64,000 nt of DNA from an uncultured cyanobacterium (lineage in GTDB: Bacteria > Cyanobacteriota > Cyanobacteriia > CAKZMO01). The stretch lies in NCBI GenBank assembly GCA_963719515.1, contig CAVRCJ010000006.1, positions 288,001 through 352,000 of the forward strand, given 5' to 3'. The notes under the pieces are model-generated. The model did no database searches. It was not told the DNA's origin and saw nothing but the letters and a program-made list of their open reading frames with translations. Both the position numbers and the translations under genes were made by a program. Positions 1 to 64,000 of the stretch are shown piece by piece; the stretch's first letter is position 1, and every line of letters starts with the position of its first letter.

Positions 1-44
1 GCGTTGGCCTTTTACTTACAGCGCCCCCCATTGTTTCAGCGACA

Positions 45-80
45 CCAGACCACACGCTGTAGCCAGACCACACACTGTAG
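45..80. repeat. Tandem direct repeat, 2 x 18 bp (ccagaccacac[g/a]ctgtag)
   Basis: Copies at 45-62 and 63-80 with one mismatch. Confidence 0.8.
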
Positions 81-457
81 ATAGTATTGCGGACTTTTGT
101 AGCTAAATGAACCAGCTTAAGGATTTATTTAGCTTTTAAATGGGAAGTCTCGCCCTGTATGCAAAGCATCAGCGTCGGGATAAAAATCGCGTGAGTCGAA
201 GTGCGCCCCCAATCTGATGCCAAAGGCAGGGATCAAGGGCAGTACCGAGACGAACAAATGCTAGAATTTCATTGCCAACGCGAATAAGCCGCCTACAGGG
301 GCAACGCGGGTGGCGACCTTCTGTTCTGACGCAAACGTACAGCTATGGCTGGTGAACAGTGCAGCGAATAGGATACGTGAACTGAAAATGTCGCATATCC
401 GCAGTGATTGGACGGTATTGTGTGTGAAGGATATAGCGCGGTACCGTTAGGGCAATC

Positions 458-3400
458 ATGACTAACTCCTCTTCTAACGATCGGCCTCCTCCTGAGGAGC
501 GCCACGGCTCTATATGGCGTAAGGCTGGTGTGGCAGCAGCTGTTGTGGGCGGCGTTGCCGTTGTAGGAACAGGGGCCGCTGTCATTGCGGCCCGCTACTT
601 CGTCTATGAGCGGCTTGCCCCAATTGTCGAGACGGCGCTGACCGACTCCCTTGATCGCCCCGTAGAGCTGGGGGAAGTGCAGCAGTTTAGCCTTACGGGA
701 ATCACGTTTGACGGCGCGGAGGTCCCTACAACGGAGACCCAAAGCGACTATGCGATCGCTGAAACGGTGCAGGTCGGGCTCAACCCTATCCAGATTGTTA
801 CCGATCTAATTCGCGATCGCGAAGTGCCCATTACGATAACCCTAATTAACCCCGAGCTGTTCTTGGTCGAGGAGGAAGACGGCTGGCTGCAGACGGAGCT
901 CGGACAGGACGAAGACGACGAGGAAGGCCCGGTGTCGGTCGTTGTTGAAAAAGTGGTGGTGGACAACGCTACGGTCGTCGCCAATCCTAAGGGATCGCTA
1001 GACGCCAGCGCCAAGCTAGAAGCGAATGATCCCGATGAGGACGCCAATGACGTCGATGCCCGCACCGATATTGCCCCCGATACGGCTCCTGAGACAACCG
1101 ACCCCAGCAGCCCCGACCCCAGCCGGGAGGGCATTGTGCCCACGATTGAAACGGACGGAAAGCCCGACGTTCGCTTGGAGCCCGTGGTTCTTGAAGGCGT
1201 TGACGCCGTAGCGACGTTGCGTAACGAGTACAACAACATCAGCTTTGAGACCAGCGGCGGGCTCAAGAGCGGCGGTGAGTTTGATATTCAGGGAGAAGCA
1301 GATATCGAGGCGCAGCGCGTTAAGGCACTAGTCCGCAGCAGTGACGTATCGCTGCCGGTGTTGGCCGCGCTGCTGCCGCTGCCGTTGGCGCTAGAGCAAG
1401 GCGTACTCAACAGCAACGTCACGGTGGAGTACCGAGGCAGCGAAACCCAGCCGCCCATCAAGTCGCTCTACTTTCAGGGGACAGCTCAGCTCTCAGACGC
1501 TATAGCCCAGCTCAACGTCGCGCCCAAACCTATCGAAGACCTCAATACAAGGCTACGCTTTCAAGGGCAGGAAATTCGGCTCGAAGACACGAGCTTGAGC
1601 TACGGTCAGATTCCAGTGGAAGCAAGCGGCACCCTCGACCTCCAGGAGGGGTATGACCTTGTGGGTGAAGTGCCGGAGGTGACGCTAGCGGGGCTGCAGG
1701 AGACCCTGAACATTCCTATCCCTGTGGAGGTGGCAGGTGCGTTTCAGGCGGTAGCTCAGGTGACGGGACCGCTAGAGCAGCCGGCGGTGACCGGGGAGAT
1801 CAGCAACCGCGGCAAGATTGAGGTAGACCGCACCGCTGTTGATTTGGTGGAGGCAGCGTTTAAGTTTGAGCCTCCCTTACTCAGCGTGGATTCGTTCACC
1901 ATTCTGCCGACGGTAGGAGGAGAGATTACGGGAGAGGGCACGATTGACCTGGAGGCCGACGGCGGCGTTTTGGCCAGTATCGACGTGGTGCTCCCGGCAG
2001 ATGGACTAGCGCAAGACTATGGCTTCTCTTTGCCTGCCCCTTATCAAATTGGCTCTCTGGTGGCCGACTTAGAAGTGTTTGGTCCCTTCGATAATATTCA
2101 AGCGATCGCCCAGTGGCAGCTGCCTGAGGCCACCTATACCGGGCAGGGCGAAATTCGCTACGGGGACGGGGCCATCCGGCTGCAGGACACCCAGTTTCAG
2201 GTGGAAGGGGGCACGGTCACCGCTGACGGTATCGCACAGCTCGACCCGCAAATCTGGCAGGCCAACGTCGAGGCTTCCGGGATACAGACGGGGGACATTG
2301 CGCCCCAGCTCCAGGGCTTGCTCACCGCCGATGTGGCTCTGTCGGGGCGACTGGACAGCTTAGACTTAAAAGCCGTCAGCGCCCAAGGAACGGCCCGTCT
2401 CGACAATACTCAAATCCAGCCCATCAACGGGGTGGCGCTGGTAGACCCCGGTACCTATCAAACCGGCTTCCGCTGGACCGGAGATGGGCTTCAGGTCAGC
2501 GACTTTCAGGGCCCTAACCTGCGAGCAGAGGGGTTCGTTGGCCTAGACCCAGCGGCGCAGCCGGTAGTCACCGGCTTTAATCTTGACGTGGCCGCAGAAG
2601 ACTATGCCCTGGCGCGGCTCGATCCCTTTTTACCTGACGCCGTTCGCGCCCAGGCGCAGCTTCGCGGGCTGGCGAGTTTTGCAGGTCAGGTGAGCGGCAC
2701 CCTAGATGCCCCTCAGGTTGACGGAACCTTGGCCCTCGATGGCTTTGGGGTTAACCGGTTTACTTTTGCTAGCTTAGCTGGTCCAGTGCAGCTGGGCCTG
2801 GGACAAGGGGGCGCGATAGATCTGCAGGGGGGAGGCGATCGCATTGCGGCCACCGTCAGCGAAGCCTACATTCCTACAGACTTTGCGATTCGCAACGGCG
2901 AGATTTCCTTATTGGGGGAAACCCAAGGCGACATCCTGACGGCCCAGCTGCGCGACTTTCCGCTGCAGCTGCTGGACTACCAGCCCTTAGGGGAGCGGCA
3001 GGGGGCAGTGAGCGGTGTGGTTAACGCCAACGTGGAAGCCAACATCGCCACCCTCAGTAACCCCTCTGCCGTTGTCAGCTTAGCCGTAGCGCAGCCCAGC
3101 TTAGGCGCAGTGGTGGCGGACCAGTTTACCGGAGAGGTCACCTACCGGAACGGCGCCGTGGGCTTGGCCAACGGCGATCTGATTCAGGGGGAGAGTCTGT
3201 ACGCGCTAGAAGGCCGCCTAGCCCTGGATGGAGCGCAGCCCTTTGAGGCAAACGTGGCCGTGGAAAACGGGCGGCTAGAGACGGTGGTTGCTGCGGCGCG
3301 GCTGGTTTCTCCCGCAGGTGAGGATCCGGGCTCAGCTGCGCAACCCTATCGAGATGGCGACCTCGACGTGTCGGAGGTCGGACGCCCAGAGCAGCCGCTG

Positions 3401-5662
3401 CTGGAGCAGGCCCTTTACGCCGCCAAGCTTGCTTATCTCAATGGGCTGCTGAATCCGGAGGACCAAACCACAGCCCTGATTCCGCCCCTAGAAGAGCTGA
3501 ACGGCAGCTTTGATGCCCAATTGGACCTATCGGGTCAGCTCAGCAATATTTTTGAAGGGTTTAGGGCCGAGTTTGTCCTGGACGGGGAGAATTGGGACTG
3601 GGGGCAGTACGATCGCCCCAATGAAGTGGAGGTGGCGGGCCAGCTTGCGATAACAGACAGTATCGACGGCGCCACGCTCACCCTAGAGCCGCTTCGCTTC
3701 CAGTCAGAAGAGACCCTAGTGGCTTACAGCGGCAGCTTCGGGCTGGCCGGGGATCAATCAGGAGTGCTGCAGGTGGAGCAGGTGTCGGTGCCGCTGCTGC
3801 AGGACATCGCTGAGAATTTCGTCAACGTGCCCGTTGAGCTGGAGGGCACTCTCAACGCCCTAGTCGAGTTCGGCGGCAGTCTGGTTGCTCCCCAAGTGGA
3901 CGGCGAGGCGGCAATCGCCAATGCCCAAATCAACGGCAATTCTCTAGAAGAAGTGGCCACCACTTTCCGCTACGCCGACGCCCAGTTCGACGCCGACGCC
4001 CGCGTCGTCAATCAGGGACCTCAGCGGCTGTTAGCTGAAGCCAGCATCCCCTACGCGCTGCCCTTTATGACGGTGCAGCCTCAGACCAACCAGATTTCGG
4101 CGAAGGCGGCGCTGCAGGATGAGGCGCTAGGGCTGCTGGGGGTCGTGACCAACAATCAGCTTCAGTGGGAGGGCGGCAGCGGCCTAGTGCGGGTCGACGT
4201 TAGCGGCACCCTAGAAGAGCCGGTGGTGGCGGGGACGGCCCAATTCGAGGATGCCACCGTGGCTCTGCAGCTGATCAACGACCCGATTACGGACATCACC
4301 GGACGAGCCGCCTTTGACCTGCAGGAAGTACAGGTCAAAGACCTGCAGGCTAAGCTCAACGGCGGCGATATTCAGGTGAACGGGACGCTGCCGGTGCAGA
4401 CGCCATCTACAGACTCCGAGCTGGCGGTTAGCTTGACTGAGGTGCCGGTGGACCTAGATGTAGAGGCGATCGCCGGTCGCGAGGTGGGCTTTAGCGCCAC
4501 GGTCGATAGCCAGGCGATCGTCAGCGGCACGGCGCTGGACCCCGTTTTGGGCGGCCAGGTCCAGCTGCGGGATGGCCGGGTGGATGTGCTTAGTGGTCTC
4601 TTCAGTGGGTTTGGTTTGGGGTCTTCCGCGGCGGAAGCGTCCGCGGCGGAAGCATCGGCGGAAGACGGCGCTGCTGAGGACCCTCAAGAGCCCAACCTCA
4701 TCTTCGGCACTAGGCGAATCAGGCGGCTCTTTAGGAAGCCTGAGGCCGCCATCGCCAATGGGGCCTCCGCCCGCCGAACGCCTCCGCTCGCCAATATTTT
4801 TGGCAGCGACGCTGATTCTGACAGCCTCATTCGCTTCAACGATCTAGAAATCACGCTGGCCAACGATTTACAGGTCGCCGGAGGCTCTCTCTTCAACGTT
4901 GAGGCCGAGGGAAGCCTGATTTTGAACGGCGGCTTGGGTAATTTACGGCCCGATGGTGAACTCGATCTCGTCTCAGGGTGGGTAAACCTATATAGCGCCC
5001 AGTTCCGCTTAAACCGAGATGAGCCCAATCGCGTCGTTCTCACGCCCAACGAGGGTCTAGACCCACTGCTCCAGGTCAGCGCTGTTGCTGATATTCCCGA
5101 ACTGGAGCGCACCCCAGTCCCGCCGTCGTCTCCGTTTGCGGCATCTGAGGTGGCGGACCAGTCTGCCGTTCCGTCGTTTGGCGGTTTTGAGACGATCGAG
5201 GTCACCGCTCGCATCGACGGGCGGCTCAGTCAGCTGCAGCAAAATCTAGTGCTAGAGAGCCAGCCGCCCCGCACTGAGGACCAGCTCGTTGCGCTGATCG
5301 GCGGGGGATTGGTGAATCAATTTGCCCAGGGTGATGCTGCGGCAGGGCTGGCCAACTTCGTGGGTTCTGGCACCTTTGCCAACGTCAGCAATGAGATTGC
5401 TCAGACATTGGGGATCGATCTGTTTCGCATCTTCCCCGCCACCGATGTCGGCGACGAATCCAATTTGCCGATCAACGTGGGCGTTGAGGCCGGTGTCGAC
5501 ATCACTGATGATCTTTCAGTTACCATACTGCAGCTTTTGGGCAGCACAACGCCGCCCCAGGTGGGTCTGCGCTATCGCCTCACTGAAGAGTTTCAGATTC
5601 GGGCGAACACGGATTTAGATGAAGACACGCGGGGTATTTTGGAGTATCAGATTCGCTTCTAA
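458..5662 (+). CDS. tamB: Translocation/assembly module TamB-like protein (DUF490 C-terminus)
   Basis: 1734 aa; single N-terminal TM helix, long Gly-rich beta-repeat body, C-terminal amphipathic strand ending ...GILEYQIRF. Confidence 0.85.
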   Translation: MTNSSSNDRPPPEERHGSIWRKAGVAAAVVGGVAVVGTGAAVIAARYFVYERLAPIVETALTDSLDRPVELGEVQQFSLTGITFDGAEVPTTETQSDYAIAETVQVGLNPIQIVTDLIRDREVPITITLINPELFLVEEEDGWLQTELGQDEDDEEGPVSVVVEKVVVDNATVVANPKGSLDASAKLEANDPDEDANDVDARTDIAPDTAPETTDPSSPDPSREGIVPTIETDGKPDVRLEPVVLEGVDAVATLRNEYNNISFETSGGLKSGGEFDIQGEADIEAQRVKALVRSSDVSLPVLAALLPLPLALEQGVLNSNVTVEYRGSETQPPIKSLYFQGTAQLSDAIAQLNVAPKPIEDLNTRLRFQGQEIRLEDTSLSYGQIPVEASGTLDLQEGYDLVGEVPEVTLAGLQETLNIPIPVEVAGAFQAVAQVTGPLEQPAVTGEISNRGKIEVDRTAVDLVEAAFKFEPPLLSVDSFTILPTVGGEITGEGTIDLEADGGVLASIDVVLPADGLAQDYGFSLPAPYQIGSLVADLEVFGPFDNIQAIAQWQLPEATYTGQGEIRYGDGAIRLQDTQFQVEGGTVTADGIAQLDPQIWQANVEASGIQTGDIAPQLQGLLTADVALSGRLDSLDLKAVSAQGTARLDNTQIQPINGVALVDPGTYQTGFRWTGDGLQVSDFQGPNLRAEGFVGLDPAAQPVVTGFNLDVAAEDYALARLDPFLPDAVRAQAQLRGLASFAGQVSGTLDAPQVDGTLALDGFGVNRFTFASLAGPVQLGLGQGGAIDLQGGGDRIAATVSEAYIPTDFAIRNGEISLLGETQGDILTAQLRDFPLQLLDYQPLGERQGAVSGVVNANVEANIATLSNPSAVVSLAVAQPSLGAVVADQFTGEVTYRNGAVGLANGDLIQGESLYALEGRLALDGAQPFEANVAVENGRLETVVAAARLVSPAGEDPGSAAQPYRDGDLDVSEVGRPEQPLLEQALYAAKLAYLNGLLNPEDQTTALIPPLEELNGSFDAQLDLSGQLSNIFEGFRAEFVLDGENWDWGQYDRPNEVEVAGQLAITDSIDGATLTLEPLRFQSEETLVAYSGSFGLAGDQSGVLQVEQVSVPLLQDIAENFVNVPVELEGTLNALVEFGGSLVAPQVDGEAAIANAQINGNSLEEVATTFRYADAQFDADARVVNQGPQRLLAEASIPYALPFMTVQPQTNQISAKAALQDEALGLLGVVTNNQLQWEGGSGLVRVDVSGTLEEPVVAGTAQFEDATVALQLINDPITDITGRAAFDLQEVQVKDLQAKLNGGDIQVNGTLPVQTPSTDSELAVSLTEVPVDLDVEAIAGREVGFSATVDSQAIVSGTALDPVLGGQVQLRDGRVDVLSGLFSGFGLGSSAAEASAAEASAEDGAAEDPQEPNLIFGTRRIRRLFRKPEAAIANGASARRTPPLANIFGSDADSDSLIRFNDLEITLANDLQVAGGSLFNVEAEGSLILNGGLGNLRPDGELDLVSGWVNLYSAQFRLNRDEPNRVVLTPNEGLDPLLQVSAVADIPELERTPVPPSSPFAASEVADQSAVPSFGGFETIEVTARIDGRLSQLQQNLVLESQPPRTEDQLVALIGGGLVNQFAQGDAAAGLANFVGSGTFANVSNEIAQTLGIDLFRIFPATDVGDESNLPINVGVEAGVDITDDLSVTILQLLGSTTPPQVGLRYRLTEEFQIRANTDLDEDTRGILEYQIRF
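752..759. repeat. HIP1 octamer GCGATCGC (one example of many copies across the window)
   Basis: The palindrome recurs dozens of times, including inside the NRPS-PKS; it is a hallmark of cyanobacterial genomes. Confidence 0.95.
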
Positions 5663-5776
5663 CGGGACGTGCCGCGCCTACAAAAGTAATCCTCCAATCT
5701 CAGTTGCAAGAGTGCTTTCCATCCGACTAGGCTGTAATGGCCCTCCAACCTTGCACCACCCGCCGCCCCAATCACT

Positions 5777-6190
5777 ATGAGCGCCTATCAAACTACGCTG
5801 CGTATCTCCACCGCCGGTAAAACCCTGTGTGGCATCACATCCCAGGTACAGTCCGCCGTCAAAGACTCCGGCATTGAAACCGGCATTTGCCATCTATTTT
5901 TGCGCCACACCTCCGCCAGCCTGCTCATCCAAGAAAACGCCGACCCCGACGTTTTGATAGATATGGAACATTTCTTCGCCAAGCTCGTGCCCGAAGGCGA
6001 TCGCTACATCCACAGCGCCGAAGGCCCGGACGACATGCCCGCCCACATCCGCACCGCCCTTACCCACACCTCAGAGCATATTCCCATTGCCCGCAATCGG
6101 CTGCTGTTGGGAACCTGGCAGGGCATTTACCTATGGGAGCACAGGCGGCGATCGCATCACCGGGAGCTCGTGGTTCATATTCTGGGCTAG
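5777..6190 (+). CDS. yjbQ: YjbQ/UPF0047 family protein (secondary thiamine-phosphate synthase)
   Basis: HTSASL..QENADPDV, EGPDDMPAHI and LLLGTWQGIYLWEHR motifs. Confidence 0.9.
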   Translation: MSAYQTTLRISTAGKTLCGITSQVQSAVKDSGIETGICHLFLRHTSASLLIQENADPDVLIDMEHFFAKLVPEGDRYIHSAEGPDDMPAHIRTALTHTSEHIPIARNRLLLGTWQGIYLWEHRRRSHHRELVVHILG

Positions 6191-6241
6191 GTCACGGGCC
6201 AGGCTCACGGGCCAGGCTCACAGGCCAAGAATCACGGGCCA
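6189..6241. repeat. Degenerate ~13-bp tandem repeat (aggctcacgggcc), about 4 copies
   Basis: aggtcacgggcc-aggctcacgggcc-aggctcacaggcc-aagaatcacgggcc directly after the yjbQ stop. Confidence 0.75.
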
Positions 6242-6283
6242 AACGGCCACTCCCTTCTGCTCGGCAACCCCGTACTCAACATT

Positions 6284-7444
6284 ATGCACTCTACCATCCA
6301 TCAAATTCCCTTGGCCACAATGGCCTCAGGCGACAGCGTTTTCCTTCAGGCCTATCAGTTCCGGGGAGCGAAGAGCGGGAAAAAAGCTTACATTCAGTCC
6401 AACCTCCACGGCGCTGAAATTGTGGGCAACGCCGTCATCTACGAGCTAATTCAGTTTCTTCAGGGTTTGGATCCAGGACAAATTTCCGGAGAGATTTGGC
6501 TCGTGCCGGTGTGCAACCCCCTAGGGACCAACCAGCGATCGCACCACTTTTCCTCCGGGCGGTTCAACCCCTACGATGGCTCCGACTGGAACCGCATTTT
6601 TTGGGACTACGCAGACCATATCGATGACGCCGATCTCGACATTGGCGAGAACCGCGATCGCCTCAACGAATTTGCCCAAGCTCATCTCAAAACCCAGACC
6701 TCAAACATTCAGCAGCAGTATCGCCAGCGCATCTACGCCGCCTTTTCAAAGCAAAAAGACGCCATCAATTCTCCGATGGGCGTTCCCTTCCGGGAGCAGT
6801 ACCGCTATCAGCTGCAGTCTTTGTGCCTCGACGCCGATTATCTAATTGATATCCATTCCTCCTCCAACCAAGGAATTAACTACCTCTACTACTTCTCCGG
6901 CAGGGAGGAGAGCGCCAGGCTGTTTTTGCTGCCCGCCGGCATTCTGCTGGACCGCTACGACGGGGATGCGTTTGACGAGGCCTTTATGAAGCCGTGGCTC
7001 TCTCTAGAAGAGTGCTTCGCCGACTGTGGGCGAGAGATTCGCTTTGACGTTGAGGCCTGGACCCTGGAGTTGGGAACGGGGCTGCGAATTTTACCAGACT
7101 CGGTAGCCAAAGGCATGCGCGGCATCAAAAACTACCTTACCCACAAAGGAATTCTCTCCCTACCCAACTTTCCGGTCGACGCCCTGTCCTACCACGACGT
7201 CCGGTTCACCGCTACAAGCAAGCTTGCCCGCTACTACGCCCCCCAGGGCGGCATGGTGCAGCCCATTGTTTCTTTAGGCGCTGTGGTGGAGGTGGGCCAG
7301 CCCCTATACCGGCTGCTGTCCTTCGATAAGCGTCAGCCCGAGCCTCAAGCTCAGGTCATCCACGCTGAGCAAGACGGGCTGATTTTTGACATGGCCATAA
7401 ATCAGGCCGCGAATCAGGGGGAGTACGTGTTAGGAATTTTGTAG
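6284..7444 (+). CDS. Succinylglutamate desuccinylase/aspartoacylase (M14-like) family protein
   Basis: HGAE zinc motif, D.NR, DIH, and a C-terminal barrel-like segment. Confidence 0.85.
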   Translation: MHSTIHQIPLATMASGDSVFLQAYQFRGAKSGKKAYIQSNLHGAEIVGNAVIYELIQFLQGLDPGQISGEIWLVPVCNPLGTNQRSHHFSSGRFNPYDGSDWNRIFWDYADHIDDADLDIGENRDRLNEFAQAHLKTQTSNIQQQYRQRIYAAFSKQKDAINSPMGVPFREQYRYQLQSLCLDADYLIDIHSSSNQGINYLYYFSGREESARLFLLPAGILLDRYDGDAFDEAFMKPWLSLEECFADCGREIRFDVEAWTLELGTGLRILPDSVAKGMRGIKNYLTHKGILSLPNFPVDALSYHDVRFTATSKLARYYAPQGGMVQPIVSLGAVVEVGQPLYRLLSFDKRQPEPQAQVIHAEQDGLIFDMAINQAANQGEYVLGIL

Positions 7445-8818
7445 GGGCTGCGGCTGTGCCGGCGGCGATCGGCGATACCAGCGACACAGCTTCTGGGGGG
7501 GGATTCCTATCAGGTAGCCCAAGACAATCAGCTGATTGATTACGGTGGTCTGCAAGATCCCCACTGTTCTCCAGCGTCTTCCCGAGGTCGTGACGGCCTC
7601 GGGCAAAATGGCCAAGTCTCCCTGCCGCCGCAGCTGCCGCACAAACTCAAAGTCTTCCATAATAGGCAGGTCTGGAAACCCGCCCAAGGCCTGAAAGCGA
7701 TCGGCTCTGACGAAAAGAGCCTGATCGCCGTAGGGCAGCTTAAAGTACCGCGATCGCCAACCAACGCCCCACTCCACGAGCCGTAGCCCTCTATCCTCTC
7801 CGCGAATTTTGAGGGAAAAAGCGCCTGCAACTGGTGGCGCGGCGGCGCGATTACTGCTGCGAGCACCCACCAAGGTCTGACGGATCAAGGTGATAAAGCG
7901 ATCGGGAAGCTGCGTGTCGCCATGCAAAAACAGCAGAATGTCTCCTTGAGCGATCGCCGCTCCGGCATTCATTTGGCGGGCGCGTCCGGGCTCTGTTGAA
8001 ATCACCGTAGCGCCGCTCGCCTGGGCCAAGCCCACGGTTTTATCAGCGCTGCTGCCGTCCACCACAATAATCTCTACCCCTTCCGCATCCCGAAGCTGGC
8101 GCTGCAGGACGCTTAGCCCTGCTTGAATACGAGACGCCTCGTCCAGCACGGGCATGATGATGGAAATGGTTTCTGTGGTCGCGGGTAAGGGGCGCTGGGC
8201 GACGGCCTGCCACTGCGCTAGGTCATGAGGGTAGTCGACGTCTGTGAGCGGAGGGAGTTTCTGGCACGCTAGACCCAGCGACTTCACCTGAGCCTCTGTC
8301 TGGGCCAAGACGCGATCGCTGCTCCATTCAATGCCGCGAAATAGCTCTGCCCATTGGGCATGTGCGTCTCGCTTGAGGCCAATAAGATAATAGCCCCCAT
8401 CGCTGGCCGGCCCCAAAACAACGTCGTGGGTTTCAAGCGCCTCACAGGCCTCTCGCAGCCGCTGGGACGTTAGGGCAGGGCAGTCGATGCCAATGGCAAT
8501 TACCCCCGTAGCGGTCTCAAATCCCGAGGCGAAGGCCGTCGTGAGGCGAAGGCCCAGATCTCCTATCCCTTGAGGCACGTAGGTCCAGTCTGGCCCTAGC
8601 CACTGTTCCATTTCAGGGCGATCGCTTCCCGTGTAGCGAACGCTCGCCGTCAGCACTTCTGAGCGAACCAACAGAGCAGCCTGCTGTAGGGTATGTTCCG
8701 TCATCTGCTGCTGCAGGAACGCAGCCCCCGTGGCTCCTAGCGCCGGAATTAGCCGAGTTTTGGTCGTCCCTGGATTGGGGTAGCGTGTGAAAACAAGAAG
8801 ATGGTTTGTCGGGAACAT
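7430..8818 (-). CDS. Fused DUF2064 (TIGR04282-like) and GT2 glycosyltransferase (TIGR04283-like)
   Basis: N-half: TKTRL, IGIDCP, LGPASDGGYYLIG, DVD. C-half: IVVDG, GRARQMNAGA, LFLHGD, YGDQ, MED, TSGRRW. Confidence 0.85.
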   Translation of the reverse strand: MFPTNHLLVFTRYPNPGTTKTRLIPALGATGAAFLQQQMTEHTLQQAALLVRSEVLTASVRYTGSDRPEMEQWLGPDWTYVPQGIGDLGLRLTTAFASGFETATGVIAIGIDCPALTSQRLREACEALETHDVVLGPASDGGYYLIGLKRDAHAQWAELFRGIEWSSDRVLAQTEAQVKSLGLACQKLPPLTDVDYPHDLAQWQAVAQRPLPATTETISIIMPVLDEASRIQAGLSVLQRQLRDAEGVEIIVVDGSSADKTVGLAQASGATVISTEPGRARQMNAGAAIAQGDILLFLHGDTQLPDRFITLIRQTLVGARSSNRAAAPPVAGAFSLKIRGEDRGLRLVEWGVGWRSRYFKLPYGDQALFVRADRFQALGGFPDLPIMEDFEFVRQLRRQGDLAILPEAVTTSGRRWRTVGILQTTVINQLIVLGYLIGIPPQKLCRWYRRSPPAQPQPLQNS

Positions 8819-9466
8819 CGCTGAGTAGGGGCAGAAAAACTAAGGAATGAAATCCAATGTGGTGATAGTGCAACCATAAGCGAAAAGTCAAAGAGCCTGA
8901 TGAACGCGGGCTGAGAACCCTTGAAGGAGTCAGGACTTTTTTTGGAAACCTAGCCATCTGTAGAGCCATCCTCTGTGGGGGGAAGATCTCAGCGCCTTAA
9001 ACCACGCGGACAGTGCGGAAATTGTGATATCTATCACGCTGTTTCCTGCAGATCATCACACGGGTTGATCCGGTCGATCACGTTGCTTAGGTTGCAGTCA
9101 GGGGATGATGTGAAGCATCAGGAACTGGTACAGCGTCAGTCGCTCATTCGAATACCTTGATAGATGCTAGAGATATGATGCTATGTCATCCCTGACAACG
9201 CGGACGCTATCTAGCTAGATTTGGTCCGCTCCGTAAAATTGCTGAGTGAATGGCTGTCATGCTGCCCTTATGGCGGATGTAGGCCGAGCTGTCTTCTGAA
9301 TATGTTGGAACTAGCGTGAGATGCGCAAAGAGCTCAACAGACTTTAGATAGCGCCGTTATATCAGTAGTAGACAGGTGAATGCTTAAAGCAAGCGGCATG
9401 GGTCTGGGTTGACGATAGGTCTGGGGCTGGTGGCAGCGATAATTTTTGGGGAAGAGGGCATTGATA

Positions 9467-10057
9467 ATGAAGAGGATTGAGACTAGATCGCGCCGCTCGC
9501 GTCAATTTGAAGGCTGGTTGACCTGGCAGCACGTTAAACGCCCTCTGGCAGGTCTTGTATTGACGCTAGGGCTGCTGGCCAGTGGGTTTCCCGGCTTTTA
9601 TTTTAAGTTCAATAGTGCGATCGCTTTGCCTAGTTCTGTGATTACTGAGGAAGCTTCTAAGCAGACTTCGGCAGACCTGCGCTCAGCAACCCCTAACTCA
9701 GCGCTGCCTAGCGACGGAGTTTACCTATACGGTGAGTCCTCTGAGCCAAATCAGGTTGGGCAAGTCTACGCCGTGTTTGAAGTGACCGACAGCGAGACGG
9801 TGGGCGCGTTCTATATGCCGTCTTCCTCTTTCGACTGCTTTTACGGTGAGGTTGACGCCCAAGAACTCGATTTGATGATTGTCAACAGCTACGAGCAGTC
9901 AGCCTATCCTTATTCCGTCCCCTTAACCTACGAAAACGTCGCAGGCGCGTCCGGAAGTGTCCCCGTGCCGGAGGGCTATCACCGCATCGATGAGCTGAGC
10001 CAGCAGGATTATCAGATTCTGAGTACCTGCCGCAGCAATAGCTCCCAAGCAATTTAG
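9467..10057 (+). CDS. Conserved cyanobacterial hypothetical protein, probably exported
   Basis: Hydrophobic N-terminal segment; DGVYLYGES...[16 protein letters not shown] block. The start is uncertain (9446 or 9467). Confidence 0.7.
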
Positions 10058-10170
10058 TCTCCATTGAGCTGCAGACATTTAGCTACAGAAGGTCTCTTTT
10101 AAAAGAACTCCAGCGGTCATTCTGGTACAATCGTGACCCTGCAGTTCATCTTGGCTCGAAAGGAAATCTC

Positions 10171-11166
10171 ATGGCGCGCCTATTCTACGACGCTGACGCA
10201 AATTTAGATTTACTCAACGGTAAGACCGTCGCCATTATTGGCTATGGGTCTCAGGGGCATGCCCACGCCCTGAATTTGAAGGACAGCGGCGTCAATGTCG
10301 TTGTGGGACTGTACCCCGGCAGCCGTTCAACTCAAAAGGCGGAAGATCAGGGCCTAACCGTCAAGTCGGTAGCCGATGCGGCAGCCGTGGCTGACTTCAT
10401 CATGGTTCTTCTCCCCGACGAGGTGCAGCGCTCTGTGTACGCAGAGGCGATCGCTCCCAACCTCAAAGAAGGTAACGTCCTTGCCTTTGCCCACGGGTTC
10501 AACATTAACTTCGCTCAAATCGTGCCGCCAGAATCGGTAGACGTGGTGATGGTCGCCCCTAAAGGGCCAGGGCATTTAGTGCGGCGCACCTACGAGCAAG
10601 GCCAAGGGGTTCCCTGTCTGTTTGCCATCTATCAAGATGCCTCGGGTCAGGCCCGCGATCGCGCCATGGCCTATGCCAAAGGCATTGGCGGCACCCGAGC
10701 CGGAATCCTAGAAACCACTTTCCGAGAAGAGACGGAAACAGATCTATTCGGGGAGCAGGTAGTGCTCTGTGGCGGTTTGAGCGAGCTGATTAAGGCAGGC
10801 TTCGAAACGCTGGTAGATGCTGGGTACCAACCTGAGCTAGCCTACTTTGAGTGCCTACATGAGGTGAAACTCATCGTTGACCTAGTGGTTGAGGGGGGGT
10901 TAGCTAAAATGCGCGACAGCATCTCCAATACGGCAGAGTATGGCGACTATACCCGAGGCCCGCGCATCATCACGGATGAGACCCGCGCCGAAATGAAAAA
11001 GATTTTGCGGGAGATTCAAACGGGACAATTTGCCCGCGAATTTGTCACAGAGAATATGGCCGGTAAGGCGATGTTCAACGCGACGCGCCGTCGGGAAGCC
11101 GAGCACCCGATTGAAGAGGTGGGTCAGGATTTACGGGCAATGTTTAGCTGGCTGAAAAAGGTCTAA
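10171..11166 (+). CDS. ilvC: Ketol-acid reductoisomerase
   Basis: [32 protein letters not shown] aaggaa upstream. Confidence 0.98.
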
Positions 11167-11198
11167 GCCCGCTGCGCAACTGAACCGCCAAGCAATTT

Positions 11199-11234
11199 AA
11201 ACCCCCCGTATTCTTGAAGAATACGGGGGGTTTT
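11199..11234. terminator. Bidirectional intrinsic terminator between convergent ilvC and dps
   Basis: aaaccccccgtattc-ttgaa-gaatacggggggtttt inverted repeat with A/T tails on both sides. Confidence 0.85.
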
Positions 11235-11254
11235 GTCAGCGAAAGGCTGGCGCT

Positions 11255-11785
11255 CTACTTGGCAGCTTCAACCAGGTGGGCTTCCAAGAACCACAGCCGC
11301 ATATCCGCCGTCCGGGAAATCTCGGTATACAGATCTGCGGTGTCTTTATCTCCTAGCTCATCGCAGGCGTCGATTCCGGCGCGGAGGTGGGCGGCGTAGC
11401 TACCGTAGCGGTCTGCCAAGGCGACGACGTGATCTCGGCCGCTGACGGCATCGTAGGGATATTCCTCTAGAACAGATTCTTCAGCAGCAGTGCGGGCCGT
11501 TCCCATGGCGATTCCGGCTAGGGCAGTGACGCGCTCGGCAACCATATCAACGTACTCCTCAAGCTCTGTCGCCATCTCGTCGAACAGCTCATGGAGCTGA
11601 TAGAAATTCATCCCCTTGACGTTCCAGTGAGCTTGCTTGACCTGGGTTTTGAGGTCTAACGTCGTTGCTAGGGTTTTGTTGAGATGAGCGATAACAGATT
11701 GGCGGACGTCAGCCGGTAAGTCTATCCGCGTGGGATACTGGCGGCGTTCCGCTTGAACATCATGGCGAGAAACTGTTGCGGTCAT
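11255..11785 (-). CDS. dps: Dps family DNA starvation/stationary phase protection protein
   Basis: KQAHWNVKG.NFYQLHELFD, D.VAER, LWFLEAH; start taken at MTATVS (11785). Confidence 0.95.
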   Translation of the reverse strand: MTATVSRHDVQAERRQYPTRIDLPADVRQSVIAHLNKTLATTLDLKTQVKQAHWNVKGMNFYQLHELFDEMATELEEYVDMVAERVTALAGIAMGTARTAAEESVLEEYPYDAVSGRDHVVALADRYGSYAAHLRAGIDACDELGDKDTADLYTEISRTADMRLWFLEAHLVEAAK

Positions 11786-12009
11786 AGCTTTGCTCCAGTG
11801 AATGTTTGAGCGGTTTAAGCTGCTGGACGACAATGGGCGACTAGTCTGCGCTGAACGTCGGCAGAACTTTGACGAGCGAGCTTGCGAGTCGTGCTGTCGT
11901 CTAGCACTACAATAATCATACTCATAACGACTTCGCTTTGCAAGCCAGAATGCCAACCGCTGCTGACTGGGTCCATAGAGCCTCAGCAGCTATAGCGTGA
12001 TTTCATCTA

Positions 12010-12960
12010 TCAGGCGGCTGGGTCTAGGGTGAAGATATCAACCTCGCCATAGAGCTGCACGGTAATCTCGGCAGTGGCTGCTTGAATCCGGTCTATTTCA
12101 CTGCTGGAGAGCTTCTCTTTCCAAGCGTATAGCGTAGACTGCCGGCTCCTGGGCTGATAGAACACTGAGGTCGACTCCTCGGCATTGGCGTCGGACGTAT
12201 ATTTGTTGACGTAGCGTAGAATTTTGCTATCTAGGTCTAAGTCGAGATAGTCAAAAATTCTTTGGAACTGGTATTGTGGCTCCATAACAACGTCTTCATG
12301 TCTTACAAAAAACCAGTTTGGATATTGATCCCGGTACTTCAATATGACGGAGTTGAGGATTTTCCACAAAAGTATAGCTCTGTCGATAAAGTCCCCTGCG
12401 GTTTTATCAGCGCATAGCGCATCAATTTGGTCAGTGAAGTCGCTTAGCAAGCCTGTCATTAAGGCATCCTGCTTGCGCAGATTTTCAAAGTCAAAGTCCC
12501 ACCCGGCAGCTTTTACGCTGCTTACAAAGGCGAAGGGATTTCGAATCATGCAGATGACTTTGAAGTCGTATGTTTCGTATAGCCAGCCTGCGGATAGGAG
12601 CGCCAGCGGGTCTTTAACAAGAATCCGAGGCCTCAATAGCTCTAGGGCGAGATACTTGCTAAACTTTAAGGGAAGCTTTACGGTAATCCCGGCCGCCCTG
12701 CATTTTTCAATAGCGCCCTGTATGGGATTTGATAGCAAAAGACTGTCGAACGATGACGCTATTTCTTCTTTTTGATCAGAAGATTCAAAATGCGTAAACC
12801 AAGTATCCAGTTTTAAGCTGACGATCTCGTCTGGATAATGAACGTGAAACGGCTCTTGCACATATCTTACTTTTGAATGTTGCGAAATTGTTTTCCCAAT
12901 CCAGGTTGTTCCGGAGCGATGACAGCCGGTCACAAGAATGGGAGAATTATTGTCTTTCAT
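12010..12960 (-). CDS. Sulfotransferase family protein
   Basis: PAPS-binding GCHRSGTT loop, KDP, RNP...S, RHED motifs. Confidence 0.88.
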   Translation of the reverse strand: MKDNNSPILVTGCHRSGTTWIGKTISQHSKVRYVQEPFHVHYPDEIVSLKLDTWFTHFESSDQKEEIASSFDSLLLSNPIQGAIEKCRAAGITVKLPLKFSKYLALELLRPRILVKDPLALLSAGWLYETYDFKVICMIRNPFAFVSSVKAAGWDFDFENLRKQDALMTGLLSDFTDQIDALCADKTAGDFIDRAILLWKILNSVILKYRDQYPNWFFVRHEDVVMEPQYQFQRIFDYLDLDLDSKILRYVNKYTSDANAEESTSVFYQPRSRQSTLYAWKEKLSSSEIDRIQAATAEITVQLYGEVDIFTLDPAA

Positions 12961-13355
12961 AAAAATAAGTGTAAGAAATTCCTAGGATGAAGATTTAAAG
13001 TCTAGGTAGTAAGGATTTAGACTTTGGGAGATATTGCCTTTGAATTTATTTTCTTAAACATCTTATATAATCCATTCGCCCTAGTAACTACAGTCGCTAC
13101 ATAAAGTGAGATTGTCAATGTCCCTTAGGCATAGAGGTCTAAAGATCGGTCGAGACTGTTGCTTACGAGCTTGGTCCGTCGGAGCTGTCTTTTGACCTCA
13201 GAATAACTGAAGCAGAATTGGCAGCATAGTCTGGAGCGAGGTCAGATGTCTCAGCTTTGTTTTCTATTCACAATTCTGCCCAGTTTGCAAAAGACCTAAC
13301 CGGCTGCTGCCTCAGCTGTAGCCATTGCACCAAACGAGCCAAGCAGCCTCAAAGC

Positions 13356-13937
13356 CTAAATCCTTAGCGCCTCAATACGGCGAAAATCTTGCTCCACCTC
13401 TAGCCATAGCGCTCGGTTGTGGGGATCGGTGCGCAGAGCTTTCTTCAAGTAGCTATGAGCCTTCGTTGACTGTCCGTTCTTGATCAGAGCACGGGCCCAG
13501 CGCTGATAGGCGATCGCCTGCCACTGCCGCACCTCCGAGTCATCCGGTAGGCGTTGAGCGAGCCCCTCGACCAAGGTCACCGCACGGGGGAACCGCTGCT
13601 CTTTGAGACATTGCTGCAGCTGACTGTAGACATGATGCTTGAGCTTGCGATCCGCATTCGATAGGGTCGTAGCCGGGGAGGGCGGCACGGCGCTAACTCG
13701 AGCCGGGGACGCAGGGGGGCGGGGAAGCGGTTCTGCTGCTTCGCTAGGGCCGAGAGCTGCCATCAGCGCCTTGTAGGCTACCGTTAGCTGAATGAACTGC
13801 TCTTTGGACCACTGCGCATCAGCAGCACTAACGTCGGGATGAAACCGCCTCGCCAAGCGTCGATAAGACGCCTTGACATCAGCAGAAGTTGCGCCCTTGG
13901 ATAGCTCTAGGAGTCGGTAATACTCGGCTAGGTCCAT
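13356..13937 (-). CDS. DnaJ-domain protein with C-terminal TPR-like helices
   Basis: J-domain with HPD motif (RRFHPDV). Confidence 0.9.
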   Translation of the reverse strand: MDLAEYYRLLELSKGATSADVKASYRRLARRFHPDVSAADAQWSKEQFIQLTVAYKALMAALGPSEAAEPLPRPPASPARVSAVPPSPATTLSNADRKLKHHVYSQLQQCLKEQRFPRAVTLVEGLAQRLPDDSEVRQWQAIAYQRWARALIKNGQSTKAHSYLKKALRTDPHNRALWLEVEQDFRRIEALRI

Positions 13938-13957
13938 ACCCTGCTAAATCGGTTTTC

Positions 13958-14563
13958 CTACGCCGCTTCGGCAGGGCTTTCCACCACTTGGTCAATCAAT
14001 CCATATGCCTCAGCCTCTTTCGCAGAGAGAAAATAGTCGCGGTCGGTGTCTTTCTCAATTTGATCCAGCGATCGCCCCGTATGTTGGGCCAGCATCTCGT
14101 TAAGCTCCTGACGCACCCGCAAAATCTGCCGGGCCTCAATATCAATATCAGTCGCCTGACTACGGCCAATACCGCCCATAGGTTGGTGAATCATAATGCG
14201 GGAGTGGGGCAGAGCCAACCGTTTGCCGGGTGTACCGGCAGCAAGCAAAAATGCGCCCATCGAAGCCGCCAGACCGACGCAGATGGTCACCACCTCAGAC
14301 TTAATGTGCTGCATGGTATCGTAAATCGCCATGCCTGCTGTCACCGAGCCACCAGGAGAATTGATGTAGAGGTAGATAGGCTTACCGGGATCTTCAGAAT
14401 CAAGGTAAAGCATGTAGGCCACGATGGCATTGGCAATGCCGTCGTCAACCTCTTCGGCTAGGAAAATGATGCGCTCTCGAAACAGCCGCTCGTAGATGCT
14501 GATCCACTGCTCGTAGGTACTGCCGGGAAGCTTGTAAGGAACGCTAGGAACGCCAATAGGCAT
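13958..14563 (-). CDS. clpP: ATP-dependent Clp protease proteolytic subunit (ClpP3-like, catalytically intact)
   Basis: YINSPGG, AASMG (catalytic Ser), IMIHQP (catalytic His). Confidence 0.95.
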
Positions 14564-14624
14564 GGGAGTCTACCAAATGAAGAATAACTAAAGGGCATGA
14601 GGGGCGCGAGAGGGCACCTCAACG

Positions 14625-15260
14625 CTAATTGGACTGAAGAACTTCATCAATTAGCCCGTAGTCCTGAGCCTCTTGGGGAGACATATAGAACATGCGGTTC
14701 ATGTCGCGCTCAATCTTTTCAACCGGCTGTCCCGTGTTTTGGGAAAAGATATCAAGGACTAGATCGCGCTTAGCCAGCACCTGAGCGGCATTGATTTGAA
14801 TATCGGTCGCCTGTCCCTGGGTGCCTGAAACGGCGTGGTTGAATGCGATTGTCGCGTGGGGCAAGCTGGCGCGCTTCCCTTTGCTCCCTGAAGAGAGCAG
14901 TAGCGCTGCCATGCCAACGGCCTGCCCCAAACAGATGGTTACAACATCCGACTTGATTTGCTGCAGGGTGTCATAGATGGCCATCCCGGCCACCACGGAG
15001 GATAGACCTGCGGCCACTGAACTGAGTCCGGCGCTGACGGGATCACCAATCGAGTTGATGTACAAGTAGATTGGCTTGCCAGGATCATCTGACTCCAAGT
15101 AAAGCACCGTGGAGATGACTGAATTTGCCACCCCATCTGTGATTGGCTGGTTGAGAAAAATGATTCGGTCCTGGCTCATGCGGGTGTAGATGTTAATCCA
15201 CTGCCACTGCTGGCTGCCGGGGATGTTATAGGGAACCCGAAGCGGGCGATCAACAGGCAT
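14625..15260 (-). CDS. Clp protease subunit lacking catalytic residues (ClpR-like paralog)
   Basis: ClpP fold, but AVGM in place of ASMG and IAFNHA in place of IMIHQP. Confidence 0.85.
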   Translation of the reverse strand: MPVDRPLRVPYNIPGSQQWQWINIYTRMSQDRIIFLNQPITDGVANSVISTVLYLESDDPGKPIYLYINSIGDPVSAGLSSVAAGLSSVVAGMAIYDTLQQIKSDVVTICLGQAVGMAALLLSSGSKGKRASLPHATIAFNHAVSGTQGQATDIQINAAQVLAKRDLVLDIFSQNTGQPVEKIERDMNRMFYMSPQEAQDYGLIDEVLQSN

Positions 15261-15322
15261 AGGTCAAACTGTGGTGTACGAAGTTGAATGCGATGTTCTA
15301 ACCGGGGCCAAAGATGCAGCGG

Positions 15323-16015
15323 CTAAGAGGCGATCGCTGAAAGGGGCTGAGGCAGTTCTTTGGCACTCTCTAGAACGCGGTCAATAATGCCGTAGGTCTT
15401 GGCCTCTTCCGGCGTCATGTAAAGCATTCGGTCTGTATCTTTTTCCAGCTTGTCCACGGTTTGACCCGTTGTGCCCGACAAAATGTCCAGCATGGCCCGA
15501 CGGTTTTGCAGCACCTCTTTGGCACGGATCTGGATATCAGTGGCCTGACCTCTCGCGCCCGAGCGAGCCTGGTTAAGCACGATCGTAGCGTGGGGTAGGC
15601 TCGCTCGGGAGCCCTTAGTACCCGCTGACAGAATCATCGCAGCCGTTCCCATTGCTTGCCCAAGACAGATGGTGTGCACGGGCGGTTTGATATATTGAAT
15701 GGTGTCGCAGATGGCGAAGGCTTCGGTTTCGTAGCCCACTGCATCTCCGGTGTACCACGAGGTGCCTGTGGAGTTGATGTAGAAGAAGATCGGCTTCTCG
15801 GCGTTATCAAACTGTAGGTACAGCAGCTGGGCAATAATGAGCTTAGTCACATCTACTCCCATCTGCCGCTTAGCGTCATCCGAGGAGAATAGCGGCAGAC
15901 CTAGGTAGACGATTCTCTCCTTAAGCAAAAGCGAAGGGAGGTCTGGCGGCGGTGTCCGGTAGGCAGCGTCTCCGCCATAGTAGGGCGACTGAACAGCCTT
16001 AATGGGTGAGGTCAT
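15323..16015 (-). CDS. clpR: Non-catalytic Clp subunit ClpR
   Basis: RTPPPDLPSLLLKERIVYLG N-terminus; AMGT and IVLNQ replace the catalytic Ser/His motifs. Confidence 0.9.
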   Translation of the reverse strand: MTSPIKAVQSPYYGGDAAYRTPPPDLPSLLLKERIVYLGLPLFSSDDAKRQMGVDVTKLIIAQLLYLQFDNAEKPIFFYINSTGTSWYTGDAVGYETEAFAICDTIQYIKPPVHTICLGQAMGTAAMILSAGTKGSRASLPHATIVLNQARSGARGQATDIQIRAKEVLQNRRAMLDILSGTTGQTVDKLEKDTDRMLYMTPEEAKTYGIIDRVLESAKELPQPLSAIAS

Positions 16016-16205
16016 AGTAGAGTTAGCGTGACGTGACGTGACAGCAGTACTATTTAACGTATAGAAACCATAGTAGCGTGGTCACTGTGCGAGTGTTAGC
16101 GGTCTGGCGGGGATTACTGAGCCTGCTGTGGTACGGAGAACCGCCCTCTGTAGGGAAAAAGGAAACTTTCTGAGCGCGATTAATTTGGCGCGCAGGCGAG
16201 TTAAA

Positions 16206-16238
16206 CCAGCCGTCAAGCTAAATTAGCTTGACGGCTGG
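16206..16238. terminator. 15-bp perfect stem-loop downstream of rbp
   Basis: ccagccgtcaagcta-aat-tagcttgacggctgg. Confidence 0.7.
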
Positions 16239-16345
16239 CAAATACGCCTCCTCTAGGTTGAGCAAGGGGGGGCTACGACTCAACCTAGCTTTGGTTTATT
16301 ATCTGGGTAAGTTCCAAAAGACTGGAAATGAAGCTCAGCTTCGGA

Positions 16346-16627
16346 TTAGCGGCCGTAGTTACTCCGACCGCCGCTAGGACGAGGTTCGCGAGGCTTGGCC
16401 TTGTTGACCTTCAAGTTGCGACCCATCCATTCAGCACCATCAAGATCTTCAATCGCAACTTCTTCCTTAGATTCATCCTCAAGCTCCACAAAAGCAAAAC
16501 CGCGGGGACGACCGGTTTCGCGATCAGTGGGTAGGCTAACGCGGCTGACGTTGCCATACTCGGCAAACACCTGAGTCAAGTCGTCGCGGGTAATATCGTA
16601 AGACAGGTTTCCAACATAAATAGACAT
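16346..16627 (-). CDS. rbp: RRM RNA-binding protein (cyanobacterial Rbp family)
   Basis: MSIYVGNL (RNP2), RGFAFVE (RNP1), short Gly-rich tail. Confidence 0.95.
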   Translation of the reverse strand: MSIYVGNLSYDITRDDLTQVFAEYGNVSRVSLPTDRETGRPRGFAFVELEDESKEEVAIEDLDGAEWMGRNLKVNKAKPREPRPSGGRSNYGR

Positions 16628-16992
16628 CAGGACATCTCCCAATCAAAACTGTAAAGCGAGTTATACGGAGTTGTACCTGAGACGAGTTTGCAACAAGCTT
16701 GGCCAACCGAAAACTAGCCATGCCAATTATAACATCCTCAAAAATTTGACTGCTACCGTTTTTTGAGGGTTGTCATCGTTCTATTGAATTTGTAAACTAG
16801 CCCTCGCAAAATCAATTTATTTTTGTAACAATGCCGCACATGGGAACTTGAGCAATGCTAGCAAAGGTTATCTTGCATTGAAGCGCTGTAGGGTAAAAGA
16901 TAGGGTTTTCTCTATAGGCAAGACGCTATGTTCTAAAGTGATTTTCGCCAGACCTGTATCGCGACGTCAAAAGGAGTTTGTAGGGGTTGGAG

Positions 16993-17448
16993 ATGACAGT
17001 TTCGTCTGATTTGTTTACGGCTCAAGAGCGGATCGAATCTCTCAAAGCTGGAGTGCTGACGGGCGCGATCGCCATCGGTCCGGCTTTGGGTTTCCCTCTT
17101 TTAAGCAAGGTGGTGAGCGGTGTAGATTATGGCCTTGCCCTGCTGCCCAACGCGGCAGATACTGTCCCCCTAGTTTTTGCCGTTGTCTCTAGCGCCCTGT
17201 TCGGTATCACCTACCGCTATGTCGTGCGCCAAGACCACAACCCTCAGCTCGCCGCTGGGGTTGTGGGGGCCTTTGGTTTAGTACGAGGGCTCGCCCAGAT
17301 AGAGACTGGCATAGGGGGAGCGGCCGGGTGGGTGCTGGCGCTAAAGCTAGGGGAGAGCATGGCGCTGTTCGCGATCGCTCAGTTCGGGCTACAGATAGCG
17401 CTACAGCGGCGATGGCTTCAGCCTTTTGGGGCAGCCCCGCGGCCTTGA
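16993..17448 (+). CDS. Conserved hypothetical membrane protein
   Basis: ERIESLKAG, LFGITYRYVVRQD.NPQL, AFGLVRGLA motifs; several TM segments. Confidence 0.75.
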   Translation: MTVSSDLFTAQERIESLKAGVLTGAIAIGPALGFPLLSKVVSGVDYGLALLPNAADTVPLVFAVVSSALFGITYRYVVRQDHNPQLAAGVVGAFGLVRGLAQIETGIGGAAGWVLALKLGESMALFAIAQFGLQIALQRRWLQPFGAAPRP

Positions 17449-17451
17449 GCG

Positions 17452-17508
17452 GTCAGCTTCAAGGGGCCAATCTCAGGTGACCAGCTTCAAGAGACCAGCT
17501 TCAAGGGG
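17452..17508. repeat. Degenerate short repeats (ccagcttcaag) between convergent genes
   Basis: cagcttcaag occurs three times in about 55 bp. Confidence 0.6.
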
Positions 17509-18573
17509 CTACTCAAGGCTGTGGGTGCGCATCGTTTGAGTATGTATGAGCTGAGAGAGAAAGTATTGGGCGATTAGGGTGGGATGCTCCGCCTCCATGA
17601 TGGCCCTGACGACGGCGACGCGGGTCGCCCCCCCTCCCAGCACGCTGCCGAGGTTGTCGGTATTGATGCCGCCGATGCAAAACCAGGGCACGGTGGCATT
17701 CTTTTGGGCGTGGCGCACGTAGGACAGTCCCGCTGCCGCTTTGCCCGCTTTGGTCGGCGTTTCGTACACTGGGCCTACCCCAATGTAGTCTGCACCCTCC
17801 TGCAGCGCCTGCTCCATTTCCTTTGGGCTCGTGGTGGACTTGCCAACGATGCAGTGTGGACCGAGCATCTGCCGCGCTAAGGCTACGGGCATGTCGTGCT
17901 GCCCCAGGTGAACGCCGTCAGCCCCCACGGCAAGCGCTAGATCCACTCGGTCATTCATAAGGAACAGCGCGTCATACTCGTGGCAGAGCTGCTTGAGCTG
18001 CTTGGCGTGGCGGAGCCGCGTTTTGTCGTCAGCAGTTTTGTCGCGGTACTGCACCAGCGGTAATCCACCCTGCAGCGCGGCCTCTACCACCGATATCAGA
18101 TTGTCTTGGGGAGAGGTCACCAGATACAGCTGCGATCGCAGTAGCTTTTGGTGGCGCTGGTGTCCCAAGAGTCGGCTCTCTAGGGTGTAAATGTCGTAGC
18201 GCATTTGCTTACAGCTCGCCGCCATGTCGCTTCGATAGAGCTTACCGTATTCTTCTAAAACTCTGAGCGCTTCTTCCACACGGCAAAAGTTAGCCTGCAG
18301 CAACTGCTCTAGGCCGCTGCGGCTGGCCTCTCTAGGGTGAGTGAGGTCAGTTCCGGGGTCGTCGGGCGTATTGCGGGCCGCCCGCAGTTCAGGGGTGTGC
18401 CAGCGGGCAAGGGCTTGACGCATATCTTTGCACTGCCCTGAGAAGCCCGCATCTTTAAGACCAAAGCGGCACCACTCTTCGATAATCCTCAGTCCTTCGC
18501 GCGCCCGGTCTAGGTTGGCGTCTAGAATGCGATAAACCACGTCTGACGATTCAGACGGCTGATAGTCTGTCAT
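17509..18573 (-). CDS. thiE: Thiamine-phosphate synthase, cyanobacterial long form
   Basis: N-terminal RILDANLDRAREGLR extension; QYRDK, NDRVD, GVHLGQ.D, TPTK motifs. Confidence 0.95.
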   Translation of the reverse strand: MTDYQPSESSDVVYRILDANLDRAREGLRIIEEWCRFGLKDAGFSGQCKDMRQALARWHTPELRAARNTPDDPGTDLTHPREASRSGLEQLLQANFCRVEEALRVLEEYGKLYRSDMAASCKQMRYDIYTLESRLLGHQRHQKLLRSQLYLVTSPQDNLISVVEAALQGGLPLVQYRDKTADDKTRLRHAKQLKQLCHEYDALFLMNDRVDLALAVGADGVHLGQHDMPVALARQMLGPHCIVGKSTTSPKEMEQALQEGADYIGVGPVYETPTKAGKAAAGLSYVRHAQKNATVPWFCIGGINTDNLGSVLGGGATRVAVVRAIMEAEHPTLIAQYFLSQLIHTQTMRTHSLE

Positions 18574-18831
18574 TGAAGCCCAATCCCCGTACTTACAGCA
18601 CTGTTTTGATGATCACAGCTCGATTTTCGCTTTGATCTTAGCGGGCGTGCTGCTGAAAAGAAATGTATCTCTTTCTACGGGCTCTCGGCTAGGGGTCCGG
18701 CTGTTTTAAGGTGGGTCAGTGGGTCAAAGGTCTAGGAATGGGGATTCTATCTGCTGCGTCCTTCGCTGCAGGCGGTGTCCTTGCCGTTGTTATCAAACTT
18801 GGCGAATGGAATTTCGTGAGTCAGAGTTTTT

Positions 18832-20268
18832 GTGAATCAGAATGCTGTGAATCAGGCTAACAGACCCCTAGTTGATGCGCTCCGCCGCGCCAGCCAGCGC
18901 TCCCACGCCTCTTTCTATACGCCAGGCCACAAAGGGGGGCAAGCGTCGCCCTTGCGTTCCTGGTGGGGGGAAAACGTGCTGGCGGCGGACCTGCCGGAGC
19001 TGCCAGAGCTAGACAACCTGTTCGCCCCTGCTGGCCCGATCCGCGACGCCCAGACGCTCGCCGCCGCTGCCTTTGGCGCAGAGCAGACCTGGTTTCTCGC
19101 CAATGGCTCCACCGCTGGGGTCGTTGCCGCTATTTTGGCCACCTGCACCCCTGGCGATCGCCTCATTGTGCCGCGCAACGTCCATCAGTCGGTGGTATCA
19201 GGGCTGATTCTCTCGGGGGCATGGCCGGTGTTTGTGCCGCCTGTCTGCGCTCCCGACTGGGGCCTCGCCCTAGGCGTAGCGCCTGAGACCGTCGCCGCTG
19301 CCCTGAGGCGGACCCCGGCCAAGGCCGTCCTAGTGGTCTCGCCCACCTACTACGGCACCGGCAGTGACTTGGCCGCGATCGCCGATCTGGCCCACAGCCA
19401 CGGGGTTCCGCTGCTTGTAGACGAGGCCCATGGCGCTCATTTTGCGGCCCACCCCGACCTGCCGCCCACGGCCTTAGCGGCAGGGGCAGATGTGGTGATT
19501 CAATCCACCCACAAGACCCTTTCGGCCCTCACCCAAAGCGCTATGCTTCACCAACAGGGACAGCGTCTCTCCGGCAGTCGGCTGAGCCAAGCACTTCAGC
19601 TTGTGCAGTCTACCAGCCCTAACGCCCTGCTGCTCGCGTCCCTCGATGCTGCTCGCCACCAGCTAGCGACCCAGGGAAAGGTGCTGCTGACCCAGACCCT
19701 AGCCCTCAGCGCTCTAGCCCGCGAGCGGTTGGCGACTTTGCCTCCCCTGCGCGTGCTCACTCCGACAGCGGCCCTACCCTTCTCCTTGGACCTAACCCGC
19801 CTTACCGTTGACGTTTCTGGGCTGGGAATGACGGGATTTGAGGTGGATGAGTGGCTGCACGAGCGAGGGGTGACGGCGGAACTACCGGAGCCGCGATCGC
19901 TGACGTTTATTTTGAGCCTGGGAACGAGTCAGGCAGATGTGGCGCAGCTGGTGGCCAGATTCACTGACCTGGTGGCGACAGCCTCAGAAGAGGCCGCCCA
20001 AGTTTCCGCCGTAGAGCTGCCGATCCCCACCCTAGGCTGCTCCCCGCGAGACGCCTTTTTCGCCGATGGGGAAGTTGTGGCCGTGGAGTTAGCGGTAGGA
20101 CGTACTTGCAAGGCCACTATATGCCCCTACCCCCCCGGTATTCCAGCGCTGCTGCCGGGTGAAATCGTCTCAGCTGAGGTGGTAGCACGGCTGCAGGCGA
20201 TCGCAGCAAGCGGGGGCGTGATTACAGGCTGTGGCGCTGGTCTAGAGGCTGTAGAGGTGGTGAAATAG
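18832..20268 (+). CDS. PLP-dependent Orn/Lys/Arg decarboxylase family protein
   Basis: TPGHKGG, NGST, DEAHGAH, STHK (PLP lysine), PYPPGIP. Confidence 0.9.
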   Translation: MNQNAVNQANRPLVDALRRASQRSHASFYTPGHKGGQASPLRSWWGENVLAADLPELPELDNLFAPAGPIRDAQTLAAAAFGAEQTWFLANGSTAGVVAAILATCTPGDRLIVPRNVHQSVVSGLILSGAWPVFVPPVCAPDWGLALGVAPETVAAALRRTPAKAVLVVSPTYYGTGSDLAAIADLAHSHGVPLLVDEAHGAHFAAHPDLPPTALAAGADVVIQSTHKTLSALTQSAMLHQQGQRLSGSRLSQALQLVQSTSPNALLLASLDAARHQLATQGKVLLTQTLALSALARERLATLPPLRVLTPTAALPFSLDLTRLTVDVSGLGMTGFEVDEWLHERGVTAELPEPRSLTFILSLGTSQADVAQLVARFTDLVATASEEAAQVSAVELPIPTLGCSPRDAFFADGEVVAVELAVGRTCKATICPYPPGIPALLPGEIVSAEVVARLQAIAASGGVITGCGAGLEAVEVVK

Positions 20269-20416
20269 GACTCGCGCCAAGGGGAGTACTGCTTGGGGAT
20301 AATAGAGCAGTGATATTGACCCTCAAGCAGTGCGCCTCATTCTACGAGTGGCTCATAATAGGAAAGGCCCTGCTCTCTTTCTGTGGTGGGCGTCGCTCAC
20401 CTTTGCGTCAAATCCT

Positions 20417-21358
20417 ATGGCACATTCCGAATCCAAGCGCTCTATCTATGCGGCAATGGCGGCCAACGTCGCCATTGGCATCGCCAAGTTTATCGGGGCG
20501 GGCATCAGCGGCAGCTCGGCTATGCTCTCTGAAGGCATCCACTCTGTTGTGGACTCAGTCAATGAGGTGCTGCTGCTGTATGGCCTGAAACAAAGTGAGA
20601 TTGCCCCCGATGAGCAGTATCCTCTAGGCCGCGGGCAGGAGCTGTATTTTTGGTCGCTGATGGTCGCAGTGCTTATCTTTGCGCTAGGGGGCGGGATATC
20701 GGTTTACCAGGGGATTCAGAGCTTTCAGAATCCCGAGCCGGCCAGCAGTCCTCTGGTGAGCTACGGAGTGCTTGGGGCGGCGGCTCTTTTTGAGGGGGCG
20801 GCCCTTTTCGTTTCCATTCGAGAGTTTAATAAAAGCCGTTCCGAGAATGACGGGGGGCTGTGGCGCGCTATCCAAGAGAGCAAAGACCCCAGCAGCTTTA
20901 TCGTCATTGTTGAGGATACGGCGGCGCTAGCTGGCCTAACCATCGCGTTTGGGGGCGTTTGGCTCAGCGAAACCCTGGGCAACCCAGCGTATGATGCGAT
21001 CGCCTCTATGCTTATTGGCCTCCTGCTAACTATAGTCGCGACGGCCTTGGTGGCCAAGACGAAGGGGTTGTTGGTGGGCCAGAGCGCCTCTGAGGCCACT
21101 CGCACAAGCATTAGAACTATCGTTATGTCCGACGAGGCGGTGCTGGAAATGGGGCCTCCCATTACAATTCACTTTGGGCCAAGGGACGTGATGCTGGCCA
21201 TGAATATTGAGTTTGGGGATGACCTTTCGGCAGACGATATCGAAGCGGCGGTGCGGCGTATTGAGAAGGCGATTCGGCATAGCCACAGCGAGGTCAAGCG
21301 AATTTTTATTGAGGCGCAGGAGGCGGGCACTGAGTTTGAGGAAGTCGCTTTAAAGTAG
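20417..21358 (+). CDS. Cation diffusion facilitator family transporter
   Basis: SSAMLSEGIHSVVD, about 6 TM helices, C-terminal dimerisation domain; start taken at MAHSES. Confidence 0.9.
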   Translation: MAHSESKRSIYAAMAANVAIGIAKFIGAGISGSSAMLSEGIHSVVDSVNEVLLLYGLKQSEIAPDEQYPLGRGQELYFWSLMVAVLIFALGGGISVYQGIQSFQNPEPASSPLVSYGVLGAAALFEGAALFVSIREFNKSRSENDGGLWRAIQESKDPSSFIVIVEDTAALAGLTIAFGGVWLSETLGNPAYDAIASMLIGLLLTIVATALVAKTKGLLVGQSASEATRTSIRTIVMSDEAVLEMGPPITIHFGPRDVMLAMNIEFGDDLSADDIEAAVRRIEKAIRHSHSEVKRIFIEAQEAGTEFEEVALK

Positions 21359-21388
21359 GCCGCTCTTCTGATCCCAGGTCTGCAGCAG

Positions 21389-22486
21389 CTATGGCGACTG
21401 GTGGGGGGGCACAGCGGCGTTTGGACCTTTTTTATCAGCGCGGCGGGCAATCTTGTCGGCTATTTCCTGCGTGTAGAGCTTAGCTGCAGATTCGATCACA
21501 TGGTCAGCATTTTCCATTTGGTTCACCCCAAACGTCACTGGGTCATCCATAATCACATGCATGCGATCGCTTCCGCGCGTTTCCCGCCTGAGCTGCTGCT
21601 GAACCTGACGAAAATAGCGGCGAAACTTTGGATTTTTGTACAGCCCCTGGTACAGAGGGCTGGCCACGATGTACACGTCAAATTCATGTTCGTCCGCGAG
21701 GTCTTGGATCGCTGATAGCGATCGCCGATTAATATCGGAGATGGGCTCGGCGCGACCCCTGACATCGCTAATATGTCCTGCGGCGTCTTCTACGACGCTT
21801 TCGGGGTTGGGGTTGTATTTAGCCATAAAGCCGCTGGGGGACACCGCGAATTCTTTCCCTTTTTTGAAGGTCTTGGTGGGCTTTTGCAAGAAGTCCGCCA
21901 GGGTTTTGCTTGAGGTGTAGAGATGCAGATGTTTGTACGAAAACCACTGAAGCTTTTGACCAAAATCGGGAGATAGCGGCGGCGTAAAGGAGCGCATCGA
22001 CGCTTGGGACAGCGGCGTTCTAGAGAGGTGGGCGAACGTCTCGCTACCGACGTCTCGCTGCCACAGGTCATAGACATGAACGATAACGACCTGTTTTGGA
22101 GGTCCCACCTGATCGATATGCCGCTCCAGCATCCAGGCGTCGTTGAATACTAACAGCGGACCGTATATGCATAGGTTGAGCGCGGTTCCCCCCAACGCTT
22201 CGCTCAAAACTTCTGGTACAACGCCCTGGTTGCAGCTTGAATCCCCTAGCACTAGCCAGTCTACAGGCTGCTCTAAACGGGTCAGCAGGTTCCATTTATG
22301 ACTGGCTAAGAAATAGCCACGGTTTGAGATCAAGTACTTGAAAAATACGTTCGCCCCGCTGTTGAGGAAAACGACCAAGACCAGCGCCCCCAAAAGATTT
22401 AGGCAAACCTCTCTCGCTTTTGAGGATCTTATTTTCTCGCTAGGGACTGAGGTTTTGACGCGATCGCCGTTGGAGGCTTGATTCAT
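21389..22486 (-). CDS. SGNH/DltD/AlgJ-like membrane-anchored protein, probable MBOAT partner
   Basis: N-terminal TM, LGDSS (block I), C-terminal ADH; directly downstream of the MBOAT gene on the same strand. Confidence 0.65.
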   Translation of the reverse strand: MNQASNGDRVKTSVPSEKIRSSKAREVCLNLLGALVLVVFLNSGANVFFKYLISNRGYFLASHKWNLLTRLEQPVDWLVLGDSSCNQGVVPEVLSEALGGTALNLCIYGPLLVFNDAWMLERHIDQVGPPKQVVIVHVYDLWQRDVGSETFAHLSRTPLSQASMRSFTPPLSPDFGQKLQWFSYKHLHLYTSSKTLADFLQKPTKTFKKGKEFAVSPSGFMAKYNPNPESVVEDAAGHISDVRGRAEPISDINRRSLSAIQDLADEHEFDVYIVASPLYQGLYKNPKFRRYFRQVQQQLRRETRGSDRMHVIMDDPVTFGVNQMENADHVIESAAKLYTQEIADKIARRADKKGPNAAVPPHQSP

Positions 22487-22515
22487 TGATGGGGGGCCAC
22501 AAAATAACGCTTTCT

Positions 22516-24004
22516 TTAGAACTGAAAGTAGATAAACTCAGCTGTGTCGCGACTGCTAAAGACAATAATAGCCGCCAGGAAAGCGCCGTACAGCGGCACG
22601 CGAATCCAAAATTTCAGCTGGGTTAAGGTCAGTAAGTCTTGAGACCGGAGCTGTAGCCATTGAACAGCAACCAGAGGAAGGCTAAAGAATAGCAGATCGT
22701 AGGCCAGGTCAAGGCTATTGGCAGATGGGGTTAGGCCAAGATGGGTAATCATATAGCCTGCTTGCGAAAGACTGGTAGAGCGAAACAAAATCCAGCCAAT
22801 ATTGGTTAGGAAAAACATTGTGGCAACGCTGAGCCACTGGACAAGACCCCCCAACGCGCCTTGTCTCGACGGCGGAGACCGAGACGACAAGCGCTTGTCG
22901 TCGCCATCCTCGGCGGCGCTTGGGTAGGCTTCTTGACCAGCGCTACCGATGTAGGGCTGGATGATTCGGTAGCCAATTAGCAGCGCGCCGTGGAAGGCAC
23001 CCCAAAGAATAAAGTTCCAGGCTGCTCCGTGCCATAGACCACAGAGCAGCATCGTAATTGCTAGGTTGCGATAGGTTGCTGTGCGCACCTGCGCGGTTGC
23101 CCCCCAACGGAATGTAGACGTAGTCTCGAAACCAGGTTGATAGGGAAATATGCCAGCGCGCCCAAAAATCACTTGGGTTGGCGGCAAAGTAGGGGAGCTT
23201 GAAGTTGATCATCAGCTCAAACCCCATCAGCTTGGCTAGTCCTCTAGCAATGTCAGAGTAGCCTGAGAAGTCACCGTAGATTTGCAGCGTAAACGCCAGG
23301 GTGCCGATGACAATATCGAGACCTTGGTAACTTGTATACTCCTCAAAAACGGTCGCGGCAACGTTGCCAAGGCTGTCGGCCACGACAAGCTTTTTGAAGT
23401 ACCCCCACAGAATCAAGAACAGTCCCGCGTTAATTTGATCGGCGCGGAGGGTACGAGGCGACTGAATTTGGGGCAAGAAGGTCGACGCCCGTTCGATAGG
23501 GCCGGCAACGAGCTGAGGGAAAAAGGAAACAAAAAGGGCAAAATCAATGCCGTTACGCACGGCGGACATTTTTTGCCGGTAGACATCGATGCTGTAGCTC
23601 AGGGTCTGAAAGGTATAGAACGAAATACCCACGGGTAAAATCACGTTCAAAAAAACTGGGTCGGCCTGTAGTCCCAATAGAGCGATCGCCCGCCCGGCAG
23701 TTTCCGAAAAGAAATTGAAGTATTTGAAGAACCCCAGAATTGATAGATTTGACGCCAAGGAAATTATCAAAAATATCCGCCGCGATCGCTCACTTTTCGA
23801 CTGCTCGATTTTGAGTCCTACCCAAAAGTCGATCAGGGTTGAGCCAATCAACAGCAGTAAAAATCGAGCATCCCAGTAGCCATAGAAAAGGTAGCTCGCG
23901 GTTAAAAGCAGGCAGTTTTGCGCTCTATAGCGATCCTTGAGGACAGCATATGCGGAGTAAACGATGCAGAAAAAGGCAACAAAAATGAAAGAGTTGAAGA
24001 GCAT
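22516..24004 (-). pseudogene. MBOAT O-acyltransferase (AlgI/DltB-like) split by a +1 frameshift near 23083
   Basis: Frame 1 has [35 protein letters not shown] and YIPLGGNR; frame 2 continues [15 protein letters not shown]...FIYFQF. Confidence 0.88.
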
Positions 24005-24255
24005 ACTTTGTGCGCACCTTTTTCTGTCGTCTGCCTATTCGGGCCAGACTGACTCGGTAATTTCAGTAATTCTATCCTACTGAGAGCGCTGAGCGATATG
24101 ACGGGAAGAATTACTGCGGCCTCTACTATCTTGACGCAGACGGAGCCGTACACTTATAGGTAAGGCACTAGGCTTTAATAGAATATACGGAAAATGTCCT
24201 AATGCTTAAGACATTTGCACGCCACATTGCCTATGCTATGTGAGGGTTTGAGCCC

Positions 24256-24280
24256 GCGACATTGTCCTAGACAATGTGGC
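24256..24280. promoter_or_regulatory. Inverted repeat, candidate operator in the divergent MBOAT/gasdermin-like promoter region
   Basis: gcgacattgtc-cta-gacaatgtggc (10/11 match); a half-site copy gccacattg lies at 24221-24229. Confidence 0.45.
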
Positions 24281-24322
24281 AAAGCTAACTCCTAGATGAA
24301 GCTACACAGGATATAGCACAAA

Positions 24323-24970
24323 ATGGTTCAGGATATCGAGAGAATGCTGGGGGAGATACTTCCCGAAATAAACTTTCTAAAAATTTCAAACTCTAAAATA
24401 ATTCCTGGCTCTCTACTGGAGTCTTCTGATATTGATCAATGGGTTGGAAACATCCAAGACGTTTTAGTGACTCATTTCGACAAAGAGGATTTTGAAACGG
24501 AAATCATCCCAGCCTCTTTGAACCTCAGACAAGCAAAGCGCTCGTTTTCCGGGGACGCAGCGATTAATATTTTAGGATTATTTGGCCTCAACCTAAAGCG
24601 ACAGTCTCAGCTCAGCCTAAACATCGAAATAGCTCAGGTCAAAGTTCGCCAGTTTAAGTCGAGTAAGATAGGTATCATCCAGCTGGAGAGAGTATTTAAA
24701 AATCTCAAGGAAGAAGACAGCGATACCTTTAAAAGTTTGCGAGGACGATTCTTGGTGTTCTCCGCGTTCTACGCCAGTCAGCTGAGACTAGAGTTTAGCG
24801 AGCTTTCTGGCAGCGGTGGTAGTCTCAAAACAGATTTGGAAGAAGTAGACGCTGGCATTGAATTTTCTGTTCGAGAAGATGCGGTATTCGTTAGCAAGAA
24901 CGATGCAATTCCGTTCGGCGTCTTTGGCTACGAAATTACGAAAACCGGCGTGATTCTCGAGACAGTATAG
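24323..24970 (+). CDS. Gasdermin-like pore-forming-domain protein (putative)
   Basis: Motif order resembles bacterial gasdermins: I.PGSLLE, VG.I..V, two amphipathic beta-hairpin regions, FLV.S.FYA..LRLEF, PFGV. Upstream in-frame TAG at 24314; caggat RBS-like site. Confidence 0.65.
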   Translation: MVQDIERMLGEILPEINFLKISNSKIIPGSLLESSDIDQWVGNIQDVLVTHFDKEDFETEIIPASLNLRQAKRSFSGDAAINILGLFGLNLKRQSQLSLNIEIAQVKVRQFKSSKIGIIQLERVFKNLKEEDSDTFKSLRGRFLVFSAFYASQLRLEFSELSGSGGSLKTDLEEVDAGIEFSVREDAVFVSKNDAIPFGVFGYEITKTGVILETV

Positions 24971-24991
24971 CGCGATCGCCGTCTCTCGGCT

Positions 24992-25618
24992 TTACTCAAT
25001 CCGATATATCCAGGTCTGCAGATACAGGTCGGGCTGCCCTTTTGGTTCAGCGAGATACCGGTCTCCTTGCTCTATCAATAGCCACTGCTTTTGCGTCTCC
25101 AAGTCCGCCATTTTGCTCTTAAAGTCGCTGCTCTCATAAAAATCAGGGCGCAGGGTAAAAATAATCTGTCCGCCTGGTTTCGTCACCCGAATCAGTTCGT
25201 CGAACGCGCGGCTAGGGGCGTGGCCATAGGTAAAGACGCCGCAGGCGGTTACCGCGTCAAACATGTCGCTAGCAAAATCTAAAGGCTCCCCCAAGATCAT
25301 CTGCCGCAGTTCAGTATAGACCGCCTTCTTTTGCGCCTCAGCCAGCATTCCTTCAGAGAGGTCAATGGCGACCAGATGGCGATAGCCTTCCTTATGCAGC
25401 CACTGACCCAGGGTACCGGTACCCGCTCCGGCGTCTAGAATACAAGCGGTTTTAGGAACATATTTAAGCGTCAGGTCGACGATGGGCTCGCGGCCAGGGC
25501 GACCAAATACGCGGGTTAGATCGTCTTCGTATTCCCGAGACCACTGATTGTAGCGCTGAGCTAGCTCTTGGTTGTTCTGAGAATCGTAAACCCACTGGAC
25601 TTTGTCTTCTGTATTCAT
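24992..25618 (-). CDS. Class I SAM-dependent methyltransferase
   Basis: ILDAGAGTG, IDLSEGML, LIRVTKPGG; start overlaps the PKS stop by 4 bp. Confidence 0.92.
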   Translation of the reverse strand: MNTEDKVQWVYDSQNNQELAQRYNQWSREYEDDLTRVFGRPGREPIVDLTLKYVPKTACILDAGAGTGTLGQWLHKEGYRHLVAIDLSEGMLAEAQKKAVYTELRQMILGEPLDFASDMFDAVTACGVFTYGHAPSRAFDELIRVTKPGGQIIFTLRPDFYESSDFKSKMADLETQKQWLLIEQGDRYLAEPKGQPDLYLQTWIYRIE

Positions 25619-27456
25619 TGGCTTGTTGGCTTAGTTTGGTTGATTGCTAAGCAGCGTCTGAGCCGCTGGGCCAGCGTCAACACGCAGGGTTCCATCATCA
25701 TGGTGAAGTGATTGCCGGGAACCCGGTGAAACGCTAGCGGTTGGCCAGAAAGCTGGCTCCAGCCCCAGGTGGGGTCTTTGAGCGTCGCCTCTAAGCCGGG
25801 GAGAAAGCTGTCTTCTGGGTGGACGTCACTGGCCCGCAGAAGGGTGATTGAGCTGGGATATCCCACCTGAAGCTCGTACTGGGTCATGGCCTGCATATTG
25901 GCTTTGTACACCTGGAACAGCCGCTTCAGCTCTGCTACGTTGAACGCCTGCCCTGCTTTTTTTAAAGCAGAGCAGAGCAGGTCTATCTGCTGGTCTAAGC
26001 TCAAGCTGCCCAGCGCCGGCGGTGAGTCCAACGCTTGCTCAAAGGAGCGTTCAAATACGCTGATGAACCCTTTGGCGTATCGGCTGTCGCTCCAGTGAAT
26101 GGCATCTTTTTCATAGTCCACAACGGGCACCTGAATATCCATCACCACAAGCCGGGAGTCGTGACCTTGGGCCTGTAGTTGGTTAGCAATTTCAAAGGCA
26201 ACTTTGCCCCCAAAAGAGTGGCCGCCCAGAAGATAAGGGCCGTGGGGCTGGACCGCTTGGATGGCTTTGATGTGGTGGGCAGCAATGTCGGCCATGGTTG
26301 TGTAGGGGTCAACCTCTTCATCAAGACCGAGCGATCGCAAGCCATAGAATGGCTGCTCAGACCCTAAATGGCGGGCAAGGGGCTCTAGTTCGAACACGTT
26401 GCCCAAAATTCCAGGCAGGCAGAAAAAGGGCGGTTTGGACCCCTGGGGCTGGATGGCAACGAGGGTAGAGCAAAAGCCGCTTTGGCTACAGGAGGGCGCT
26501 GACTGGTCTAACGCCAGGGTCTCTGCGAGGTAGTCGACCAGCGCGTCTAGGGTGGGGTAGTCGAACAGGAGGGTTGAGCGAAGACTGCGGCCCAGGCTTT
26601 TTTGCAGAGAGCTGCGCAGCTCGATCGCCATCAGCGAGTCTAGCCCTAGGTCAAACAGCCGCTGAGTGGGCTCAATGCTCTTCGGGTCTTGGAAGCCCAG
26701 AGTTTTCGCAGCCGTGGCCCGAACGCTGGCGGCCAGCGCTTCGCGGCTCGTCGGCAGAGTCTGAGCGATCGCTAATGACTGTGGTGCAGGCTGGGTAGCA
26801 GGCAGGGTAGCTGCTTGGGACATCACGGTCTGATAGAAGGGAGACACCTGCTGCCCCTCTATCCAGGTCGACCATTGCACCGGCAGCACGACCACTTGAC
26901 TGACGTCTTGTCCCGTCAGCTGGCCAAGTAATTCAAACCCCTCTGTAGGGCGAATAAACTCAAAGCCCTGGGCCTCTAGCTTCAGCTGCTGATCCTCAGT
27001 CAGCTTCGCGGCCATCCCCACGTCTTTCCAAGCACCCCAGTTGAGGCACAGGGCCGGTAGCCCCAGGGCTCGGCGATGGTGAGCGATCGCATCTAAAAAC
27101 GCGTTAGCGGCGATATAGTTCCCTTGCCCTAAGGTGCCTGTGACTGAGGCAGCAGAGGAGAAACAGATAAACAGATCTAGAGGTAACGCTTGGGTCAGCT
27201 GGTGCAGATGCCAAGTCCCCAACACTTTGGGGGCCATGACCCTTTCGAAGCGCTCCCAGGACTGGTGCTGAAGAACGCCGTCGTCTAAGACACCAGCGGC
27301 ATGAATGACGCCGCGGAGGGGGGAGGGACAGCTATCGATTAGGCGGGCGACGTCGTCACGCTGGGACACATCCGCCTTGACCACGAGAATCTGGGCCCCG
27401 CTTTGCTCTAGCTGGTGAACCTTCTCTTGGACCTCTGGCTGAATTTGGGAGACCAT
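25615..27456 (-). CDS. C-terminal part of NRPS-PKS: KR catalytic half, ACP, thioesterase
   Basis: HAAGVLDDG, NYIAANA (KR Tyr), LGLDSL (ACP Ser), GHSFG (TE Ser), GNH. Confidence 0.92.
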   Translation of the reverse strand: MVSQIQPEVQEKVHQLEQSGAQILVVKADVSQRDDVARLIDSCPSPLRGVIHAAGVLDDGVLQHQSWERFERVMAPKVLGTWHLHQLTQALPLDLFICFSSAASVTGTLGQGNYIAANAFLDAIAHHRRALGLPALCLNWGAWKDVGMAAKLTEDQQLKLEAQGFEFIRPTEGFELLGQLTGQDVSQVVVLPVQWSTWIEGQQVSPFYQTVMSQAATLPATQPAPQSLAIAQTLPTSREALAASVRATAAKTLGFQDPKSIEPTQRLFDLGLDSLMAIELRSSLQKSLGRSLRSTLLFDYPTLDALVDYLAETLALDQSAPSCSQSGFCSTLVAIQPQGSKPPFFCLPGILGNVFELEPLARHLGSEQPFYGLRSLGLDEEVDPYTTMADIAAHHIKAIQAVQPHGPYLLGGHSFGGKVAFEIANQLQAQGHDSRLVVMDIQVPVVDYEKDAIHWSDSRYAKGFISVFERSFEQALDSPPALGSLSLDQQIDLLCSALKKAGQAFNVAELKRLFQVYKANMQAMTQYELQVGYPSSITLLRASDVHPEDSFLPGLEATLKDPTWGWSQLSGQPLAFHRVPGNHFTMMMEPCVLTLAQRLRRCLAINQTKPTSQ

Positions 27457-30400
27457 CTTCCCCGACGGCTAGCTAAGACGATACAGCTAGCCCCCTGCTC
27501 AATTAGCCACTGCGCCGCCTCAAGACCGAGCCCCCCTAAGCCGCCGGTCACTAGATAGCTGCCCTCTGAATGGATGCGCGCTGAATCCACCTCCGGCATC
27601 GCCAAGACCACCTTGCCCCGATGCTGCGCCCCCGCCATAAACCGAAAGGCGTCAACCACGTTGGCGAGGGGGAAGGTCTGCAGGGGGAGGGGCTTAAGGC
27701 TGCCGTCGGCAAAGCCTGACAGAAGGCTTTTAAATAGCACAGGAAGTAAACCGGGATTTTTTACCGACTCTTCTCCCAAGTCGAAAGGAAAATAGGCGGC
27801 ATCAGGACGGCGCTGCTGCACCGTTTCCTCACTCCAAATGTCGCGCTTACCCAACTCCACAAAGCGCCCGTTTTGAGCCAGGACCTCAAAGCTTTTGTCG
27901 ACAAAGTCTTTGCTAAAGCTATTGAGAACGATGTCAACGCCTTGGCCGTCGGTGAGTCGCTCAATGTCCTCAGCAAAATCCAGCGTGCGGGAGTTCATCA
28001 CGTGGTTGACGCCCATGGCCTTGAGGAACGCCCACTTTCCGGGGCTAGCGGTGCCAAACACCTCTGCCCCTGCCCGCTGCGCCAGCTGCACAGCGGCCTG
28101 ACCAACCCCACCTGCAGCGGAGTGAATGAGGATGCGATCGCCCGCCTGAATGTGGGCTAGCCCGTGGAGAGCGTAGTGGGCCGTCAAGAAGGCGGCGGGA
28201 AGGGTTGCGGCGTCCTGAAAGGTGAATCCTGCGGGCAGTTTGGCCACCTGGCCAGCAGGCGTGGTGACCCAGCTGGCTAGACTGCCAGGAGCCAAGGCCA
28301 TGACGCGATCGCCCGCCTGCAGGTGAGAGACCTTTTCTCCCACGGCAGCCACTTCACCGGCGCACTCGAACCCTAAGAGAACATCCCCCGACTGCCGAAT
28401 CCCTAGCTCGGTTTCGTAGTACTCCTGAAGCATACCCAGGGCATTGAGGACATCCCGAAAATTCAGTCCGGCAGCGCAGACTCGAATTTCCACCTCGTCG
28501 GGCCCAGGCGGGCGGCGCGTCAGTGGCGCTAGCCTGAGGTTCTCTAAAAGGCCATAGTGCTCTATTTGGACCCGCACCGGGGCGGTGCCGGGGTCAAGTT
28601 TGGCGTCCAAAGTAAAGGGCTTCAGCCGGGGAACGTAGCGGACGCCGTGGCGATAGCCTACTTGGTCTTCTCGATCGGGAGACAAAAGCTCGGCCTGCAG
28701 CGCTTCTGCGGCCTGCGTAGCGTCTGCCGACGGGTCTAAGTCCAGACGTCTACACTGAAGCTCTGGATATTCAAGGGCGATGGCCTGGCCCAAGCCCCAG
28801 AGGGGAGCTTGGTGAACCTGGAGCGGGCCTGAATCGATGGGTCTTGCCCCCTGGGTGACGAGCCACAGGGGGGGGCGCTCTCCCTCAGCTTTAGCCAGCG
28901 CCTGAACGAGATGCAGCGCGCTCCCCGCCCCCAGACGCTGCGATCGCGCTATATGCCCTTCCGTCAGCCCTAGCCCTTGCTCTTCCTCTTCGACGCTCCA
29001 TAGATGAATCACGCCCCGCCAGGGAAGCGGGCAGTCGGCAAGGAGCTGCTGAAATTGTTCGGGAGCTGCCGGGTCAAGCCGATAGCGCTCTGCCGTCCCA
29101 TCATTTGCGGCTAGCTGGTAGCCCGGACCGGGAACAACCAGCGTACAGCGGTGCCCCTGCTGAAGCAGCCTTTGGGCTAGGGTTTCGCCAATTTCGCCGG
29201 GGTCCGTCAAGATCAGCCAGCGACCAGGGGTAGCATCTTGGGGCGCGATCGTTTCCGCTGCAGGTTGCCAGGCAATCTCATAGAGGTGGTCTTCTAGCCC
29301 TGCTGCGCCGCTGGCGTTGGCCTCCATGCCCTTTCGTAACGCCAGCCCAGAGGCCAGCGCAACCAGATTCCCTTCGTCGTCAAATAGATGAACCTCGGCG
29401 GTTAGGGTTTCGCTGACGTCAGTCTTTCCCGGTTGGAGGGTGGCGTAGCTCCACAGGTGGCGGCTGGGCGGACGATAGACCTGCAGGCGCTCCAAAATTA
29501 CGGGCAAGTAGGTTCCCTCAGGCAAGATAGCCCCCAGGGTGTGAAGACCGGCGTCGAGAACCGCCGGATGCAGCCGGTAGCGGCCGACGTCTCGCCACAC
29601 CGCATCCGGCACCCGAAGACGGCTCAGGGCAACGCCATCACCCTTCCACAGCTGTTCTATACCCCGGAAGCTGGGGCCAAAGTCGATGTGGTGCGATCGC
29701 CGCCCCTGATAGAAGCGTTCAGCGGAAATGCCGTCGGTACAGGCGGCCTGCCAAGCCGCTAGGTCGAACGCCACCGGCTGAACAGAGGCGGGGGATGTGG
29801 GCTGTTCCGCCCTTATCTGCCCCGAGGCGTGACGGGTCCAAACTGGTTCATCAGAGGACTGCTCTGCAGTCGGGGCTGCGCCAAAAATCTCAAACCGATA
29901 GACCTCTTTACCCTCCGAGGTTAGGGCAATCTGCAGGGTATGGGGCGAGGCGCTGTCTTCGGCCAGCACTAGGGGCTGCTCGATAAATATTTCCTCTAAG
30001 ACAAGCTGCTCTACGCGCTGGCCGTCAGTCTTAGCAAACGCTTTTGCGCCTGCGGCTAGCGCAATTTCGACATAAGCCGTCAGCGGCAAGACGGCCTCGC
30101 CATAAATGCGGTGGTCGGCAAGGTAGGTCAGGGCGGCATTGCATAGGCTAATGCGAGATTGAAACCGCAGCTCTTGGGAGCCCGCCAGCTGTATCTGCTG
30201 GCCGAGGAGGGGATGTCCGTAGGGGACAGGCGCTACCGCAGGGAGAGGAGGCTGAGGGTCTAGCCAGTAGCGCTGCCGCTGAAATGGGTAGGTGGGCAGG
30301 TGCTCCCGGCGACGGGGGTAGTCGCGGTCGAAGCCGAGCCAGCTGACGGGGACGCCCCGCAGGTAGAGCTGAGAGAGGCTATCGAGGATGACCTGCCAGT

Positions 30401-33400
30401 CTGTTGGCGAGGGTGCCTGCGGTGAGGATTGCGGAGCCTTGGGCGATCGCAAGCTGGGGAGCCATAGCCCATCGTCGCTGGGCAAGCACTGCCGCCCTAA
30501 GGCCAGCAAAGTTGGCTTCGGGCCAATCTCCACCCTGATTCCTGCCCCCTGCTGGGCCAGGCTGTTCATGCTGGCGGCGAACTGGACGGGCTGGGTGACG
30601 TGGCGTACCCAGTAGTCTGGGGTGGCGATGTCATCGGTGGCTAGCTGTCCGGTCACGTTGCTGATGAGGGTGAGCTGGGGCCGCGAAAAGCTCACCTCGC
30701 GGGCCGCCTGCGCGAACTCGGCTAGCATCGGCTCCATGAGCGGCGAGTGGAAGGCGTGGGAGACGCTGAGTTCTTTGCTCTTGACGCCGGCCACGTTTAG
30801 GCGATCGCCAACCGCGCACACTGCGGGGCGATCGCCCGAAATCACGACGCTCTCGGGGCCGTTGACTGCGGCGATCGTAACGCTATGCCTACCGCTGCTT
30901 TGGCCGTTCTGCTTACAGGCGGCATCCTCGTAAGCTCGAATCGCTGCAGCCACCTGCTCTGGAGAGGCCATCAGAGCCATCATGGTGCCGTCCTGGGGCA
31001 ATCCCTGCATCAGCCTGCCCCGATGGGCGATCAGCGTCAGGCCGTCTTCAAGGCTAAACACCCCCGCCACGCAGGCGGCCACATATTCCCCAACGCTGTG
31101 CCCCAGAACGACCCCCGGCTCAATGCCCCAGGAGAGCCACAGCTGAACCAAGGCGTATTCCACCGCGAACAGGGCCGGCTGGGTGTAGGCGGTCTCCTGG
31201 AGCTTCGAGGGGGTGGCCGCGTCGGCAGGGTATATCACCTCCAGCAGGGGCAGCGCTAGGTGGGGCCGCAGGATGTCCTCGCACCGCCGCATCGCCGCCC
31301 GAAAGGTGGGCTGGGTCTCGTAGAGCTGGCGGCCCATGTTGACGTATTGGGAGCCCTGCCCGGTGAACAAAAAGGCGATCGCCGCCCTTTCAGACGGCTG
31401 GACCACGGCCCTTTGCTCAGGAGCCCGCTCGCGCAGCCGCTCCTGCAGCTGCGCGGGGGAGTCTGCCACCACGGCCAGCCGGTGGCTAAAGTGCTTGCGT
31501 CCGCCGTTGGCCGTAAAGGTGACGCTGGCGAGGTCTAGGTTGGGATGGGCAGCGAGGTAGTCTATGTAGCGGTGGCGCAGCGTCTGCAGCGCCGCGGCGC
31601 TCTTGGCCGAGAGGGTCAAGATGTGGGACGGGCGGTCCTTGTGTTCGGGTGGCTCTTGCTGCGGCTGGTCCTGCGGCGCTTCTTCTAGCACCAAATGAAC
31701 ATTGGTGCCCCCCATACCAAACGAGCTGACACCGGCCCGCCGAGGCTGACCCTGGGTCCGCCAGTCCCGGCGCTGGGTATTGACGAAAAACGGGCTGTTG
31801 GCGAAGTCAATTTTGGGGTTCGGCGTCTCGAAATTTAAGCTAGCGGGAATCACCTGATGCTTGAGGGCCAGGGCCGTTTTGATGAGGCCCGCCACCCCCG
31901 CCGCGTTGGCCAGATGTCCCACGTTGGTTTTCACCGAGCCAATGGCGCAAAATCCGGTTTCCGCCGTCGTGGCCCGGAAAGCCTGGGTCAGGGCGGCTAC
32001 TTCAATGGGGTCGCCCAGCGCCGTACCCGTACCGTGGGCTTCGATGTAGCCGATCGTGCTGGCCTCGACGTCGGCAGCAGCCTGAGCGTCCGCAATCACC
32101 GCCGCCTGGCCTTCCACAGAGGGGGCGGCGTAGCTCACCTTTAAGGCCCCATCGTTGTTGATGGCGGACCCTTTAATCACCGCGTAGATATCATCGCCAT
32201 CGGCCAAGGCGTCCGACAATCGCTTGAGCACCACAATCCCCGCCCCGTTGCCAAACACCGTACCGCTCCCTTGGGCATCAAAGGCGCGGCAGTGGCCGTC
32301 GGGGGAGAACACTGCCCCTTCCTGGTACAGGTAGCCCGTCTTCTGCGGCAGCCGGATGGCCACACCGCCCGCCAGCGCCATGGTGCATTCGCCGTTCAGC
32401 AGGCTCTGCGCAGCGCTGTGGACCGCCACCAGCGCGGTGGAGCAGGCCGTTTGGATATTGACGCTGGGGCCGGTGAGGTTGAGCTTGTAGGACAGGCGAG
32501 TGGGCAGGAAATCGGGCGACTGTCCGATGGTCATTTGAATATCGCCGACGGTTTCTAGAAACGAGCGGTTGGCGGCGTAGCCCAGGCTGGGGCAGACGTT
32601 GTTGATGAAGTAGGTGTTGATTCCGCCTCCCGCGTACACGCCAACGGTGCCGGGATAGGTCTCCGGGTCATAGCCCGCGTCTTCCAGGGCTTCGACGGCG
32701 CATTCCAAAAAGACCCGCTGCTGGGGGTCTAGCTGCTCGGCTTCTCGGGGGCTGTAGCCAAAGAAGGGGGCATCAAACTGGTCCACATCGGCCAAAGCCG
32801 CCCCGGCGTTGACGTAGTTGGGCTGGCTGAGCCAATCCGGGTCAGCAGGCTCTAGCTCGCCGGGGGGAAAGGCGGAAATCGACTCTACGCCGTCACACAG
32901 ATTTTGCCAAAAGGTCTCCACGTCCGGGGCACCGGGAAACCGCCCCGCCATGCCGATGATGGCGATCGCCTCGTGGGATAGCCGCTCTCGCGGGCGGCGG
33001 GGCTTGTGGGGCTGCGCCGCCTGGGCTGGCTGACTGAGGTGCTGGGCCAGCCGCTGGATGGTGGGGTATTGGAACAGCGTGACGACGGAGAGTTCGGCAG
33101 TCAGGCCTGTTGACAGATCTGAGCCAAATGCCTCCACTAGCTTTTGATGGGCCTGAATCAGCAGCAGGGAGTTTCCTCCTAGCTCAAAGAAATTATCGCC
33201 AATGCCGACTTCGTCTAGCTGCAGTAGGTCTCGCCACACCTGGGCGATGCGCTGCTCCGTTTCGGTTTGGGGCAGCACCAGCTCGGTGGCCAGCTCGGGG
33301 CGCGATCGCTCTGGGACTGGCAGGGCCCGTCGGTCTAGCTTGCCGTTGGCGTTGAGGGGCATCGCGTCTAGCAGGACAAACGCCGCCGGGACCATGTAGT

Positions 33401-36400
33401 CCGGCAGTCGGTCCTGCAGGTAGCACCGCAGGGTGGGTTCGAGGTCGCGGGCGATTTTGCCTTTGAGGGGGTTGTTGGCGTAGCGGCTCCAGTCATGGGT
33501 CGGCGAGGTTGGGGTTGGCGGGGTTGGACTGTACCACAGCAGCGGCTCCACTGGTGCAACTGGGTCACGCTCAGCGCCATCTCTAGCCCCCAGTTCTGAG
33601 GGGAGACCGGACTGGAAGTCCCCCGCAGCCTCTAATTGCCCTGGATGCTGCCGCTCAAGAACGACGTCGTAGCAGCCGGGACTTCCCGCCGACCAGGTTA
33701 CCGAGACGGCGTAGGACAGCGCCTCCCCCAGCTGCCACCAGTCCTCTGGCTCAACGCCCCGCCCTGCCCGAATCTGAGATTTGAGTTTACCAACGGTGCA
33801 ATCATCCTCGCTCTGCAGCGCCGCCAGCAGCGCCATCTCTGTCTCCAGACGGGCATTGGGCACCTGCTCAACCACGAGCGCCTGGGGCCGGTCTTGCAGC
33901 AGCAGCCGAACCTGGTCCAGCGTTAGCGGTCCTCTGCCCGACTCCCCAGCATTCCAAGCGAGCTTTGTCACCTCGGGCGAGGCAACCGGCGTGCCCTCAA
34001 CCCACAACGTCACGTCGTAGCGAAACGCCGTCAGCTCATTGCGGGCCTGCCCCCGCTTCAGCTGCACGACAACATGGCTAATTTTGTCCGTCTGCGCCGC
34101 CAGGGCGTAAAATAGCGCCGGATCAATCAGCAGCTCCTCCTCGTTGTCGATACTCCTTTGCAGTCGCTGCCGCAGCTGCCGTTTGGACAAAGTATCGGGC
34201 GATCGCGCTAGCTGGACGGAAGCGTGGAAGGCCTCCAGCAGCGGCAGACTGCGGATATCGCCGATAAAAATGAACCCGCCGGGCCGAACCGCCGCAGCCG
34301 CTTTCTCCAGCACCTCAACGAAGTAGTCCACGCTGGGAAACAGCTGAATCACGGAGTTGACGACTACCGCGTCAAAGGAATCGGGCGCAACGCCGCGAAA
34401 ATCATCGGCGGCCCGCTGGCGCAGCGCCACCTGGGACCAATCTCCCGCCAGGGCGGGGAGCTGCCGGGCCACGTAGTCCAGGGCTTCCTGAGAAATGTCG
34501 GTTCCTAGGTAGTGGGCGCAGGTGGGGGCCACCCGAAACAGCAGCATTCCCGTACCGCAGCCGATTTCAAGGACGCGGGTCGGTCCTCCTGCGCGAATTC
34601 TGGCCACCGTAGCCTCCACCCAGTCCCGCATCTGCGCCGCCGGGATGGGCTGGCCGCTGTAGCTGTCGTTCCAGCCGACGATGTTGAAGGTGGGGTCGGC
34701 GCTGTCATCCATCTTCGTTTGGCCATAGACGACGTTGTCCACCTGCTGCCACTGGGCCACCTGCTCCGCCTGGGCCGTTGAGCTGATGTCCTGATGACCC
34801 ACCACATAGGCCACCACTCGCCTATCGCCGGGGGTGTCTTCTCGGGCCACTACTGCCGCCTGCTGCACCGCCGGGTGGTGACTCAGAGCAGACTCAATTT
34901 CCCCCAGCTCAATGCGAAAGCCGCGAATTTTCACCTGGTCGTCAGTGCGGCCCAAAAATTCCAGCGTGCGATCGCTGCGGTAGCGCACCAGGTCGCCGGT
35001 TTTGTACAGCCGGTAATCCCCAAACGCGGCTCTCGCGGTTTCAAAGGGGTTGGGTATAAATCGCTGCTGGGTCAGCTCCGGCCGATTCCAGTAGCCGCGG
35101 GTAACGCCAGCGCCGCCGATGTATAGCTCTCCCGCACCGCCGATGGGCACGGGCTGGAGGTGGGAATCTAGCAGGTAAATTTGGGTATTGGGGATGGGGC
35201 GACCAATGGGAACGGTGGTGTCTTCCGGCTGGGGAGTGCAGCGATGGACCGTGGCCCAGACGGTCGCCTCTGTGGGGCCGTATTCGTTGTAGAGCGCGGT
35301 GTCTTTGAGGGAGCTGTGGTGCTGGGTGATGAGGGCGGGAGGACAGACCTCGCCCGCCACAATGACGACCTGCAGCGAGGCCAGTGAGTCGGAGTCGCGG
35401 AGACTCTCTAGGCACAGCCCATAGAGCGACGGCAGACAGAGGAGATGGGAGATGCGCTCTTGCGCGATCAGCTGCGTCAGCTGCTGCGGGTCTTTTTGAA
35501 CCGCATAGGCGGGAATAACCAGGGTGCCGCCCGTGCAAAGCGTCCAGAAAATGCCCGCAACGGAGCTATCGAAGGCGAAGGAGGACAGCAGCAGGTAGCG
35601 GGTGACGGGCTCGGGGTAGTAGTCGAGGCGGGCCGCCGTGGAGTGGAGCAGGTTTCGGTGAGAGACCAAAACGCCCTTAGGGTTGCCCGTGGAGCCCGAG
35701 GTGTAGATTACATAGGCTAGGTTGTCTGGCCTAGCCTGCTGGGCCGGATTTTCGCAATTTTCCTGGGCAATCTCCGGCCAGTCGGCGTCGAGGCAAACTA
35801 GCTCAAGCGAGGTCTCCGGAAGCTGCGACAGAACGTTTTGCTGGGTGACCAAAATAGACACCTGAGCATCCGCCAGCATGAACGCCAGCCGCTCTTTGGG
35901 GTAGGCCGGGTCTAGAGGCACATAGGCTCCGCCCGCCTTAAGGATGCCAAGAATACCCACCACTATATCCAGCGATCGCTCAACGCAAATCCCCACCAGA
36001 GCGTCTGGGCCAACGCCTCGCTCTAGCAAATGGTGTGCAAGCTGGTTCGCCCGAAGATTCAGCTGCTCATAGGTTAAAGCATCATCTCCGCAGGTTAGCG
36101 CCACAGTATCCGGCGTTTGGGTAGCCTGATGCTCAAACCAATGGTGAATCGCCTGGAATTTTGAGCGATCGCCTGGAGCGTCATTCCACTCAATGAGAAG
36201 CTGATGCTTTTCGGCTTTTCTTAGCAAGGGCAAGCAGGATATGGGCTGCTGAGGATTGCGAACGATAGCCTCTAGCAGCGTTTGAAAGTGCTCCATCCAC
36301 TGCTTTATTGTGGATGAGGTAAACAGCAGCTGATTATACTGCGCACAAACGGTAATCGCGTCCGTTGTTTTCGAGGTGATTAGGGCCCAGTCAAATTTTT

Positions 36401-36959
36401 CTGATGCAGTGAAGGAGCCGTTGGTTTCAAAATCTTGGCTTATGAAAACAGCCGAAAATTCCTCAAGATCCTTGACTTCACTATCCGGTTTTGACGACGT
36501 CGACTTCCAGGTCAATTCATTTAGGGCGTCGAAATTTCGCCAGCGACGAGCAGCAAACTCAACGGTCGGATCTTCGGAGAAATCTACAGAAATAGGGATA
36601 AGGCTATCCGATACCACGGAGTCTTTTCTGAAGTCGTTTTTCTCGCCTCTTTTTTGTTCTCGCCGCCTTGCTTTAGCAGGCTTCGCCTCAGCTGATCTTA
36701 CTTGAGAGGGCAGCGTAGATGTAATTTTAAAAGCATCTAAGGATGACAGCCGGTGAAGCAGAATTTGAAACGCTATCAACAGCAGGTCATCTGCGGAGAT
36801 TCCAAGGGAATACGCTGAGCTGACAATCCTTTCCGTAAGTGTTTCGCACAGCCGTATACTGTGCCTTTCTTCCTTGTATGCGCGCGGATGATGTCGAAGT
36901 CGATCCGTCAGCAAATTTAGAATAGGAAAATCATCCACTTGTCTAGACCCTCTGTTCAT
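27408..36959 (-). CDS. Hybrid NRPS-PKS: partial C, A with embedded methyltransferase, T, KS, AT, DH, ER, KR N-terminus (frameshifted into 25615-27456)
   Basis: YTSGSTGNPKG, NEYGPTE, LEIGCGTG, LGGNSL, TACS/HGTGT/GHL, GHSVG and HAFHS, HRIYGEAVLP, IHSAAGGVG, TGGLGGLG. Confidence 0.95.
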   Translation of the reverse strand: MNRGSRQVDDFPILNLLTDRLRHHPRAYKEERHSIRLCETLTERIVSSAYSLGISADDLLLIAFQILLHRLSSLDAFKITSTLPSQVRSAEAKPAKARRREQKRGEKNDFRKDSVVSDSLIPISVDFSEDPTVEFAARRWRNFDALNELTWKSTSSKPDSEVKDLEEFSAVFISQDFETNGSFTASEKFDWALITSKTTDAITVCAQYNQLLFTSSTIKQWMEHFQTLLEAIVRNPQQPISCLPLLRKAEKHQLLIEWNDAPGDRSKFQAIHHWFEHQATQTPDTVALTCGDDALTYEQLNLRANQLAHHLLERGVGPDALVGICVERSLDIVVGILGILKAGGAYVPLDPAYPKERLAFMLADAQVSILVTQQNVLSQLPETSLELVCLDADWPEIAQENCENPAQQARPDNLAYVIYTSGSTGNPKGVLVSHRNLLHSTAARLDYYPEPVTRYLLLSSFAFDSSVAGIFWTLCTGGTLVIPAYAVQKDPQQLTQLIAQERISHLLCLPSLYGLCLESLRDSDSLASLQVVIVAGEVCPPALITQHHSSLKDTALYNEYGPTEATVWATVHRCTPQPEDTTVPIGRPIPNTQIYLLDSHLQPVPIGGAGELYIGGAGVTRGYWNRPELTQQRFIPNPFETARAAFGDYRLYKTGDLVRYRSDRTLEFLGRTDDQVKIRGFRIELGEIESALSHHPAVQQAAVVAREDTPGDRRVVAYVVGHQDISSTAQAEQVAQWQQVDNVVYGQTKMDDSADPTFNIVGWNDSYSGQPIPAAQMRDWVEATVARIRAGGPTRVLEIGCGTGMLLFRVAPTCAHYLGTDISQEALDYVARQLPALAGDWSQVALRQRAADDFRGVAPDSFDAVVVNSVIQLFPSVDYFVEVLEKAAAAVRPGGFIFIGDIRSLPLLEAFHASVQLARSPDTLSKRQLRQRLQRSIDNEEELLIDPALFYALAAQTDKISHVVVQLKRGQARNELTAFRYDVTLWVEGTPVASPEVTKLAWNAGESGRGPLTLDQVRLLLQDRPQALVVEQVPNARLETEMALLAALQSEDDCTVGKLKSQIRAGRGVEPEDWWQLGEALSYAVSVTWSAGSPGCYDVVLERQHPGQLEAAGDFQSGLPSELGARDGAERDPVAPVEPLLWYSPTPPTPTSPTHDWSRYANNPLKGKIARDLEPTLRCYLQDRLPDYMVPAAFVLLDAMPLNANGKLDRRALPVPERSRPELATELVLPQTETEQRIAQVWRDLLQLDEVGIGDNFFELGGNSLLLIQAHQKLVEAFGSDLSTGLTAELSVVTLFQYPTIQRLAQHLSQPAQAAQPHKPRRPRERLSHEAIAIIGMAGRFPGAPDVETFWQNLCDGVESISAFPPGELEPADPDWLSQPNYVNAGAALADVDQFDAPFFGYSPREAEQLDPQQRVFLECAVEALEDAGYDPETYPGTVGVYAGGGINTYFINNVCPSLGYAANRSFLETVGDIQMTIGQSPDFLPTRLSYKLNLTGPSVNIQTACSTALVAVHSAAQSLLNGECTMALAGGVAIRLPQKTGYLYQEGAVFSPDGHCRAFDAQGSGTVFGNGAGIVVLKRLSDALADGDDIYAVIKGSAINNDGALKVSYAAPSVEGQAAVIADAQAAADVEASTIGYIEAHGTGTALGDPIEVAALTQAFRATTAETGFCAIGSVKTNVGHLANAAGVAGLIKTALALKHQVIPASLNFETPNPKIDFANSPFFVNTQRRDWRTQGQPRRAGVSSFGMGGTNVHLVLEEAPQDQPQQEPPEHKDRPSHILTLSAKSAAALQTLRHRYIDYLAAHPNLDLASVTFTANGGRKHFSHRLAVVADSPAQLQERLRERAPEQRAVVQPSERAAIAFLFTGQGSQYVNMGRQLYETQPTFRAAMRRCEDILRPHLALPLLEVIYPADAATPSKLQETAYTQPALFAVEYALVQLWLSWGIEPGVVLGHSVGEYVAACVAGVFSLEDGLTLIAHRGRLMQGLPQDGTMMALMASPEQVAAAIRAYEDAACKQNGQSSGRHSVTIAAVNGPESVVISGDRPAVCAVGDRLNVAGVKSKELSVSHAFHSPLMEPMLAEFAQAAREVSFSRPQLTLISNVTGQLATDDIATPDYWVRHVTQPVQFAASMNSLAQQGAGIRVEIGPKPTLLALGRQCLPSDDGLWLPSLRSPKAPQSSPQAPSPTDWQVILDSLSQLYLRGVPVSWLGFDRDYPRRREHLPTYPFQRQRYWLDPQPPLPAVAPVPYGHPLLGQQIQLAGSQELRFQSRISLCNAALTYLADHRIYGEAVLPLTAYVEIALAAGAKAFAKTDGQRVEQLVLEEIFIEQPLVLAEDSASPHTLQIALTSEGKEVYRFEIFGAAPTAEQSSDEPVWTRHASGQIRAEQPTSPASVQPVAFDLAAWQAACTDGISAERFYQGRRSHHIDFGPSFRGIEQLWKGDGVALSRLRVPDAVWRDVGRYRLHPAVLDAGLHTLGAILPEGTYLPVILERLQVYRPPSRHLWSYATLQPGKTDVSETLTAEVHLFDDEGNLVALASGLALRKGMEANASGAAGLEDHLYEIAWQPAAETIAPQDATPGRWLILTDPGEIGETLAQRLLQQGHRCTLVVPGPGYQLAANDGTAERYRLDPAAPEQFQQLLADCPLPWRGVIHLWSVEEEEQGLGLTEGHIARSQRLGAGSALHLVQALAKAEGERPPLWLVTQGARPIDSGPLQVHQAPLWGLGQAIALEYPELQCRRLDLDPSADATQAAEALQAELLSPDREDQVGYRHGVRYVPRLKPFTLDAKLDPGTAPVRVQIEHYGLLENLRLAPLTRRPPGPDEVEIRVCAAGLNFRDVLNALGMLQEYYETELGIRQSGDVLLGFECAGEVAAVGEKVSHLQAGDRVMALAPGSLASWVTTPAGQVAKLPAGFTFQDAATLPAAFLTAHYALHGLAHIQAGDRILIHSAAGGVGQAAVQLAQRAGAEVFGTASPGKWAFLKAMGVNHVMNSRTLDFAEDIERLTDGQGVDIVLNSFSKDFVDKSFEVLAQNGRFVELGKRDIWSEETVQQRRPDAAYFPFDLGEESVKNPGLLPVLFKSLLSGFADGSLKPLPLQTFPLANVVDAFRFMAGAQHRGKVVLAMPEVDSARIHSEGSYLVTGGLGGLGLEAAQWLIEQGASCIVLASRRGRWSPKFSQRSKRRFTS

Positions 36960-37791
36960 TTCACCCAGAAAATGCTTTTTTTAAGAGATAACGGCTTACG
37001 CCCTATGCCCTACGCCATCACATAGGATCGCGCCCAAGCGGACCGACAACGCTATTGAAGGCCAAAATCTTACATGGTGTGCATTGGAACCAGATGAACA
37101 TAGTACTTAATCGCTGTGGCGATTAAGCAGGACATCCTTCTACATTATAATTGATTGCTATATGCCTTGAGCTGATGACGTTACTAAAACCAATCTTTGC
37201 AGAATCGGTGCCCTTTCTCAGCGCTTCAACAATCTTTTGGCCGCAATAAGATTCGCCACAAATCTCAACAATGTATTAATTTTGATATGTGAATATTAGG
37301 ATGGCTTGTTCGATCTCGAGCATGTCTCTATCCAATCAAAAGCGATATTTTCACTTTAAAGCAAGCATTTCTTAGCGCTCTAAATTCTGTCTACAGTCTA
37401 AATTGAAAACACAAGTTCGAAGGGCTACGCACTCTAGAGTACGCTCGTGCGGGATAGCTCGTTCTTTCAAGATCTATCAATGCCTTAAATTTTTGATCTG
37501 GCTTTTTTCTTAAGATAGCCCTGTTCCTATTGCTTAGCGTTCTTTTGGGTTGTAATACTCAGTAATACATAAAACAGTATTTGCCTGGACGTATGCTTTG
37601 CCCTCTAGACTCTAGACAAAGCGACTCTGGTTGTCTATTGCCGTTGGGCGGAGGCACTGCCCGTTCAGAGCACTGCCTGTTTAGGACATTGTTTGCCACA
37701 AACATTATGCTAGCGTTTGCCAACCTTGATCATGTTAAACAGAGGTTCTATGGGGGATTAGAGACAGGATTGGAGACTCAGGCCCGGCTAC

Positions 37792-38324
37792 TTGAGCAAG
37801 ACAGGCTCCGAATTCGAGTCAATTCACATTCTAATTGGTCGCTTCCTTGCCGATCGCCATTCCCCTGCTCCGCTCGATACGGCTCGCATCTTAGGCAACA
37901 ACCCGAAATTTGACTGGGGAGAGGGGATGCCGCTCGAAAAGGTGATCGACTCCCCAGAAGCCTTCGATGCCCTAATGCTCAACCCGTCGCTGTTTCGCAA
38001 CGCGATCGCCATCATCGAGCCTTGGGAGCACGTCGGCTATAACCGTTTAGGGGAGCACGTGCGAGCCTCCGAAAACGTGGCCTACCTGGCGCAGACTATT
38101 GCAGACTGCGACTCGGTGCTGTTTCCGATGTGGTCGTCAGGGCCGTTCGACCTAGACAAACTTATCCCGGTAATCAGCTCAGGGCTGGCGATCGGCGTGG
38201 AAGGCGGAGATCCTCCGGTGCGCAACCCAGCTACCTTCGAGGGCTCAAACGCCTCCCAAGCCGAGATGATTGCCCTCACCGAGTATGTTGACTTTGAGAC
38301 TAAGGAAGTGCGGCGCTCGTTTAC
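37792..38324 (+). pseudogene. Probably truncated conserved hypothetical gene, interrupted at an IS end
   Basis: Protein-like ORF whose last 25 codons run through the IS left-end hairpin. Confidence 0.55.
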
Positions 38325-38391
38325 AGAAGACGTCGTAAAGCCCACTCCTTTAGGGGTGGGATATAAGGCGGCGAGCCAGAGGCGAGCAATT

Positions 38392-38526
38392 CTATTCCTC
38401 TAATCGCAGCCGATCTATCCATTCCTCTATGAGTTGGGTCATGGTTTTGTCCCGTTCTTTTGCAATACTTCTAAGCTTTTGCAGTCTTTGCTCAGACAGC
38501 CTGATGGTAAAGTTCTTTTTTGTCAT
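38392..38526 (-). CDS. 44-aa ribbon-helix-helix (CopG-like) protein inside the IS; absent from the ORF track
   Basis: Hand translation MTKKNFTIRLSEQRLQKLRSIAKERDKTMTQLIEEWIDRLRLEE shows an alternating beta-strand followed by two helices. Confidence 0.8.
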   Translation of the reverse strand: MTKKNFTIRLSEQRLQKLRSIAKERDKTMTQLIEEWIDRLRLEE

Positions 38527-38569
38527 CTCGCATGTGCATTGTATGTGCGTTTATGCTAGCATGACAATA

Positions 38570-38870
38570 AGTTCTTCAACATACTCAAGGTTCGGCGGGT
38601 TCGGCTGAGAAGTTCAGCCGGTAAAGCTTTGAGCGTACCGAAAGGATGTAGCTTAGCAGTTTAGACGGGTAAAACAGAGCCGCGAGCGGTAAAATGCCGG
38701 GTTCGACATTGTCTGCAAAGCCTAAAGGAAGAAAACCGTCTTCGGTTGCTTGTGGAAACACAACCAGGCAGGGCGTTGTCTGATGGGAGAGTAGATGTTA
38801 GACAGGCTCAGCCTGCATTCTACGCCGGTATCCCAGAATCCCACGCGCTTTAGCCGTGGGAGTGCGTCAA
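38570..38870 (+). ncRNA. Candidate structured RNA in the right half of the IS (omegaRNA/reRNA-like)
   Basis: No credible ORF; at least five hairpins including a GAAA tetraloop, and a possible pseudoknot. Confidence 0.45.
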
Positions 38871-38914
38871 ATCGGTGCCGGGAGTACGTTACGGCAAAAC
38901 GCCAACCTATACCT

Positions 38915-39328
38915 ATGCCATCGCCTTTCATTTCGCCCAACGATATCCTAGAGGCCGCTCGGCAGATTCGCCCGGAACTTCCCGAGCTGCTGCCCGCTGA
39001 GTCCGTCGCTCGCTTCGATCGTCAGCTTGCTGACTACCTCGCTCAGGCTCACAGTGGCGAAGCCGTCCATGAGCAGGTTCTTGAGCTACTGCAAAGCGAC
39101 CCCGAGACCGAAGACTGGCTACTGGAGACCTTTGGACCCCGCCGGGTGGCTAAAGGAGAAACCATGCGGGGTGGCTATCAGGGGTTGCCCGGCAGCATCA
39201 GCGCGATTGGCGCTCAGAAGTATGTCTGCCCCGAGGGCAATGACTACACCCGATTTTTGCGCTCCGCCGGCGATGTCCCCCGCTGTAAGACTCACGGTTG
39301 TTTGCTGGTTCCCGCTAGCGAGGTGTAG
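38915..39328 (+). CDS. Hypothetical protein with C-terminal Cys/His zinc-ribbon-like motif
   Basis: 137 aa from MPSPFI; helical N-domain; YVCPEG...PRCKTHGC. Confidence 0.75.
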   Translation: MPSPFISPNDILEAARQIRPELPELLPAESVARFDRQLADYLAQAHSGEAVHEQVLELLQSDPETEDWLLETFGPRRVAKGETMRGGYQGLPGSISAIGAQKYVCPEGNDYTRFLRSAGDVPRCKTHGCLLVPASEV

Positions 39329-40258
39329 ATGTACAAAGGCTTCCTCACTGCGGTAAGCAGCAAGCTGGCCGAACGCTGGGTCGCTAACCTATTTGCCCCT
39401 GCCTTTGTGTTCTGGGTAGGGGGGCTTGCGGCACACTTCCAAACGGAGAACTGGGAAGATCTAAAGACTTGGCTCGCTGGTCTAGACAACGCGCTGCAGG
39501 TGGCTGTGCTGCTGGGTTGTCTGTTGGTGGTGGTGACATCAGGGTTCATAGTCCAGCGGTTTGACCTAGCGGTACTGCGCTTTTTCGAGGGCTACTGGCC
39601 GGCCTGGACTGCGCCGCTGCGCGATCGCCTTTTGCAGCGGCAGCAGCAGTGGTACGCACAGGCGGAGGACCGCTGGAACGAACTGATGGTAAAGCAGCAG
39701 GAAAGCAGCGGTAGAACCTCCCAAGAAGACGAAGAGTTTATTGCTCTAGATGCGCAGCTGCATCGGGCACCCGTGGGGCACAGCCGACAGATGCCCTTAA
39801 AGCTAGGCAATATTCTGCGGGCCGCTGAAATGCAGCCAAACAACAAGTACGGCTTGGATGCGGTGGTGTGCTGGCCCAGATTGTGGATGGTGTTGCCACA
39901 AGAGGTCAAAGAAGAGATTCAGCAAGCTCGCAGCGACCTCAACACCGCCGCGCGGGTTTGGCTGTGGGGGGTGCTGTTTTTAATTTGGTTTTTTATCTAC
40001 CGATGGACCTGGTGGGTGGTTCCAGTAAGTTTGGGAACGGCATGGTTTGCTCATCACTGGATGCTGCTGGCAGCGGCGACCTACGGGGAGCTGCTGGAGT
40101 CGGCCTTCGATCTATATCGCTTTGAGCTCTACGCGGCACTGCACTGGCCGCTACCTAAGACTCCCGAAGAAGAGCAGCACAGTGGAACGTTGCTGACCCA
40201 GTATTTGTGGCGAGGATCGCGAAGTAGGTCACCGGAATTTGTATTTGACCGCGATTGA
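39329..40258 (+). CDS. Hypothetical membrane protein (about 4 TM)
   Basis: Two N-terminal and two C-terminal TMs; P..LGNILRAAE..P..KYGLDAVVCWPRLW; ATG directly follows the upstream TAG. Confidence 0.8.
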   Translation: MYKGFLTAVSSKLAERWVANLFAPAFVFWVGGLAAHFQTENWEDLKTWLAGLDNALQVAVLLGCLLVVVTSGFIVQRFDLAVLRFFEGYWPAWTAPLRDRLLQRQQQWYAQAEDRWNELMVKQQESSGRTSQEDEEFIALDAQLHRAPVGHSRQMPLKLGNILRAAEMQPNNKYGLDAVVCWPRLWMVLPQEVKEEIQQARSDLNTAARVWLWGVLFLIWFFIYRWTWWVVPVSLGTAWFAHHWMLLAAATYGELLESAFDLYRFELYAALHWPLPKTPEEEQHSGTLLTQYLWRGSRSRSPEFVFDRD

Positions 40259-40384
40259 GGCGATCGCGTCAAAAGTAGACCAGTTCCCGACAAAGAGAAA
40301 CCTAAAAAAATACGACACCGTTACCGATGTCGTCATGCTGGGCGATCGCTCTAATGTAACCCTGTTCGTAGCGGCCTTGTCCCC

Positions 40385-40422
40385 AACCGTGTGAAACCTG
40401 AAAATTCAGGTTTCACACGGTT
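40385..40422 (-). terminator. 18-bp stem-loop at the end of the atp operon
   Basis: aaccgtgtgaaacctgaa-aa-ttcaggtttcacacggtt. Confidence 0.8.
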
Positions 40423-40439
40423 TTAGCTGTAGGTCCACG

Positions 40440-41390
40440 CTAGCCTAAAGCTTCAGCACCACCTACAACCTCTAGGATCTCCTGGGTAATCGCAGCCTGG
40501 CGCGCTTTGTTGTACACCAAAGATAGTGAACTAATCAAATCGCTGGCGTTGTCGCTGGCGTTGTTCATCGCCGTCATTCGAGCTGCGAGCTCGCTTGCAG
40601 CCGACTCCTGCAGAGCGCGTAGCAGCTGGTTGTTGAGATAAAGCGGCAACAGAGCATCCAAGATTTGGACTGGATCCTGCTCGAAAATCATGTCCTGAGG
40701 CATCTGCGCGGGCGTCGGAGCCTGTAGCGCATCGCGCTCGACCTGAAAAGTACCGCCGCGAGAGGTGAGGCGAAAAATTTCGTCGTCTTTGGGTTCTAGT
40801 CCCTGAGGATCTAGCGGCAGCAGCGTCTGTACCACAGGCTGAGAGCTAATCAGCGAGACAAACTTAGTGTAAACCAGCTCGACGCGGTCGACCGTTCCTG
40901 AAAGAAACAGAGACAGCAGCTCATCAGCAACCTTAGAGGCCTCAGCCGCCGTCGGCACCTGCTCCAGGTTGGTAAACGTTTTGCTGATAGGCTGGTCGCG
41001 GCGCTGAAAGTGCTGAACGGCCTTGCGCCCTACCAGCACATAGCGAAAATCAACGCCTTCTGCCTGAAGCTCCTTAGCCCTTATTTCTCCCCGGCGAATC
41101 ACGTTGGTGTTGTAGCCACCGCACAGACCGCGATCGCCAGATACCACCAGGATGGCAACCGAGCCCACCTCTCGCTTCTGGAGCAGCGGCAGATCAGCGT
41201 CCTCAAATCGCAGCCGGGTTTGCAGGCCAAAAAGCACCTGCGCTAGCCGGTCGGCAAAGGGCCGGGTGGCGGTCACCTGCTCTTGGGCACGACGCACCCT
41301 AGCCGCAGCCACAAGCCGCATCGCCTCAGTAATCTTTTTTGTGTTCTTGACCGACTTGATGCGATCGCGAATTGCCTTAAGGTTTGCCAT
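40440..41390 (-). CDS. atpG: ATP synthase F1 gamma subunit (cyanobacterial atpC)
   Basis: [30 protein letters not shown]. Confidence 0.98.
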
Positions 41391-41464
41391 GGGTCTTGTT
41401 TAAAGGTGAATGATTGAGCTAGCGCGATCGTCGACAACAAACGCGATCGCGCTAACGATAAAGG

Positions 41465-42985
41465 CTACAGAGAAGCCTTAAAGACCTGCTTATACTCAGT
41501 CAGCACGTCCTTCATGAGGCCAACAACGGCATCGGAGAACTTCTTGTTCTCTTTCTCCACCAGCTCAGGGTAGTCCGTGCGGTTGGTTTTCATATAGTCT
41601 CGCAGCCCATTGGCAAAGTCCGCCACCTTATCCACAGGCAAGTCGTCTAGGTAACCGTTAATGCCTGCGTAGATGAGGATGGCCTGCTCAGCTACAGACA
41701 GCGGCGAGTACTGGGGCTGCTTGAGCAGCTCCCGTAGACGCTGACCACGAGAGATCTGGTTCTGCGTCGCCTTGTCGAGGTCAGAGGCAAACTGGGCAAA
41801 GGCCTGCAGCTCGTCAAACTGAGCTAGCTCCAGCTTTAGCTTACCGGCCACCTTCTTCATCAGCTTGGTCTGGGCCGCCGAACCCACCCGGGAGACGGAG
41901 ATACCAGCATTCACCGCAGGCCGTAAGCCAGAGTTAAACAGATCAGAAGACAGGAAGATCTGACCGTCGGTAATGGAGATCACGTTGGTAGGAATGTATG
42001 CCGAGACGTCACCCGCCTGAGTTTCGATAATAGGCAGAGCCGTCATGCTGCCCTCGCCCAGCGCTTCGCTGAGCTTGGCGGCCCGCTCTAGCAGACGAGA
42101 GTGTAGGAAGAAGACGTCTCCGGGATAGGCCTCACGTCCGGGCGGACGACGCAGCAGCAGGGACATTTGGCGGTAGGCCTGGGCTTGCTTGGTAAGGTCA
42201 TCGTAGACCACCAGCGTAGCTTTGCCGTTGTACATAAAGTACTCGGCGATGGACGCACCCGTGTAGGGAGCTAGATACTGTAGGGCGGCAGGGTCACTAG
42301 CGTTAGCGGCGACGACAATGGTGTATTCCATTGCGCCACGCTCCTCAAGGGCGTCGACGACCTGGGCCACCGTGGAGGCCTTTTGACCGATGGCGACGTA
42401 GACGCAGATCACGTCCTCTGATGCCTGGTTAAGGATGGTATCTACGGCAATAGAGGTCTTACCGGTCTGACGGTCACCAATGATGAGCTCTCGCTGGCCC
42501 CGACCAATAGGAATCATGGAGTCGATGGCGGTGATGCCGGTTTGTAGCGGCTCGTATACCGACTTACGGGCAATAATTCCTGGTGCAACTCCATCAATCA
42601 GGCGGGATTCACTGGTTTCAATAGCGCCCTTTCCGTCAATGGGTCGACCCAAAGCGTCGACCACCCGGCCCACCATGGCATCTCCTACAGGCACATCGGC
42701 GATGCGGCCCGTAGCCGTCACTGAGCTACCTTCTTGAATGTTGCGACCGCTGCCCATCAGCACGACGCCGACGTTGTCTTCTTCTAGGTTGAGGGCGATA
42801 CCAACGGTACCGTCTTCAAACTCAAGCAGCTCTGACGCCATGGCCTGATCGAGGCCGTATACGCGGGCAATCCCGTCACCGATGGAAAGCACTGTCCCAA
42901 CGGTGGAGACCTTGACTTCCTGGTCGTACTGCTCAATCTGCTGCTGAATAATGCTGCTAATTTCGTCTGGTTTAATGCTTACCAT
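41465..42985 (-). CDS. atpA: ATP synthase F1 alpha subunit
   Basis: [20 protein letters not shown]. Confidence 0.99.
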
Positions 42986-43079
42986 AGGTCTTCCTCAACG
43001 TAGTTGTTCGTCGTTCCATTGCTTGCGATCGCGGCAGAAATTCATCTCAAATGCTACAGCGGAGCCGCCTGCCGTTCTC

Positions 43080-43634
43080 CTAGGATCCGGATATGGACCC
43101 CAGCTTCAAACCGATGCGGCGAAGCTGACCGCGCAGGCTGGCGTCAATCACCTGAGAGCCCACCTTAATAATCACACCGCCAATGAGGTCGGGGTCAATT
43201 CGGGTTTCAAGCTCAATTTGATTGGCCTGAGTGAATCCCAGCACTTTTTGCCGAACGGATTCTTGCTGCTCATCTGACAGAGAAATCGCCGACGTTACCT
43301 CCGCCAGCACCGTGCCATTGCGCTCACGAACCCTAGCCTGATACTCGACGCAAATGCTGTCCAGGTAAGAAATACGCCCTTTATCAATCAACAGCATCAA
43401 AAAGCTGCGAGTGTAAGGGTCTAAATCCTCGGCGGCGCGGGTCAATACGCCCTTTTTGACGTCGTTTTGAATCAGTGGATTTCCCAGAAGATTTCGCAGC
43501 TCCTCTGATTCACCCAGAAGCTGCCGCAGCCCGCGAATATCTTCCGCTATAGCGTCAACTTTTCCCTGAGCGTCGGCGAGAGACATCAGCGCTACCGCAT
43601 AGGGCGATGCAATTTCAGACGTCATAGCTGCCAT
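43080..43634 (-). CDS. atpH: ATP synthase F1 delta subunit (cyanobacterial atpD)
   Basis: PYA.AL, DPDLIGG...DAS; operon position. Confidence 0.96.
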   Translation of the reverse strand: MAAMTSEIASPYAVALMSLADAQGKVDAIAEDIRGLRQLLGESEELRNLLGNPLIQNDVKKGVLTRAAEDLDPYTRSFLMLLIDKGRISYLDSICVEYQARVRERNGTVLAEVTSAISLSDEQQESVRQKVLGFTQANQIELETRIDPDLIGGVIIKVGSQVIDASLRGQLRRIGLKLGSISGS

Positions 43635-43637
43635 GAA

Positions 43638-44204
43638 TTATTCTCCCAACATTGTGATACTTTTATCTACCAGACGCTGCTGGGTAGAGTCGTCTAAATC
43701 AGAACGGAGGCGCTCCTCGGTGCGCTGCAGCGCCATCTCGGCCACTCGCTGTCGCAGCTCAGCCACCATGCGATCGCGCTGGGATGTCGTGTCTTGGACC
43801 GCAGCCGCCCGCAGTCGCTCCACATCCTTCTCAGATTGATCAAGGACAGCCTGACGGGCCACTTCGGCACGGCCTTCAGCATCCTTAAGTAACTTTGCCG
43901 CTTCGGTTTGCGCCTGAGCCAGCTTTTGCTGCTCTTCTGCAAGGTTCGCTGCCGCGTCCTGTTTACGCTGCTCGGCATCTCGAATCTCTGATTCGATGCG
44001 CGATCGCCGCTCAGCCAGAGTACTTCCTAGAAATCCGCGGCCAAAATAGACGAGAACGCCAATAATAATGACTAGATTAATTAAATTGGTATCCAGCAGA
44101 TTTAAGTTGAGAGCAAATCCATGCTCTTCGGCTGCTTCAGACGCTTCAGCGCCGATAGCGCTAGCCTCTACAGCAAGGAGAAATAACGTTCCCATGTCGT
44201 TCAC
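43638..44204 (-). CDS. atpF: ATP synthase F0 subunit b
   Basis: LLDTNLINL plus TM and coiled coil; operon position. Confidence 0.95.
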   Translation of the reverse strand: MNDMGTLFLLAVEASAIGAEASEAAEEHGFALNLNLLDTNLINLVIIIGVLVYFGRGFLGSTLAERRSRIESEIRDAEQRKQDAAANLAEEQQKLAQAQTEAAKLLKDAEGRAEVARQAVLDQSEKDVERLRAAAVQDTTSQRDRMVAELRQRVAEMALQRTEERLRSDLDDSTQQRLVDKSITMLGE

Positions 44205-44273
44205 TTTCGATTTAGCACGTTTCTACATCATTCTAGAAATACTGGCCAGGCGCTGCAGTTCATGAGGCTTCAG

Positions 44274-44750
44274 TTAAACGCTCAAGAGGCGGTCTAGAAT
44301 CTGCTGACTTAAGCTATTTACCTGGCCCTCTAAAGTAGCCATAGCAGACGTCCGCTGTTCCTCAAGCTCTGTTTGAACTTGTTCACGCTGCGCTTGAGCC
44401 TCTTGCTGCGCTTTTGCGATCTCCTGGGACGCAATCTGCTGTGCCTCAGCCTGAGCGTTGGTTACAATCTCTTGAGTGCGACGCCGCGTTGACGCTAGCT
44501 CACTCTCATATTGCTCGGCTAGCTTCTTTGCTTTGGATAGCCGCTCTTCAGCAGCGGTAATACTATCGCGCACGAGTCCTTCGCGCTCGTCAATCATTCG
44601 GCCCAACGGCTTATAGAAAAGCGCATTTAGTGCGGCAACTAGCAGTAAAAATTGAACCGCCATCAGCGGCAGAGTCGCGTCGAGGTCAAACAGTCCACCG
44701 GCTTCTTCAGCCGCTGCCTCTACCGCGAATAAAATCGTCCAGCAGGTCAT
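44274..44750 (-). CDS. atpF2: ATP synthase F0 subunit b' (cyanobacterial atpG)
   Basis: [17 protein letters not shown] motif; start taken at MTCWT. Confidence 0.95.
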
Positions 44751-44836
44751 AACAATATCCCGACAGCTATAGAAGGGAGCAAATAGGCAAAGCAAATATG
44801 GGCAGAAATCAGTTGACTTCCGCCCAAAGATGTGGC

Positions 44837-45097
<261 letters not shown>

Positions 45098-45266
45098 TTA
45101 AGTAAACTAAAACTTTTCTTTCAGACAAACCAGCTTGGCGGCTAAACCAAGCGCAAACACTACGCAGAACAGCCAGCAGGCTTGCCCTAGACCCTACTCA
45201 GAATTCATCCGAGAAGCACCTCAGCAGACCTGCAGAACTATCCTTCGCCTGAACACAAGCATTAAG

Positions 45267-46013
45267 CTACTCGTGCTCACCGTGGTCTTCCATAGCCTCA
45301 CCGATATAGGCTGCTGCTAGAGTCGCAAAAATCAGAGCCTGAATTGCGCTCGTGAACAGCCCGAGAACCATTAGCGGCAGAGGAACAAACAAAGGCACGA
45401 GCAAAACCAGTACCGCGACGACCAACTCATCCGCCAGAATGTTTCCGAAAAGACGGAAGCTGAGGGACAAGGGCTTAGTAAAATCTTCCAGTATCTTGAA
45501 CGGCAGCATAATCGGTGCCGGTTCAACATAATTTGCGAAATACCCAAGACCCTTCTTGCTGAAGCCAGCGTAGAAGTAAGCCAGCGAAGTCAGTAGCGCA
45601 AGAGCAACTGTAGTGTTGATGTCGCTTGTTGGAGCAGCTAACTCGCCCTCTGGAAGCTCGAACAGCCGCCAGGGAACAAGCGCACCAGACCAATTTGACA
45701 CAAAGATAAACAAGAACAATGTACCAACAAATGGCACCCACGGACGATATTCCTTCTCTCCAATTTGAGTTTTGGCCAGATCTCGAATGAATTCCAGCGC
45801 ATACTCCATCAGGTTTTGAAGGCCGCTTGGAATTCGCTGTAGATTGCGGGAAGACAAAAATGCCACCCCAATCAGCAGCGCAATCACAAACCAGGAGGTC
45901 AGAAAGACCTGACCATGTAGCTTCAAATTACCAACTTGCCAATACAGATGATTGCCGACTTCAAGCTCAGCAAGGTGTAGGGTTGTTAGATTAAATCCGT
46001 TCAGCAGTCCCAT
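45267..46013 (-). CDS. atpB: ATP synthase F0 subunit a (cyanobacterial atpI)
   Basis: [23 protein letters not shown]. Confidence 0.98.
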
Positions 46014-46084
46014 GGGACAAATGCCCTCAAAAAATCAATTTAGAATCACGGCGCGGAGGTCAGACGTCCAGGCGGAAGCTGATC

Positions 46085-46591
46085 TCAAGACGATGAGTCT
46101 GAGAAAACACCTCGAATAACATAGACGATTAGGGCCGCTTTATAGGTCAGAAAACCTAGGAAGATTGGTAAAATCTCTAGCTGATTAACGCGAGATGCGA
46201 TTAAAATCACTCCTACGAGGAGCGCTAGCCGACTGTTACCTAGCCGCGCCCGCTGACGCCCCAGCTGTCCCACATGCTTGGCTAACATGTTGAGATAGAT
46301 TAGGCCGGTAGAGGCTCCAATTAAGTAGTTGAGCGCTACGTTTGAACCGTAGACCCACCAGACGGAACCCACTGCCAAGCCGGCCAACGCCACAGTCAAT
46401 ACCAGCAGCTCACGGCGGAGCTGCTGGTATTCTTGAATGGAGTCGTCAGGCTCTACTGAAAGAGATGCTGCGGAAACTGGGGCCTCTGCTTCGGGTAATG
46501 CCTCTACTTCTGTAGAGGCATTAACTTCAGGAGAAGCGCTGCCTGTCTCGTTAGCTTGCTCAGGTTTAGCCGCGATCGCTCGATCAGTCAA
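46085..46591 (-). CDS. atp1: ATP synthase protein I (Atp1)
   Basis: EYQQL...TMs...FLGFLTYKAAL; first gene of the operon; start uncertain. Confidence 0.88.
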   Translation of the reverse strand: MTDRAIAAKPEQANETGSASPEVNASTEVEALPEAEAPVSAASLSVEPDDSIQEYQQLRRELLVLTVALAGLAVGSVWWVYGSNVALNYLIGASTGLIYLNMLAKHVGQLGRQRARLGNSRLALLVGVILIASRVNQLEILPIFLGFLTYKAALIVYVIRGVFSDSSS

Positions 46592-47226
46592 GGGAAATAC
46601 CGGTGGCAGTTAGAGGGCTGTGGCTGCGCGAGCCACAGGAGATCATAACATGCAGCGCTGCCCGAACCACATAAAAAATTAAGGTTTGTCTGGAAGCTAG
46701 CAGCGGCCCAGGATCAGCCCAAGATCAATAGCGTACTGGAAGCGATCCGGGGGTCACAAAATCGTAGTCGGTCGAATCAACCAAATTTTGGGTTGGGGAT
46801 CATGGGGATTCAGATTCACCCCATGGGCAGGCTCGCCTGTGGTTCAGCCCCTGTCCAAGCGGGGGAACTCAACAAAACTTATCCTCTTTCCTCACGATTC
46901 AGCAGCGTCCTCTATCATATTCACTATCTTGTCTTCAAGAAATCGCTGCGCTTTGATGGGCTAATGAGTTCTACACACTTTTTAATAAATCCCCGCAGCG
47001 ATCCCAAAACGATTTAACCTGAATCTTGAGCTGGGTCAAACCTTAGGCATTTGCCAGAGTTGATTTCGCAGGTCTTCTATAGCGTGTAGTCATGCCTTGT
47101 GTATCAATAGGCTACTCGCACGCAGTGGGTCTGCTTTGAGTTAGCCCTCCGCTAGTCACCCGGCAACAGCCCGTTTTGAATCTTGATATTGACAACCGCT
47201 ATTAATTTATCAATGGGAGCTTTTGA

Positions 47227-49947
<2,721 letters not shown>

Positions 49948-49986
49948 ATCCCGTCTGGGCAGCCGTCCTAGCGCCCGCCCACTAGC

Positions 49987-50030
49987 CGACAAGGCAGCCG
50001 GTCCCTACCCCAATACCGGCTGCCTTGTCG
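49987..50030 (+). terminator. 16-bp stem-loop after apcE
   Basis: cgacaaggcagccggt-12 nt-accggctgccttgtcg. Confidence 0.7.
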
Positions 50031-50225
50031 TGCGCCGTCGCTGGGCCAAGGTAATCGGGAAAATCGTTAAGAAAATGAGTAAGACTGTTACGAAATATTG
50101 CTGCTCAGCTCGAATGGTGAGCGCAATGCCGCAGAATTATTCCGGAGGCGGTTAGGCTCTAACCCTTCTAAACGCCAGCATTAGATAATTTCTGGTCAAT
50201 CTATTTTTTTTGGAGGACTTTGTCG

Positions 50226-50711
50226 ATGAGCATTGTCACGAAATCTATCGTGAACGCCGACGCCGAGGCTCGTTACCTCAGCCCTGGCGAATTGGATCGC
50301 ATCAAGTCGTTCGTAACGTCTGGTCAGCGCCGCCTGCGCGTTGCACAGACGCTAACTGAATCTCGCGAGCGGATCGTCAAGCAAGCCGGTGACGCACTTT
50401 TCCAAAAGCGTCCTGACGTAGTTTCTCCCGGCGGCAACGCCTATGGTGAGGAAATGACGGCGACTTGTCTACGCGACATGGATTACTATCTTCGTCTAAT
50501 CACCTACGGTGTGGTTTCCGGCGACGTCACGCCCATTGAAGAAATCGGCATCGTTGGCGTCCGCGAGATGTACAAGTCTCTCGGAACCCCCATTGAAGCG
50601 GTCGCTCAGGCTATTGCTGAGATGAAGAACGTAGCGACATCCATGATGTCCGGTGAGGACGCTTCTGAAGCAGGTTCTTACTTCGACTACGTTATCGGCG
50701 CAATGCAGTAG
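50226..50711 (+). CDS. apcA: Allophycocyanin alpha subunit
   Basis: [23 protein letters not shown]. Confidence 0.99.
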
Positions 50712-50778
50712 AAATACGAACGTTTTGATTTCTCAACGTTTGCTGTAAAACATAATTTTGGTTTAGGGAAGCGAAATA

Positions 50779-51264
50779 ATGCAAGACGCAATCACTTCTG
50801 TAATTAATTCCTCCGACGTCCAGGGCAAGTACCTAGACGGTTCGGCAATGGATAAGCTCAAGAGCTACTTCGAGACTGGTGAACTGCGCGTTCGTGCGGC
50901 AACCACCATCAGCGCTAATGCGGCTAGCATCGTCAAGGAAGCCGTTGCTAAGTCTCTGCTGTACTCAGACATCACCCGTCCGGGCGGCAACATGTATACG
51001 ACCCGTCGCTATGCGGCCTGCATCCGCGACCTCGACTACTACCTGCGCTACTCCACCTACGCGATGCTCGCAGGCGATCCTTCCATCCTTGATGAGCGGG
51101 TTCTCAACGGCCTGAAGGAAACCTACAACTCTCTGGGTGTGCCCGTCGGTGCTACCGTTCAGGCAATCCAGGCTATGAAAGAGGTTACCGCGAGCCTAGT
51201 CGGATCTGACGCTGGCAAAGAGATGGGTGTCTATCTAGACTACATCTGCTCTGGCTTGAGCTAA
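50779..51264 (+). CDS. apcB: Allophycocyanin beta subunit
   Basis: [19 protein letters not shown]. Confidence 0.99.
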
Positions 51265-51455
51265 CACAAGCGCCGCAATCGCTAGCTGCTGACTAGCGAA
51301 TGTAATCGCGCTAATTCGAGGGCTGGAAACTGTAGGTCGATTCTAGGCGGTCAAGGGCTGTAAAGCTGGGACGGTTTAGGCGATCGCAAGCTCCAGTCCT
51401 CATGTTGTAAGAAGAGTCATCTCGACATCTCCCGCATTAAATGAGGTATCGCTCC

Positions 51456-51659
51456 ATGCGAATGTTCAAAGTTACGGCTTGTGTTCCTAGCCAAACTCGA
51501 ATTCGGACGCAGCGTGAGCTGCAAAACACCTACTTTACTAAGCTTGTTCCCTACACCAATTGGTTTACGGAGCAGCAGCGTATTCAGAAGATGGGTGGCA
51601 AAATTGTTAAGGTCGAACTTGCTACCGGTAAGCCGGGCATGAATACCGGACTGGCCTAG
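51456..51659 (+). CDS. apcC: Phycobilisome small core linker
   Basis: MRMFKVTACVPSQTRIRTQREL. Confidence 0.98.
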   Translation: MRMFKVTACVPSQTRIRTQRELQNTYFTKLVPYTNWFTEQQRIQKMGGKIVKVELATGKPGMNTGLA

Positions 51660-51816
51660 CGTTAGAGTTCTCCAGTTGAATCACGCTAGATTGCGCTACT
51701 GCGAAAGGGGTCATTTGGCCTCTTTTTGCTGTTTTGGGCCATTGTCTAGGCCATTGTCTAGAGCACTGCGCTACCCTTCTTGCTACTGTGTCTCTAGCTC
51801 TCTATCTCTGTAGCTC

Positions 51817-52962
51817 ATGCTCCGCTACTTGTTCCCCATCATCGATCCCTCGGCAAAACACTGGGCATTTGAGGCACGGCTGCTCCGCTGGCTAACGCTA
51901 ATCTGGCTCCTTGTGGGGCTGATCGTGCTGTTCTCCGCCTCCTATGTGGTCGCTGACGCAGAGCGAGGTGACGGTATGTACTACTTTAAAATGCAGCTGC
52001 TGTGGATCTTTGCTGGACTGACGCTTTTCAATAGCTTGGCGTACCTGCCGCTGAGGCGGGTCGTGAGCGGAGCCCCTTTAATATTTGTGGCAGTGTTTCT
52101 GCTGATTGTGGCTACGATAGTTCCTGGCGTCGGCACCACCGTCAATGGGGCCACCCGCTGGCTGCTGATCGGTCCTATCAGCATTCAGCCTTCAGAATTG
52201 ATCAAGCCATTGCTCATCCTGCAGAGCGCCCGCATTTTTGGACAATGGAATGCCATTCGCCTCGGCACGCGGCTGGGCTGGATATTATTTTTTATTGTGG
52301 TTACTGGCTGCATTTTGATACAGCCTAACCTCAGCACTGCGGCGCTCTGCGGCCTTGTCGTCTGGAGCATTGCTCTAGCCTCAGGCCTGCCCATGAAATA
52401 TCTCAGCAGCGCGGCCCTCAGCGGCTTCACCGTAGCGGCTTTGAGCATTGGTTTTAGAGAGTATCAGCGGCGGCGCTTCATCTCATTTCTCAACCCCTGG
52501 AATTCTCCCACTGGAGATGGCTATCAGCTGGTTCAAAGCCTGCTGGCCATCGGGTCTGGCGGCCTCTGGGGCACGGGTTTGGGGTTCTCGTATCAGAAAC
52601 TGTTCTACCTGCCTATTCAGTACACTGACTTTATCTTCTCGGTCTTTGCTGAGGAATTTGGCTTTGTTGGGTCGCTATTTCTGCTGCTGCTGCTGCTGCT
52701 TTACGGAACGATTGGGCTGCGGGTGGCTCTAAAAGCCACTTCGTCTCTGCATCAGCTAGTGGCAATCGGGGCTGTTCTTTTGCTCATTGGCCAAGCCATC
52801 CTTAACATCGGCGTAGCGGCAGGGGCACTGCCGACCACAGGGTTACCCTTTCCCCTGATGAGCTACGGCGGGAGCTCTATGATTGGCAGTCTGGCGGTAG
52901 CGGGTCTACTGGTACGCGTTGCTCGAGAAAGCTGCGGGGCCGAGGTGGTGCCGCTCTCGTAG
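51817..52962 (+). CDS. ftsW: FtsW/RodA SEDS family protein
   Basis: GATRWL, IQPSE..K, YQLVQS, TDFIF, SYGGSS. Confidence 0.93.
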   Translation: MLRYLFPIIDPSAKHWAFEARLLRWLTLIWLLVGLIVLFSASYVVADAERGDGMYYFKMQLLWIFAGLTLFNSLAYLPLRRVVSGAPLIFVAVFLLIVATIVPGVGTTVNGATRWLLIGPISIQPSELIKPLLILQSARIFGQWNAIRLGTRLGWILFFIVVTGCILIQPNLSTAALCGLVVWSIALASGLPMKYLSSAALSGFTVAALSIGFREYQRRRFISFLNPWNSPTGDGYQLVQSLLAIGSGGLWGTGLGFSYQKLFYLPIQYTDFIFSVFAEEFGFVGSLFLLLLLLLYGTIGLRVALKATSSLHQLVAIGAVLLLIGQAILNIGVAAGALPTTGLPFPLMSYGGSSMIGSLAVAGLLVRVARESCGAEVVPLS

Positions 52963-53053
52963 GGGAGCAGGGCGGCGATCGCCGTGAGGCAACACCGTCT
53001 TCAAGGGTTAAGTCCGCTAAGATTAAGACGTAGCGGCTCGGCGAGCATCTCAC

Positions 53054-53785
53054 ATGGATACCCTTCAGCTTTGGCTTTATGACATAGAGCAGCTTGCAGA
53101 CTCTACGGTAGTCAGCCAGCTCGACCACCTCAGCTTCTTTAGCCTCGGCATCATTTTTTCAGCGGGACTGGTCACCAGCCTTACCCCCTGCATGCTTTCC
53201 ATGCTGCCCATCACGATTGGCTACATCGGCGGCTATGAGGCTAACAGCCGCTTTCAGGCTGCTAAGCAGTCGCTGTGGTTTGCCTTGGGTCTGGCCACTA
53301 CCTTGGCGGCGTTAGGACTTTTGGCGGCGATCGCCGGCCGAGTCTATGGCCAAATTGGGGTCGGGCTACCGCTGGTGGTCAGCGCCTTAGCGATCGTCAT
53401 GGGGCTGAACTTACTGGGATTGCTACCCCTCAAATTCCCCAGCTTGGGAGCTACTGACTGGATCACCAAGGAACTGCCCGAGGGCATGCGGGCCTACCTA
53501 ATCGGCCTGACCTTTGGGCTAGTGGCCTCTCCCTGCAGTACCCCGGTGCTGGCGACGCTGTTGGGCTGGGTGTCTGCCACAGGCGACCCACTGCTGGGCG
53601 GCGGGCTGCTGCTGGCTTATACGGTGGGCTACGTGACGCCGCTGGTGCTGGCGGGCACTTTTACCGCCTCACTGAAGAAGCTGCTGGAGCTGCGTCAGTG
53701 GTCCAGCTGGATTACCCCCGCTAGCGGAGCGCTGCTGATTGGCTTTGGCGTGGTTTCCCTGATGCTGCGGCTGCCTGCAGTTTAG
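53054..53785 (+). CDS. ccdA: Cytochrome c biogenesis protein CcdA
   Basis: SLTPCML and ASPCSTP cysteine motifs in TM segments. Confidence 0.93.
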   Translation: MDTLQLWLYDIEQLADSTVVSQLDHLSFFSLGIIFSAGLVTSLTPCMLSMLPITIGYIGGYEANSRFQAAKQSLWFALGLATTLAALGLLAAIAGRVYGQIGVGLPLVVSALAIVMGLNLLGLLPLKFPSLGATDWITKELPEGMRAYLIGLTFGLVASPCSTPVLATLLGWVSATGDPLLGGGLLLAYTVGYVTPLVLAGTFTASLKKLLELRQWSSWITPASGALLIGFGVVSLMLRLPAV

Positions 53786-53876
53786 GGCGAGCTCGCGCGT
53801 GGTGACGTCTTGGGCGGGCTAGCAGCGCTAGGCCCCTGCAAGATTTTCGGGTATTTACGAATTTACGACCGAGATT

Positions 53877-55274
53877 ATGACCGAACTCTCTCTTCCTCCA
53901 GCCATAGGGCGCTACTTCAAGCAGCAGGTGTCTCTACTGGCCGACCTGCGCCTCGCCATTGGGCTACTGCTGGCGATCGCCCTGTTCAGTATTGTGGGCA
54001 CCGTCATGGAGCAGGGGGAAACCGTCGCTTTTTACCAGGCCAACTACCCTGAAGAGCCAGCCCTGTTTGGCTTCTTAACCTGGCGAGTGATCCTGCAGTT
54101 TGGGCTCAACCACACTTACCAAACCTGGTGGTTTCTCGCTCTGCTGATTTTGTTTGGTGCTAGCCTAACCGCCTGCACCTTTACCCGCCAAGTTCCGGCA
54201 CTTAAAGCCGCCCGCCGCTGGAAGTTTTACCAGCAGTCCAGAGAGTTTCAGAAGCTAGCCCTTAGCGCCGAGATGGCTATCCCCACCGAAGGGTTAGACC
54301 GCGTTGAGGCGCTGCTGCTGAAGCGCCGCTACCGCATTTTCAAGGAAGGCAACAGCCTCTATGCCCGCAAAGGCATCGCAGGCCGAATCGGCCCGATTGT
54401 AGTGCATGCCAGCATGCTCATTATTCTCGCGGGGTCGATTCTGGGGTCAATGACGGGCTTTTTTGCCCAGGAAATGGTCCCTAGCGGCAACACCTTCCAG
54501 GTAAAAAACGTCTTCGAGGCTGGCCCCTGGGCAAAAAACCTGTTGCCTACCGATTGGGCCGTGCGGGTCAACCGCTTTTGGATTGACTACACGCCGGAGG
54601 GGGCAGTAGACCAGTTCTACTCTGACCTGACGGTGGTTGACGCCGACGGCGAGCCGCTTCACCACAAGGTCATCCACGTCAATGAGCCCATGCGCTACCA
54701 GGGCATCACTTTTTATCAAGCCGACTGGAGTATTGCGGGAGTAGAGGTGCGGGTCAACAGAAGCCCAACCCTGCAGCTGCCCATGGCATCCCTAGAGGCC
54801 GGCAGCGGCAAAATTTGGGGTACCTGGATTCCCACTAAGCCGGATCTAAGTGATGCGGTGGCGGTGGTGGCCAAAGATCTAAAGGGGACGCTGTTTCTCT
54901 ACGGCACGGACGGCGAGCTGTTGGGCAGCATTCGCGAGGGCATGTCTACTCAGGTAAACGGCGTCACGCTATACCTCGACCGAGTAGTGGGCAGCACGGG
55001 ACTGCAGATCAAAGCGGATCCGGGCATTCCGGTGGTGTATGCCGGGTTCGGCCTGCTGATGATCGGGGTGATCATGAGCTATGTCTCTCACTCTCAAGTG
55101 TGGGTACTGCGTGCGGAAGACGAGCTGTACGTCGGGGGACGGACAAACCGGGCTCAGGTGACCTTCGAGCGTGAGATTGTAGAAATTCTCGACCAGCTAT
55201 CAGGAGAGTCAGGCTCCGAGGGCAATCATGCTGAAGCGACTGAAGCGCGATCGCAGGAGCCGGCGCTGAACTAG
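53877..55274 (+). CDS. ccs1: Cytochrome c biogenesis protein Ccs1/CcsB (ResB family)
   Basis: DLRLAI, CTF..Q, VVH, VNEP, DPGIP.VY. Confidence 0.93.
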
Positions 55275-55459
55275 TTCAGGTGAGCTACGCTAGTTTAGGC
55301 AAGTTTATCGTTCGTTACAAACAAACCTGAAGTAGATCCTGAAGTAACCTCAACTTTTCAGGATTTTTTCTGCTGCCCTGCGCCGCGATACTGAATTTAA
55401 GACAGCAAGGCACCGCTTACAGCAGCGTGCAACCTCCCAACCCCCAGGAGAATTTAATC

Positions 55460-55633
55460 ATGGTTGCTACTCCGAATAGACTATTTTCTGCTTCCCCTTC
55501 AACAATCTCCCCGCCTCCCCTCAAGACATCGGCTAAAGCGCCTCAGCCCCAGCAAAACCGCTACAGACTGACCGCCCGTTGGGTCTCAGAAGACGGCAAA
55601 TTAGTCTGCAGGTGGCTCCCAACAATCCAGTAG
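55460..55633 (+). CDS. Small hypothetical protein (57 aa)
   Basis: aggag RBS at 55446-55450; C-terminal LTARW..EDGKLVCRW motif. Confidence 0.65.
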   Translation: MVATPNRLFSASPSTISPPPLKTSAKAPQPQQNRYRLTARWVSEDGKLVCRWLPTIQ

Positions 55634-55770
55634 CGGACAGCGAATTTTAGGTAAGGCCAACAGAATCTCTTTGCCCCCTCAAAGCGAAGCAGCGTTGGCC
55701 CTTACCTAAGCCAGACGAGACATACCCAACCTCTTGATCCCCTGACCTCACCGTTAAGAAGGTCGCAACA

Positions 55771-56022
55771 ATGGCATTCCCTGAATCTGAATCCCCCGTA
55801 GCCTCTCTCGGTCTTATGCCCCAAAACAACGATCGTGCGTGCCCCACCCCACCAGAGGCACCGGCTGAAGCTGAGAGGAAAACCAATGCCGTCTACCTCC
55901 TCGCCCCAATTATCGCAGTGGTCTTGATCTATCTCGGCAGCGCTATGCTGATCACGGCAATTATTGACTTCAATCACTCGACTTTGATTGATGCCCCAGC
56001 TCAAATTGAGCGTCAGCGGTGA
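55771..56022 (+). CDS. Small single-TM hypothetical protein
   Basis: 83 aa with one hydrophobic helix; aagaagg upstream. Confidence 0.5.
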   Translation: MAFPESESPVASLGLMPQNNDRACPTPPEAPAEAERKTNAVYLLAPIIAVVLIYLGSAMLITAIIDFNHSTLIDAPAQIERQR

Positions 56023-57221
56023 GCCGGCGCGGCGGCATCTGAATTTTGAGCTGGGGCCTGTAAGAATGCTACTATCTTGCGAGCTGCGGCTTCTAAAACC
56101 TCAGGCGGATGCACCAGCGCTAGGCGAATGTAGCCTTCTCCATAAACGCCAAATCCCGCACCGGGAGACGCCGCCACGCCGGTTGCTTTCACTAGCTCCG
56201 TGCAAAAGCGGACCGAGTCTTGGGTCCAGGGCGAGGGAAGTTTGGCCCAGATATACATCGTCGCGACCGGTATTTCGACGCTCCAGCCCAGTGACTTTAG
56301 GGTTTGCACTAAAGCATCTCGCCGCTGCCGAAAGGTATCGGACCCTGCCTTGACCGAAGCCGACGGTCCCTCTAGAGCGGCGATCGCCCCATTCAAAATG
56401 CCGCGATACTGATTGAAGTCCACCGCTGCCTTCACCTGCCTCAGGGCGCGAATCAGCTCGGCGTTACCGATGGCGTAGCCTACGCGAAAGCCCCCCATGT
56501 TGTAGGACTTAGACATGGAGAAAAACTCGATGGAGACCGCTTTTTCTGGGTCAGCCTGCAGAACCGACGGCGCAACTACATCGTCAAACACGATATCCGG
56601 GTAGGGAAAGTCGTGGACCAGTACCAGGTTATGCCGCTGGCAAAAGGCTACGGCCTTTTCAAAGAAAGACAGCGGCGCGATCGCCGTCGTGGGGTTGTGG
56701 GGATAGCTGAGCACCATCATTCGAGACAGGGCAAGCACCTCACCGGGAATATCTTCCAGCACCGGCAGAAAGTCGTTCTCCGCCAGTAGAGGCATCGTAT
56801 GGATACGCCCATTTGCGAGATGGACCCCACCCGCGTGGGAGGGATAGCCCGGATCGAGCAGCAGCGCCACATCTCCGGGATTGAGCACCGCTAAGGGCAG
56901 ATGGGCGGTCCCCTCCTGAGAGCCAATTAGCGCCAGCACCTCTGTCTCCACATCGACCGCCACGCCGAACTTACGCTGATACCACTTCGCCGCCGCCCGC
57001 CGAAAGGGCTGGGTGCCGTGGTGGAGCAGGTAGCCGTGGGTAGCCGCATCGGGCAACGACTGGGCAATTGCCTCCAAAACATGGGGCGGGGTAGGCAGGT
57101 CAGAGGAGCCTAAAGACAGATCAATTACGTCTTGCCCCATAGCCCGTGCTTCGGCTTTGGCCTGGTCCATGTCGGCAAAGACGTTCCGCTGAAGCGGCTT
57201 CAGACGCTCCGAAAATTGCAT
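56013..57221 (-). CDS. Class I/II PLP aminotransferase (LL-diaminopimelate aminotransferase-like annotation group)
   Basis: GSQEG, YPHNPT, DFPY, SMSKSYNMGGFRVG. Confidence 0.9.
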   Translation of the reverse strand: MQFSERLKPLQRNVFADMDQAKAEARAMGQDVIDLSLGSSDLPTPPHVLEAIAQSLPDAATHGYLLHHGTQPFRRAAAKWYQRKFGVAVDVETEVLALIGSQEGTAHLPLAVLNPGDVALLLDPGYPSHAGGVHLANGRIHTMPLLAENDFLPVLEDIPGEVLALSRMMVLSYPHNPTTAIAPLSFFEKAVAFCQRHNLVLVHDFPYPDIVFDDVVAPSVLQADPEKAVSIEFFSMSKSYNMGGFRVGYAIGNAELIRALRQVKAAVDFNQYRGILNGAIAALEGPSASVKAGSDTFRQRRDALVQTLKSLGWSVEIPVATMYIWAKLPSPWTQDSVRFCTELVKATGVAASPGAGFGVYGEGYIRLALVHPPEVLEAAARKIVAFLQAPAQNSDAAAPAHR

Positions 57222-57317
57222 ATTTTCTCCCCTTTAAAAAGCGATCGACTTTACCTACCGGGACTTATCGGAACCAGCGGGGGCAGGCATCCCCACGCCC
57301 TATCACTCAATAGACCA

Positions 57318-57653
57318 TTAGGCCGTAGCCGACAGATGGCCATCCAAAAAGCTCGTCAGCCGGTCCTTGGTGACTGCCCCCTCTATGCCTTCTACCTTCT
57401 CCCCCCCGCGAAATAGCATCATCGCCGGGACGCCCTCTACGCCGCAGGTCGCTACAGACTCAGGGTTGGGGTCCACCTCCATCTTGGCTATCTTCAAAGC
57501 GTCATAGCGATCGCTAATGCCGTTCATCACCGGGCCCATCAATCTGCAAGGGCCACACCAGGGAGCCCAGAAATAGACCAACACGGGCTGCTGATGGCTC
57601 GCATCAACCACCTCTTGCTGAAACTGAGGATCGGTAATTTCGGTGACGGCCAT
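57318..57653 (-). CDS. Thioredoxin
   Basis: WAPWCGPC; start taken at MAVTEI. Confidence 0.95.
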   Translation of the reverse strand: MAVTEITDPQFQQEVVDASHQQPVLVYFWAPWCGPCRLMGPVMNGISDRYDALKIAKMEVDPNPESVATCGVEGVPAMMLFRGGEKVEGIEGAVTKDRLTSFLDGHLSATA

Positions 57654-57728
57654 AGTTATATCCTTGCTATTCATCGCATCGCTATATTACTTCTAGATTA
57701 GCGGGATTTGGGGTCTGCAGCGCATGCG

Positions 57729-58559
57729 CTAAGGTCGCCAAGGGTAGTCGCTGAAATCAGGAGGACGCTTTTCTAGGAAAGCCTGCTTTCCCTCTCGGCC
57801 TTCCTCCGTCATGTAGTAGAGCAACGTCGCATTGCCTGCTAGCTCCTGTAACCCAGCTTGTCCGTCACAGTCGGCGTTGAAAGCAGACTTGAGGCAGCGA
57901 ATGGCAATGGGGCTTTTCTGCAAGATTTCCGCCGCCCAAGCGACTCCTTCAGCCTCTAGCTGGTCTACCGGTACGACGGCGTTTACCAGACCCATCTGTA
58001 GCGCGTCTTGAGCGCTGTACTGACGACACAAAAACCAAATCTCCCGCGCCTTTTTCTGCCCCACGCTACGGGCTAGGTAGCTCGCCCCAAAGCCACCGTC
58101 AAAAGAGCCCACTTTCGGCCCGGTTTGGCCAAACCGGGCGTTGTCTGCAGCAATGGTGAGGTCGCAGACGACGTGAAGGACGTGACCACCGCCAATAGCG
58201 TAGCCCGCGACGAGGGCAATCACAACTTTGGGCATGGAGCGGATCAAACGCTGCAGGTCCAAAACGTTCAGCCGGGGAACACCTTGGTCATCGAGATAGC
58301 CCGCCTCGCCGCGGACGCTTTGATCGCCGCCCGCACAGAAGGCATATTTGCCGTCGGTGTGAGGGCCTGCACCGGTGAGCAGGACAACACCAATGCGCGG
58401 ATCCTCGCGGGCGTCGAGGAAAGCGCTGTACATTTCGGAGACGGTTTTAGGGCGAAAGGCGTTGCGCTTGTGGGGGCGATTGATTGTGATTTTGGCGATG
58501 CCGCCGGCTTTGTGGTAGTAGATGTCGTCGTAGTCGGTTACGGTTTGCCATGTCACCAT
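57729..58559 (-). CDS. menB: 1,4-dihydroxy-2-naphthoyl-CoA synthase
   Basis: [30 protein letters not shown]. Confidence 0.97.
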
Positions 58560-58621
58560 GGGGGTTGAGCCTGAATTCAGCTTCACTATTATGGCGAGTT
58601 GCGGGGCTTAGGGCGATCTTC

Positions 58622-61480
58622 CTAGCGCGATCGCTGAATAATTTCCGGGAGGATAACGCCCACTTGGTTGTTAAAGACCTCCATATTGTTGCGGTCTTTG
58701 TCGTCAAAGCTCGCCCTGAAAACTTCAGGAACATCGGGCCAAGCGTCCGAATTGTAGAGGTCGAAGCAATTGGGCAATCGCTTATTGAGAAGCTGCGTCA
58801 CCCCTAGCAGCTCGCCGTCGGTGCTTAAAATAGGTAGGCACAGCAGGCTACAGGTGCGGTATCGCGTCTTCTGATCAGTTTCGCGCGCTCGCGCCGACTG
58901 AGAATGATCGTAGAGATCAAAGGGAATATTGACGCCTCGCTGGGTTTCGGCCACGAAACCCACAAACCCCTCACCCACAGGAATGCTGGTTTCCATCCAG
59001 GCTCCCCCCTCCTGCTGAATTCGGGTCCACAGGCTCTGCTTATCGGCGTTGAGGAGCCATAGGGACGTACGGTCGGCATTGGTCAGATTTTTGAGGGCTT
59101 TCATCACGTTTTGAATCAGCTCTTCCGCATTGCCGCTGCTCTGACTGACAAAGCTGATAGCTCGGTAAAGCGGGTCGAGTTCCCGCCGCTGCTCTCGAAT
59201 CGTGAGAATCTCTTGGTGGAATGAGCGGAACGCCTGTAGCACCGGCAGGAGATTGTCGGTAGACTGCTGCAGGAGCGACGCATCGGCCTGGCTAAACCCA
59301 GCTGAGTTGACGGTGCGAGCAATCTGAAGGTCGAAGCTAGGTTCAAGTTTGTCAAAACTACGCACCACCGCAATCACGTTGCCCTCGTGATCAACAATCG
59401 GGAACAGCGCCAGGCTTTGAAAGCGGTTAAGCCGTTTGATGCTGATGCCTTTACAGACCAGTGGGTCGCGGAAACGGTGGGGCTGTGAGGCCACCTGGAC
59501 AGCTCTGGAGTCCGCAATTTTCCGCGCGATTCCCAGGGTCGAAGAGACGCGAAACTCGCTGGCGTTCATATCCCCTTCTTCAATACTTAGGGACCAAAAA
59601 TCGGTGCCGTCGAGGTTGAGCAAAAAGACCGTTGTGTGGGCCGCGAGCAGCTGCTTGCTAACGGACTGGCTGATAAAGTTCAGCATGTTGTAGAGGGCAT
59701 TGTAAAGCGCCTCTTCGTTTTGGTCAGTCACCGCATTGCTGAGGACGGCTAAGGCATTATAAATAGCCTCTTTGGGCCTAGCCTGAGAGAGATACTTAAG
59801 CGTTTCGTGACTTTTAACAAACTGAAGAATTACCCCTACCCGCTGGTTAAACAACTGCATCGCCTGCTGGTCGTTTTTATCAAAGCTGGTTTTGAAGTGA
59901 TCGGGGACGTTGGGCCAATCTTCTTTGCGGTAGGGGGGATGGTCGCCGGGTTTACGCTTGTTGATCAGCTGGGTGACCCCAATGAGCTCCCCATCGGGGC
60001 TCAGAATAGGCATGCACAGCAGGCTACAGGATCGGTAGCGGGTTTGCTGGTCGGTGTACTTAGCGTTACCGGCGCTGGGATGCGTGTAGAGATCGTAAGG
60101 GATGTTGATGGCCTCGCGATTATGGGCCACCGTCCCCGCAAAACCAACGCCAATGGCGCAGCGCACTTCTCCTTTGCCCGGAATCTCGGTCCACAGGTCA
60201 CCGCGATCGCGGTCAACCAGCCATAGGGTACTGCGGTCAGCGTTCATCAGCTTCTTCGCCGAGTCCATCACCCGCTGCAAAATAGCCTTAGTGTCAAGGC
60301 TGATCTGATCGATGGAGCTAGTGGCCTCCATCAAAGCCGCCGTGGCCCGCAGCTTCTTGATCACCGCGTAGCACGACTGACAGCTCTCTAAAATGCGGCG
60401 AATGGGTACGAGGCACTTGGAAAGCCGCTCTAAATCTAGGCGAGTAAACCCACGAGGGGCAATAGTCGCAGCGCTATTGTAGGCGGTCTGCAGCTTATTG
60501 AGCACCTGAATCACCGCCACGACCTCCTTGGCTCTATTGAGAATGGGGAGGGCCAAGATGTTGTGGGTGCGATATTGGTAGGCCTGGTCGTAGACCTTGA
60601 CGCGGTCGGCGCGGGAGTCGTCGTAAAGGTGATTAGGGATATGAATAGGTATCTTGGTTTGGGCTACCCGGCCGGCGATGCCTTCTCCCATCTGTAGCTG
60701 GATGTCTAGAAATTCTCCCTGGTCATTTTCGGCCACCAGCGAGCACAGCTCGCTCCCCTCATCGCTCACTAAAAAGATGCTCACTCGGTCGGCGCTCAGC
60801 AGAGCTCCAATCTTCGCGGCCACGTCCCGTAGGGTTTTGTAGAGAATGCGGGCCGAGGCCTGATCATCTGCCTCGCTGTCGATACTCGATAGAATTTGCA
60901 CTTGCGAAATCAGCAGCTTACGCTCTAGCTGCAGCAGCAGCTTGCGAAACTCAGATTCACTCGCCTCTAGGCCAGAGTGCAGCTTCTTGAGCACGCTACC
61001 CACCCAGTCCACATTGAATATAGTGGCGTAGATGCGGTTGTGAATGGTGAGCACTTCGCCCTGCTGTTGCGCTAACCCAAGACGCTGCAGTTCCTTATGT
61101 TCATGGGAGTTGGCGATTGCCACTTCACCCTGCTGCACCACAGTGCGATAGAGCTTGAGCAGCTTGACGTGGCTAGGGCGGGGGCGCACGAGATAGTCAC
61201 GGATGTCGCGAATAAACTCCAGCTCGGGGCTTTTTTCCCAAACCCGAATGACGCGATAGTGAATAAATTGCTCCACCCACGCCGCCTCAGAACCGGCGGA
61301 CGGGGCCTCTTTTCCCTTGAGTAGCAGTTCACACAGCTGCCGCGTGAGAATGGGCTGTCCCCCCGTCCAAACCAGCAGCGCGTTCCCAAGAGCAAGGTGG
61401 TTGGGGAACCTCTCCGCAAAGTCTGGGGGAATGAGGGTACTGCGATCGGACGATATGGGCTGAAGCTTAATGGCAGACAT
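58622..61480 (-). CDS. Multi-GAF protein with an N-terminal helical domain resembling the C-terminus of cyanobacterial AAA-like ATPases
   Basis: WTGGQP.LT..LC...NRIY..IF...WV followed by four GAF-like units (GEGIAG, Y.T...L..PI, NK...F...D). Confidence 0.8.
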   Translation of the reverse strand: MSAIKLQPISSDRSTLIPPDFAERFPNHLALGNALLVWTGGQPILTRQLCELLLKGKEAPSAGSEAAWVEQFIHYRVIRVWEKSPELEFIRDIRDYLVRPRPSHVKLLKLYRTVVQQGEVAIANSHEHKELQRLGLAQQQGEVLTIHNRIYATIFNVDWVGSVLKKLHSGLEASESEFRKLLLQLERKLLISQVQILSSIDSEADDQASARILYKTLRDVAAKIGALLSADRVSIFLVSDEGSELCSLVAENDQGEFLDIQLQMGEGIAGRVAQTKIPIHIPNHLYDDSRADRVKVYDQAYQYRTHNILALPILNRAKEVVAVIQVLNKLQTAYNSAATIAPRGFTRLDLERLSKCLVPIRRILESCQSCYAVIKKLRATAALMEATSSIDQISLDTKAILQRVMDSAKKLMNADRSTLWLVDRDRGDLWTEIPGKGEVRCAIGVGFAGTVAHNREAINIPYDLYTHPSAGNAKYTDQQTRYRSCSLLCMPILSPDGELIGVTQLINKRKPGDHPPYRKEDWPNVPDHFKTSFDKNDQQAMQLFNQRVGVILQFVKSHETLKYLSQARPKEAIYNALAVLSNAVTDQNEEALYNALYNMLNFISQSVSKQLLAAHTTVFLLNLDGTDFWSLSIEEGDMNASEFRVSSTLGIARKIADSRAVQVASQPHRFRDPLVCKGISIKRLNRFQSLALFPIVDHEGNVIAVVRSFDKLEPSFDLQIARTVNSAGFSQADASLLQQSTDNLLPVLQAFRSFHQEILTIREQRRELDPLYRAISFVSQSSGNAEELIQNVMKALKNLTNADRTSLWLLNADKQSLWTRIQQEGGAWMETSIPVGEGFVGFVAETQRGVNIPFDLYDHSQSARARETDQKTRYRTCSLLCLPILSTDGELLGVTQLLNKRLPNCFDLYNSDAWPDVPEVFRASFDDKDRNNMEVFNNQVGVILPEIIQRSR

Positions 61481-61566
61481 AGATCACGTCCCCACTGGTG
61501 ACGGAAGGCTCGGTCGCCGGTAAATCCGCGACGGGAGTAATGACCTATTATGACATTCACCTTGAC

Positions 61567-63195
61567 TCAAATAACACCATTCCAAGCAACACGGGGCTTG
61601 GCCAGCACGGGCGAGTAGGGCAAATTCGCGGGGCCGACCTGAGTCTCTTGGTCTAGCACATGCACCACCTGATTATGAATCGCCTCGGCCTGCTCGGGAG
61701 AGTTGCCGATGCTGGTGAGCCCCAGCTTGCCGAACTCACTTAGGCACCCCATGAGGTGAAACGCAGTGCCGGTTTCCGTGGCGCTGTTGAAGTGTAGTCG
61801 GTGATGGGCAATGATTTCCATCAGGTCGCTGGGCAGCAGGCCGCGGTAGGAGGACTTTTGCAGATTGTCTGAAGCAATGTAGTACTTGGGGTTGCCCTCT
61901 TGGTCAAAAAACATGCCGGTGCCCGGATCGTAATGTCCATTGGTCAACAGCTTCATGGTCATAAAGGGGTGCGTCGTTCCCCCTTTTCGCAGGTTTACCT
62001 CAATCGCCTGCAGCTCCCAGCTGGCGGCAGCGCTGGCGGGGCCGGGCTGCCGGGCGGCAATCACATCCACGCTGTAGCGCTCCACCGCGCCCTTGGCGGC
62101 CAGACACTGACCGACTCGATAGCCCCACTCCTGCAGCGGCTGCCGGTAGGCGGCGTCGGCAGGAAAGCGGCACCCCAGAAAAATTTGGCCGTCGGGGCCG
62201 CCTAAAATCTGGTCATGGGTGGAGAGAATTTCCACCTTCCCCGAAGGGGTGACGCGCCCTTGGACGCTGGGCGATCGCTTTTCTTCTCCCTCAATAAAGG
62301 CCTCCGCTATAGCCCCTAGCTCCGCAACCCGCCTGCTGAAGGTAGTCCAGGTCTCCGATGGCGCTTGAAAGCTCAGGTGGTGAAACTGCTGGGCGATCGC
62401 CGCCACTCTATCGGTATGGGAGGCGCTTTTTGGGGTAACGGAGGTCAGCGGGGACAGGTCTAAAATAGCGTTGCCCTCCCCTGAGAAGCCCTCATTGAGC
62501 TTAATCACAATCCGCTTTAGGTGGGGCTGACGCTCCCAAAGCTCGGCAGTTACCTCAGCCAGGTCATCTGCGCTATGCACGAGCTGACTGCCGTCGGGGT
62601 GGGGGATGTTGCAGTCGGCGAAGATTTCGCGACTGCCCGCCTTAGTGCCCCAATGCAGCAGATCGGGGGTCAGCCCTAGCAGCGGAACTTCGAGCTGCAG
62701 CGCCAGCTCCTGCTCGAAGTGGGTAGAGTTGTAGCAGGTCATGTACGACTTGCCGGGCCGTAAAAACTGCCGGATACGCTCCACTAAACGCGGGCGCTCT
62801 AAGATCTTTTCCGTGAGGCACTTGAGAGAAGCGTCGTAGGTGCTCAGCATCAGAAGGCGATCGCGAGCCTGGGAGATGGGGACGCCGGGCAGCAGCTGTA
62901 GGTAGTAGTCAACGACATTGGGGTGAATCGGCTGAGAGGTGATGTAGATGAGGCGCGTTTGGGGATTGCGCAGACGGATAAACGAAAACAGCAGCCGCTC
63001 CTCGTAATGGTGAAACCCCTTAATTTTCTCTAGCTCCCGCTGATCTAAGCTGAGAGAGGGCACCACCAAAATATCGTAGGCGCTGCGATCGAAGTCATCA
63101 ATGGGCTGCCAGCAGTCCCGCAGCTGGGCCTGAAGCTGCTCAAATCGCTCAGCGCCATTAGCTTTTGCGTGCTGAGCCGAGGAAGAAGAGGACAT
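61567..63195 (-). CDS. Peptide ligase PGM1-related ATP-grasp protein
   Basis: YEERLLF, KLNEGFSGEGNA, SPSVQ, IEVNLRKGGTTHP; start uncertain (63195 or 63234). Confidence 0.85.
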   Translation of the reverse strand: MSSSSSAQHAKANGAERFEQLQAQLRDCWQPIDDFDRSAYDILVVPSLSLDQRELEKIKGFHHYEERLLFSFIRLRNPQTRLIYITSQPIHPNVVDYYLQLLPGVPISQARDRLLMLSTYDASLKCLTEKILERPRLVERIRQFLRPGKSYMTCYNSTHFEQELALQLEVPLLGLTPDLLHWGTKAGSREIFADCNIPHPDGSQLVHSADDLAEVTAELWERQPHLKRIVIKLNEGFSGEGNAILDLSPLTSVTPKSASHTDRVAAIAQQFHHLSFQAPSETWTTFSRRVAELGAIAEAFIEGEEKRSPSVQGRVTPSGKVEILSTHDQILGGPDGQIFLGCRFPADAAYRQPLQEWGYRVGQCLAAKGAVERYSVDVIAARQPGPASAAASWELQAIEVNLRKGGTTHPFMTMKLLTNGHYDPGTGMFFDQEGNPKYYIASDNLQKSSYRGLLPSDLMEIIAHHRLHFNSATETGTAFHLMGCLSEFGKLGLTSIGNSPEQAEAIHNQVVHVLDQETQVGPANLPYSPVLAKPRVAWNGVI

Positions 63196-63275
63196 GGGAC
63201 AGCTCCAAGTAAAGCATTCAAGATCGGCAGGCAAAACAGTGGCCAGCGTCAGCCTACCAAAACCGCCGCTGGCTT

Positions 63276-64000
63276 CTAATGAGAGGACACCACCTCACAA
63301 GATGATACGGGGGATACCCCCGCCAGGTCCAGAATCTGGGGGATCAAATCCTCTCGTCGCACCGCCATCATGTGCACCCCCTGACAAATCTGACGGGCAG
63401 CCTTCACCTGCTCGGCGGCAATGCGCATGCCCTCTTCTAGCGGCGCTTTGGCTCGCTCTAAGCGCTCAATGGTTTCCTCCGGGATCTGTACCCCCGGAAC
63501 GCAGCGATTGATAAAGCGGGCATTTTTGGCTGACTTAAGCAGAAAAATGCCCGCAAGTACGGGCTTATCGCTTCCTGCTACCACCTGGGTCATAAAAGCA
63601 TCGAGGCGCTCAAAGTCCGACACCAGCTGACTTTGAAAAAACTCAGCGCCAGCCTCTAGCTTGCGCTCAAAGCGGCGCTGTAGGCCAGACCAGCTCGGAC
63701 ATTGGGGATCGACAGCCGCCCCGGCAAACAGGGTGGTGGCTCCGTCGGTGAGCGGCTTGTCGTTATCGTCAAGGCCATGGTTCAGGCGTTCAATCAGCGC
63801 CAGCAGCCGCACCGACTCCAGGTCAAAGACGCTCTTCGCCTTGGGGTGATCTCCTGCCTTCACCGGGTCGCCCGTCAGGGCCAGCACGTTGCGGATGCCC
63901 AGCGCCTGCGCCCCCATCAGGTCGGCCTGCAAGGCAATGCGGTTGCGATCGCGGCAGGCAACCTGATAGATGGGCTCGATACCAGCCTGCTGCAGTAGAG
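63276..64000 (-). CDS. metF: Methylenetetrahydrofolate reductase, 5' end outside the window
   Basis: CRDRNRIALQADL, LALTGDP, K..AGA.FFQSQ, GVHMM. Confidence 0.92.
   Translation of the reverse strand, partial: LLQQAGIEPIYQVACRDRNRIALQADLMGAQALGIRNVLALTGDPVKAGDHPKAKSVFDLESVRLLALIERLNHGLDDNDKPLTDGATTLFAGAAVDPQCPSWSGLQRRFERKLEAGAEFFQSQLVSDFERLDAFMTQVVAGSDKPVLAGIFLLKSAKNARFINRCVPGVQIPEETIERLERAKAPLEEGMRIAAEQVKAARQICQGVHMMAVRREDLIPQILDLAGVSPVSSCEVVSSH

What the first reader, a model, noticed from the sequence alone, without database searches (positions are those of the whole stretch)
24323..24970. Gasdermin-like protein with no inhibitory tail, no cysteine and no adjacent protease, embedded beside an NRPS-PKS cluster
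Seen: a 215-aa, visibly AT-richer ORF, convergent with the methyltransferase (21-bp gap containing HIP1) and divergent from the MBOAT. Its segments follow the order I recall for bacterial gasdermins: helix then NFLKISNSKIIPGSLLE; VGNIQDVL; first amphipathic hairpin region (LNLRQAKRSFSGDAAINILGLFGLNLKRQSQLSLNIEI); helix IIQLERVF; FLVFSAFYASQLRLEF; second hairpin region (GGSLKTDLEEVDAGIEFSV); IPFGVFGYEI. It ends 9 residues later, has zero Cys and cannot extend upstream (TAG at 24314). Established: characterised bacterial gasdermins typically carry a palmitoylated N-terminal Cys, a short C-terminal inhibitory peptide and a neighbouring protease; cleavage-independent gasdermins are known from fungi (RCD-1) and Trichoplax. 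Inference: this may be a pore-domain-only bacterial gasdermin controlled some other way (partner protein, ligand, lipid or transcription), possibly linked to the flanking biosynthetic genes.
Basis: partly seen in the sequence, partly recalled or inferred. Interest (0 to 1): 0.82.

Follow-up and report, generated by a model that had tools for sequence, protein, structure and literature searches.

The report
Tailless, lipid-anchor-free bacterial gasdermin family
This cyanobacterial gene encodes a gasdermin, a membrane-punching cell-death protein, from a family that lacks both the inhibitory tail and the fatty-acid anchor of the studied bacterial gasdermins, so it must be switched on in some way not yet described for bacteria.

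Summary
The 215-aa ORF (24323-24970, +) is a real gasdermin-fold protein. A family profile hits Vitiosangium bGSDM at E 1.5e-5, and the model's best structural matches are bacterial gasdermins.

It is not a truncation. All 51 full-length family members counted are 199-222 aa, end before the point where Vitiosangium bGSDM is cut, and have no N-terminal cysteine. Related contigs confirm the stop, and selection is purifying. Amphipathic membrane hairpins are conserved. A four-copy model packs head to tail (score 0.52 against 0.00 for controls; possibly from memory).

The gene is solitary. It occurs in 4 of 5 genomes of its genus and 5 of 5 of a second genus. The NRPS-PKS/MBOAT link is not supported: congeners carry those genes elsewhere.

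Best reading: a naturally pre-cut gasdermin kept latent by its missing palmitoyl anchor (the equivalent engineered mutant is nearly non-toxic in print) and fired by a non-proteolytic cue. The trigger and the target membrane are unknown. I found no description of such a clade.

The parts
24323..24970 (+). Tailless, Cys-less gasdermin-fold gene, 215 aa
24323..24367 (+). Alpha-1 thumb helix (residues 1-15). Gln3 stands where bGSDMs have the palmitoylated Cys; net charge -3
   Evidence: Helix 2-12 in the model; register read by hand; charge
24533..24631 (+). Predicted membrane hairpin 1 (residues 71-103) with hydrophobic tip; about 8 residues shorter than in Vitiosangium bGSDM by my reading of the printed alignments
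   Evidence: Alternating hydropathy over 45 rows, descending strand p=0.0006; ascending window 64-84 not significant, p=0.21
24812..24874 (+). Predicted membrane hairpin 2 (residues 164-184)
   Evidence: Alternation p=0.013 and 0.008; low model confidence here, pLDDT 56-58
24908..24970 (+). Invariant P-F motif (P197, F198; counterpart of Vitiosangium V212-F213), last beta hairpin and stop codon; no inhibitory peptide follows
   Evidence: contigs of runs X2 and X4 cross the stop without gaps
24192..24287 (.). Copy of a dispersed repeat of about 100 bp, 35 bp upstream of the start codon; role unknown
   Evidence: 28 blastn rows in the genome, 13 near-full-length copies besides this one; folds with z -3.2; no Rfam match

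Best explanation
A stand-alone bacterial gasdermin that is made already in the cut form and is controlled without proteolysis. SHOWN: gasdermin fold; family-wide absence of the inhibitory peptide and of the N-terminal Cys; purifying selection; conserved amphipathic hairpins; solitary gene. PREDICTED: side-by-side homo-oligomers through the globular domain, as in gasdermin rings. INFERRED: it stays soluble and latent because it has no palmitoyl anchor to drive membrane insertion, so no tail is needed. A non-proteolytic cue (a phage or stress-induced protein, or an acyl or lipid ligand or membrane state that replaces the anchor) lowers the barrier, the two hairpins insert and a beta-barrel pore forms. 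INFERRED, weakest step: the target is the cell's own membrane, making it a one-gene suicide-type defence.
For: Fold: profile to 8SL0/7N51, E 1.5e-5 and 2.3e-5 over positions 14-203; Foldseek ranks 1-6 are 7N51, 7N50 and 7N52, E 3e-6 to 6e-5; VIA Z 10.4, rmsd 3.8, 188 aligned, and the top 14 rows are all gasdermins; 26 of 33 members match PADLOC bGSDM and 18 of 33 NCBIfam prok_gasdermin. Tail: 51 of 51 end 9-20 residues from the motif Pro, against 26 for the toxic Vitiosangium 1-237 fragment and 55 for full length and 81 for the Gloeothece gasdermin. Cys in the first 15 residues: 0 of 51, while 2 of 2 canonical cyanobacterial gasdermins found here have it. Selection: pN 0.14 against pS 0.74 to G403; 15 of 18 listed substitutions synonymous. 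Hairpins. Tetramer: score 0.52, best control 0.00, 20 of 30 solved pairs and 1 of 23 single chains reach the mark, runs share at least 58% of contacts, pLDDT at least 66, two distinct faces head to tail. Latency: in 10.1101/2023.04.20.537723 (section 7 read) the C4A mutation of the tail-deleted Vitiosangium protein gave near-complete rescue of growth, and the tail-deleted fold stayed inactive in simulations. No N-terminal hydrophobic signal is visible by eye in the alignment.
Against: No activity data. None of the 21 loci read lies in a recognisable defence island, and genus-wide retention (4 of 5, 5 of 5) is unlike the patchy spread usual for defence genes (own knowledge). The tetramer pass may be from memory of solved gasdermin pores, one of three runs scored only 0.19, and the job is unlike the calibration. 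VIA aligns the model's end to residue 233 of the pore form 8SL0 but to 257 of 7N52 and 247 of 7N50, inside their tail regions, so the last strand might act as a mini-latch in this subclade. CHAT genes lie one gene away at 2 of 9 cyanobacterial loci, slightly more than chance (P about 0.03-0.07, post hoc). Recognition in the Atlas search was below its threshold.
Confidence: 0.4

Rival explanations
1. An outward-acting pore former: harmless in the producer, released on lysis and triggered by a lipid of a grazer or competitor, like a pyroptolysin without its Ig-like targeting domain.
For: Pyroptolysins are gasdermin-fold, mostly solitary genes, non-toxic in E. coli, need no cleavage in several cases and lack some finger helices (10.64898/2026.10.05.756811, main text parts 1-2 read). 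This family is also solitary, outside defence islands and kept genus-wide.
Against: No targeting domain and no visible signal peptide. No member of 325-400 aa turned up: the unrestricted phmmer scan gave 30 hits of 132-220 aa plus one of 3861 aa, the profile search to 389 aa gave only 203-222 aa, and the 390-2000 aa search gave none, which is weak evidence.
Confidence: 0.22
2. A domesticated gasdermin with a non-lethal membrane job, such as small or transient pores, solute release or membrane remodelling.
For: Vertical, genus-wide retention among housekeeping genes: beside dnaE in 3 of 5 g93 genomes and near holA, DUF3127 or NAD(P)H-hydrate genes in most metagenome loci. Not found in phage, plasmid or viral collections.
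Against: Rare overall (2 of 401 sampled cyanobacteria). It diverges faster than most neighbouring genes (74% against 55-96% to G403; 60% against 75-99% to G404). It sits at four different places in four congeners.
Confidence: 0.13
3. Control by a partner encoded elsewhere: an RCD-1-like second gasdermin, an inhibitor protein, or one of the many CHAT proteases clipping the last strand.
For: RCD-1 shows that tailless gasdermins can be held off until a second variant is present (PMC11760362, passages). The genomes carry 16-24 CHAT matches each, two of them near g93 copies. The last hairpin is nearly invariant in the closest seven proteins.
Against: No second gasdermin in the own genome (100% complete) by three profiles. 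The homo-oligomer model is asymmetric, whereas RCD-1 homodimers were predicted symmetric. The two CHAT proteins share only 25% identity in the domain and are not beside the gene in the other seven cyanobacterial loci. 22 of 40 proteins lack the last strand altogether, leaving nothing to clip.
Confidence: 0.12
4. Part of the flanking NRPS-PKS/MBOAT cluster, for example activated or acylated by its product.
For: Adjacency in this genome; contigs of runs X2 and X4 reach across the 21-bp gap.
Against: Separated from these genes in G403 and G404, which carry them. No such genes in the 20 other loci read. The gene faces against both neighbours. The methyltransferase beside the G403 copy is only 22% identical over 96 residues.
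Confidence: 0.03
5. A truncated or dead gasdermin, or an assembly artefact.
For: This assembly has splits in both neighbouring genes. The g93 copy in G433 is shorter and on a long branch.
Against: The stop is crossed without gaps by contigs in two runs, 51 of 51 members are short, and selection is purifying.
Confidence: 0.02

Closest known systems
Bacterial gasdermins (bGSDM; Vitiosangium 7N51/8SL0, Runella 7N52, Bradyrhizobium 7N50; NCBIfam NF051890, PADLOC PDLC02986, Pfam PF26164)
   Same: Fold, two amphipathic hairpins, the L-x-F/P-F motif, detectable sequence homology; 4 of 14 hits carry a precomputed PF26164 match.
   Different: No C-terminal peptide, no N-terminal Cys, no linked protease (43 of 50 bGSDMs have one: 10.1101/2021.06.07.447441, passages), about 50 residues shorter. 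The five members scored singly reach at most 24.6 bits against a cut-off of 100. A Cys-less bGSDM (Gillisia) is already known, listed among gasdermin-protease operons.
Neurospora RCD-1-1/RCD-1-2
   Same: Gasdermin without an inhibitory C-terminal domain, activated without cleavage (PMC11760362, passages); structural match Z 6.5-7.3.
   Different: Fungal; needs two allelic proteins. Only one copy was found per genome here.
Trichoplax gasdermin
   Same: Pore-domain-only gasdermin; Z 9.3 to its pore.
   Different: Recalled, not read here: it is held as a disulfide-linked dimer and released by reduction. This protein and 27 of 51 relatives have no Cys at all.
Pyroptolysins (10.64898/2026.10.05.756811)
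   Same: Bacterial gasdermin fold, solitary genes, several active without cleavage.
   Different: They are 325-400 aa with a fused CDC-like sterol-sensing domain, absent here; no sequence link was found.

Membership tests
Gasdermin superfamily | Gasdermin N-terminal fold | tested here: met
Gasdermin superfamily | Two amphipathic beta hairpins for membrane insertion | tested here: met
   Three of four strand windows alternate significantly; the fourth window (64-84) does not, though residues 71-83 alternate by inspection
Gasdermin superfamily | Side-by-side oligomerisation | tested here: inconclusive
   Model score 0.52 against 0.00; may reflect solved pores
Gasdermin superfamily | Forms membrane pores and kills cells | not testable with these tools
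   Needs liposome, EM and expression assays
Canonical protease-activated bGSDM | C-terminal inhibitory peptide of about 20-30 aa after an exposed loop | tested here: not met
   51 of 51 end 9-20 residues from the motif Pro, against 26 to the cut and 55 to the end in Vitiosangium; caveat on the last strand
Canonical protease-activated bGSDM | N-terminal palmitoylated Cys (most members) | tested here: not met
   0 of 51
Canonical protease-activated bGSDM | Adjacent dedicated protease gene | tested here: not met
   No immediately adjacent protease recognised in 21 loci, only 9 of which show both neighbours; CHAT one gene away in 2, a subtilase 3.4 kb away in L013
Canonical protease-activated bGSDM | NCBIfam NF051890 score above cut-off 100 | tested here: not met
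   Query has no hit; four relatives score 15.7-24.6 bits; two canonical controls score 103.5 and 111.8
RCD-1-type heteroallelic gasdermin | A second, incompatible variant in the same cytoplasm | tested here: inconclusive
   No second copy in the genome; allelic pairs across strains not testable
Pyroptolysin | Fused C-terminal CDC-like Ig domain | tested here: not met
   Protein ends at 215 aa
Pyroptolysin | Sterol-dependent pore formation | not testable with these tools
   Needs liposome assays

The most novel reading that the evidence does not exclude
A widespread clade of minimal bacterial gasdermins (about 200-220 aa) that are complete, self-assembling pore formers gated by a ligand, lipid or infection-derived protein instead of a protease. 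This would be the first cleavage-independent gasdermins acting in bacteria and a candidate for the bare pore module to which tails, lipid anchors and targeting domains were later added.
Probability: 0.5. Interest if true: 0.88.

Novelty: new variant of a known kind. Interest (0 to 1): 0.74.

Why it matters
The bacterial gasdermins described in the papers I read are switched on by a protease that removes a tail, and an October 2026 preprint places cleavage-independent activation in animals and fungi only. Deleting the tail kills cells, so a family that keeps the tailless form under purifying selection needs another off-switch. That makes an open question directly testable with one small gene: what besides cleavage can gate a gasdermin, and what does the palmitoyl anchor contribute? 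It also offers a natural minimal scaffold for placing bGSDMs, RCD-1, pyroptolysins and CDCs on one evolutionary path.

Tried and rejected
Sequence searches with the single protein found nothing useful in Pfam, NCBIfam, PADLOC or PDB sequences; only the family profile and the structure reveal the fold.

No relatives were found in plasmids, phages, viral contigs (0 of 71 and 0 of 69 candidates) or viral structures (no match at E 0.001). No longer fused forms were found (weak). P0036 (3861 aa, 9 stretches, E 4e-4) was left out without inspection. No second gasdermin was found in the genome; the one weak NF051890 row (E 0.35) was not followed.

No promoter or terminator consensus and no Rfam match lie around the gene. 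No RNA holder was listed, so expression is untested. Neighbourhoods outside cyanobacteria could be read only from 12 metagenome contigs, several redundant or cut short, because no genome handle outside the phylum was available.

The tree separates the 51 from two canonical cyanobacterial gasdermins by a long branch, but two outgroup rows (one a fragment, one shortened) cannot show monophyly among all gasdermins. An acidic thumb helix as a general latch was rejected: it is acidic in the 19-row clade that holds the query but basic in many others.

Nine paper searches listed no paper on a tailless bacterial gasdermin clade. Earlier scan findings gave nothing by sequence, place or the specific words; the 8 of 35 shown for the word gasdermin concern other things.

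Full report
OBSERVATION. The window holds an ORF at 24323-24970 (+) of 215 aa with no cysteine, bounded upstream by an in-frame TAG at 24314. It converges on a class I methyltransferase across 21 bp and diverges from an MBOAT gene. Its GC is 0.434 against 0.570 for the genome. The genome is a 100% complete cyanobacterial assembly whose congeners are named Elainellaceae MAGs.

IT IS A GASDERMIN. The single sequence matches nothing in Pfam, NCBIfam, PADLOC or PDB sequences. A scan of 1.84 billion representatives gave 31 hits at E 0.001: 27 of 199-220 aa, three partial ones and one 3861-aa protein that I left out uninspected. A profile of 33 members matches Vitiosangium bGSDM over positions 14-203 at E 1.5e-5, and its only other PDB rows are gasdermins. 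PADLOC bGSDM is matched by 26 of 33 members and NCBIfam prok_gasdermin by 18 of 33, far below the curated cut-off in the four relatives scored singly. The AlphaFold2 model (pLDDT 82.9) finds the three bGSDM crystal structures first in Foldseek (E 3e-6 to 6e-5). In the wide VIA search of 48,161 chains the top 14 rows are gasdermins, best Z 10.4, rmsd 3.8 over 188 residues. The Atlas lists bGSDM clusters at 0.97, with recognition below its threshold.

IT IS TAILLESS BY DESIGN. I tallied 51 full-length sequences (45 aligned plus 6 from loci; some near-identical; P0013, P0018, P0023, P0036, P0006, further cluster members and four contig-cut loci left out). They are 199-222 aa, end 9-20 residues from the Pro of the conserved P-F-G motif, and none has Cys in the first 15 residues; 27 have no Cys at all. 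The equivalent distances in Vitiosangium are 26 to the end of the toxic 1-237 fragment and 55 to the natural end. Two canonical cyanobacterial gasdermins found as controls both begin with the Cys; the complete one runs on for 81 residues. The model's last residue aligns to residue 233 of the pore form 8SL0. Against this, it aligns to 257 of 7N52 and 247 of 7N50, within their tail regions, so the final strand could overlap the latch site; but 22 of 40 proteins lack that strand. The stop is no assembly slip: contigs from runs X2 and X4 (one study) cross it without gaps, while contigs differ by indels at the splits in both neighbouring genes. Selection is purifying: pN 0.14 against a saturated pS 0.74 to congener G403, and 15 of the 18 substitutions listed in the gene are synonymous (the table was cut, 32 rows not shown).

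PORE MACHINERY. Mean hydropathy over 45 rows alternates along the descending strand of hairpin 1 (p=0.0006) and both strands of hairpin 2 (p=0.013, 0.008); the ascending window 64-84 does not reach significance (p=0.21). A four-copy prediction scored 0.52 (runs 0.52, 0.19, 0.64) against 0.00 for the best of three controls; 20 of 30 solved pairs and 1 of 23 single chains reach that mark; contacts agree by at least 58% and pLDDT is at least 66. One face (13-16, 62-67, 108-126, 146-147, 201-214) meets another (19-47, 134-142, 196-198), an open head-to-tail chain. Gasdermin pores are solved, so the pass may be from memory.

CONTEXT. The gene was found in 2 of 401 sampled cyanobacterial genomes, in 4 of 5 genomes of its genus and 0 of 12 others in the family, and in 5 of 5 genomes of genus g93 and 0 of 18 others in that family, always as one copy. 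Named relatives outside the phylum are Bacteroidota. I read 21 loci (9 cyanobacterial, 12 metagenomic; only 9 show both neighbours). The four congeners have four different neighbourhoods; g93 copies lie beside dnaE, an epimerase, a chloride channel or a histidine kinase; most metagenome copies lie among holA, DUF3127, decarboxylase and NAD(P)H-hydrate genes. None has NRPS, PKS or MBOAT genes except this window, and G403 and G404 carry those genes apart from their gasdermin. No adjacent protease was recognised. CHAT genes lie one gene away in L006 and L045, and a subtilase 3.4 kb away in L013. With 16-24 CHAT matches per genome, two of nine has P of about 0.03-0.07 after the fact; the two are only 25% identical and appear by eye to carry export signals. 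I treat this as probably chance, not excluded.

HOW IT MOST LIKELY WORKS. Removing the tail from three canonical bGSDMs arrests growth (10.1101/2021.06.07.447441, passages), so a conserved tailless protein needs another brake. The same laboratory showed that a C4A mutation in the tail-deleted Vitiosangium protein nearly restores growth, that C4A proteins leak liposomes poorly, and that the tail-deleted fold stays inactive in simulation until the palmitoyl enters the membrane (10.1101/2023.04.20.537723, section 7 read). This family is the natural version of that double mutant. I infer that loss of the anchor makes loss of the tail tolerable, that the protein is kinetically trapped, and that a non-proteolytic cue releases it. 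The cue is not identified. I put self-directed, defence-type death first (0.40) because gasdermins act from within and no export or targeting element is visible. An outward toxin triggered by foreign lipid (0.22), a domesticated non-lethal role (0.13) and a trans-encoded partner (0.12) remain open, mainly because the gene avoids defence islands and is kept genus-wide. The gene-cluster link (0.03) and truncation (0.02) are unlikely. Fold (about 0.98) and native taillessness (about 0.9) are far more secure than the mechanism.

COMPARISON AND NOVELTY. It belongs to the gasdermin superfamily by fold and sequence but fails the tests for a canonical protease-activated bGSDM: no tail, no Cys, no linked protease, sub-threshold NCBIfam score. 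Each trait has a partial precedent: Cys-less Gillisia and 7 of 50 bGSDMs without an adjacent protease, tailless RCD-1 (PMC11760362, passages), solitary pyroptolysins (10.64898/2026.10.05.756811: abstract, main text parts 1-2 of 3 and one methods section read). That preprint names only animals and fungi for cleavage-independent activation. I also saw passages of PMC13475620, PMC10989679, PMC10584675 (it reports unannotated gasdermin clusters without discussing tailless forms in the passages shown) and 10.1101/2023.05.28.542683. Nine searches listed no description of this clade. The library lacks most subscription papers, bioRxiv supplements are closed, and members may sit unremarked in published tables (387 metagenomic homologues in one Table S4) or under PF26164. 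Verdict: a new variant of a known kind, with a mechanism that is unexplained and testable with one gene. Interest 0.74.

Noticed in passing
window 24192-24287: A dispersed repeat of about 100 bp with short terminal inverted ends and an internal palindrome (MITE-like by my reading): 28 blastn rows in the genome, a second related subfamily, strong folding (z -3.2), no Rfam match; also hit in congener G402. This copy lies 35 bp before the gasdermin start.
   Followed up: partly
window 22516-24004 (-): The MBOAT gene is split near 23083 in this assembly; congener G403 has an unbroken 473-aa orthologue and one contig of run X2 differs by an indel there, so this is an assembly error or a strain-specific break.
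   Followed up: partly
window 25615-36959 (-): A hybrid NRPS-PKS (A, KS, AT, DH, then KR, carrier and thioesterase domains) appears as two overlapping ORFs; contigs of runs X1 and X4 differ by indels near 27457-27460, so it is probably one gene. Its end and the methyltransferase recur in G404. Product unknown.
   Followed up: partly
window 21389-22486, 37792-38403, 38795-39328, 39329-40258: Four ORFs near the cluster with no Pfam or NCBIfam match; the first stays beside the MBOAT gene in G403.
   Followed up: no
L038:1468-1923 (G294): A canonical Cys-bearing gasdermin that stops at 151 aa, overlapping a pentapeptide-like ORF; the only NF051890 match in 401 sampled cyanobacteria.
   Followed up: no
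L047:5998-8388 (Gloeothece plasmid NC_014533.1): A 318-aa canonical gasdermin with an unusually long tail, followed not by a protease but by a 360-aa membrane-type protein with no NCBIfam match, near a VapC toxin pair and a CRISPR RAMP gene.
   Followed up: no
L046:373-999 (G433): This g93 copy ends right after the last conserved strand and sits on a long branch; it may be decaying or show that the last hairpin is dispensable.
   Followed up: no
L001:7723-8475: The G403 gasdermin also converges on a class I methyltransferase, but it is only 22% identical to the window's, so probably coincidence.
   Followed up: yes
window 61567-63234 (-): A protein with IQCH-like ATP-grasp and PGM1 C-terminal domains beside a triple-GAF protein.
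   Followed up: no
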